Part shown: piece by piece, positions 1 to 64,000 of the stretch
Numbering within the stretch: position 1 is the first letter of the stretch
Layout: each line of letters opens with the position of its first letter
Source of the DNA: Mesotaenium endlicherianum
Taxonomy: Eukaryota
Length of the DNA stretch: 64,000 nucleotides
NCBI GenBank assembly: GCA_009602735.1
Contig: WELA01000984.1
Coordinates: 87,589-151,588 of the forward strand
Direction: 5' to 3'
Notes under the pieces: generated by a model
What the model saw: only the letters and a program-made list of their open reading frames with translations
Told to the model about the DNA's origin: nothing
The model's database searches: none
Position numbers and translations under genes: made by a program

Positions 1-11800: not shown

Positions 11801-13971
11801 CCGCCGGTCGCCTGTCTGCCACGTGGCGGATGTGCAGGAGGCCTCAGGGGCTGGGCAAGGTGCGGACGTACCTGTCGCTGCTGGCCATGTGCAGCGCGCT
11901 CTCGCAGGACTGCCTGCCCTACCACATCATCCCTGACTCTACTGAGGTCAGCGGCCTGCTCAACCCCCCCCCCCCCCCTTTTCTCTCTCCCTCTGTCTAT
12001 GTTTGTGTCCGTGTGTGTTCCCGGCTGCTTTCTGGTGCGCTGCTTGGCTTGCTGTCTTGCAGGTTAATTGCAGGCAATGATAGTGTATCCACACGCTCGT
12101 GCACGGGCACGGGCACGTGGATGGGCATTCTCTCTGGGCGTCTTTGACAGTGTGCTTGCCAGATGGCGTGTCTGGATGCTTGCTCAGCTGTTATTCTCGT
12201 AGTAGGGACGCCCGAGTCACCAACACTCTGCCATCTCTTGAAGGTTTTTCTGAGTGGTGCCTCCAATTTAGCGGCGTTGGCTGCTGGAAGCGACAGCTTG
12301 ATTCCTCCTCGAAGGAATGAGATGCCACTGGAGACTTACTAGGGCCAGACAGTACCGCTGAAACCCTAGCCCTTCAATTCTAAAGCCTTGACAGGTTGCC
12401 TCCTCATTATCCCTCCTCATTATCCCAAAAATATCCTCGACTGACGTCAGCGGGCGCATAGCATCCACCTTCCATTCTGTCGGGCAATTCTTGTTTACGT
12501 GCGCTTCCGCAGAAAACACTTCGCGTCTAGCAACTCCACTTCATAGTCTGAGGACCACTAGCGTTTTAACCTACCACATTGCCGGGCGTCTTCCCTCAGT
12601 AACGCTTATCAGGACAGGAAAAGTACCTTGCAACTCCCCTCTATTCCCTCCTCGCACCCCCCCATCGCATCCCTGCCCCCCCTCCCCCGGCCCCCCCTGG
12701 GCTACCTTTTCCTCCCTCTTTTTCTCCTCGTCCCCGCCCACCTTTGCGCAGCCCGCAAGTCGTAGCACGCCAAGCCCACCGGGTTTGTGTCCAGGAGGGC
12801 GAGCAGTGTTGCCCGTCTGCGTGCACGCCCTGTGCCTCAGGCGCTTCCCCCGTGCCTGGAGGAAGCGGAGCCGCCTGTCTGCGCGTGCGCGCACGCCCCC
12901 TGCGCCTCTGCGGCTCACCTACCCGAGAGTCCATTGTCCAAAGCAAGCAGTGGCGCCCCGTCTGCGTGCGTGTGCCCTCTGCTTCTGAGGCTTGTAGCCC
13001 CCCCNNNNNNNNNNNNNNNNNNNNNNNNNNNNNNNNNNNNNNNNNNNNNNNNNNNCCCCCCCGGCGCAGCCCAGCCCCGCCCCGCTCCGCACCGCCAAGC
13101 AATCGCTCGCTGCCGCCTCCTGTGGTGCTGCTGTGCTGTGCTGCGCTTCGCTGCGCCAGGTGGTGAGCAACGACGTGCTGTACTTCCGGGAGCCCTCGTA
13201 CGCGGCGGAGCTGGCGGGCATCACGAGCGCTCTCATCGAGCACATCATGAGCGGCCTTGATAAAGCCCCCGAGTCTGTGAGGAGCCCTCATCCCTAACCC
13301 TGTCTCAAGCCCCTACCCTAACCCCGATTCCAAGCGCCCTCTTCCCTCCCACCTCCCATCCTCCTCTCCTCCCCTCCCCTCCCCTCCCCTCCCCTCGCCT
13401 CCCTCTGCCCTCCCCAAGCCCTTCCCCAAGCCCCTCCCCCTCGCCCTCCTTTTCCAGCTGATGCAAGCGCTCCTATGTGGGATCCAAGGCTCTGCTCGCG
13501 GAGCTAGTTTGGTGGTGGCGGTTCTTGTTGCTGCTGCTGCTGCTGCTGCTGCCAAGCCATCCCACATTCAAGGGGAGACCTTGCTAGAGCCATGGGGTTG
13601 CTCCGCCTGAGCTCGCACATGCACGCCTTGCTCTCGATTTCCACCCTCTGGTCTGCGGGAAACGGCGCCGTGCACGGACAGTCGGTTTGTGACACTCTCG
13701 CCATTCCTAGCTGGTCGGTCTTCTCCCGTCACGCCGTGCACGCAATTGCTGCCAAGCTGTTGCTGCCACGACGGCTTGAAGCCGGCGCGCATGCCAGCTC
13801 ACAATCTGAGACCGTGGACGGGCTGGGGGCGGCTGGCGGTAGACTGCGCTTGACTGCGCGCATCCGACGGCTGAAGCTTCCCCTTCTCGCCTTGGGGGTG
13901 TCGCTTGGGTGCAGGCGCAGAGAGGCATGCTGGCCCTGGGCACTTGCGATGCTCTGCTCTACTCGTTCGAC
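1170..13971 (+). CDS. VPS35L: VPS35 endosomal protein-sorting factor-like (C16orf62/UPF0505) multi-exon gene, partial: 16 internal exons, start and last exon not seen
   Basis: GT-AG exons join in frame: 1170-1351, 2581-2750, 3329-3526, 4035-4124, 4671-4751, (5820)-5960, 6771-6853, 7709-7865, 8595-8678, 9124-9300, 9613-9700, 10446-10535, 10935-11001, 11838-11946, 13160-13276, 13915-13971. Peptides recall VPS35L blocks: [77 protein letters not shown]. Confidence 0.9.
2581..2750 (+). CDS. VPS35L: VPS35L exon
   Basis: cag|GC...CAG|gtgtgc; [10 protein letters not shown]...[17 protein letters not shown]; phase matches previous exon. Confidence 0.85.
2759..2816. repeat. (GCT)n trinucleotide microsatellite, intronic
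   Basis: Direct reading; similar tracts at ~3295-3326, ~11556-11587 and ~13527-13551. Confidence 0.9.
3329..3526 (+). CDS. VPS35L: VPS35L exon
   Basis: cag|GAG...CAG|gtcagt; ...[11 protein letters not shown]...SVDESKAQ. Confidence 0.8.
4035..4124 (+). CDS. VPS35L: VPS35L exon
   Basis: cag|GCG...AAG|gtgggt; [30 protein letters not shown]. Confidence 0.85.
4671..4751 (+). CDS. VPS35L: VPS35L exon
   Basis: cag|GTG...TCC|gtgagt; [27 protein letters not shown]. Confidence 0.85.
5820..5960 (+). CDS. VPS35L: VPS35L exon (5' end lost at N 5819)
   Basis: [12 protein letters not shown]...[21 protein letters not shown]|gtaact; acceptor hidden by an assembly join. Confidence 0.75.
6771..6853 (+). CDS. 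VPS35L: VPS35L exon
   Basis: cag|GCG...AG|gtcagc; [28 protein letters not shown]. Confidence 0.85.
7547..7597. repeat. (GGGTA)n pentanucleotide repeat
   Basis: gggtagggtagggt... about nine units, one GGGCA variant. Confidence 0.9.
7709..7865 (+). CDS. VPS35L: VPS35L exon (alternative in-frame acceptor at 7715)
   Basis: [22 protein letters not shown]...[15 protein letters not shown]|gt. Confidence 0.85.
8595..8678 (+). CDS. VPS35L: VPS35L exon
   Basis: [28 protein letters not shown]|gtacc. Confidence 0.9.
9124..9300 (+). CDS. VPS35L: VPS35L exon
   Basis: [12 protein letters not shown]...[23 protein letters not shown]...LYLYTESAE|gtgtgc. Confidence 0.9.
9613..9700 (+). CDS. VPS35L: VPS35L exon
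   Basis: [24 protein letters not shown]...|gtaggg. Confidence 0.85.
9865..10086. repeat. Imperfect (CA)n/(CACG)n microsatellite, intronic
   Basis: Direct reading; (TG)n/(CA)n tracts recur in most introns. Confidence 0.9.
10446..10535 (+). CDS. VPS35L: VPS35L exon
   Basis: [29 protein letters not shown]|gtgcat; phase consistent. Confidence 0.8.
10935..11001 (+). CDS. VPS35L: VPS35L exon
   Basis: [27 protein letters not shown] bounded. Confidence 0.85.
11838..11946 (+). CDS. VPS35L: VPS35L exon
   Basis: [24 protein letters not shown]...E|gtcagc. Confidence 0.85.
13160..13276 (+). CDS. VPS35L: VPS35L exon
   Basis: [29 protein letters not shown]...S|gtgagg. Confidence 0.85.
13915..13971 (+). 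CDS. VPS35L: VPS35L exon (last seen; ends in a donor site, no stop)
   Basis: cag|[19 protein letters not shown]|gtgagt; resembles the plant VPS35L RGxxALxxC block. Confidence 0.75.
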
Positions 13972-15275
13972 GTGAGTGTCTTCTCGCATCACCTCCTCCT
14001 CGGTTGTCGTGCTACTGTCGCCTGTGCTCGCCACCTGTGCTTGCCACCTGTGCTCGTCACGCGTCGTTCTGTGCCTGTTTCTCTTTGAGTGCCTCGGACG
14101 TGTGTTAGGAAGGGCTAGGTCATGGTGCCCCTAATGAGTCATTGCATGCAGCGTGGCCTGCGTCCGCCGAGGGCTCGCCTCACGTTGCGCAGGAGCTGAT
14201 ACGAATGGCACCTGTCAATGCATTTCTTTCTGACGAAAGCATGTTGGATGGATGGAGGGCCGAGCCCTCGAGCCTTTGTGGGAGCTCCTGGAGGCCTGCT
14301 GCGGCCCTAGGGTTCTGCTTCTAAATACTTGGCAAAGGGCTGAAACTCGCTCTGTGCCTGTTGCTGTTGCTAGCAGGCCAATGCCGAAGTCGAGGCCGTG
14401 TGCAATGCCCTCTGTAGAGCCGCACTGAAGGGCATTCCCTCCCAAAGCTCATACCTTCTTTGGATTATGCGTCAGTTCAAACTGCAAGGCGTCACTAGCT
14501 AGTGTTAGAGTTAAGCGTATATCGGTGTATCGTGCATGTTTGTGTTTCTCTCATATGCTGTTCATCATGGTAGTTACAGCCTTGTCACCATTGCAAGGGG
14601 CCTTCTTTCATCTATAAACACTTACATGGAAAGGTACATATATTTGTGATGAGCGTTCTCACACACGAGCACCATCGCACTCAATGTTAGAGCTTATGCA
14701 CACGGCAGGGGTCTATCTAAAGTAGTTACTGGGAACAGCGAGCTGCTTTTGAAAAAAAAATGATCGTGTATTGTCACACCAATAACAATAAAGAAGTGTG
14801 TGTCAACATCAAGACGAGTGCGTCATTGGTGCAATCCTCCCCCGTGCTTGGATGCGGCCGCGTGCTAGCACTCCATGTGAAAGGACATAAGGTAGCACGT
14901 GCAATTTTAAGCCTTGCAAGGGGGGCTTTCTATTTTCACCAACAAAATGGCCAATCAAGGTGCTCTCCAGTGCATTCAAAGAATGGCACAATATTTGATC
15001 AGGTGAAGAGTACCTTCTACCTTCCAACTTCAAGAGCAAAGCCTGCACCCTAAGTATCCCCTAATATCCATAAGGTTGCCACCTAGGGCACTCCGGAGCT
15101 GACCAAGCTGCTTGACCTTGCGCTTACTACTTTTAGGGCGTTCGCTGTTGTCCCCCATTAGAGCTTGTCGCACAAGTCGCAATGCCATTGTTAAGGCGTG
15201 GCTTCTTTCGTGCGATCCTTGCATAGTGCGATCCGCCAATGTAAGGTCATAGGGTTATAGAATGTTTGTTTTTGA

Positions 15276-16500
15276 TCATTTTGTCTTGCCCCTTTCATCA
15301 GAGCCTCCATGGCCGACCTCTCCACTGCCACTAAGGTAATAGCCACCATCACAAAGTAAGAGTACTCGGGGCACGGGGGGAGACAAACACGCCAAATGCC
15401 AACCAGCATTACAGCAATCACAGAGAAGCATAGAAGCGGGGCGGTGGATAGATCCACACGCCTGACAAGGATGGTTAGCAGGCACAGTGGTTTGCAAAGG
15501 GTCAACCTCGTTACGAATATTAGGCAAGTTACATGGGGCGCAGCTCTTCGTGTTTCTGCAAATAGTGCGTCCATCAGACCCTTCGAGTGTGAGGACCCCG
15601 TTAGGACTAACTGTGCGCAAACGCAATATGACTGGCCTGGCCCGTACATCTAGGGTGTCATGCGATTCATGTTGCAAGTGAACGTAATCTCCTGCTTCGA
15701 ACTTCACTGAACGAGGTTTGTATACCCCACTACTTAAGCAAGCGTAACGCAATGTATCACAATGGTGGGCTGTAGGCAGGTTACCCATGGCAATATGCAT
15801 ATGTTTGAGGAGTCGTGTTGCACGTTCATTCAAGTGTGTGAGGAGAACCTTTGGATCATCAAGGTGCAGAGGCACAGTAACACGACAACGGATGTCTGCA
15901 GGAAGAAGTGGTTTGCGACTATACAAGAGGAAATAAGGAGAATATGTATGCAAGGAAACCCGGTTGCTAAAATTGTAACCCATAGCTAGCCAAGGAATTT
16001 GAAAATGTCACGTCATGAGTCAAAGCATATTTGCGCATACCGCGCTTAACGGTTTGAGCCCGTCTGCCTCAGGATGGTCGCGAGAAGTAGTGCGGTGATC
16101 TATGAAAAATTTATCTAGCAACTCACTTAACTCTCCCTGAAACTTGGGACCACGATCAGTGAGTATCTCCGCACATGCCCCGTAACGACACAAGACCCGC
16201 TCGGTGAATACACGGGCGACATACGCACTGGACTTTTTTGGAATGCTCAATAACACGGTCCATTTGGTGAGGTGTTCAATCATGATTAGGACATATTGCG
16301 TATTGCGTTAAGAGAGTGGACTGTGGTAGGGGACCGGTTAAATCTAGAGACCATTGGTAAAACAGACCATGCAAAGGGAAGGGGTTGAGGACAAATGAAG
16401 AACATTAATTGTGTTCTTAACGCAATCGCATGATTTGCATGACCGCACAAAGTCCGCAACCTGAAAAACTAGCCCGTTTCACCATAACTCAGTTTGCAAC
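15276..16500 (-). pseudogene. Element A integrase core/C-terminus fused to a PHD finger
   Basis: IEHLTKWTVL...EILTDRGPKFQG...DHRTTSRDHPEADG; then CQAC...MLLCDCCNAGWHLACLSPP at ~15330-15467. Confidence 0.85.
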
Positions 16501-16859
16501 AAGCTATTGGTGCGTTTAATGCCAAAATGACCAGATTCCTCATGAATCTTGCAAATGAGGGGAACATGCTCCGCTAGTGGCGAAACGACCCAGGTATGGT
16601 AAGAAAATACTTGCAACAACGTCCCATTGTGCCGTTGATAGCGTACGCAGCGATGCAAAACCCGATCACGTTTGCATTGCGATATAGGTGTGGACCAAGT
16701 TTGTGTACGCAAGAAGTTAAGTGCAGAGAGGTCAGACCAGGTATCGTGGATCACGCGGGTGGAAGGTGGTTTGAGATTGACAGCGTAGGCAGATGCGAGA
16801 ACAGGAGTCAATCCCAAATAGTAAGAAGTGTGCCATACGAGTAAAATGTGTTCTGTTGC

Positions 16860-18300
16860 CTAGATGCAAAGCGGGCTCCTGTGAGGTCCACACTTGATGG
16901 ATCTCGATTTTGACTTAAGCCACCTGCATATTGATTACTCAATCCAGCTTTATGTTCAACAGTGAAGTTATACTCCTCAAGCATGAGGGCCCAACAAGCA
17001 TGCTCGCCTATTTTTTGGTTGGTCATCAACCATTGCAATGGTTGATGATAAGTGATGAGGGTGAATCGTGCCCCATAGAGGTAGGGACAGAAGTGGACGA
17101 CGGTCCAACTGCAACTAGACATTTGCCCTTGTAAGAGCTGTAGTTACGTTTGGCGGGATTTTTGCTACGACTGGCATTTGCAATGACGTATTCATTTCCC
17201 TCATCATCCGCCTGAGCATAAACAACACCTAATTAAACCAAGATGGCTCCAATCACTGTGCAGGGAGAAGGGTTTGTTGTACTTAGGTCTACGAAGTATG
17301 AGAGCTGAAGACAAGAGTTCTTTAAGTTTTTTCGAAGGGGTGCTGACGTTCACAAGTCAATTCCCACGTGACATCCTTCTTTAAGAGTTCGTTGAGAGGA
17401 GCGGCTATAGCACTAAAGACGGGACAAAAGCGACGGTAATAGCCTGTGATACCCATGAATACTCGCAACCTAGAGACATTAGTTGGAATCGGCGAGCATC
17501 TTATAGCTTTTACCTTGACCTGTTGTGGAATGAGCTTGCCAGGTACAATGTGGTGACCAAAGTTTGGTACAAAGGTTGAGGGTAGCAATATTGCACTTAC
17601 CTAGGTGACATTTTTGACCCAACGCGTCTTTCAAGCATTGCAAGACTTGTTCAACATGTAGTAGGTGTTCCTCCACTAAGCGACTAAAAATGAGGACATC
17701 TTTGATGTGACAGCGTGCAAAGGAAAACCCGCTAAGCACCCTGTCCATGATACGCTGGAAATGAGCGGGTGCATTCTTTAGCCCAAAAGACATGACCTTC
17801 CATTGGTACAACCAACAAGCACCCCAGAAAGCAATTTTGTGTTTGTCCTTCTGGTCGATAAGAATCTGATTGAACCCTTGACAAAGATTGAACACACTGA
17901 ACACACTGAAGTCCTCTAGTACGTCAAAGATGTCCTCAGGCACCGGCATAAGGTAAGTGTCTAGCTTTGTAACTATGTTGAGTTCTGATAGTCCCCGCAC
18001 ACACGTTTCTTAATATAATTTCCCATGGAAATTTTCTTAGCGGGCATGACGGTGGGAGCAACAAAGTCAGACATGGAATTCTCACTTAACCCGGCTCTTA
18101 ACACTTCAGCGTACTTCTCTCCCATAATATCAAGTTCCGCCTTGCTAGGCTGATAATCTCTTTCAAACACGGGTTTGTTTGTGGTGATTGAAATTGATGG
18201 TGAGTTGTGATATTGTACATACCCCTAGATCCATGACAAACCTCAGACTTTTCTAGCATGCGTTTAAATTTTCAAGACTTCGTCTTTAGTCAATTGTGTG
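16860..18300 (-). pseudogene. Element A reverse transcriptase and RNase H, frameshifted
   Basis: RVCGDY; FGLKNAPAHFQRIMD; degenerate YxDD (CHIKD); GITGYYRRF; FTLITYHQPLQWL. Confidence 0.85.
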
Positions 18301-18499
18301 TTCAGATCCCACTCGTCTTGTTTTTAGGCGTGGTTGATACGGGGAGGGGATCTGCTGGCTGTAATTGCTATGCAAGAGTGTTCTGCAAAGCCAGAAATAC
18401 GGGGCCCCCCCAACCAAAAGAGTGGACATGGTAGGATAGAATATGGATATAGGGATTGGGGAGGCGGGTGTTAAGGATTGGCAAGATAAGAAAAAACCA

Positions 18500-19449
18500 A
18501 GCTAGTGCATGAACATCCATGACGTGACCGAGTAGCTGACAACGAACTGTGTCTGGCATCAAAATTAATACCGAGAATGCGTTCGTTCGGGCGCGGATGG
18601 TTTATCATAGGTATCTGTGAGAGTCAAAGTTCAAACTGCATATCCGGATCCCAAACTCGGAAATGCATGAGAGCCGGGACAGCTTACAAGGGTGGAGAAT
18701 GCAGCACGCGGGTGGCCAAAAATGTTGACTATGTAGAAAGAAGAGTAATCAAATTGATGGACTTCCATAGGACTGCAATGAGGCTAAGATGGAAGAGACA
18801 GTATTTCGTAGCGGGTGCTCATGCATGTGGTGAACAAGCGGCGCCAGAGTATTATGCGGCATGAAATTTTGCTAGAAGACGCAAGACCTGTGGGCATAGG
18901 ACCCCAAGGCTGCTACATTGAGGGTAACCCTTGAACCAAGGATATTTGTAGTGGTGAGGAATTCTGCGTGAACGTGTGCACGCGCGTCATTGGCTGAGTT
19001 AACGTTTTCCAACAAGTAGGCCGGAGACTGCAGTTGCAAAGTTTGAAGAAGGGTGAGCACACGGATGTGCTCAAAGAAGAGCTGGGAGCGATGGTTAATC
19101 AACCACTTATCGGTCCTAGCCCGGGAGTGACCATGACATTCCGACCCGCTAATGAATAAATGGACAACGATTAAATGGACAGGTCCTATAGCTTGTAAGT
19201 GCTCAAGATGGAGCAAACGAATATCTTGGGGGAGAGCCAAGTGAGCAGTATGGAAAGCAGAGGGGGGGAGCAACTCAGGGAAAGCTTGAGAGAGACCTTG
19301 GAAGTGTGTACTGCTAGCAAGTTGTGCTGAAGGATCTGTGTCACAGTAATAGTATTTGGCAATACGTTGACCACTAAGTAATAATCCAACCAAAGTTGAA
19401 AAAAAACCCCTGTAAATAAGTCTAACACAGTGATATTGCTATGAGGCAA
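18500..19449 (-). pseudogene. Element A C5 cytosine DNA methyltransferase domain, decayed
   Basis: Motif I-like TVLDLFTG (frameshifted); YYYCDTD; LPQDI; motif IV-like SGSECHGHS; motif VI YLLENV; motif VIII-like SYAHR. Confidence 0.8.
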
Positions 19450-21501
19450 GGAGAGATAGGTTTGTAGCGGAAGGAGTAGACGCTGGTAAGATGGAGGGTG
19501 ACGGAAGGCAGAGAGGTATAGAGCTCAGTAAATTTGCTGCGTAGTGGCAAGCAGCAAGGTATACGGGAGGGTTGGGGAGGTGAGGGGCGTCTCGGCGCTA
19601 GATGGGGTTGCTTCATAGTCATGCAGAACCATGTAAGCGGGGTCAGGAAGGTCGCGAGGGCTAACGTCATTGAGAGTAAGTGCGAAGGCCGAGGATACCA
19701 CGCAAACTAGGGACAATGGTGAATGAGTGAGGATCAGAGGAAGGTACCCAAGGTGATGACCTAGAGACTTGAAATCAACGCGGTACGTGGCTATACCTCG
19801 ACACGAGTCAATGGCGAGACCGACTAGGAGCTTAAATTCTTGACCCGGGAGAACGTCATAGAGTGTAGACTTGGTGACCATACATTGAGCATACAGGGTG
19901 ATGGCTGCTGGAGTATCAGCGTTGAGAATAATAGGTATGCGACGCCGGGTCTAATAGGGCGTGTGATTAAGGGAGGACATAGATATAGACAGAGGGTTGG
20001 GACAAGGTTCATGATCCACGGCAATGATGTTGAGGTGTTGACACATGGCAACCCCAAGAAGTACTGGCAGTGCGCCGATGTCAAAAGTAACCACGCGGGG
20101 AAAGCAAGATCGTTGCTCAAGAAGCAGACGTGTTGGTTATTGAGCATAACATTGCGGGGCAAAGCACGCTGTTGCTCTAACGGAGGAAAGAAAGGAGTGG
20201 GGGCGTACTTGGTGGGATCAGTTACCTGGAATGACAGACGTAAAAAGGTTGGAGTGGAAGAAGACGACCCACCTGAAACAGGAGGGACGGCTGGGGACGC
20301 GGGCGAGAGTGCAGGAACAGAGCTGGTGGTGACCGCCCAGGTGGGCGCGCAAAGCGACGTGGCGACGCAGGTCGTGACATGTGGGTCTTGAGCGGTTGTC
20401 CTGCTGAGCCTGGAGTTGATCGGCTAAGGAAGGGCTGGCGGCGGCAGCGGGCAGTGCAACGCCGGAGAAGCTCTCGTGTGATGGCTTCCTGCGCTTGCGC
20501 CAACGAAGCCAACAGAGTAGTCACTAGCAATAATGGCAGCATGGGTGAATCTCGGAGCTGGGAGGTCGGCGGAGGAATAAAAGGAACGGGAGGGGCAGTG
20601 AACGGGGCCGATATGGGAATGATCTTAAAAGGTCTCTGGGGTGCAACTAAAGGCAGCAAGAATGAAAAATTGGAAACGTCAGCCTGTTCAACGGCGAGAG
20701 AAACCGCGACGGACTTTGTGTGGGACTCAACTGGGCGTGCATAACCGACCTGGCCAATGCATGAAGTGCATACGTATGGCATGTCCGGCACAGTCAGAGG
20801 TGGATGGCTGAGGGAACATGCACTGAGCTGGTCAAAAACCACATATGTGGTATTGTCGTCTTGCGCGATGATTGGTGCTCTGGCTTGCAGGTGCCGTGAC
20901 AAGTGGGAGGGGGACTGTTGACGCTTGTTCAAAGAGGGCCACTAGGGTGGCTGGTAGGTCAACGTGATCGCCAAGAGGGGGCGTCAAAGGACCAAGAGCG
21001 CTTCCATGGCGCGGCAGGTCTGCTACCACCCGAGCGTAGGATGGGGGTAAAAGCCAAGTTCAACCGAAGCAACCGCGGCTCTCAAATAGTTGCAAATTTG
21101 CTGGGCCTGCACTTGCGCGGCAGGAACGTCCTTTGAGGTGATGACCAGGGTACTTGTAATGACCAGTGTATCTGCAAAATTCTCTTGGACCGCCTCTCAG
21201 ACCTGACTGGTACCGACCGACATACGCGAGAGGGTCCCGGATTGGCGTCGGGCTCGAACACCTCAAAGGACTAAGGGAGTTGTGTTAATTGGTCAGTATT
21301 ACGCCCATCATTCCGCCCAACAAGTGGGACAAATCGGGACTCGTGGGCCGCAATGCGCCAACTATGGTGAGAGGGTCCCAGAATGGCATCGGGCTCAGAA
21401 CACCTCAAAGGTCCGAGGGAGTTGTGCTCACTGGTCATTACTACGCCTGTGATCCGGCTCAACAAGTGGGACAGACCGGGACTTGGGAGTTGCAACGTGC
21501 C

Positions 21502-22222
21502 TGTAATGAATCAGTATACTGGTTGATATAATATTCATTTAAATAATATAGTTAAATAAGTTCAGCCTGCTGAACTCTAGTTAACAATCAGTCTGCTGGA
21601 CTTTATACTTAATATCAGTTTAATGACTTGGCCGGAAGTAGCAGGCTGAGGTCACCTTAAGTCAGCTTGCTGACACATTCTTCGACAGCCAGCTGACTTC
21701 CGTACTCGGTAGCAGCGAACTGCCTCGATATGCATCTAAGTGTGGTATGCTAGATGAATGGCCAGATGACATCCCTATGATGGATGGCGATTCGGGATGA
21801 TGGGAGACGGCGGTGGATTTGGTTAACCGAGGTCCTACCAACGTGGTTAACTCCCGGGTAGGCAGTGCCATCGCACTTGCCGTTGAACAGTAAAATCATT
21901 CCATGTACATATGCTAGGCATTGCTCTCGAGTTCGGCATTCGGAAACGAGGCCAACTCTCCTGTACAGCTTACTGAGAGGGATCTGAATCCAAGGCGAGA
22001 AGCCATTGATACGCACTGTCTTCTAACCTTGCTTATGTACGAGTTTACTAATTTGCATTATACATGCTAGTTTACTCGCATTTGACTTACGAGTATTATT
22101 CACTGCTAGTGTATTGTCTTTTGCCGTTTAACCAGTTAACGGAAATTACCATAAAGATTACTTGCTGATATAAAGATCTTTATTAATTGTTAATCGCCTA
22201 TTTGGTAAGTCGATTCATTTCA
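21502..22222 (+). repeat. Chromovirus 1 5' LTR
   Basis: TGTAATGAATC...GATTCATTTCA, ~97% identical to 32600-33320 by eye. Confidence 0.97.
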
Positions 22223-22223
22223 G

Positions 22224-22236
22224 TGGTATCGGAGCC
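22224..22236 (+). promoter_or_regulatory. Primer-binding site, initiator tRNA-Met type
   Basis: TGGTATCGGAGCC 1 nt after the LTR; one mismatch to the canonical TGGTATCAGAGCC. Confidence 0.85.
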
Positions 22237-22256
22237 GTTATCACAGTCTTCTTTGT

Positions 22257-22722
22257 ATGGTAAGGACAAGGTCTCAAACTAGCAACTCCCGAGACATGGA
22301 GAATCAAGATAACGAGAATGTCGAAAACCAGGCGGAAAGCCATGTAGCGGGAAACCGTACCTATTCGGAAGCAGTAGCAGATACTGCAGCTAGGGAGGCT
22401 GCAGATGAGGCAACTGCTATTGCCGCAGTCGCAGCTCAGCAAGCTGAGGAGGAGAGAGCCAGGCTAGAAGCTGAACAAGTAGCAAAGGCTGCTGAAGATA
22501 TAGAAAGGAGGGAAAGACAGCCAGCTGCCGAGCGCACTGTCGAGGAACTCATGGCATCAAGGGCCAATGTTCTGAACCCACCTCCTCCTGTACAACTCAA
22601 TGTACCCCTAGGTCAAATACGTGACCGGCTGAATGCGGCAGCAATTGCTGCTGCAGGAGCGAGAGGGACTGTTGAGGACACTACTCAGCGAGTAGATGCC
22701 AATGCTGCTGCTGCATTTGCTA
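22257..22722 (+). CDS. Chromovirus 1 gag N-terminus, runs into an N gap
   Basis: ATG just after the PBS, MVRTRSQ start, Ala/Glu-rich coiled region; remainder in gap 22723-23457. Confidence 0.7.
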
Positions 22723-23457
22723 NNNNNNNNNNNNNNNNNNNNNNNNNNNNNNNNNNNNNNNNNNNNNNNNNNNNNNNNNNNNNNNNNNNNNNNNNNNNNN
22801 NNNNNNNNNNNNNNNNNNNNNNNNNNNNNNNNNNNNNNNNNNNNNNNNNNNNNNNNNNNNNNNNNNNNNNNNNNNNNNNNNNNNNNNNNNNNNNNNNNNN
22901 NNNNNNNNNNNNNNNNNNNNNNNNNNNNNNNNNNNNNNNNNNNNNNNNNNNNNNNNNNNNNNNNNNNNNNNNNNNNNNNNNNNNNNNNNNNNNNNNNNNN
23001 NNNNNNNNNNNNNNNNNNNNNNNNNNNNNNNNNNNNNNNNNNNNNNNNNNNNNNNNNNNNNNNNNNNNNNNNNNNNNNNNNNNNNNNNNNNNNNNNNNNN
23101 NNNNNNNNNNNNNNNNNNNNNNNNNNNNNNNNNNNNNNNNNNNNNNNNNNNNNNNNNNNNNNNNNNNNNNNNNNNNNNNNNNNNNNNNNNNNNNNNNNNN
23201 NNNNNNNNNNNNNNNNNNNNNNNNNNNNNNNNNNNNNNNNNNNNNNNNNNNNNNNNNNNNNNNNNNNNNNNNNNNNNNNNNNNNNNNNNNNNNNNNNNNN
23301 NNNNNNNNNNNNNNNNNNNNNNNNNNNNNNNNNNNNNNNNNNNNNNNNNNNNNNNNNNNNNNNNNNNNNNNNNNNNNNNNNNNNNNNNNNNNNNNNNNNN
23401 NNNNNNNNNNNNNNNNNNNNNNNNNNNNNNNNNNNNNNNNNNNNNNNNNNNNNNNNN
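22723..23457. other. Assembly gap (N run); others at 1389-1550, 2429-2463, 13005-13055
   Basis: N characters. Confidence 1.
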
Positions 23458-25211
23458 TGACTGTGAGGATGCTAGAGATAGTGAGTCGTCACTAGCTGCC
23501 CTCGTAGCAGGTATTATGGGTCCTGCTGAACTGGATTCACTATGCATGCCTGACAACCAGATGAAGGAGACCATCAGCAATATGGACGTCCAGAGAGTGC
23601 ACACTCTGGATGCTCTTGTTCCACCTGATGTCCAACAATTTTTTGCTAAGTCAGGAGAACAATGCGAAAGTCAGGAAAAGACAGTCCCCCCTATCCTACT
23701 GCGCTGCATGATTGCAGGTAGGAAGGTGAGGGCATTTGTTGACGGAGGGGCGTCACATACTTTTATCCACAAGGACTTAGTTAAGCGGCTAAGGCTGCCT
23801 ACTGTCACCCAAGGGAATAGAAAAATATTCCTTGGAGATGCCTCAAGTATCCCGGGAGGAGTTATAACCAAGCCTATTGAGGTCCAGTTAGGTTCTGGCA
23901 TTACAGTTCTAACGGAAACGCTTACATTTGAGGTACTCAACACTGGCTTTTATGATCTCGTGCTAGGCAAGTCCTGGCTTCATAGACATCAAGCTGAAGT
24001 GTGTTGGAGCAGAGGTACAGTTAAAGTGAGAGGAGCCAGTGATGGGCAGACTCACTTGGCACCCACCAGTGCTCTTCCTCTTGTCCTGTGTGGATGGCAA
24101 GTGAAGGAAAAGAAGAGGCTTCCAGAAGGATGCAAGTTGCTGAATGCAATGGAGTTTGTCAAAAGATGGAACCAGAATGAGGACAGAATGTTTTGTCTGC
24201 TGCTAAGAGAGGTACCTCCTCAACCTGAAGAAGTGGTTGAGAAAAAGGTAAACCCTCCGGAGCACCCTACTCTGCAAAAATTGTTGCTCGGTACACTAAT
24301 GTATTTAATATGCCTCCAGGACTACCCCCTATGAGGGAAGTAGATCATAGGATTGATCTATTACCTGGGAGTCAGCCACCTTGGCAACGCACTTATGGCT
24401 TGTCTTATATGGAGAGCGAGGATTTGAAAACACAGATTGCAGAGCTTGAGGAAAATGGTTACATTTCTCGCAGTTAATCACCTTACGGCGCACCCATCCT
24501 ATTTGTTAAGAAAAAGGATGGCAGTATGCGGATGTGTGTGGATTACAGAGCCCTGAACAGAATTACAGTAAAGAACAAGTATGCTTTACCCAGAATCGAG
24601 GACTTGCTTGATACCCTGTCTGGTGCTAAGGTGTTCAGTAAGATAGATCTCAAGAGTGGTTATCATCAAATCAGAATTGCTGAGGGGGATGAACACAAGA
24701 CTGCCTTCCGTACACGTTATGGACACTATGAGTTCAACGTGATGCCATTTGGACTGACTAATGCTCCTGCTACCTTCATGGGTGCTATGAATGACATTTT
24801 CAGACCTTATTTGGATAAGTTTGTGCAAGTTTTCCTGGATGATATTTTAATTTTCTCTAAAGATGAAGCTCAGCACACTAAACACTTAAAGAAAGTCCTG
24901 GTTACTCTGCGGAAAAATCACTTGTATGCTAAAATGAGCAAGTGTGATTTCTTTAAGGAAAGTATTGAATTCTTAGGCCACGTTGTCGGTAAAGAGGGCA
25001 TCAGTGTGGATCCTAAGAAAGTCCAGACCATAAGGGACTGGCCAGTACCACAGTCGGTCTCTGAAGTTAGATCCTTCCTCGGGTTGGCTAACTACTATAG
25101 GAGATGTATTGAGAATTATTCCACAAAGGCCAGTAAACTGACTGACCTTACTAAGAAAGACATCGGGTATGTGTGGGGGGAAGAGCAGCAGGCTGCCTTC
25201 CAGACCCTTAA
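23458..25211 (+). pseudogene. Chromovirus 1 pol part 1: aspartic protease and RT
   Basis: [47 protein letters not shown]; frameshift ~24.29 kb and stop ~24475. Confidence 0.92.
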
Positions 25212-28200
25212 CACTAGGTATCCCATCGGACCATATATGGTCCTCCGACCATATATGGTCTAGCTAACCCCCATTTTTCAGCGCTGACCTCCAGGGTGCT
25301 ACAGTTGACCAAATGGTACAATCTATGGCTCAAACGAACCGTACAGACTTGAACCTTAGGCGAAAAAATGCAAAATGGTCTTCCGATCATTAACGACAAA
25401 GTTAGAGTCAAAAGAGTGAGGTTCAAAGTTCAGGTTCACAACGAAATTTCAAGTGAAAAGTCTGTCATACCCGAGGTCACTAAAAAGCTCTTAGAGCCAT
25501 GGCTTCTTCTTCAAATGCGCCAAAAATTGTTGTGGGTGGTAAATTACTCATCCCTGCCACCTTCTGGGGAGATGCATGGGCGGAAAAGACATTTGGACAG
25601 TATTATATAGAGTTTTTCTTAGTCGGAATTGTGAGAAAAGAGGTTGTGAGGACTAAAAAGGAGAACTCGTGGCTCATAGAAGTGTTGTATGACAAAGAAA
25701 AGAAGCAATGGGAGGCATGGCAGGTCAGGCAGTACCTATCTACTGTGCCTGAAGAGTCCTGGTTTTATTCCGAGCCGCATGTAGTTCGTTTTGGCTCGGT
25801 TTCCTCAGGGGCCTCTTTACTTGCAAATTCTAGGGAGGCTGGCAGTCAAGGTCTGATTTCTTCCTCCCAAGACCCGAACGATGACTCCCAGCCAAGGTCT
25901 AATGATGCTGATGAGGAGGAGGAGGAGGAGGAGGAGGAGGAGGAGGAGGAGGACGAGGATACTATGAGGAAGAAGGGCAGGCCTGACACCGGAAAGGGTA
26001 AGCAGGTGCTGCTTATTGTTCCTATAGATAGAAATGAGAAAAGGGAGAGGAGGAGGAAGGCCAAACTAAGTCAAAAGAAGAGGAATAGCAGCAGGTATAA
26101 AAAGGTTGCAGGTGTCAGTGATGAGGAGCTGCATTCCTCTGATGGTGAGCTGGAAGAAGAAGGAGATCCCCTGGAGGAGGAGCACCTTCGGGAAGGTACA
26201 GCTGAGGAGGAATACAACTGGAGACCTCCAGTTCATGGTGAGAAGTATCCATGGAGGCAGCAGCCAGGTGGCTCTTCAACCTCTGGACTGAGAGGTGTCA
26301 ATTCTAAGACATTTCTGAAGTACACTCCCTTTGCTGTGCTGTGCCTGTTCATAGGCATAGATTGGTTTGAACTGCTTGTCAATGAGACAAATGCATATGC
26401 AAACTTGAACAAGGCCAAAGATTGGAAGCCGGTTACTCTCACTGAGATGGTTGTTTGGCATGGTCTTTACCTTGCCATGGCCCTGAACCCTCTGCCTAGA
26501 ATACCTTATTATTGGAGGTCTGATACAAGTGGACCTATCAGGTTTCCTTCCTTTGGAACCTTCATGTCCAGGAACAGGTGGCAGGAGATAAAAAGATATT
26601 TTCACCTCAAGTCAAACTTGGGTAGGGAGTGCTTTCCTAAGACCTCTGGGACCTACAAGCTGTGGCAGTGTCTGCCTATCATAGATAGGTTGAGGCACAA
26701 GTTCAAAGCCCACTACAATCCTGGGCATGACATAACAATAGACGAGAGGTTGATCCCCCTTAGAAATAGAAGTTGCCCTGTGAGAGTGTACATGCCAAAG
26801 AAGCCACATAAGTTTGGTATAGAGTTGTTTGTGGCCTGTGATAGTACAAGTTACTACTGCTATGACTTCACAGTGTTTGATAAAGAGCCTGGCAGGTCAC
26901 AGGTTGCTACTGTTTTAGATTTGATTGAGGGTCTGCCAGACAAACAGACTTACTCTTTTGTCCTGGAGAGAGGCTTCACATCGCCGACACTCTTGAAAGT
27001 CCTAGCTGAGAGAGGTCATGTAGCAACTGGCACAGTTATGCCAAATAGAAAAGACATGCCTAAGACCCCAGATGGTAAAGGAAGTGCCTTGGTATTGCCC
27101 ATCCCAAGAGGTCAGAAAAAACCAACTCAGGGAGACTATATGGCTCTTGTGTGTGATTACCCGGGGCAAATTGCTATGGTCTGGCAAGGCAAGATGCTAG
27201 TGCACTTTCTGTCCACAGCTGCTGGTCTTGAGGTGAATGAAGTTAAGAGGAGGCAGAGTGATGGGAGTTTGAAGACCATAAGTGCTCCAGACATTGTGGT
27301 GCACTACAACAAACACAAAGATGCTGTCGATCAATTTGACAAACTCTGTCTGAGAGATAACTATTCTGTCGAGAGTGCTGCTGTCAGCTTCAAGTGGTGG
27401 CATAAACTATATTGGGGTCTGTTTGATGCTGCCCTGGCCAATGCCTACATCCTGTACAACCTGGCCCATCCTGAGAGTGATAGGTATCCCTTCATGTTAG
27501 ATGTTGACGCGGAGATGACAGACTTTCATGATCCACATGAGGGGAGGCGCTTTCGCTGGAGTGCGGGGCGCGCTGGAATGGACAGGTTCCTAGGGAGACA
27601 CTTTTTTGAGCACGTTCCAGGAGGCTCTAGACCAGGGTGTGTAGTGTGCAGGAGCAAGCTGTATGACCTAGGCCATGAGAAGAGTAAGGTGAGGCCTAGC
27701 TATTGGTGCGCGACGTGTGGAGTAGCGCTTTGCCCCGCGCCTTGCTTTGAGGAGTACCATACCAACAGGCACATAGCACATGTAGATAGTGGCCCCTACA
27801 AGCTGAGTAGCACTAACAAGTAGGACTGTAGAGCAGAGGACCTGCAACAAAAACATATATGAAAGACATTGTGCTCCATAAACAGTTCAGTTTCATGTGT
27901 GCAAAGCTGTCGATTCTGCAATATTTTGCAATTAATAATTCATTTTTAATCATTTTAATTCATTATTTTGTATATGAATATTTTTTTGTGAGTAAAGTAA
28001 GACCTTACTTTCAAGCTCCACTTTACAGATTATTATTTGCATGTGTAAAGAATAAATTATGAATTATTAACTGTGATGCTTTGTTGCATGAGGCATTAAA
28101 AAGTACGAAAAATACCCGGACCCCATATGGTCCACTAAGTACAGAGTGTGCCTGCACAAAGCTACTGATTAGAATGAAGTGAAGTCTGTTTCATATGATA

Positions 28201-28501
28201 GGTAAGACACATTCCTACCCCAGATTAAATCAACAACTACTGGTTCAAATACAAACTCATAGTGTGTGAAGTCAAAGTTGGCCCTATTTGCTCGTTTCTT
28301 GTTATCGTACACACTTTATACGGAAAGTACACCTTATCTTTCCGAAAATTGCGGGCCACATGGCCAGTGCAATACCTTCTGATGTAAGCTCTCTAATGGT
28401 CTATCACACATAGTCGTAGCTTCAGTGGTTATTTCAATATAGTGTGACTTAGGGGGTGCATTATTGGACCATATATGGTCTTTTCCTTGGGAGACCTAGT
28501 G
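25212..28501 (+). mobile_element. piggyBac DNA transposon inserted at TTAA in chromovirus 1 pol
   Basis: TTAA at 25208-25211 and 28502-28505; TIR CACTAGGTATCCCA / TGGGAGACCTAGTG (1 mismatch in 14); removal restores pol QTL|KDALCSAPVL. Confidence 0.95.
25499..27823 (+). CDS. piggyBac (PGBD/DDE_Tnp_1_7-type) transposase, 774 aa
   Basis: MSRNRWQEIKRYFH; ITIDE; YMPKKPHKFGI; LERGFTS; GTVMPNR; YNKHKDAVDQFD; KWWHKL; C-terminal Cys-rich domain CVVC..CATCGVALC..CFEEYH. Confidence 0.93.
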   Translation: MASSSNAPKIVVGGKLLIPATFWGDAWAEKTFGQYYIEFFLVGIVRKEVVRTKKENSWLIEVLYDKEKKQWEAWQVRQYLSTVPEESWFYSEPHVVRFGSVSSGASLLANSREAGSQGLISSSQDPNDDSQPRSNDADEEEEEEEEEEEEEDEDTMRKKGRPDTGKGKQVLLIVPIDRNEKRERRRKAKLSQKKRNSSRYKKVAGVSDEELHSSDGELEEEGDPLEEEHLREGTAEEEYNWRPPVHGEKYPWRQQPGGSSTSGLRGVNSKTFLKYTPFAVLCLFIGIDWFELLVNETNAYANLNKAKDWKPVTLTEMVVWHGLYLAMALNPLPRIPYYWRSDTSGPIRFPSFGTFMSRNRWQEIKRYFHLKSNLGRECFPKTSGTYKLWQCLPIIDRLRHKFKAHYNPGHDITIDERLIPLRNRSCPVRVYMPKKPHKFGIELFVACDSTSYYCYDFTVFDKEPGRSQVATVLDLIEGLPDKQTYSFVLERGFTSPTLLKVLAERGHVATGTVMPNRKDMPKTPDGKGSALVLPIPRGQKKPTQGDYMALVCDYPGQIAMVWQGKMLVHFLSTAAGLEVNEVKRRQSDGSLKTISAPDIVVHYNKHKDAVDQFDKLCLRDNYSVESAAVSFKWWHKLYWGLFDAALANAYILYNLAHPESDRYPFMLDVDAEMTDFHDPHEGRRFRWSAGRAGMDRFLGRHFFEHVPGGSRPGCVVCRSKLYDLGHEKSKVRPSYWCATCGVALCPAPCFEEYHTNRHIAHVDSGPYKLSSTNK

Positions 28502-30525
28502 TTAAAGATGCCCTTTGTTCTGCCCCAGTGCTAGCCGTGTATGACCCCAGCAAACCGGTGCAGGTGGTTACTGATGCCTCTGACTTTGCCATGGGTGCTA
28601 TTTTGTTGCAGCCTGCTGACAAAACCACAAAGGATGGTAAGGTACGGCAGGAGTGGCATCCTGTGTTGTATGAGTCTATGAAATTTAATCCAGCGGAGAT
28701 TAATTACTCAGTGCATGATAAAGAGCTGCTAGCTATCATTCATGTACTCAAACAGTGGAGAGCATACTTACATGGTAAAGCTTTTAAGGTGATTACAGAT
28801 CATCTAGCTCTGACCCACTTTCAGAAGAAGTCCAAGCTGTCGAGGAGGGAGAACCGCTGGAGCCAGATGCTGGAGCAGTTCCAAGTCCAGATCGACTACA
28901 AACCAGGGAAGTTGAATCCTGCTGATGCACTCTCTAGAAGACCTGACTTGCAAGAAAGGAACTTTAGTCAGCATGCTGTAGATAAAGTCCTGTGTGCACT
29001 CACTTCACTAAAGGTGAAAAAGTCCTTCCTTGAACAACTTAGGAAAGCCTACCTTTCTGACCCAACATTTGAGCCCAGCCCCACTACTGGTGTGTGTCGT
29101 GCTACTGCACTCGGGTATAAGCTCAAGGGAGGGGTCTGGGTGACTGAAACCACTTCAGGCAGGCTGAAGCTGGTCATTCCTAATAATTTGGAAATAAGGT
29201 CTCTCTTACTGAGTCAAGCGCATGACAGTCTCCTGGGTGGACATTTGGGGCAGGCCAAAACTGTTGGCAAACTGGCAAAACATTATCATTGCAAGGGGTT
29301 ACCCCGGGAGGTCTTGAAACATGTCAAGTCCTGTGACCAGTGTCAGAGAAATAAGTCTTGGCACACACCACCCGGAGGTCTCTTGCAACCGCTGCCCATC
29401 CCAACGGGACGCTGGGTAACTATATCCATGGACTGGGTGGTCTCACTACCAAGAACTGCCAATGGGCATGATTCAATACTGGTAGTCGTGGATAAACTGA
29501 CAAAAATGGTCATTTTTATCCCCACAATTGTCAAAGTGACTGCACTCGAAACAGCGAGACAGTTTTACAACCATCTAGTATGCCAACGTGGGCTCCCTTC
29601 TAATATCATCTCAGACAGAGACTCAAAATTTACCTCTAAGTTTTGGAGAGCTTTAATGGGGTTAATGGGAGTCAAACAGCTGCTCAGCACAACAAACCAT
29701 CCTCAGACTGATGGGCAGATTGAAAGAACTAACCGAGTTCTGCAGGAGGTGCTGAGAGCATATATTAACCAAAAACAAGATAATTGGGATGACCTGTTGC
29801 CTCAAATTCAGTTTGCGGTCAACAGTGCGGTGCACGCGTCAACGGGCAAAACTCCTTTTGAACTCAGCCTGGGTAGAGTCCCTAAGTCTCCTCTAGATGT
29901 GCTAGGGGAATCTTTAACTCACCCTGAAGGGATTGACAACCCGGTCTCCCTCCAGTTAACTCAGGAGTTTGCTGACACCCTGTCAGAAGTCCAACGAAAC
30001 TTGCACAAGGCCCAAGAAAACCAACAAAAATACGCTAATCAACACCGTCGGGAACTGACATTTTCCAAGGGGGATTTAGTCAAACTGCATTCTCAGCACC
30101 TGTACCTCCCTGGTGTGGTCAAGAAAAAGCTTGGCCCTGTCTGGGTCGGTCCATATTCGGTGGTCCGTCGTGTCGGTCAGAATGCTTACAAACTGAACAT
30201 GTCAGCTGACTACAAGGGTCACCCGGTCTTTAATGTCTCCTTCCTGGAACCATACATCAAAGGTGATACACTGTTCACAGGTCGGTTACCTGTCCAACCG
30301 GGACCGGTCCCCGCTGTCCGGGACGGCGACCCTGAGGAATATGAGGTCGATGAGATTTTAGACGCTCGCTCGGTCCGTCGATCGTCTAAATATGTCATGA
30401 AGTACCTCATCCGATGGAAGGGTTACGATGCCTCTGGGGACACTTGGGAATTTAAAGACCAGCTGACCAATGCCAAAGGGGCGTTGAAACGGTTCCACCT
30501 TCGGGCGGCTGGGGCACCTCCCTAA
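28502..30525 (+). CDS. Chromovirus 1 pol part 2: RNase H, integrase, chromodomain
   Basis: VTDASDFAMGA; HDKELLAII; H-H-C-C zinc finger; SMDWV, ISDRD, GQIERTN; GPY; YEVDEILD...YLIRWKGY...TWE. Confidence 0.95.
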
Positions 30526-30849
30526 CAGTCATTTCCGTTGACACGGGAAGGTGACAGGAGGTCCTGTCTCCATATAAGTTGGAGGGAGATGTGACAGTTA
30601 GTGACAGTTGTGACAGGCAGCCCACCTTTAAATTTAAGTTGGAGGGAGTGGTAGTCTCTGATCACCATATTACCCACTCAACCTGCGCTCACACTCACTT
30701 GCTCTCCAACTCAATTTTTCCTTATATTCGCTCACACCAGGTATTCCACTCTAGGAACTCTCCCGATCGCGTCCCTCTTCATCAAGGGCACTCAGTAGCG
30801 GCAAAATATCATGACTTCACTAACTGCATTGTGTTTATGATTGAGCAGG

Positions 30850-32514
30850 ATGACTCAAAAGTCGGAACTCAAGAGGAAGAGAAGGGCGGAAGAGGCACAT
30901 GCAGAATACTTGCAGTTCCGTGGAGACATCGAATCATCTTCCATCTCCGCTCGGGAATCACAACGACTCCAACAACAGCGGGAGGCACAGAAGAAGAAGG
31001 AGGAGGAACAGGCCAGACTGAGGCAGGAACCAATGGACACAAAAGCTGCAAAGGAGGCCAAGAAGGCAGAGGAGGAGAGGCAAGCCGAGGAGAAGCGGAA
31101 GCAGCAGGCTGAAGAAGAAGAACAGAGGAGAATCAGCAGCTACCGCTACACGGTGCTGGGCAAGGGCTTTGATCTACTGGAGGAGGCCTTCAAGTATGCC
31201 CAGAGAAGTTGCAGTGAGTCGCAGAAGGAAATCCTCCTGAAGGAAGGGGAGACATTCGAAAACTTTGACAAGTATATAGAGGTCGGCACAGGGCTCCTCC
31301 TCTACCACGATTACGCCAGGATGGTAGGATATACCATCGGAGAGGCCAAGGCAATGGCCCAGGTGAACGAAGCAGGAGCTGTCTCGATTCCTGGTATCTG
31401 GGGGGCAGATAGGGTCATCAGGATGATCCCCATGGACGCGGACAGCTTCAAGGACTCAACACCCCACAACAGGTTCAAGGCCATGTACAATGAGGTGGAG
31501 AGGAGGAGCTGGGAATTCTTGGCCAGAGAAACCAGTCAGCTGGACTTTGCAGGGCACTGGTACCCTTGTACTCTCAAAAAGACAGACGCTGCCTTCTTCC
31601 AAAAGCCCACTGATTGGCGGTGGATGACCATCAACATGAGGGACCAGCAGAATGACAGGGCGACGGATGAGGATTTCCTGACAGACCTAAAGGGGAACAT
31701 AGTATTGCCCCCTCACATTGCGGCTTGGGACCCAAGATTGGATGGAGTCAGAGACTGCATGAGCCAAGAGATGCAGGGGGACAGAAGCAGGGCCCGAGAG
31801 TCATTCTCCAAAGGGAAGCACGCTTATGCCAAATGGGCAAGTAAGCAGGGGGAAAAGGACCTCTATGCGGTCCGGACTCAGCAGCCCCCACCAGCACCCA
31901 AAAGGGGAAGGTCAGTAGGAGATTCTTTTTCTCGGGAAGAGCTGGGGCAGCGGACAGAGGAGACCCCAGAAGTCTCAGAGGAACCCGGGGACGGCGAGGA
32001 GTCGGAGTCGGAGGAAGACGAGGAGGAAGACGAGGAGGAGGACACTAGCCCCGCCGTGATCCTGACACCTGCCACATCCCCTGTAAGGGAGAAGACGGGG
32101 TGGGCCCCGTCGCAACTCGCTCAAGAGGAGGATATCACTTGGTTGGGAACTGCCAGAGGACAGAGCCCATCTCCAGGCAAGGAGACCCAGTCGGACAGGG
32201 CAGACAGGAGGGCTGCTCAGGAGATAGCCAGAGGCCTGCCAGCATCTCCCTCGCAGAGAGGGCATGTACCCTTGGCTCATGTCATGCAACATTCTTCCGG
32301 GATGCCGGTATACGTACCTGTCAGTTTGAGGGCTGCCCAGGAGAAGGCTGCCTCCCTTCAGTTTCAGACTGTGCAGGAGGAAACAGCCCAGTTACTGCGT
32401 TCTCCGCCGGGTCCTTACACGGAACCCCCTTCTCTGACAGGCTTCAAAAGACCCCAAGACAGGAGGAGGTCTGGCTCCCCTGAGCATAGGGCCTCAGGGA
32501 CATCTCCCTCCTAA
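30850..32514 (+). CDS. Extra 3' ORF of chromovirus 1, unknown function (~555 aa from ATG 30850)
   Basis: Uninterrupted ORF between the pol stop and the 3' PPT/LTR; coiled-coil N-terminus, aromatic-rich middle, acidic and Ser/Pro-rich tail. Confidence 0.75.
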   Translation: MTQKSELKRKRRAEEAHAEYLQFRGDIESSSISARESQRLQQQREAQKKKEEEQARLRQEPMDTKAAKEAKKAEEERQAEEKRKQQAEEEEQRRISSYRYTVLGKGFDLLEEAFKYAQRSCSESQKEILLKEGETFENFDKYIEVGTGLLLYHDYARMVGYTIGEAKAMAQVNEAGAVSIPGIWGADRVIRMIPMDADSFKDSTPHNRFKAMYNEVERRSWEFLARETSQLDFAGHWYPCTLKKTDAAFFQKPTDWRWMTINMRDQQNDRATDEDFLTDLKGNIVLPPHIAAWDPRLDGVRDCMSQEMQGDRSRARESFSKGKHAYAKWASKQGEKDLYAVRTQQPPPAPKRGRSVGDSFSREELGQRTEETPEVSEEPGDGEESESEEDEEEDEEEDTSPAVILTPATSPVREKTGWAPSQLAQEEDITWLGTARGQSPSPGKETQSDRADRRAAQEIARGLPASPSQRGHVPLAHVMQHSSGMPVYVPVSLRAAQEKAASLQFQTVQEETAQLLRSPPGPYTEPPSLTGFKRPQDRRRSGSPEHRASGTSPS

Positions 32515-32585
32515 GGGCAGCAGGCTGGGGATAAGAGGGACAGCACGCTGTTATTAGTGATAGTGTTGTCGAGGCGACAACATGA

Positions 32586-32599
32586 TAAGTTGGAGGGAT
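32586..32599 (+). promoter_or_regulatory. Polypurine-tract-like sequence of chromovirus 1
   Basis: TAAGTTGGAGGGAT directly before the 3' LTR TG. Confidence 0.8.
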
Positions 32600-33320
32600 T
32601 GTAATGAATCAGTATACTGGTTGATATAATATTCATTTAAATAATATAGTTAAATAAGTTCAGCCTGCTGAACTCTAGTTAACAATCAGTCTGCTGGACT
32701 TTATACTTAATATCAGTTTAATGACTTGGCCGGAAGTAGCAGGCTGAGGTCACCTTAAGTCAGCTTGCTGACACATTCTTTGACAGCCAGCTGACTTCCG
32801 TACTCGGTAGCAGCGAACTGCCTCGATATGCATCTAAGTGTGGTATGCTAGATGAATGGCCAGATGACATCCCTATGATGGATGGCGATTCGGGATGATG
32901 GGAGATGGCGGTGGATTTGGTTAACCGAGGTCCTACCAACGTGGTTAACTCCCGGGTAGGCGGTGCCATCGCACTGGCCGTTGAACAGTAAAATCATTCC
33001 ATGTACATATGCTAGGCATTGCTCTCGAGTTCGGCATTCGGAAACGAGGCCAACTCTCTTGTACAGCTTACTGAGAGAGATCTGAATCCAAGGCGAGAAG
33101 CCATTGATACGCACTGTCTTCTAACCTTGCTTATGTATGAGTTTACTGATTTGCATTATTGATGCTAGTTTACTCTCATTTGACTGACGAGTATTATTCA
33201 CTGCTAGTGTGTTGTCCTTTGCCGTCAAAACAGTTAACGGAAAATACCATAAAGATTACTTGCTGATATAAAGATCTTTATTAATTGTTAATTGCCTATT
33301 TGGTAAATCGATTCATTTCA
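32600..33320 (+). repeat. Chromovirus 1 3' LTR
   Basis: Copy of 21502-22222 followed by TSD GTGCC. Confidence 0.97.
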
Positions 33321-36300
33321 GTGCCGGTTATGAACACCATGAGCACCCTCTACTTGGGCCCCTGGACCCTCCTCTGAGACACAGTGAGCAGCATCGGGAG
33401 GGCAAGGGAATTAGGGGGCGTAAGCCTGTGGCGTTGTACGGGGCGGAGTGCGGTACAGACTTACGTAGTGGGCATCATCAAGCTGAAAGCCCACTCGTTT
33501 ATGGACATCCTGTAAGCTGGCCTGCATAGCAGCCAGCTGTTGGTGCATGAAAAAATCATACGGGGTGGTTCTAGAAGGAACGGGCCCTCCTTGGTAGGCG
33601 GACGCTAAGGGGACCCTGGCATACTAGAAGCACGTGGAACCGGCGCAAATACAGGTGGAGAAGGATACCCCACGGGTCCAGCCTGGTGAGGCTGAAACGG
33701 GTTGACTGCAAACCCAGCTAGTGAGGAGGGTTGAGCAGCGTAGTAAGGAATTACCTGAGCCAAGAGTGCTGTGTTGAAGAAGGCAGGTGGTATGGTGCCC
33801 TTACGCGGTCGGAAAACCCATCCTGAAAGCGTCTTTTGTGGGTGGAGTAGGAAGCAGTCATGGAGTGCATGGCCCTTTTGAGACAGTGATTACACATAGG
33901 CATGGTGGGCTTAGGCGCAGCGGCTGGACCAGTTCCCATGGGATTTTGAGGCGTCGCGACTACCTGCACCATGTTGGCTTCCACTGCCACCCCCTTAGTA
34001 GCCTTGCGCTCTGCTTGCGTTGCTGCTTAAATCACCTCTATCAAATTTCAATTTTACCCACAAACACACATTCTAATTTCTAAACGCTACGCGTGTGTTC
34101 CTTAGTAAGGGCAAATTTGTGGTTTAGTGTGGCACACAAAGCGGGAGTGGCAACAAAGGCGCTAATAAAGTTGATAAAGGCGACGGAGACGTCCACATAC
34201 ATGCCCGTATTTTTGCTCAGCTGTTGGAATTGATCGAACTCTGTACCACATGTTGGGAGTCTTGCGGGGAAGTTGCTTGAAGTCCCGCGCGCAGCGATAA
34301 CTTCCACCAAACTGGCGTATGCCAGGAGCGCTTCTTTGGCTAGGCCCAGTCCTTAGGGATCTACTGCCCAACTATCCACAAAAGCCAGTTCTTGCCTTCT
34401 CCCTGCTACTTGTACCCAGTCTTGTCTCGGGCCATCCTGCCTTAGCTCGGCGGCAACCCCGACGTCGGACGCAAGAGGACCATCTTGTTGGGGGCGGATT
34501 GACTATCGAAACTGGCACAATATTGACAACTACCACATTAGCAGTAGTAGCTGCAGGAGCAGCTACTGGCGCTAGCAGTACAATTGGGAAATCTGGGATG
34601 GTGAGGATATTGTCCCTCCTGAACCGCTGATATAGCAACAAAGCTTTGCCACCCAAATGTGTAGGCACAGTGTCAAAGTACCAATTGAAAAAAAGTTGAT
34701 GGTTACGAGCAAGCAACATTGCCATAGATGCATCAAATTTTATGCACAAAGCGGGTAGTGATATGCCATCTGGCATCAGTGTGCAGTGTAGGTTTGGTGG
34801 GAAACAGAAGTATTGGCCATCTCAGCAGCCATTTCTAACACAAATGAAGAGTTTTCCTCAAACTCCTCTACCAACTAACAGGCAGCAACAAAATTACACG
34901 GAGGACTCAGCACCGAAAGAGGCCGGGGAGGGAGGTAAGGAAGATTTACTTGCTCGCAACCAGACTCTTGGGGCGTATCCTCCGAGCTCTGATCTGGCGG
35001 CAGAAGCTTGACTAGCTCCTCCTGCTGATAAACTAGTACACTTTGGGTGCGGCCAAGAGTGAACAACATACACCCCGGCAAAGAGCAATTTTGAGGCGCG
35101 TTGTACCTGCCGGCTACAAGCTCTCAGACTCTAAGCTTGCGTTGCGTACCTCACTTGCAACTGTAAGAGTCTGCAACTTCCAAAGCGACCTCTCTCCAGT
35201 GACAGGCTTTGCTACAAGTCGCCGACGGGTTCTACGATCCAGGTGAGCTTACAGCTCCTATTGCCTGGTCTCTAACACCTAACCCTAGCGTGACACAGGT
35301 TAGCTTTTGTATGTAAGGGGCTAAAGCACAACAGGAATATCTATTCTAGCATCATCTATCTGGCCTGGTTGAGCGAGAGGACTCAATTAGCGATGTCATG
35401 GCCAGACTTTGGGCTCTAGCGGCTAGAGTTAATGAACCCAACACGTCACACAAGTGCAACAATGGCGGCTCTACATTAAAGAAGAGTGGAGGGATAAACA
35501 AGTGCAATCGACCAAACATATCAATAAATTAAGGAGTGAAGTAGAGCTCTTACAAAGCATGTAGATTGAAAATACAAAAGCTAACACCAAAATGGTGTTA
35601 TCGTCCTGTCGAAGTAGCGTGCCCGCGAAACACTTATATCCAACAACTATGCAAACAAAAGAAGTCCTACCTAACCGCATTAATGTGTCAACGTGTTATC
35701 TCCACTAGTGACACATTCAAACACTAGAATGGGACAAACGGGATAGGGCAAAAGGGACGGATGGACGTAGTACTAGCGGCGCCCCATGGGTACCCCTACT
35801 CTCCTCAACCCCTAGCAATCCCATGGGGCATGCCCTGCGGGATTGCCTATCGTACATGAGAACTTAGCCATGGACAGTGGTGGATACCACTTGGTATACC
35901 AGCGTTGACCCTACAGACAAGCGAACCTAAGGGTCGACCTCCACATGTGTGGACGGCTAGACCACGTGTGAAGGTAAAGAGTGAGCGCAATATCCGGGAG
36001 GAGCCTCGCAGCTGCTCAGTAGCAGATCCTCGTGAGCGGATCGTAGGCCCAAGTGCTCACCACAATTGTTTATGAAATAAGCGCTCCCTACCACCCTAAC
36101 CCGACAGACCCCTAAGTCATGTGAACACCCTCAACACTCTGACAATCCAGGCTAGACACCAAAGGGACTTGACAACAATAAGCATGACACTCACAAACAA
36201 CGATGTTGTTTGAGTATGTGTGCGCAAGTTTGCTTCTTTTGTTAAGGCCCCTTCATTTAAAAATTGTGAGAGCCAACCTCCGCTCTCTTCAAAGTACCCG

Positions 36301-36381
36301 TTTGTGTAACTAAGCAGTCGCTTTTGACCGTGCGTGCTTGTTTGATCGTGGGTCCTTGACAGTTTGTTGTTTGGTTCAGAA

Positions 36382-36608
36382 CCTAGTTTTGAAATTCGGA
36401 TACAGCGCATACGGATTCGCCAATTTGCCGTACGTACAGAAAGTGAGAGTCAAACCTGTACGTTAGACGCCAAAATACGTGAGTGTCGGTGGAATAACCC
36501 GACTATAAATCGAAAATAAATCAAAAATTTGGTTATACGCCAATACGGAGTATTGCAATACGTATGATTGGGCCAAAAGAGGCTGTACGAGAGTATTATA
36601 AAACTAGG
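36382..36608. mobile_element. hAT-type MITE, copy 1
   Basis: TIR CCTAGTTTT..AAAACTAGG; reverse complement of 42230-42448; degenerate 8-bp TSD GTTCAGAA/GTTCAAGA. Confidence 0.8.
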
Positions 36609-38550
36609 GTTCAAGATGGGCCGGGAATGTCCAAGCGGATCCTCAAAAGTTTTACTGGGCTCGCAACTCATAACCGTTCCTTGCGCCAAGTGGTTGTCCT
36701 CTTTCTTTGTGAGAGAATGGTCTGGCGCAGAGCGGCCATGGTTGCCATGGCGGGGCTTCAACCTCGCGTGGCACCATTGAGGCATGTAGACGAGGTTGTG
36801 GTGTGGACGCTCTCATGCGAATAAAACTTTCAAGCAAAAACTTTGGGAGACAGTGGGAGATGGCGGGTGGGGTTGGACAGGAGCTTTGCCGCCGTAGCTC
36901 ACAGCTTGGTTCTTGTGGGTTATGGCTCGGCATGTAGTAATCTCCATGAGAATCATTTTGTTTCAGCGTCAATGTTTGCCGTGACCCATCGACTTTTTGT
37001 GACGCGTAATTTGTCATCATTTCTTGGGGCGCTTCGTGTGGAAGTTCGCGGAACCCCACCAATTTGAAACTTGCGATCAAGGGGTGTTGTGCCTAACCAC
37101 GTCGAGACCAAGGCACGTGTGATGCCTTCCAGCATGTGTACCATTGACCTAGTTAACGTGTCGGTAGTCCTTGGACCTTCACGCGTGTGTCCTTTGCCTG
37201 GTCAATTGGTTGGTGCATCCCTGCACGTGAGGACTACACTTGGTCGATTGACCTTCACACGTGTGTCAGTGACAGATTTTGTGTAGCTGACCATTTGTGG
37301 TCATTTTGCATTGGCACAAGCTGGTTTAAGGATTAGCACTTGGTGTTTTCCACACCAAGTCTCTTTTCTTTCTTAGTTCCGTTCTCATGATTGTACAACT
37401 TGCAAAACGTTTCGGCCTGCCTAACTCTCCTTACAAGGACAAAAGCGTCTTACTTCCACATAAGCTTTCACCCAAGTTGAATGGCATGCAGATAAATAAA
37501 GTCTAATTTGTAGAAATCAGGTCTAAGCAAATCAGCAAGCAACACCAGATTTCAGAGAAAATTGCCCACTAGGGCTTTTGCTTGACTTCACAAAATTCCA
37601 GCTTACAAAACTCTAAACTCACAACATCTATACCTGCCTGGCCTGAGCCTTTCGCTCTTTTGCCACGCCTAACACTTCTTCATTGTTGGCTGGCTCATTC
37701 AGTTCTTCACCGAGGGCTTTCTTGCTAATTTTCTCTTACTTTTCAACAATTTGACTATTGAGACTTCTGAGAACTTAGATTCTAACACGGGACTCACGAG
37801 TCACCATTCTATGTGCTCTTTGCACGCTTGTGGTGTTTGGTCCAAAATTGCGCTAAAATCTCTCTAGCAGATCTTGTGTGCAAAATCTCTAACAAGAATT
37901 CTTTCTTGAAAACTCCTAGCTTCAACTTTCTATGGTATAAAGCATGAGAATGGAGGCAAACATCTTCAGCGTCTTGAATCCCTGGAGCCTTGGGAGCTCC
38001 TTTCTCCTTCTTCTTTGCGCATTATCTTCCTTCTTCTCTCTCTCTCCTTCACCTTCTAAATTCCCTGGCAAAAATGTGCGAGGAAAGAATGAGGACAGAG
38101 TGTGCAAGGCTCATGCCTATCATAGGCACCACGCATGTGCTCTCTCTTGAAAGCGTCGTGACTTAGTCACCGATTAACATGCATGCACGGCTCACAGCGA
38201 TCATTCTTGAGACTTCAATTTTGTTGCGTCACTCAACCTGCTTGCAAGCCTTGTGACGGTCGCGCGTGCTGGCTTAATCTTTTGGTCAGCGTCCACGCCT
38301 TTGTGACCATTGAGCCTATGTCTCTTAACGTGGCAGCTCCGTTGTGGCAACCTTGTTGAGGGGCCATGGCTGAGCTGGCCTGCACTCTCAGCGCAGCCTC
38401 ACTTGGCAATCACAAAGATGGCTGCTTTATTAGCTCTGCCTGACTTGGCAGCTGCTGGCTTGGACCATTTGCAGGTCCTAGTGGGGTCAGCCTTGCAATC
38501 GACCTGGCTTTGTCAAAACCCCACCCATTGCTTCTTGACATATTTGACTT

Positions 38551-41500
38551 CACATGCACCACGCGCAGGCCGAATTACGCGACACTAAATTTTGGCGCTG
38601 GGGGTACCAATTCGATACCGATCGGTCTCACTCGCGACTCTTTTGACAAAGTTAAGAACGCGTTGCAGCAGCTCACTTCTTTATAATCTTCTTTATAATT
38701 CTTTGTACACACTCTTAGCACTTACAACTCCTAATTAGAAGTTGTTAAGCACTTAAGGAGAAACACTTCACAACAAAGAAAAAGACTTGAGACGAAGTGT
38801 GGAGGCATTTACGACTAAATGAAAGTGGCGGATTCACAAGAGTAGAGCCTATAAAAGGTAAATTATGGCTCTTCTTGCTGCACTCCCGCCCCGTTAACTT
38901 TTAGTACTGTTAATTGTAATGTTTGTTATTTGCTTTGAAAAAACCGCAAATGGGTTTGGGACATTTCCACCCCGTGAATTTGTGGACATATCCGTATAAA
39001 CATATTTAGAGATGGTTTTGTGAGGAGGGGTACGAGCGACCTTGGAAACGCAGGGAAGTGTAAGTGTCAACATAAGCAGCATAAGAAGGGAAGAAACATC
39101 ATTCTTACTTCACTTTTGCCTTGGGGGCAGGTTGGGGGCAAATTAGGGGGGCAGATTTGAGGATATTCATTATTTGTTTACACAACAAGTTTTAATACTT
39201 ACCTGAGCAGTAGTAGTCCAGTATTAGTACTACATTACTCATACATTACTCATTATTCACCTCTTTACTTCTTTTCTTTCGGGGTGGGGCTAGGACTGTC
39301 AAACCAGGCCAAAAAGATCGCCCTCTATAACATGGGCATCATTCCCCAACTACTGCAGCAACTGTGGTGCAGCAAGAGGTGTGGGACTTACCTACTGTCT
39401 GTAGTGCAACAAGTCTTTCATGCGGGCTGTAGAAGTGGACCCTATGGGCTGGCTTGTTAATTATAGAATACGTGTCTATAAGAGGATAGACTCTACTCCT
39501 CAAGCAAGTGTCCGCACTAGTGATGTGAATGTGCCTAAGAACTTGTTTGAGACTCTTCTTGCACATGTAGGCAAAGAATTTTCCCACTGGGCTACCAAAT
39601 TGCTTCCAAAATCAGGAGAGGTGGTAGCTATTGTGCCCCCTTTTTTCATAGAATGGAGGATGAACAAGTTTGGAGAGAAATCTTTCACATTAAAGTTTTC
39701 ATATTCAGTTTTAAACATGAGGGGGCATGTTGTGATGGCCCTTGACCAATGTTGTGATAGACTTTTTTGGAAGGCACGTCATCATATTGACACTAGCACT
39801 CATATACAGTATAGACTTGCAGATTACCCTCTTAGGACGCATGCACATGGGCTTGAAGTTAAGGATGCCATGATAGAAGCAACACAACTTGCAAGAGCTA
39901 ACCTGCTACAGAAGGAACAACAGAGGATTAAAAGAGAGAGAGAGAGAAGTATAAGAGAGCTTATGAGTTGCAAGAAGCTGCTGATTTAGCAACTCGTGAG
40001 TTGAGAATGCAAAGGTCACAGGATCTGCGCATACCTGCTGAAAAGAAACCAGATTTTGATCCTACTTCTGCACCTTAACCTCCTACTACCTCTAAGCTAG
40101 CTAAACAAGCTGCTATACAAGTCATGAGAGAGGCAAGAGCTAAGGTTGCAAATGAAGTGAGGCAAGTGCTTCAACACAGAAAAGAGGAAGACAGGTTGAT
40201 TGCGCAACATGAGAAGGAGCATGCTCAAGCAATTCAAGCTTTGGTAAGAGAAGGCAAGCACTTGTCATCAAAAGAGCTTATGAAGAGAGCGCGCAAGGTA
40301 GCTGCCAACAAGAGAAGCACTCCAGCTATTTAGATGAGCTGCATATATACATATTGTACATTTGATTAATATTTCCTTCCTACACTAAGCATGTATTCCA
40401 CCTACTCTACTTCTCCACCTGCTTCTTTTATGTCTGTTGGATCAGATCTTGTTAAAATTGGTGCCAGTTGTCGTCGCTTAAACACCACTTTCTTCCTCTT
40501 TTGTCTTTCATTTTTACTCGATGATAGCTTTATGATGAATGGTAGCTTCTGTATGAATGTGTACAAAGTTATAGGCGGATTGGTAGGTAGGAAGGTGGTA
40601 AAATATTGGTTCAGCAGATTTTTGGTATTTTTTGATTTTTTGATTCTAAATAATATTTTTTGCATTTTTGGGAAAAATTGTATTTGAGAATGTAGAATTC
40701 ACTTCTGCCTACACACCAAATTTGTGGCATAGATTGAAATGCACATGTAGCAGGACTTATGAGGGTGAGAGAACTCAAATGTCATTTTTACTTGTACTTT
40801 TCATTAAACTTCAAAAAACTCTCAAAGTTTGAAAACACCTTCAAATTTTAAACTTGAAACTGTTATGCAATCCTCTTACATAGAAGAACAGTCTTGAAAA
40901 TTTATAGCATTAAACAATGCTGGGTTGTTAACATATGCCACTGAACACATGCATTAAAGAGAGTCACCTTTCAAGAAGTAAACGACTTCTCGCATACTTT
41001 TGCATATATACCTCATGGGCCCTATCTTGGGCTGTGGTGCTTAGAATGGACTGTAACTTGACCATTAGCACTATGGGAAGGTACAAAATCTAGTGGGATC
41101 ATGTTCAAATCCATTCTCCAAGTATTTTTGCATTGTACGAACTGGCATGCTTCACATGTGCGAGAAACTCCACATGTCATTTTGGAGGCTCACAGCCTGG
41201 TGTAGTTTGATGCAAACTGATTTTTTTTTAAAATCATGACTACCCAGTTGGGTCCTTAATGCCTCTTCAAAATTTGGGGGGAATCAAGAAGTGGAGTACA
41301 AGTTACGGCCATCTGTATGAAGTGATAAAGAGTGCAACATGTAACATTTTTCGAATTCTTGCTTACTTTTGCAAATTTCAGTTCGTGTGCATATCTTGGG
41401 TCTCAATGAATGGAATGACCCAAAACCTCACCAACAGCTCTATGAGGGCATGAAAAAACAATTTGCGAATCCGCACTACACATATACCGCATTTTACGAA

Positions 41501-41897
41501 TTGCCACTCTTCACATGTGTAAAAATCGCCCATACCTTGAAGAAATTATATGAAAAATAAAATTTTATTTTATTTTCTGCCTATCTATGAGGATTCTTAG
41601 TAGCCTCTCAAAAAAAGGAGTCAATCATGAAATCTTTGGACAACTGATGGTCATTTGTATGAAGCAGCAAGAATGAGACAAAGTGAGAATTTCCACTTTT
41701 GTCGACAAATTTTTCACTTTCACTAAAAGTGCAGCAACTTATGAAGAATATGTCAACTGTGTTTGAAACTTTAGGGAGGTCTACATACATGGGTTGTCTA
41801 TGAGAATCTCAAATTTCAGACCATTTCGACAAAACCGCCACAAATGGCGCTAAAAGGTACCTGAGTGTCCAAAAAATTGGCATTTGGGCTGCATGTG
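38551..41897 (+). mobile_element. Non-autonomous TIR DNA element with CAC ends and 2-bp TSD (CACTA/CMC-like)
   Basis: CACATGCA...TGCATGTG ends, TT on both flanks; the homologous empty site gacttgtc is at ~49586-49593; AT-rich interior. Confidence 0.75.
39332..40333 (+). pseudogene. Decayed orphan ORF (~330 codons) with N-terminal C4 zinc ribbon
   Basis: YCSNCGAARGVGLTYCL*CNKSF is in frame with ORF 39420-39989; after a (GA)n slip it continues into ORF 40124-40333. Confidence 0.6.
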
Positions 41898-42229
41898 TTG
41901 TCACTGTCACTCTCACGTGTGACTTGACTTGTGCTTTCAGTGTTGACTTTCACACATCAACAATTTGGTCGGTGAGTTGATGCTGACTTTTCGTACCTGA
42001 GGCAATCGTAACTCGCGCCACGCGTCCAACTGGTGATAGCCGCGACAGACTTCGTGCCTAACCACGTCAAGACCAGGGCACGTGTGATGCCTTCTAGCTG
42101 CCAGCACAAGTGGCATCAATCTAGTTGACGCGTCAGTGGTCTTTTACACGTGTGTCCTTTGCCTGGTCCATTGGTTGGTGCATCCCTGCACGTGAGGAGT
42201 TAACCTAGTCGATCAACCTTCACACGTAT

Positions 42230-42448
42230 CCTAGTTTTAAAATACTCCCGTACAGCATCTTTTGGCCAAATTGTACGTATTGCAATACTCCGTATCGGCG
42301 TATAACCAATTTTTTGATTTATTTCCGATTTATAGTCAGTTTATTCCACCAACACTCACGTATTTTGGCGTATTCCAACGTACAAGTTTGACTCTCACAC
42401 GGCGAATCGACGAATCCGTATGCGCCGTATCCGAATTTCAAAACTAGG
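42230..42448. mobile_element. hAT-type MITE, copy 2, perfect 8-bp TSD ACACGTAT
   Basis: TSD at 42222-42229 and 42449-42456; TIR CCTAGTTTT; empty-site homolog at ~37255. Confidence 0.9.
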
Positions 42449-42499
42449 ACACGTATGTCATTTGGTGACATAGTTTTTGTAGCTGACCATTGTTGGTCA

Positions 42500-44902
42500 T
42501 GTCGTGCATTATGAGGTCGGACGCGTCTGATCTATGTTAGCAACACACAAGCGGCAAGCAAGACTTGCTATGATGAAAAGCAAAATGCATGCGGCCTTAT
42601 GGCCAAAAAGAAGGTCAAATGTCAAATGTTTTAATTCGTGTACTCTCCAAAGTGAGCACCTCAAGACTGTGATCTGGTAGGAAAACAACTAATGAAGTCT
42701 GGCCCAAAAGGTCACTAGAAGCACATCATGATCTTCAAGAGTAGTCCTATGGCAGGGTTTAAGCTGTGGCTTTGCTCACCACTTGTGAAGTTCTTCTAGT
42801 GACTGGAAGCCAGGAGGGCTTGCTCTTCTCAAGAGAGAGACTCAGTGGTCCTGAAAACACCAGAGATGAAAGTGTAAGCTTTACTAATAACTCTGCAACT
42901 TCCAGCTGGCATAATTGACTTCTAAAAAGATGTCCTTCTAAGGGCATCTACTACTATATACTCCCTACAAAACCGGCGCTGAAGGCGGCGGATTCAATGC
43001 ACATAGTCACACTAGGAGGCTGTAATGAATCAGTTCATTATTTATTTAATGAATTGCATATACAAACATAACACTAAATAAGTATAATGTCTATATACTC
43101 ACATGTGCGAGTTCATCTAAAAGAATGTATGTCGATGTAATGCGAGTTTACTTACTTTGTCAGAAAAAGTCAGCAAGGTCACTTTTGTACCATAGTGTAG
43201 TTTGCTGACTTTGTTGAAAAGGTCAACAGGATGACTTTTGTATCATGGTGTAGTTTGCTGAGATTTATATATCAGTTATATACAGGATATAATATTAGTA
43301 GGTTGACATATAGTAAGCTCGCTTGATATTAGTCAATATACTTAGCTTCAGTACGCTGAGGATAGACATATTCATTTAGATTGTTATTTGTAGATTGGCA
43401 CACGTGACCGAAGTATACTGAAAGTTGGGAGGTCGACTGAGATTCGGTAAACCGATGTCCTACCAGTGTGGTTAACTCCTGGGTAGGCGGAGCCGTCGTC
43501 AGTCAACTGAACAGTTAGGACTTCAGTCAACCGACCAATTAATATGGTCGTTATACCTAGATCCGTGGGTCCCAACTTAACGGGTTTCCCACGAAACGGC
43601 GCACCTTGCGCCGTGGTCAACCAGGCGGTCACTAGGTACATAGCAGGCTGGGATCTCGTGGTCCCTCATTCTGGACAGTAGGCTTTACAGTCGGATTTCT
43701 ACTTGCAAGTCATGTGTGCACTTTTTGGGTTCGTTTTAATGACCAGCCTTCACGGATATTGACATGGCTGCTTTGTCTGCGCTCCAAATGGAGCGGACTA
43801 GGACTTTTCGGAAAGGTCTCGTCAAGATGCATCCGTTGCCGTTAAGTCTTTTCAATTTGGAGTAGTATTGGCAGAGATATGCCCTCTGACATTTTGGGGT
43901 CACATAGCGGACAGATTCCATGGTTTTGCACCTAAGTCAGTGGGATGTGTTTTAGCTACATTATGGTCACCTGAATGAGAGCGCCTTTGCTATTCAGTCC
44001 CCTGATGTTGTGCTTGTGCTATACATGCTTGCATGCCTGGTAGGCAAGAGGCCATGAGTTTCTAAAGGAGAAGCTCAAGTCCTCCAGCTCGCCTCTTACT
44101 TGTGTCTCGTGTCAGTGTGCAACTATGGCACACTACGGTAAATGAGTCAAGGGGTGTAGATGAGTAAATGGAATTCATTATGAGGGCGAAGATCGCTCCC
44201 TGATTTCCCACGCTTCCACCTATCTCTGATCTTATATATTTAAATGAAATATATTAATCTTGATAAGCAAGATTCATTTCAGAGGCTCTCCTAGGTCCAC
44301 GAAAGTGGAGGTAAGGCAAGTACTAGCTCTCCTATTGGCTAAGCATAACACACACCAATCAAATACAGTGCAAGGAAGAGGATGCGTGACTCTCATTGGT
44401 GGAGCTTACCTCAATCAATGCTACCTAGATAATGCCTCAAAAGTGGATCTGAAACGTAAGGAAGCTTCCTCTAGGAATGAGTGATGCAATCACCAAGTTA
44501 TAGCTCCAATGGTGCTCATATACTATGCTAATGCATGCTAAGTGTATTTTATCAAGCTCGCGAATTTGTGTGCTACTGGCTAGAGGTCCTTGGAGTCGCG
44601 AAGAGCCAACAATGTGACCTTTGGGAACATTGAGTCACAAAGTGGCCCTTGGTGAAGTCCGCTAGGGGCCGGTAGGTGGCGCGGACTAGATTGCGAATAT
44701 CTCGCTCGACACTTGACCAAATGGCGTGCAACCGATGTCATTCGGAAGGTGACGCGACGCTCTACACTTTAGCGATTTGGAATGCTAGCAAAGGTCACAA
44801 TATGAATGCGTGAAGCAAGGCCAAAGTCGGCTCTGCTAGGTCGACGGTCGACGCACGTGTGTCTCGTCTGGGGCAACGGTCCCAACCTAATGAGTCATGA
44901 CA
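42500..44902. mobile_element. Solo LTR (family D, ~1.14 kb net), 4-bp TSD GTCA
   Basis: TGTCGTG...CATGACA ends, GTCA on both flanks; reverse-complement homolog of 63109-64000. Confidence 0.85.
43021..44281 (+). mobile_element. Solo LTR (1261 bp) related to chromovirus 1, 5-bp TSD GAGGC
   Basis: TGTAATGAATCAGT...GATTCATTTCA ends as in chromovirus 1; shared core gtcctacca..gtggttaactcc.gggtaggc; GAGGC on both flanks. Confidence 0.92.
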
Positions 44903-45014
44903 GTCATCCTCCACTGGCACAAGCCAATTTGAGGGTTAGCACTCAGTGTTTTCCACACCAAGTCTTTTTCAAGATTGAACAATTTTAAAAAGGTTTCCGC
45001 CTACCTAGCTCTCC

Positions 45015-46430
45015 TTACACCCTTCCCTTGCAACTAGCTAGGGCGTCCCGCTTCTTGACTGCAAGTTGCTTTTGCTCTTCAAATTTCTGGCTGGGGGGTT
45101 TAGGAAGGCAGTCAAGGCACTCCCAACGACCTGCCATAATTTCTTCCTCTCCAATGCAAAAAGTGTGCCGTCTGGCACCACACTTATCACAAGTCACCAT
45201 TGCCTCTTGATCATCCAACACTTTGCAGCTGGCACGAGGTGTGGCTGGCACCAATTCCTCAGGCTCATCCCTAACAGTAGAATCTATGTTTGCCAAATGG
45301 CTAAGTGAGCAATTTTGCCCATGATCTCTCATAGTCTTACCGTCAAAACTTTCCAGCTCTAACACGCAATTTTCAAATGCATATTTCACGCGCAAGATGA
45401 ATGACCTGAATTGGTGTCGATGGCGGTCTTGGTCTGTCGCTTCCTCTAGACAAAGTCTCCTTCTTGGATCTGTGTCATCTGTAGGCAATATCTCCATCTT
45501 GACTCTTTGCGTAATGCTGGATATCTCGCTTTTGGGAAAAGTCTCTCTCGCTGGATATCTCTGCTTTTAGTCTCTCTAGGTAAACTCTTATTTTCAGCCG
45601 GTGCATAGTCGCTTGATCCTTCAGATCTCTTTATTGAACAAGGGTAGTGGCTCAGCTTCACCTGACACTGCCATGCCAACCATTTTGGCCAGATTCTGCT
45701 GGGCTGCTCGCGTCTTCCTCTTCACGAGAACCTCTTCTATTGTCAGAGGATGGATTAGGATTCCTACTGAGTCCATCGGCGTTGTTGTTCGGCACACCTT
45801 CTTGGTGCACCCTAATTATCTGATACTCCTGTAGCTTGAGAGCCCAGCGAGCCAGCTTCAGCCTTCACGGAGAGAACACCGTTCTTCTTGAGCCATACTA
45901 ATGGCGAGTAACCTGTAAATAGCTCAAAGGGTCTTCTCCATGAATACTCTCTAAAGTGTGCGACGGCCCAAACCGCTGTCAGTTGCTCTCCTTTGTAATT
46001 GCTCTCTGCTCTTTTAATGGAGCGCGAAGTCTAGGCAATCACGTACTCTTTCCTAGGGCTTTCGGCCTGGGTGAGCACTGCTCCAATTCCCACACTGACT
46101 CCAGTCTATGTGTAGGTTAAATGGCTTGGAATAGTCTGGTGTCCCTAGGACTGGGACTATTACCAGCCTTTCCTTCATCCCATTCATAGCGTTTTCTTGG
46201 GCGTTTGTCCACACGAAAGACACATCCTTTTTCAAAACTTCTATCTATGGCGGGGGCATTTTTCAGCCTGAAGGCATCACTATCCATTGCCATAGATCTC
46301 TTTGAGCCTCAAAAATGGTCTTACCTCAATCTTCTGTTTCACAGAGATTTGGTTGAAGCCTTGCCGCGGATCAATGATGCTGAACACCTTCTTGGTGGTG
46401 GCAATAGAGAAGATCCGCTCCGGCGTGGGC
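45015..46430 (-). pseudogene. Element B': internally deleted relative of element B (RT/RH fragments, INT C-terminus, PHD finger)
   Basis: SCKVLDDQEAMVTCDKCGARRHTFC...WECLDC; PVLGTPDYSKPFNLHIDWS; nucleotide similarity to 51.7-54.4 kb. Confidence 0.85.
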
Positions 46431-48454
46431 CACGGTCCATCCCCATTGTTGCTCCACGATTTTCAGATAGGCAATTGTAACTGCAGCGGCCTCACCTAAT
46501 GGTGGTGCAAATATTCAAGATCTGGCTGCGGAGTGCTGCTGTTGTAGCTCTACAAGTCGGTCGCAAATTGCATTTGCCTCTGTCATGTGTTGAATTTTTA
46601 CTTCTCATATTGCTAAGCTCCCTCTCCACCACTTCTGGTACCACTCTGAGACCGATTTGGACCGAAACGGCAAAAAATACCCCGAGTGTTGATCTCCGGC
46701 CATCTTTGTTTGGATTATTTTAATGCTAAGCCAGGCAAAGTGGAGAAAATGTCCGCTCCACGGCAGGCAAAGATGCTATTTTTTGGTATTTCTACGCTAA
46801 ATGCTAAAGAAATTGCATGGGAACGATCTCCGCCTGATCTCCACATTTGACGCGTAGACATTTGCATCGCCTCAAAGATTCTCACCACCATGCAATTCCG
46901 GACTAAGTATGGGCACCGTCTTCTGATTGGTCGTTGTTTAGTTCGAGTGTAGCAATATCGTTATCATGGAAGAGTTGGTCACAAAAGTCCAAAAACAAAA
47001 TTAGGAACACAAACTCAACTTTAGTTCATTTTCAAAAGCCACTGGGTGGCGGGGTGGCCTGACGGGGTGGCCTGGCAGGCCCGCTCCCCGTTTCCCGGTT
47101 GCTTTGTACTTCAGGTTGGTGCTGCCTTCCCCTCTTTTTCAGAGGTTGATAACTGCACCAATGATATGTGGATATTCATCTCAACAGCCTTGCGCGGCAC
47201 TCCATCTTTGCCTTTTTTCTTCAAAATGTCTTGGAGGATCTTGGGTGGAGGGTTACACTTCCTTTCAAAACACCACCCTTTTGAGCTTCACATCTATACT
47301 TCAGATGTCGCTCCGGCTGTCGTCTAGCTGTAGACATCATTTTACTCACGGGCCACTTTCTTTCGTTTCTTCTGAAAAGCTCTTGGCCTTTCTTGCATTG
47401 GCTTCTTCTTGGCAGTGCATACTGTCAGCTCTAGCTGTTGTTGTAGCTTGTCTTTAGTCACGGACTCCAAATTAGTGTTGCCATCCGTGGGTGGTCCCAA
47501 GTCTCCAAGTAGATCGTCAGGTTGTTACACTCCTCCCACCTACAAGTGTGCACGTCTCGGGCACTTTTGCCGCGGCGGCGCCAGGGACGTAGTTTTGAGA
47601 TAGTGTCCTTTCTTCGTACGATCCAAAGATCACCATACAGTCGTACCATCGACCAATCTCGCATCCATCGGGACTTGAACCCTGATCTCTTGGACACGAT
47701 TGCGTATGTTTGCGCTCCAATACCAATGTAACGATACGAAGGAAAAGGTAACTTGAGGTACTTTGATCGCGCGCCAATTGTACTTAAACACATTCACCGA
47801 CACTTCCGGTCGCATTTCGCAACGTGTCGCACACGTCGCATCCGGCCACGTGGCGGACCGTTACAAAAGCAACAGAGCATCCTCAGACAAATGCTGAACC
47901 AAGCTAATGAATGCAACAGGCTATGTGTATGAAGCATTCTTTCGGATCCTCTTAAGGAGATCCGCCCAATAGATCTCATCAAATTCTTTGAAAGTGAGAT
48001 TATTAGGTTTAGTTTGTCCGCTAAAATATCTACGTGACGATTTGGCTTTAGGAGTTTCATCCCTCTCATCACAAGCCATCTCAGCCGATGACCAACGACC
48101 ACTGATTCTTACCCACGCGTCTCACGTTATGCCCAAGTCAGGGGCAAAGAATTGCTCGCTATACGGATTCCCACCATTTGCGGAGATCTGTTGAGGCTCG
48201 TCTTTTGACGTTTCCTCTCTCCTTGGGTCGTCAGGTAACTTTGAGGTCTCACTTCTTTATGGACTCTCGCTTGAATCAGAATCTTCCGCAAGCTCCACAA
48301 GATGGTACACTCGACCACTCCTTGATTGCACATACAATTGGATTTCACCAGCTCCCCTTCCAGGTGGAGTTCCTGCAGTCCTCCAGGCCTCGATTCCCAA
48401 TTTGCTTTGAAATTCATGTATCTGAAACCACTTCAACCGAAGTTCTCAAAAGTA

Positions 48455-51400
48455 GGATAGAAGCGTCTTACTTTCACATAAGCTTTCACCCAAGTTGAAT
48501 GGCATGCAGGTATACAAATTCTAGTTTGCAAAAATCACGTCTAAGCAAATTAGCAAGCAACACCAGGTTTCATAGAAAAATTGCCCACCAGGGCTGTTGC
48601 TTAACTTCACAAAGTTCCAAGCTTCCAGCTTACAAAACTCTGAACCTACAGAATCTATACCAACCCGGCTTGAGCATTTTGCTCGTAACCGCGCCTAACA
48701 GTTCTTCACTGCTGGCTGGCTCATTCAATTCTTCACTGAGGGTTTTCTTGCTAACTTCCTCTTGCTTTTCAACAATTTGACTAGTGAGACTTATGAGAAC
48801 TTAAAATTAACATGGGACTCACGAGTCACCATTTTATGTGCTCTTCGCACGCTTGTGGTGTTTGGTCCAAAATTGCGCTAGAATCTCTCTAGCAGATTCT
48901 GTTTGCAAGTTCTCTAACAGGATTTTCTTCTTGGAAACTCCTAGCTTTTAACTTTTTATGGTACAAAGCGTGAGAATGGGGGCAAAGATCTTCAGCGTCG
49001 GCAGAAGTATGTCGCCTTGAATCCTTGGGCCTTGGGAGCTGCTTCCTCCTTCTCCTTTGCGCCTTTTCTTTCTTCTTCTCTCTCTCTCCTTCACCTTCTT
49101 GCTTCTCTGGCAGAAATGTGCGAGGAACGAATGAGAACAAAGTGTGCAAGGCTCGTGCCTATCACAGGCACCACGCATGTGCTCTCTCTCGAAAGCGTCG
49201 TGACTTAGTCACCTATTAACATGCATGCATAGCTCACAGCGATTATTCTCGAGACTTAACTTTTGTTGTGTCACTCAGCTTGCATGCAAGCCACGTGACG
49301 GTCGCGTGTGCTGGCTTAACCTTTCAGTCAGCGTGCACGCCTATGTGGCCATTGAGCCTATGTTTCCTGATGTGGCAACTCTGTTGTGGCAACCCTGTCA
49401 AGGGACCATGGTTGAGCTGGCCTGCACTCTTAGCGCCACCTGACTTGGAAATCGCAAAGATGGCTTTTTGTCAGCTCTGCCTGACTTGGCAGATACTTGC
49501 GAGGACCATTCGCAGAGTCTAGTGGGGTCAGCCTTGCAATTGACCTCGCTTTGTCAAAACCTTACCCATTGCTGTGTGACGGTTTGACTTGTCGCTGTCA
49601 CTCTCACGTGGGACTTGACTTGTAATTTCAAGGCTGACTTTCACACATCAGCAATTTGGTCGTTGAGTCAATGCTGACTTTTTGAACCTGAGGTAACCGT
49701 GACTCGCGCCACGCGTGCTGCGCCATCCGATAGATGCGACAGGGTGCATGTATGCTCGTTGTCGTGCCTAACAGCGTCGGACCCCTGGCACGTGCGTAGC
49801 TTCTCAGCACGTGTGCCTTTAACCCGGTCGACGTGTCGGCGGTCCCTTTCACATGCGGGAATTCCCTGGTCGTTTGGTCGGTGCGTTGTTGCTCGTGGGA
49901 AAATCGACCGAGTTGATGGTCCCCTGCACGTGTGTCGGTGGCAAACTGGCTGGGGGTGGATCCATTCCTGGTCTTCCTGCACTTGCATCATGCGGTGAAG
50001 CATCCCACACTCAGTGCTTCCCATGCTCAACCAGTTCCTCATTCCACCCTACCAACACTTAGTGAAAATTTTCAAAAAGTTATTTCATCCTCAGCTTCCT
50101 TTACAAGGACAGAAGCGTCTTACTTCCACACAGGCTTTCACCCAAGTTGAGGGTTTACAAACTGAACAGGTTTTGTGGTTTGCAGAAATCACGTCTAAGC
50201 AGCTTAACAGGCAATGCCAGATTTAGAGAAATTCGCCCTTCAAGGCTTTCGCTTAACTTCCACAAGTCACAGCTTACAAAACTCTGAAATTGCACATCTA
50301 TGCTGGCCTGGTCTGAGCTCTTCACTCAACACCGCACCTTGACAGCTCTTCACTGCTCGGCTGGGCCCACTCAGTTCTTCACTGAGAGCTTTACTTGTTA
50401 AGACTACTCTTGCTATCAGCAATTCGACAATTGAGACTTCTGAGAACTTGGAAACTAACACAGCACTCACCATTTTAAGTGACCCTCGCACGCTTGTGGC
50501 GTTTGACCCAAATCTGTGCTAATCTCCTAACAGATTCTATTTTGCAGCTCTCTACTTTCTACCAGCGAGATCCTCTCTTGGGAACTCTTGAGGCTTGACC
50601 TTTCTATGATACACTTAGGAAGAAATCTTCCAGCGTCGACAGAAGCGTGGCGTCTCGGCTCTTCTATGGCCTTGGGAACTCCTTCTTCTTTGTGCTCCTT
50701 CTGCTCCTTCAGCTTCCTTTGACAACGATGCGAGCAAGAATGAGGCTGCTTCAGGCAGGACTCGTGCCTTTCATAGACACCACACATTATCCTCTCTCGA
50801 GAATGCCAGTGCTTTGTCACAGTGCTTAGCTTGCATGCGGTCCTTACCTAGCAGCTCTCACACAGCTTAGGAGTTGTCATTCAGCATGCATGCATGCCTT
50901 GGGATTGTCGCGCGTGACTGCTTAGCCTTTCAGCTGACAATCCTACCTATGTGGTTGGCGAGCAGCGTTTAAGATGAACGCTCAAGCCGTGACTAGTCAC
51001 CTGAGGGTCTTGGCCGAGGTGGCACACAACGCCTCTGCAACATCTCTGCTGTACTTGGCTTTAGATAGCCAATTGATCAGTATCTTTCCGGGCACTTGCT
51101 GGGATGGCTCATTGCTGGTTCCATACCCCTAGCCTTTCGGCTGACTAGTCCGTCCAAATCCCCATCCATCCCTGGGTGTGGGTTTGACGTGTCGTGACCA
51201 CTTTGACAGTGATAACGACTTTAACATGACCGCTGACTAAGATAAATCGGTTCTTTGGTCGGTGAGTCAACACTGGCTTCTCGTACCTGGGCGGTCGTGG
51301 CTTGTGCTGTGCGTGCGGCACCATCAAGTGGATAGCAGTCGCGACAGCTGTCGTGCCTAACAGCGTTGGACCCCTGGCACGTGCGTAGCTTCTCAGCAAG

Positions 51401-51694
51401 TGTGCCTTCAACCCGGTTGACGTGTCGGCGGTCCCTTTCACGTGCGGGAATTCTCTAGTCGTTTGGTTGGTGCGTTGCTGCACGTGGGAAAATCGACCGA
51501 GTTGATGGTCCCCTGCACGTGTGTCGGTGGCGGACTGGCTGGGGGTTGACCCATTCCTGGTCTTCCTGCACTTGCATTATGCGGTGAAGCATCCCATACT
51601 CAATGCTTCCCGTGCTCAACCAGTTCCTCATTCCACCCTACCAACACTTAGTAGAAATTTTCAAAAAGTTATCTCATCCTGAGCTTCCCTTACA
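48455..51694 (-). repeat. 3' LTR-like region of element B: two diverged tandem ~1.6-kb units (50106-51694, 48455-50105)
   Basis: Each unit starts TGTAA (minus) and ends near AGGA(C/T)AGAAGCGTC (plus); purine tract GAAAGGGAGGGG at 51695-51706. Confidence 0.8.
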
Positions 51695-51740
51695 CCCCTC
51701 CCTTTCAGCTGAGGCGTCCCTGCCTTTCCGTTGAAAGCCT

Positions 51741-53060
51741 CTATCTTTTGGCCTTGTGGCTGGGGTTCTTAGAAAGGCAATCAGGACATTCCCATCGTCC
51801 TGCCGCAATCTCCTCTTCACCAATGCAGAAGGTGTGCCAATGGGCACTACACTTATCAGAAGTTACCATTGCTTCTTGATCATCCCGCACTTTGCAGCTA
51901 GCACAAGGTGTGGCTGGCACCAATTTCTCGGGCACAGTCTTAATCGTAGGATCGATATTAGGCAAGTGGCACAGCTAGCAGTTCTGCACGTGATCTCTCA
52001 TGGTCTTACCATCAGAACCTTCCAGTTCCAACACACCATTGTCAAACGCATGTTTCACGCGTAAGATCACTGCACCTGAAGTGGTGTCAATGGTGGTCTT
52101 GGTCCGGCGCTTGCGGTAGACAAAGTTTCCTTCCTAGATATGCGTCATTTGCAGGCGGTAGCTTTCGCCTCGCGTCCCCGCGTAACGCTGCGTTGCTCAT
52201 TTTTGTGCAATTTTCAGATTGTCCAGGGCAGCAGGCATCATGTGCTCAAATAACACCTTGCGGCGTACCATGACCTTTAGCAGTTCATCAGGGTTGTCCA
52301 GGTTTTTCACTTGCTCAATCTCCTGCTTGATGCTGCTGGGCACAACTGGACTTCTGCCAAACAGCATTTGATAAGGCAAGTAATTCGCCAAAGCAGCTTG
52401 CTTGCTAAATCTGTAACCCATAACCAGCCATGGCAGGACCAGATCCCAATCACGCTTATCATGCTCAAGGCAAAATTTGCGCAAAGCAGACTTAATGGTT
52501 TGCACCATCCAATCTGCTAAGACATCTGCTTGTGGGTGATCTCTCAACGTAGTGCGATGGTCAATGAAGCATCTATCCAAGAATTTCTGAAAAGATCCTT
52601 GGAACTCAGACCCTTGGTTTGTCAGCAGGTCTGCTAGAGCTCCATGACGTACAATCACACCGTTGAGGAGCGATTCCGCGGTCCCCAAGCTTTCCTTAGC
52701 AGTTAGAGGTACAACCTCTATCCACTTAGAGAAATGCTCAATCATGACCATAATGTACTTGTTACCTCGCCTGGACTGCGGTAGCTCACCTGCGAGATCG
52801 CAGCTTAAATCGGTAGCCTAGGCCCATGATTGGCAAAGGTTGCAGGTGTGGGTGTTGCTGCGTATAACCAGCCTTGACGCGATCGCAGCTTTTGCAGGCC
52901 TTGATCACATCCTCACACTGCTGCTTCATGCCCCTCCACCAGTAAGACAGCTCCACAAGACTATATGTCTTCTTGACACCATACTGTCCGGTATTCTCAT
53001 GCATTTCTTGCACCCGAGCTCGCCTTTTGGTGGGTCTGGCACCAACTTCTCCTGACCAAT
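51741..53060 (-). pseudogene. Element B integrase plus PHD finger
   Basis: H..GQYG..CKSC; IEHFSKWIEVVPL; LLTNQG; PHD CASC..SDKC..HWHTFC..WECPDC at ~51775-51905. Confidence 0.88.
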
Positions 53061-53299
53061 TTGTTCAATCTTGAAGAGGTTATTGCGTTTCCAGCAAAAC
53101 CTTCTAGCTCGATGGCTCACCTGGTCCTTTTCTTTCATCGATAATCCTTCCATGTGGACTCCCGTCTTCAGCCAATGCATAGTGGCTTGATGTTTCCAGA
53201 TCTCTGGAGTGAACAGGGGTAGAGGCTCAGCTTCTCCTGACGCTACCATTCTAGCCATTTCGGCCAGGCAGGCTGCCAATTCTGCTGGACTGCTTGGAT

Positions 53300-54721
53300 C
53301 TTCATCTTCTTGAGCTCCCGTTTTGTTGTCTGCGGATGGGTCCGGGTTCTTGCTGAGTCCATCGGCGTTCTTGAGTATACCTGCTCGATGTATCACTGTC
53401 ATCTGGTGCTCCTGGAGCTTAAGAGCCCAGCAAGCCAATTTACCAGTGAGGTCTCTATTCTTCATCAGCCAGAGCAACGGCGAGTGATCTGTGATCAGCG
53501 TGAAGGGTCTTCCTCATAGATACTCTCTGAAATGTGCGACAGTTCAAACCACTGCCAGCAGCTCTCCTTCGTAGGACGAGTAGTTGCTCTCCGCTCGGTT
53601 GTTAGAGCGCGAGGCATAGGCAATGACGTACTCCTCTCTAAGACTTGCGGCCTGAGTGAGTACTGCACCGATTTTCACACGACTCCAGTCAGTGTGTAGA
53701 CTGAACAGCTTGGAGTAGTTGGGCGTTCGCAAAACTGGGGCCGTTACCAGCCGCTTCTTGAGCTCGTTCATGGCCTTCTCCTGGGCTTCCGTCCATACAG
53801 AAGGTACGTTCTTTTTCAGGAGTTCTGTCAAGGGTTTAGCAATTTTGCTATAGTCCTTCACAAATTTACGATAGTATCCGCTTAGCCCTAACAAGGCTTT
53901 CAGCTTAGACACATTCGCCGGTGTAGGTATCTTGTAAATGGCTTCAGTCTTTACAGCCTGAGGGGACATAGCATTGTTTCCAATCTCATGTCATGTGCCT
54001 CAAAGAATCTGCACTTTCCAGGGTGCAGCGTCATCTGGAATTTCTCCAGGCGCTGGAACACTTGTTCCAAGTACTTGAGGTGTTCCTCTATAGACTTGCT
54101 GAACACCACTATGTCATCAATGTATGGTTTTGCAAAATCCAGCCCCTCCAGCACTTTGTCCATAGTCCTCTAAAAGATGGCTGGGGCATTTTTCAGCCCA
54201 AACGGCATTATCGTCCATTGCCAAAGTTCCCTTTGAGCCCAGAAACCGGTCTTACCTCGATCTTTTGTTTTCACAGGGATTTAGTTGAAGCCTTGGCGTA
54301 GATCAATGATGCTGAACACCTTCCCGGTGGTAGCAATTGCAAAGATCCGTTTTGGTGTAGGCATCACATAGCTGTCTGGCTCCGTGTGAAGATTCAGTCG
54401 TCTGTAGTCTCCACACATACGAGTGGCTGTATAATTGCCAGCCTCGTCCTTCTTGGCAACTACTACTGTGGGAGCTCCATGTACTGAGGTTGATTTCTCA
54501 ATCATGCCAAGCTTGTGCAGCTCCTGGCAAGTTTTATCCACACAGTCCCATTCGGTCTGACTGAGCTTATGCGGCCCAAGTCTGACTGGGTTATCAGTAG
54601 TTAGTGTGATCTCACACACACTGGCAGTGGTTCTACCAATCTCCTCCTTGGTAAAAGCAAACGCCTTGCGGTGCTTTTTCAGCAGCCTTTCTACTTGTGC
54701 TCTCTGTTGGGCTGAGACCAT
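53300..54721 (-). pseudogene. Element B reverse transcriptase and RNase H
   Basis: RMCGDYRRLN; IDLRQGFN; PYIDDIVVFS; LGLSGYYRKF; LHTDWS; YSSYEGELLAVV. Confidence 0.92.
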
Positions 54722-56989
54722 TTTTCCAATGGTGCAAACCTCAGTTTCCAGCTGCTTTTCCCCAACACAGGCATCCAGTAGTTGCTACTTTTTGGGTTCA
54801 GGTGGGGTCTTTTTGTCCTCATCCTGGCCTTCGAGCTTTTTTGCCTGATTGTTAGGAGGTGGAGTGGCAGGCTTCGTAGCTTGCTCCTCCGCTGATTTTA
54901 GGCTCGACGGCCTGCTTCCTAGGCTTTTTACCTTTTTCGATGGATCGTCGCCTCTCGTGTTGAGTGGGGTATGTCAGACGCCTCCGGATGGGCTGCCTCA
55001 AGAACCTTTCTTCATCTGCTGCAGTCCAGCTGGTCCCTGTTCCTCCCTCTTCATGTGGCGGGGGCGGGTTTGGCAAAGGCCACCCTGCTGGATCTGCTAT
55101 AAGGTCAATTGTCCAACCCCACTTGTGCTCAATAGTAGTAATGCGCGCAACGGTCGTGCCAAATTCCTCCCTGGCTGGTGGCGTAATCGTCCATGCTTGT
55201 GTCAAAGACTGGGGTCTTTGAGCCGCAGCTAGTTGTGCGTATATAGCATTTTCTGCTGTCAAGCGGCTTATGGTGCTTCTCAGCTCTACCAATTCCCTTT
55301 CAGAAACTGCAGATGTCCTAGGAGCTGAACTGTCCTTCTCCCACGTTCTAGTGGATGAAGGACGCACCATGGGAATGTGAATTCCCAGTGCCATGGCTTT
55401 GCGAATCAAGTCATCCTCTCCTTCTCTCTGCAAAATCTCCAGGATAGGTTGTGGAGGCGGAGCCATGGTTCCTTTCGGAACCCCTTCTCTCTGAGCTGTT
55501 CCCCTATACTTGAGATAACGCATCAGCATCCGCCTGAAAGGTGCATTCCCTCCCGGGCCACCTTTCTTGGTCTGCTTGCGCGACCGCGAGGATTACCTTG
55601 TGTTGGTTCCACCTTAGCGATACAGGCAGCCACTTCCTGCGGCTGTTGTAGCTGATGGGGGGTAGCTTTTGGTGCTGGAAAACTGGCGGTTGGGGTGCTG
55701 GATGTAGGCGACCTCAGATCATTGTATAGATCTGATGGGCTGGGCCCCTCCATTATCAAGCGGTCGGCCACCCAGTCATCCGTCCTGAGCTCTTGTCGCT
55801 CCAACAGATCCAGCTCTGGGGTAGGAAAACGTGGAATTTCTTCTTGAATCTCCTCTTCATTGGTGACTGATAGGAGGTCGAACCCTGGAAGGTCTGGCAT
55901 TTCTGCCTAATCTTCAACTGACTTCTCCACTCCAGGTGGTGGTGGCTCTTCATCATTATCTGTGTTGAGCTTCGCCAAGTTGACAATGGCTGATTGCAAC
56001 GTGCTTGCTGCCTTAGCCACTTCCTTTTTCTTGTGCTGTCGAGCGTCTGCTTCCAGCAGCTGCTCCATGATCTGCCTTGTAATGGATTCAGCTGTCTGAC
56101 GGGCTGAACCCTGCTGTTGCCCCTTAGCCTGCGGCTCTGGGCTCATCAAGGCAGGTGTTGTAGACAATTTCTTGTCCAACTCCTCCTGGCGTTCTTCGAA
56201 TATCACTTCAAGGCATATGGTCTTGGCAGACCCTCCAGAATCTCCTGAATTTTGGCTACTCTCTTCAGCCCATTCACCAATATTGCACTGGCGTTCTCGC
56301 CCTAATACTTGATTTAGATAATATCCAATTTCTTCAGGCGTTGGCTTAGGGGCCTTCTTCTCAGACTCTTCTGACATGTCTTGTAACGGCGCTTGCTCTG
56401 GTGAAGACGATAGATACTTTTGGTTAGCTTCCCAGCTACTTGAGCTTTCCTGCCAGTAGTCTCCGTGCCCAGCTGCTCTTGGGCTGAGGTGGGTATCATA
56501 CCGTGATCTGGTATCTTCTGGAGTCTCCTCACGCCTTGATGTTGTGGCTTCGGAAGGTGGGCTCCCAAATATCTAGCTGTGAGTGGCGTTTCTCATAGGT
56601 GATGGGGTGTCCTGCGTATCGTCTTTTGTGCTTGGCAGCGGCGTTGCCTGCTCAGGCGCCTGGTCCCCCATGGGTGTATCCTCTCTTTCCAGAGATGCTT
56701 GTAATTCATCGGTCCGGTTATCGATCCGATCCAACAGATCCTGGCATCTCATCAATTCAGCCACCCTAGCTACCCTGAATGCTCTGTCTCTGGCAGCTTC
56801 CGCTGCGTCTCTTTGCAAATCGTATTCTTCTTGTTGCTGATGTGCCGTCCTGATAGCCCTTTGATTAGATGTTGGCACCACATGGACCCCAATTGTTACT
56901 GGTCTTGGCCTCGGCATAGGCTTGTCAGTGAAGGTCAACTGCTGCCACGTCATGATTGTTTCCACTAACCAAGTCATAAAGTGCTGCCC

Positions 56990-57910
56990 AGACATGTTGC
57001 TGAAAATCTTTGACCCTACAGCACCGGCTATATGCCGAGCTATGGTGTCAAGTATTCCAAGGTATTTGCCCTTCTCCACCGCAGTAGGCTCTTTCTAAAC
57101 GGCGTCTCTTTCATGTATGTCTTTGACCATTCTTGGTCCACCTTCTATGAAGGCTCGAGATCTTGGATATGCTATGAAGGTTGGCAGTACCAACCTTGGC
57201 TGACCTAGTTCGTTGATGACACACTGTGGATAGGAATCCCTCCTAGTCACTAGTCTGGTATGCACCACCAGCGCCTCTTCCACTGTCAATGCCGTTGGTG
57301 ATCGCCGTGTAATTTCCTCCATCTCTCTCAGGACCTCAATAGACATGCCGTTGGTCCAAAATATTCTGGCCCTATGGGATAAGCCTCCGTGCTTGGCGTC
57401 GTTGATTAGCACATGATGGCCCAAAGTGGAGTCAAAAATCAGCCATGGTTCTCCCGGCTTCATCTGCTTGTAATCCATTCCTGGATGCACATTCTCAATC
57501 ACAAACACTGGTGGGTAGTAGTGCTGTCGTTCCCGCAGCATGCTGATGGTTTTTACCATCCATCCCCAGTATTGTGCTCGTAGATCACTGAATCCCCTCC
57601 TGTTTCCAGCTTGAGAAACCGGTTGACAAGGAAATCCAGCAAAGATCCAGTCAATCCTGTAGCCATACAGGCCTTCAGGCTTCACATCAATAATGTTGCC
57701 TCCGGCGATGCGCTCGACATTGCTATATGCGGGCACCAACCCTTTAAAATGATGCATTTGTCGCATCTGACTCATGACTTCTCTGAATGCTAGAAAAGCG
57801 TGGGCATCATTGTCCACATACAGGACTCTGGCCACCTGTATTCCTTGCTGGATCAATGCTATGGTCCCAGACCCAAGTTCGGCAAATAATTCCAATACCA
57901 CTACTCCCCT
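56990..57910 (-). pseudogene. Element B C5 cytosine DNA methyltransferase domain
   Basis: Motif I VLELFAELGSG; YVDND; GNIIDV; motif IV AGFPCQPVS; motif VI VIENV; motif VIII HRARIFW; motif IX-like EPTAVEKGKYLG follows a single in-frame TAG at 57095. Confidence 0.9.
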
Positions 57911-58199
57911 TTTGCGAAAAGGATCTTCCATCCTGACAATGCCTTGCGGCAGCGGCTCAACTCCAGGCATCAGATTTGCAATGGAGGTAACTGGGTAGGG
58001 TACTGGCAGCAACTCTTGCGGGCCGCGGTCCCTATTACTCAGAGTTTCCAGCTGCTTCATGATCCGAGGTTGCCATACCAAGGGTGTTGGCATGTTGATG
58101 CTCGTATAGCCTTCCTCTTCTTGCTTCATGATGTTGTCGCAGGCTTCTGGGTACCTGTCATTAACACAGCAGTCTAGCAGTCCGTAGTTTGCTTCTCCT

Positions 58200-58741
58200 G
58201 TGCAAACCATCTTCACATGAATTTCTCCTTCCGGCTGCCGATCTGTTGACCGGTAAGTCATCCTCTGATTCCGCAGATCAATGACCAAACCCAAGGGAAT
58301 CAGTGCTTCTGTTCCAAAGAGAACATCATAGTTCTCTGCCTCCGTCACTGTGCACTCCATAAGTAGTGATGCCTCTTCAGGTTCCCCTGGATTTACTGTG
58401 TCTTTCACAGGCTTGCGGGTAATCCCACAAGACTTTGAGACTTGTCCTGAGGCAATTCTCAATTGGAAAGGACTCTCTTTTAGGTCCCTTGCCGTCAATC
58501 CTAGAGCTTTCACAGCTCGCTTTCCCAGGATGACTGGCTGTGCGCCTGTATTCAACAGAATGTTGGGAGCTGCCCAGTTGTTGAAGATTAATGCACCCTC
58601 CCTATTCTGCACTCTCACGGTGCTGAAATTGGTGAGCAATGAGGCGCTATTTGCACCTTCCTCAGCTATATCCAGCTGCTGTCTGGCTTCTTCAACCGTG
58701 AATGGGTAAGTGATATGCAAATCAGCGAGGTAAAGGAGCAT
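58200..58741 (-). pseudogene. Element B aspartic protease-like domain
   Basis: ILLNTGAQPVILG (catalytic D appears as N), YDVLFG; same ORF as the DNMT (57095-58741). Confidence 0.75.
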
Positions 58742-60032
58742 GCTGGATCCGGTGTTCCACCAGGGCCTTCAGCTTCTCCAGCGAAAAACGAAATGTCTTA
58801 CGCGTCCCGGGCCTGGCTTGTCGTAGCTGCGAGATCTCATTTTCATCTAGAGTGATCCGGAAAGTCTGAGGAAGCTTCCCAGCATTCCTTGGCACCAGAC
58901 GATTGTGATCTGCTTGCTCGGCAGCCGTTGCGTCCACAGCCATTTCAGGCATCAGCTTCTCGCCTTTGCAGACGGTCTTTTCTGCAAGATCTGCATCATA
59001 GTAGACATTGGGTGCGTTTAGTTTCGCAAATTGAGCTTTCAACTCAGCGATTTCTGCACTCATAGCTTCATACTGCTGGTTACCCTTGGGGTTACCAGAG
59101 CCACCCTTTTCTTTCTTTTCTTTCTTGTCTGCCTCTTTCATGGCAACATTTGCCCATGGCGGTTTTAAATTTGGGTTCTTAGACCAGCACTCATCTTCTG
59201 AATGTCCCTTCTTGCTGCAATGTGCACATATCTGCGCCTTGCTAGCAGATAGTTACTTAGCATCTAGGTACGGACAATCCCTCTTTTGATGTCTTGATTT
59301 CTCGCAATTCCAACAGCTCTTTGCTGTTTCAGCAATGTTGGCATGCTTAGCAAACTTATTGAAAGACCCGCTCTTTTTCTTAAACTGAAAATTAGAGCTG
59401 TTGGCCTTAGGCGGAGAGGATTCCTCCCTCCTCTCAGGAGCCATAAGCGTCCTGGAAGCCTCTTTGTACCACACTTTACCTTCTTCGACATTGCGTGCTA
59501 TTTCAGCCGCCTCGTCGATGTTCCAGTTAATCCCGTGCTTTGCGGACAGATGTGGCTTGACTTCACGATCTGTTTCCTTGCCCAAGCACAACAGAAACTT
59601 GTCAGCCACTATTTTGGGCTCGTATATGTTTGCCTTTTTGGCGAGGTCTACCAATCTAGATTTAACCTCCAGGACTGTCTCGTTCTTCTGACGAACAAAA
59701 TGCACATAACGGTGCACCTTAAGACTGCGATCCTATGGGAATCGTGCTTCAAGTAACTTAAAGAAACGGCACAGACAATGCTCGGAGTCTAGCTGGTCAT
59801 CCCCACCCTCCATATCCTTACGACAGCTAGCCAAGGCTTGCGCATGGCTTGCCTCTGTCGTAGCGCTATCGCCTTGCTGACCATGAAGAGGTGCAGTTCT
59901 GCGTGTTACTTGTTCCTGAGCATTAGCAATCTTTACAGACAGTTCTGCACACACCTTTCGCAACTCTGCGACAGAGCTGGCATCATCGTTCTGAGTAGCA
60001 GCCCTTTGCTAACCCTCAGTGAGTTGCCTCAT
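58722..60032 (-). pseudogene. Element B gag, truncated by insertion
   Basis: FVRQKNETVLEVKSRL gag-like helix; two CCHC zinc knuckles. Confidence 0.8.
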
Positions 60033-60772
60033 TGAAAGGGGCAGAGTGCCCTAGTGGAAGCGTAGTGATTCACGAGGAAAAGAACTAGTTGCAATCATAC
60101 TAAAGAGTGCAGCGGCATATCAATAAGAAAACTTGAGAAAATTACTTGACATTTTGATTAGCAAGAAACCGCTCACAAATGATGTAGGATGGAAGGCCTT
60201 GTCATTACAAACCCGTAGAAATTTACAGAAGTGAAAACTGATAAGAAACAAAGAAGTTATGCCTATTTAAAATTTTCTGCCTAAGTGCTCCTCCCTAGGA
60301 GGAAGCTACGGATTTTCCTAAGTGTTCGCCAAATCGTCCCTTCTAGAATATTTGTGAGTAAGCCAGATCAGTCTAATCTGACGTTTCGGGCCGAATTGAC
60401 GTCCACATACATGCATCGACATTACTAGAATATTCTATCTCAGACGCGCTAGGCTAAATTGAAACTTCTAGGTAAATCGACCTAGTCGACACTCAGCGTC
60501 AGCCGAACGCGAAGGTTCGAGTTTATTCTAACGGGCCAGATCGCTCAACGCTGTCGGTCAATCCGACGGTCGCGCTCACCGCGAATTAAGGACAGTCGTC
60601 AACCAACCTCAAAACCAATTAAACTTCAGAAATCCGTAACTCTCTCAATACTTGACCAAATTCGATGAACTTTATATCAAAATGACCACAAAACTGCACT
60701 CTACACTAATATATAATCAAAACATACTTTTATGAAACTCAAAAATGCACTTTATAAACCTATGACCTTACA
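60033..60772 (-). repeat. Chromovirus 2 3' LTR (~740 bp)
   Basis: Starts TG right after the PPT; imperfect terminal inverted repeat; abuts element B gag. Confidence 0.75.
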
Positions 60773-63108
60773 TCATCCCCCTCCTCAAGATGCGACGTCC
60801 TCGACGCATTCTGCAGATAACGTCTCAACTTACTCTTACAATGAGTCAAGTTGGCCTCTGGCTCCCAAGTGTTGTCGTCCGCATGGTAGCCTTTCCACTT
60901 GACCAGATACTCTTGGACAAATCGTTGACCTCGCTTGACTCGTCGATCGCCGACAATCGCCTCCACTTCATACTCCAATACATCATCGATCTCGACCGGT
61001 GGTGGCGGTGTAGGTAGTCGTCCTGGATGTCCTTCATTCGGGTCAACGTATGGCCGTAGACAACTGACATGGAACACATCATGGATACGCCAGCCTGAAG
61101 GAAGTTCCAACTTGTAGGCCACTGGATTCACCTGCTTGAGCACTACAAAGGGACCTGTAAACCGTGCCCGCAGTTTCCTCTTGCCTGTGAAAGGTAGGTT
61201 CTCTGTTGACAAGTGTACTTTGTCGCCCACATGGAATGTCACTTCCCTCCGATGCTTGTTGGCATACTTGACCTGTTCCTCCTGTGCCTTCCGAATACAC
61301 GTCTTTGCCATATNTGCCATATCCCATCTGCTCCATGAAAGCTTGTGTAGTAGGAACCTGAGTCTCCTTGGCCCTCTCCAACAAGATGTTCCCTGGATGA
61401 TATACTTCTTGTCCATAAACCATAGCAAATGGTGACTGCTTGGTCGATCCCTGCATGCTGTTGTTGTAGGCAAACTCCAATCCTGGCAGCTTCTTGTCCC
61501 ACTCTAAAGGGTCCTCCATAGTGAAACTCCTGAGCACCTCTTGCAGAGTTCTGTTGAGCCTCTCACTCTGCCCGTCTGTCTGGGGTGATAGGAAGTGCTC
61601 ATACTCAACTTGGTCCCCATCAAAGTAAACAATGACCGCCAGAAGTTGCTAGTAAACCTTGGATCCCGATCTGAAACAATCACCTTCGGCAACCCATGTA
61701 GCCTGAAAATATGATCAAAGAATAGCCGTGCCACATCTGCTGCCGTAGAAGTCTCCTTCATGGGAATGAAGTGAGCCATCTTGCTGAGTCTGTCAGACAC
61801 AACCCATACTGCATCGTGCCCTTGACCACTGACTGGTAACGATGTGATGAAGTCCATAGCAATCTGCTCCCAAGGATACTCTGGAATAGGCAGGGGCCGC
61901 AATGTACCTCCCTTCTTTTGATTTGGTGTCTTGTTTCTCTGGCACGCATCGCAACTCCTGATCCACTCCTCGATGTCCTTGTCCATACTTCTCCAGTAGT
62001 ATTCCCGCTTCAGCACGCTTCCCGTCTTCTTGCTTCCAAAGTGTCCAGCATATAAGCAGTCATGATGCTCCGCAAGTAGTAAGTCTCGTAGCTCCTTGAT
62101 GTCAGGTACCACCACTCTGTTGAAATCACCATAATACCATATGCCGTCCTTCTTCTGCATACTCGCGTTGAACTCAGCTGCTCCACCATCAGCAAACTCG
62201 GGGTCCTCCTCATAACCTCTTTGAAGCTTCTCCTTGAAGTCCATATTCTCCTTGATGATTGAGACAGCTGCAAGGTCACACCTCCTGGATAAAGCGTCTG
62301 CAGGGTTGATCTTCCCAGGTAAGTACTCAATCTTGTGGTCGAACTGTTGCAGAAACTCCATCCACCTTGCTTGTCTTGGTGTCAACGTCGGCTGCGTCAT
62401 AAACTTCTCCAAGCTCTTGTGGTCGGTCTTGATGAACACCTTCCGTCCGTCCACATAACATCGCCAAATCCTCAAAGCCTGGATAATAGCCAACATCTCT
62501 CGCTCGTGTGCTGCATAGTTCTGCTCCGCAGGACTCAACTTCCTGCTCTCATATGCCACAGGCTGCAACCCTTTGCCCTGGTCCTGGAGAAGAATGGCCC
62601 CCACTGCAAAGTTTGATGCGTATGTGATGATGGTGAAAGGAAGCTCTGGACTGGCGGTTGCCAACACAGGTGCCTGTGTCAATAACTCCTTAATCCTCTC
62701 AAATGCTTGCTGCTCCTTGTCACCCCATAGCCACTTCTCCTGCTTCTTCAACATGTCCGTGAGCGGTGCACACACCTTGGCAAATCCTTCAATGAAACGT
62801 CGATAATAATTGGCCGTGCCGAGGAAACTCCTGAGTTGATGAATATCAGCAAGTACCGGCCAATCTCCGACTGCTTGCACCTTCTTCTGCTCCACCTTGA
62901 CTCCTTCAGCTCCCACTATGTGTCCAAGAAACTCGACTTCCTTGAGACAGAAGTCGCACTTGCTCATCTTCCCATATAACTTTTGATCTCTCAAGACCTC
63001 CAACACCTTCCTCAGATGTTCCACATGCTCTTCCAAGGTCTTTGAATAGATCAGGATGTTGTCCACAAATACCACCACAAACTGGTCCAAGTAGGGTCTG
63101 AAGATACT
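60033..63108 (-). mobile_element. Chromovirus 2 (3' part): RT C-terminus, RH, INT, chromodomain, PPT and 3' LTR
   Basis: ORFs 61504-63108, 61079-61537 and 60760-61473; chromodomain YEVEAIV..YLVKWKGY..TWEP; PPT GAGGAGGGGGA; LTR 60033-60772 with TGTAAGG/TGAAAGG ends. Confidence 0.9.
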
Positions 63109-64000
63109 TGTCATGATTTATTGAGTCGAGGTTGTCGTATAAAAACCAAGCTCCACATGTGCGGAACATCAACCTAGGAAGGCCGACTTTGCATTGACTT
63201 TACGCATTTGTATGTTGACCTTTTCTTGATTTCCAAGTCACCAACGTGTAGCGCGTCGAAGCATCTTCCGAATGGCACCAATTTTGCGTCATTTGGTCAA
63301 GTATCGAGCGAGATAGGTGCGATCTAGTCCGCGTCACCTACCGGTCCCTAGCGGATCCTCACCAAAGGGCAATTTGTGTTTCAATGTGCACATTCTTGCC
63401 TATTCGTGACCCCCTAAAACCCCTAGCTTGTGCGCACAAATCCGCGAGCCCCTTAGCCTACATAAGCTTTGCATTTCCATAGTATATGTGCATCATTGAG
63501 GCTATAACTTGGTGACTGCATCACCTACTCCTAGAGGAAGCTTCCTCAATTTCCAGATCCACTTTTGAGGCGCTATCTAGGTAGAATCACCCAAGGTAAG
63601 CTCGGCCAATGAGGGACACGTAGCATATCCTACGCACCTTGCTTTGATTGGTTTGAGTTATGCTTAGCCTATAGGAGTGCTAGTACATGCCTTGTACACA
63701 TTAGTGGACATAGGAGAGCCTCCTAGAGTGACTACATGCATTGGATCCGCCGCATACCCCGCCGGATTTCCAGGAGTATAAGTACTAGAGATGTCCCTAG
63801 AAGAGACATCTTTTAGAAGTCCATTATGCCAGGTGTAAGTAACAGAGATTATCAGTAAAGCTTACACTTTTATCTCTTGTGTTTTCAGGACCACTTAGTT
63901 ACTCTCTTGTGAAAAGCAAGCCCTCCGGGCTTCCAGTCACTTGAAGAATTTCACAAGTGGTGAGCAAAGTCACAACTTAAGCCCTTGCCATAGGACTACT
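63109..64000. mobile_element. Family D LTR inserted in chromovirus 2 RT; runs off the window
   Basis: Starts TGTCATGA; reverse-complement homolog of 42500-44902. Confidence 0.85.

What the first reader, a model, noticed from the sequence alone, without database searches (positions are those of the whole stretch)
51741..60032. Gypsy retrotransposon encoding its own C5 DNA methyltransferase inside pol, plus a PHD-finger integrase
Seen: ORF 57095-58741 runs from a protease-like domain straight into a DNMT with motifs I, IV (FPCQ), VI (ENV) and VIII (RxRxFW) in order. Later ORF pieces mostly share that frame through RT, and RH, INT and a C-terminal PHD finger follow across a few frameshifts, so this looks like one decayed ~7-kb polyprotein. 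Known: DNMT-carrying retrotransposons have been reported in dinoflagellates and charophytes, so the concept is not new. Inference: the element pairs an epigenetic writer with a histone reader and may methylate its own cDNA or target site. This copy has stops and is probably inactive.
Basis: partly seen in the sequence, partly recalled or inferred. Interest (0 to 1): 0.88.

Follow-up and report, generated by a model that had tools for sequence, protein, structure and literature searches.

The report
Jumping gene with DNA-methylating enzyme
This is a broken copy of a Gypsy jumping gene that encodes a DNMT3-like DNA-methylating enzyme and a PHD zinc finger; the family was already described from the alga Klebsormidium, and working copies likely methylate their own new DNA.

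Summary
The minus strand carries gag-protease-C5 methyltransferase-spacer-RT-RNase H-integrase-PHD (Pfam DNA_methylase 1e-12, PHD 3e-5). The methyltransferase is DNMT3-like by profile and by predicted fold. This copy is dead: 14 stops, 6 frame changes, damaged motifs. It is not a one-off insertion: the complete order recurs in 10 of 80 fetched loci and in an older copy in this window.

It is a member of the known Gypsy-DNMT3 family (KnitGypsy-Dnmt3, de Mendoza 2018). It shares the CCHC-protease-DNMT order with a Klebsormidium protein, sits in the same DNMT clade, and has the same B-A-B 3' repeats. PHD fingers in algal Gypsy elements and writer-plus-reader retrotransposons are also published.

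Not found in my searches: (i) relatives in liverworts, peat moss and chlorophytes; (ii) a second layout with the DNMT between RNase H and integrase; (iii) a roughly 1.9-kb extra spacer here; (iv) repeat anatomy pointing to insertion from a two-LTR circle. This scan had already noted (iv) on other DNA. Self-methylation is inferred: there is no excess CpG loss, and the Klebsormidium enzyme was inactive in the published yeast test.

The parts
58722..60032 (-). gag remnant with two CCHC-like knuckles (near 59315 and 59230); its 5' part is cut off by a chromovirus
   Evidence: Read by eye; no Pfam hit; relatives carry zf-CCHC at this position
58301..58564 (-). aspartic protease; catalytic motif reads NTG in this copy
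   Evidence: PF13975 E 0.0023, below cut-off; own profile built from relatives hits it
56960..57905 (-). DNMT3-like C5 cytosine methyltransferase, unrearranged motif order; catalytic Cys, Glu and Arg kept; motif I damaged; stop at 57095-57097
   Evidence: PF00145 1.1e-12; alignment with 121 relatives; predicted fold matches DNMT3B at Z 17.8, rmsd 3.8, 211 aligned
54790..56950 (-). spacer rich in E, P, A and R, about 1.9 kb longer than in relatives; no known domain
   Evidence: covered by family contigs; fragments in the second copy
53990..54640 (-). reverse transcriptase (YIDD intact, with stops)
   Evidence: PF00078 7e-10
53410..53795 (-). RNase H
   Evidence: PF17919 5e-26 and PF17917
51980..53031 (-). 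integrase (H2C2 finger, core, C-terminal part); second and third catalytic positions not intact
   Evidence: PF17921 3e-14, PF00665 2e-6
51777..51905 (-). C-terminal PHD finger; one zinc-ligand position is Ser in this copy; no Trp two residues before the His
   Evidence: PF00628 3e-5; alignment; solved-structure hits
51695..51706 (-). polypurine tract directly before repeat B1
   Evidence: Sequence
51190..51694 (-). repeat B1
   Evidence: 93% identical to B2 over 346 nt, 70% distally
50106..51189 (-). repeat A2; holds a site near 50449 complementary to the primer-site-like sequence that follows A in the second copy
   Evidence: 81% identical to the next A; 14 of 16 nt complementary
49590..50105 (-). 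repeat B2; chimeric, with the distal part closer to the second copy's B
37085..49590 (-). second, internally deleted family copy (A, spacer/RT/RH/PHD fragments, PPT, B, A, B) interrupted by other insertions; no DNMT left
15191..20423 (-). older, distant relative with the same PR-DNMT-RT-RH-INT-PHD order
   Evidence: DNA_methylase 0.009, RVT_1 8e-13, PHD 4e-5

Best explanation
This is a decayed copy of a Ty3/Gypsy retrotransposon of the Gypsy-DNMT3 family, with a DNMT3-like methyltransferase between protease and reverse transcriptase and a PHD finger on the integrase; in working copies the enzyme likely methylates the element's own cDNA and the finger is predicted to steer insertion. Shown: domain order, DNMT3-like fold, catalytic residues conserved across relatives, fixation of the domain in the family, and the terminal repeat anatomy. 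Inferred: (1) The polyprotein is packaged and cut by the protease, which frees the DNMT next to the new cDNA. It would add 5mC, probably at CG, so that the new copy arrives already marked. (2) The PHD finger would bind H3 tails unmethylated at K4 and so bias insertion away from active promoters. (3) Reverse transcription would start by self-priming and give a linear B-A-coding-B-A DNA. Its ends would be joined into a two-LTR circle, and integrase would open the circle at an internal CA-NN-TG site, giving the observed A-coding-B-A-B insertion with a 4-bp duplication. Identity about 0.92; cDNA methylation about 0.55; K4-unmethylated reading about 0.6; circle route about 0.55.
For: Domains. DNMT3-like: a 15-sequence family profile hits DNMT3A at 3e-25 versus DRM 9e-13 and HhaI 3e-12; the model (pLDDT 77) gives DNMT3A/B/C in all listed Foldseek rows and Z 17.8 for DNMT3B versus 13.5 for the best non-DNMT3. 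Conservation: catalytic Cys 121 of 121, motif VI Glu 121 of 121, motif VIII Arg 121 and 120 of 121 relatives; pN far below saturated pS in 6 of 6 locus pairs. Fixation: complete order in 10 of 80 loci and in an older copy in the window; summed contig depth over the DNMT about 17,000 against 51-57 for unique contigs in run X1, and contigs of organisms B and C span linker and DNMT. Family: Klebsormidium GAQ93235 is CCHC-protease-DNMT; one DNMT clade of 34 of 44 rows, 100/100. Repeats: B-A-B in 6 loci (5 sites); 21 of 21 left ends in view start TGTCATG; exact 4-bp duplication at 4 of 6 testable sites; primer-site complement of 11-16 nt in 11 of 20 loci (controls at most 8); a retained primer-site piece at the A|B junction of L121. 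PHD best matches WSTF, KMT2D, KDM5 PHD1, ATXR5, BAZ2B. SymbioDIRS-Dnmt3 domains methylate CG in yeast (PMC5890265).
Against: No activity was measured. KnitGypsy-Dnmt3 gave no methylation in yeast, reported as inconclusive. CpG observed/expected in the element (0.55) is no lower than in neighbouring DNMT-free elements (0.26-0.54). The window's DNMT alone hits no DNMT3 chain at E up to 1; its best hit is M.HaeIII at 0.0017. Its branch is long (1.76 against a median of 0.44) and unresolved within the clade, so this lineage's enzyme may be under relaxed selection. The tree held one host DNMT3 (insect) and no plant DNMT3. Three PR-DNMT-RT-INT relatives lack a PHD (P0107, P0164, P0181). For the circle route: the mirror product A-B-A-coding-B was seen in 0 of 21 loci; 7 loci end in a single B; the window's own B|A junction is two bases shorter and lacks TG; the element's left end lies outside the window.
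Confidence: 0.6

Rival explanations
1. The DNMT travels with the pre-integration complex and methylates, or simply binds, host DNA at the target site. Together with the PHD it would act like a host DNMT3 with its ADD domain and seed a silenced patch around the new insertion.
For: A PHD predicted to read K4-unmethylated H3 is the functional analogue of the DNMT3 ADD domain (recalled). DNMT and PHD co-occur in both layouts. There is no CpG loss specific to the element.
Against: DNMT and PHD are separated by protease-cleavable RT/RH or by integrase, and the DNMT sits in two different slots. This fits a free particle component better than a tethered one (inference). Some relatives have a DNMT but no PHD.
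Confidence: 0.2
2. In this lineage the DNMT has become a weak or non-catalytic module, kept as a DNA-binding or structural part of the polyprotein.
For: Long DNMT branch against an ordinary RT branch (1.76 versus 0.62); many family-conserved positions differ; negative yeast assay for the Klebsormidium domain. Earlier scan notes describe dead DNMT folds in other Gypsy elements (unchecked).
Against: Catalytic Cys, Glu and Arg are kept even in this decayed copy. Several departures coincide with places where other copies differ (only the best-supported rows shown). Relatives show purifying selection.
Confidence: 0.17
3. A one-off chimera: a host or viral DNMT gene landed in one Gypsy copy, or the assembly is mis-joined.
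For: No relative of the spacer was found among 230 proteins or the 80 loci; no contig spans the whole element.
Against: The same order occurs in 10 of 80 loci, in named Klebsormidium, Closterium, Marchantia and Calypogeia proteins, and in an older copy in the window. The DNMT is in frame with the protease and has no intron. Viral DNMTs fall outside the clade.
Confidence: 0.02

Closest known systems
KnitGypsy-Dnmt3 / Gypsy-DNMT3 of Klebsormidium nitens (de Mendoza et al. 2018, PMC5890265)
   Same: Gypsy pol with an intronless, unrearranged Dnmt3-related DNMT; CCHC-protease-DNMT order (GAQ93235, 27% identity over about 555 aa, 8e-40); DIRS-like A-coding-B-A-B repeats; same DNMT clade.
   Different: The paper's text does not mention a PHD (0 occurrences; Fig. 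4c itself not seen; the Klebsormidium protein in hand is partial). This family has about 1.9 kb more spacer and appears far more abundant. The paper gives no mechanism for the repeats and names no bryophyte or chlorophyte members in the parts read.
EpiLTRs (bioRxiv 10.64898/2026.05.21.726589)
   Same: LTR retrotransposons that combine a DNA methyltransferase with a histone-reader domain.
   Different: EpiLTRs carry DAM, a DNMT4-related DNMT and a chromodomain. The authors state this is distinct from streptophyte Gypsy-DNMT3.
Gypsy-7a_cRei and REM1 of Chlamydomonas reinhardtii
   Same: Gypsy/LTR elements with a PHD finger, proposed to reduce harmful insertions (PMC9940879; REM1 seen only as a citation).
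   Different: No DNMT is listed among the Gypsy-7a domains, and its LTRs are described as near-ordinary.
SymbioDIRS-Dnmt3 of Symbiodinium
   Same: Dnmt3 in pol, two alternative domain orders, A-coding-B-A-B repeats, CG methylation shown in yeast.
   Different: A tyrosine-recombinase element with an independent capture; here a DDE integrase makes 4-bp duplications.
Tf1/Tcn1-type self-priming Gypsy elements
   Same: Primer site complementary to the element's own predicted 5' end rather than to a tRNA (PMC6317226 passage; Tf1 details recalled).
   Different: Those have ordinary LTRs and a chromodomain, and no DNMT.

Membership tests
Ty3/Gypsy LTR retrotransposon | PR-RT-RH-INT order with a DDE integrase | tested here: met
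Ty3/Gypsy LTR retrotransposon | Polypurine tract before the 3' repeat and a primer site after the 5' repeat | tested here: met
   PPT at 51695-51706. A self-priming-type site follows A in the second copy and in 11 of 20 relatives; the element's own 5' end is outside the window.
Ty3/Gypsy LTR retrotransposon | Two identical LTRs with TG...CA at the outer ends | tested here: not met
   The repeats are permuted (A-coding-B-A-B); TG...CA and 4-bp duplications mark the outer ends in relatives
Gypsy-DNMT3 (KnitGypsy-Dnmt3) | Intronless C5 DNMT inside the pol ORF | tested here: met
Gypsy-DNMT3 (KnitGypsy-Dnmt3) | Dnmt3-related with unrearranged motif order (not DRM) | tested here: met
   Profile and fold; the single sequence alone does not reach DNMT3
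Gypsy-DNMT3 (KnitGypsy-Dnmt3) | DNMT groups with the Klebsormidium retrotransposon DNMT | tested here: met
   Same 100/100 clade of 34 rows; position inside it unresolved
Gypsy-DNMT3 (KnitGypsy-Dnmt3) | A-coding-B-A-B repeats | tested here: inconclusive
   B-A-B is present at the 3' end of both window copies, but the left A of this copy is out of view and B2 is chimeric; complete in L119, L127, L130, L137, L143
Gypsy-DNMT3 (KnitGypsy-Dnmt3) | Key catalytic residues conserved under purifying selection | tested here: met
   for relatives; this copy keeps Cys, Glu and Arg but has a damaged motif I
Active C5 DNA methyltransferase | Methyl transfer to cytosine | not testable with these tools
   Needs an assay
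Chromovirus | Chromodomain at the integrase C-terminus | tested here: not met
   PHD instead; neighbouring chromoviruses do score Chromo
EpiLTR | DAM plus DNMT4-like DNMT plus chromodomain | tested here: not met
   No DAM or Chromo hit in the element's ORFs; the DNMT is DNMT3-like
DIRS/PAT tyrosine-recombinase elements | Tyrosine recombinase and no target duplication | tested here: not met
   rve integrase; 4-bp duplications in relatives

The most novel reading that the evidence does not exclude
One ancient clade of green-plant Gypsy elements, spanning chlorophytes, charophyte algae, liverworts and mosses, carries its own de novo DNMT3 and a PHD reader of unmethylated H3K4. It has moved the DNMT between two slots of the polyprotein and integrates from a two-LTR circle cut at an internal att site. 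The DNMT methylates that circle so that new copies enter the genome already disguised as host DNA.
Probability: 0.3. Interest if true: 0.75.

Novelty: new member of a known kind. Interest (0 to 1): 0.42.

Why it matters
The element extends a family known from one alga. Named relatives show that DNMT-carrying Gypsy elements reach liverworts, peat moss and chlorophytes. Naturally intact open frames exist among the relatives (for example L097, 3329 codons, and L100, 3609 codons), which makes the open question of what a retrotransposon does with its own DNMT testable without rebuilding anything. If the circle route is real, a DDE integrase would routinely use the two-LTR circle, usually regarded as a dead end (recalled), as its substrate. 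This single copy is dead and adds little by itself.

Tried and rejected
No whole genome is held for the window, so copy number and intact copies could not be counted directly. Two word-index protein searches with the window's ORF found nothing, while the exhaustive search found 395 relatives. A metagenome scan with the window's RT confirmed no locus. The viral collection gave only generic phage and giant-virus DNMTs (E 1e-10 or weaker), used as outgroups.

No RNA holder was listed for the stretch, and expression remains untested. The spacer had no Atlas hit and no relative in session data.

A link between the Marchantia hits and the host gene MpDNMT3b was rejected: that gene is Mp5g09290, whereas the hits are gag-protease-DNMT gene models. 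A CpG-depletion signature of self-methylation was not found. A tRNA-type primer site (TGG start) was not seen after A in the 20 loci listed. The careful RT tree of 51 rows did not finish (quick tree only); a thinned 32-row tree was used. Paper searches returned 0 papers; the listings from searches showed no title or abstract on a Gypsy element with permuted repeats.
Full report
Observation. Pfam finds, on the minus strand and in order, a weak aspartic protease and a C5 DNA methylase (1.1e-12) in one ORF, then RT, RNase H, the integrase zinc finger and core, and a PHD finger. A gag remnant with two CCHC-like knuckles lies upstream (read by eye). The inferred coding path has 14 in-frame stops and 6 frame changes. 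Other copies in organism A differ by small indels at or near several of these places (table 4, best-supported rows only), which fits one ancestral reading frame. Aligned with 121 relatives, the DNMT keeps its catalytic Cys, Glu and Arg, has a damaged motif I, and continues past the stop at 57095-57097. The protease and integrase catalytic motifs and one PHD zinc ligand are also damaged. The copy is dead. A chromovirus LTR ends at 60033 inside gag, so the element's left end is not in the window.

Not a one-off. In run X1, contigs identical to unique parts of the window have depth 51-57, while summed depth is about 17,000-18,000 over the DNMT, 11,000-15,000 over the spacer and 32,000-39,000 over RT and integrase. 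The tool warns that summed depth is no copy number, so I read this only as a large family that includes the DNMT. Contigs of organisms B and C span linker and DNMT at about 83% identity. The window holds an older relative with the same complete order at 15.2-20.4 kb and a deleted second copy at 37.1-49.6 kb.

Relatives. The exhaustive search found 395 proteins at E up to 0.001; the best 150 were kept. With 25 cluster members added, 46 of 175 had RT-RH-DNMT-INT-PHD and 12 had the DNMT after a protease or before RT; 66 showed the DNMT alone, and near-duplicates are included. Of the 23 proteins scanned with Pfam (22 of them long), 19 carried a PHD. In 80 metagenome loci, many near-identical, PR-DNMT-RT-RH-INT-PHD was complete in 10 and RT-RH-DNMT-INT-PHD in 18. 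Named proteins with the window's layout come from Klebsormidium nitens (GAQ93235, CCHC-protease-DNMT, partial), Closterium, Marchantia polymorpha and Calypogeia fissa. A Sphagnum magellanicum gene model joins DNMT, integrase and PHD pieces, and Mesostigma has the DNMT. The second layout is named from Scenedesmus and from a gene model labelled Chrzof1, which I read from memory as Chromochloris. The DNMT-to-RT distance is 525-774 nt in 39 of 40 loci (1585 nt in one) against about 2670 nt here. The host of the window is not known; a green alga or non-seed plant is my inference from these relatives.

Which DNMT. A family profile hits DNMT3A/B at 1e-25 to 1e-20, and DRM and HhaI at about 1e-12. The window's sequence alone reaches only M.HaeIII at 0.0017. 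Its model (pLDDT 77, pTM 0.77) matches DNMT3 chains first by Foldseek and by full alignment (DNMT3B Z 17.8, rmsd 3.8, 211 residues; best other 13.5). In a 44-row tree, 34 retrotransposon DNMTs, including the window's and Klebsormidium's, form one clade (100/100) and the 11 RH-DNMT-INT rows form a subclade (100/99). The window's branch is long and unplaced, only one host DNMT3 was included, and the rows were thinned. A 32-row RT tree also separates the RH-DNMT-INT elements (99/99); the window's RT is nearest L127/L156 (52% identity, 93/83). One capture followed by a move of the domain is the simplest reading, but neither tree is firmly rooted. In 6 of 6 pairs of intact loci, non-synonymous differences in the DNMT were far below saturated synonymous ones.

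PHD. The finger of L127 best matches WSTF, KMT2D, KDM5 PHD1, ATXR5, BAZ2B and CHD4; the window's matches PHF10 and KDM5B. All 12 aligned fingers lack a Trp two residues before the zinc His. From recalled PHD biochemistry this predicts binding to H3 tails without K4 trimethylation. It is untested.

Repeats. After the PHD come a polypurine tract, B1, A2 and B2, and the second copy shows the same PPT|B and A|B junctions. In relatives the whole arrangement is visible. A-coding-B-A-B is complete in L119, L127, L130, L137 and L143, and B-A-B alone in L141. All 21 left ends in view begin TGTCATG (16 different flanks) and none has B in front. B ends in GACA in most listed ends (two decayed). The 4-bp target duplication is exact at 4 of 6 testable sites, one base off at one and absent at one. 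Seven loci end in a single B. The internal B|A junction is a CA-NN-TG near-palindrome, and the exact 12-mer also appears in 7 of 9 second-layout loci with at least 2.3 kb after the PHD. The bases after the left A are complementary to a site inside A in 11 of 20 loci (11-16 nt; controls at most 8), and L119 folds into the corresponding long stem (z -2.7); this is a self-priming signature. Ordinary reverse transcription would then give B-A-coding-B-A. The inserted form is its circular permutation, and L121 retains a piece of the primer site at the A|B join, as end-joining would leave. Against this: the mirror product was never seen, and the window's B|A junction is two bases shorter and lacks TG. 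I noted this reading before finding that the scan had proposed it on other DNA.

Function. Self-methylation is the authors' hypothesis for this class, and SymbioDIRS-Dnmt3 domains methylate CG in yeast, but the Klebsormidium domain did not (PMC5890265). CpG observed/expected is 0.55 in the element and 0.26-0.54 in DNMT-free neighbours, so composition gives no support. Expression is untested.

Literature seen. PMC5890265: parts 1-5 of 7, passages, and a search of 3 supplementary text files; figures were not seen and may show a PHD. PMC6338049: parts 1-2 of 4; it states that such elements are absent from land plants such as tracheophytes. bioRxiv 10.64898/2026.05.21.726589: part 1 of 5, passages and section 8; its supplements were not seen. 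Passages only: 10.1101/2021.11.30.470311, PMC11982613, PMC6673714, PMC8557442, PMC9940879, PMC6317226, 10.1101/2021.02.12.428880. Ten searches turned up no account, in the listings or in the passages read, of bryophyte or chlorophyte Gypsy-DNMT3, of its PHD, or of a mechanism for its repeats. The library lacks most subscription papers.

Verdict. The feature is real and belongs to a known family. The DNMT-in-Gypsy idea, PHD-bearing algal Gypsy elements and writer-plus-reader retrotransposons are all in print. The wider range, the second layout and the circle-like repeat anatomy add moderate interest. Interest 0.42.

Noticed in passing
window 15191-20423 (-): Older, distant Gypsy-DNMT3 copy with the complete PR-DNMT-RT-RH-INT-PHD order and a short DNMT-RT linker; no flanking repeats found by self-comparison.
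   Followed up: partly
window 49590-50105 (-): Repeat B2 is chimeric: proximal 346 nt 93% like B1, distal part 84% like the second copy's B. The two copies sit head to tail at a B|A junction; unexplained.
   Followed up: partly
window 38560-41898: An insertion with short inverted ends appears to have landed at the B|A junction of the second copy; it contains a 194-codon ORF (39405-39989) with no Pfam hit.
   Followed up: no
window 21502-33323 (+): Chromovirus with 97% identical LTRs of about 720 nt, interrupted by a piggyBac-like transposase ORF of 779 codons (25484-27823); a 557-codon ORF (30841-32514) with no Pfam hit follows the chromodomain integrase.
   Followed up: partly
window 60033-63117 (-): Chromovirus (RT-RH-INT-SH3-Chromo) inserted in the element's gag; its LTR (60033-60772) has very high depth in organism A.
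   Followed up: partly
window 1-14000: GC-rich (62%), intron-rich host gene with GT/CA microsatellite introns; exon pieces look VPS35L-like from memory, untested.
   Followed up: no
P0208, P0210, P0215 (Marchantia), P0190, P0207 (Calypogeia), P0203 (Sphagnum): Bryophyte gene models that are pieces of Gypsy-DNMT3 elements and could be miscounted as host DNA methyltransferases.
   Followed up: partly
P0005 1184-1223; P0028 737-780: Some RH-DNMT-INT-PHD polyproteins also carry a G-patch domain between DNMT and integrase.
   Followed up: no
L104 9215-13918, L107 7293-12545: Long ORFs restart after the B|A junction, which suggests tandem copies or collapsed assemblies.
   Followed up: no
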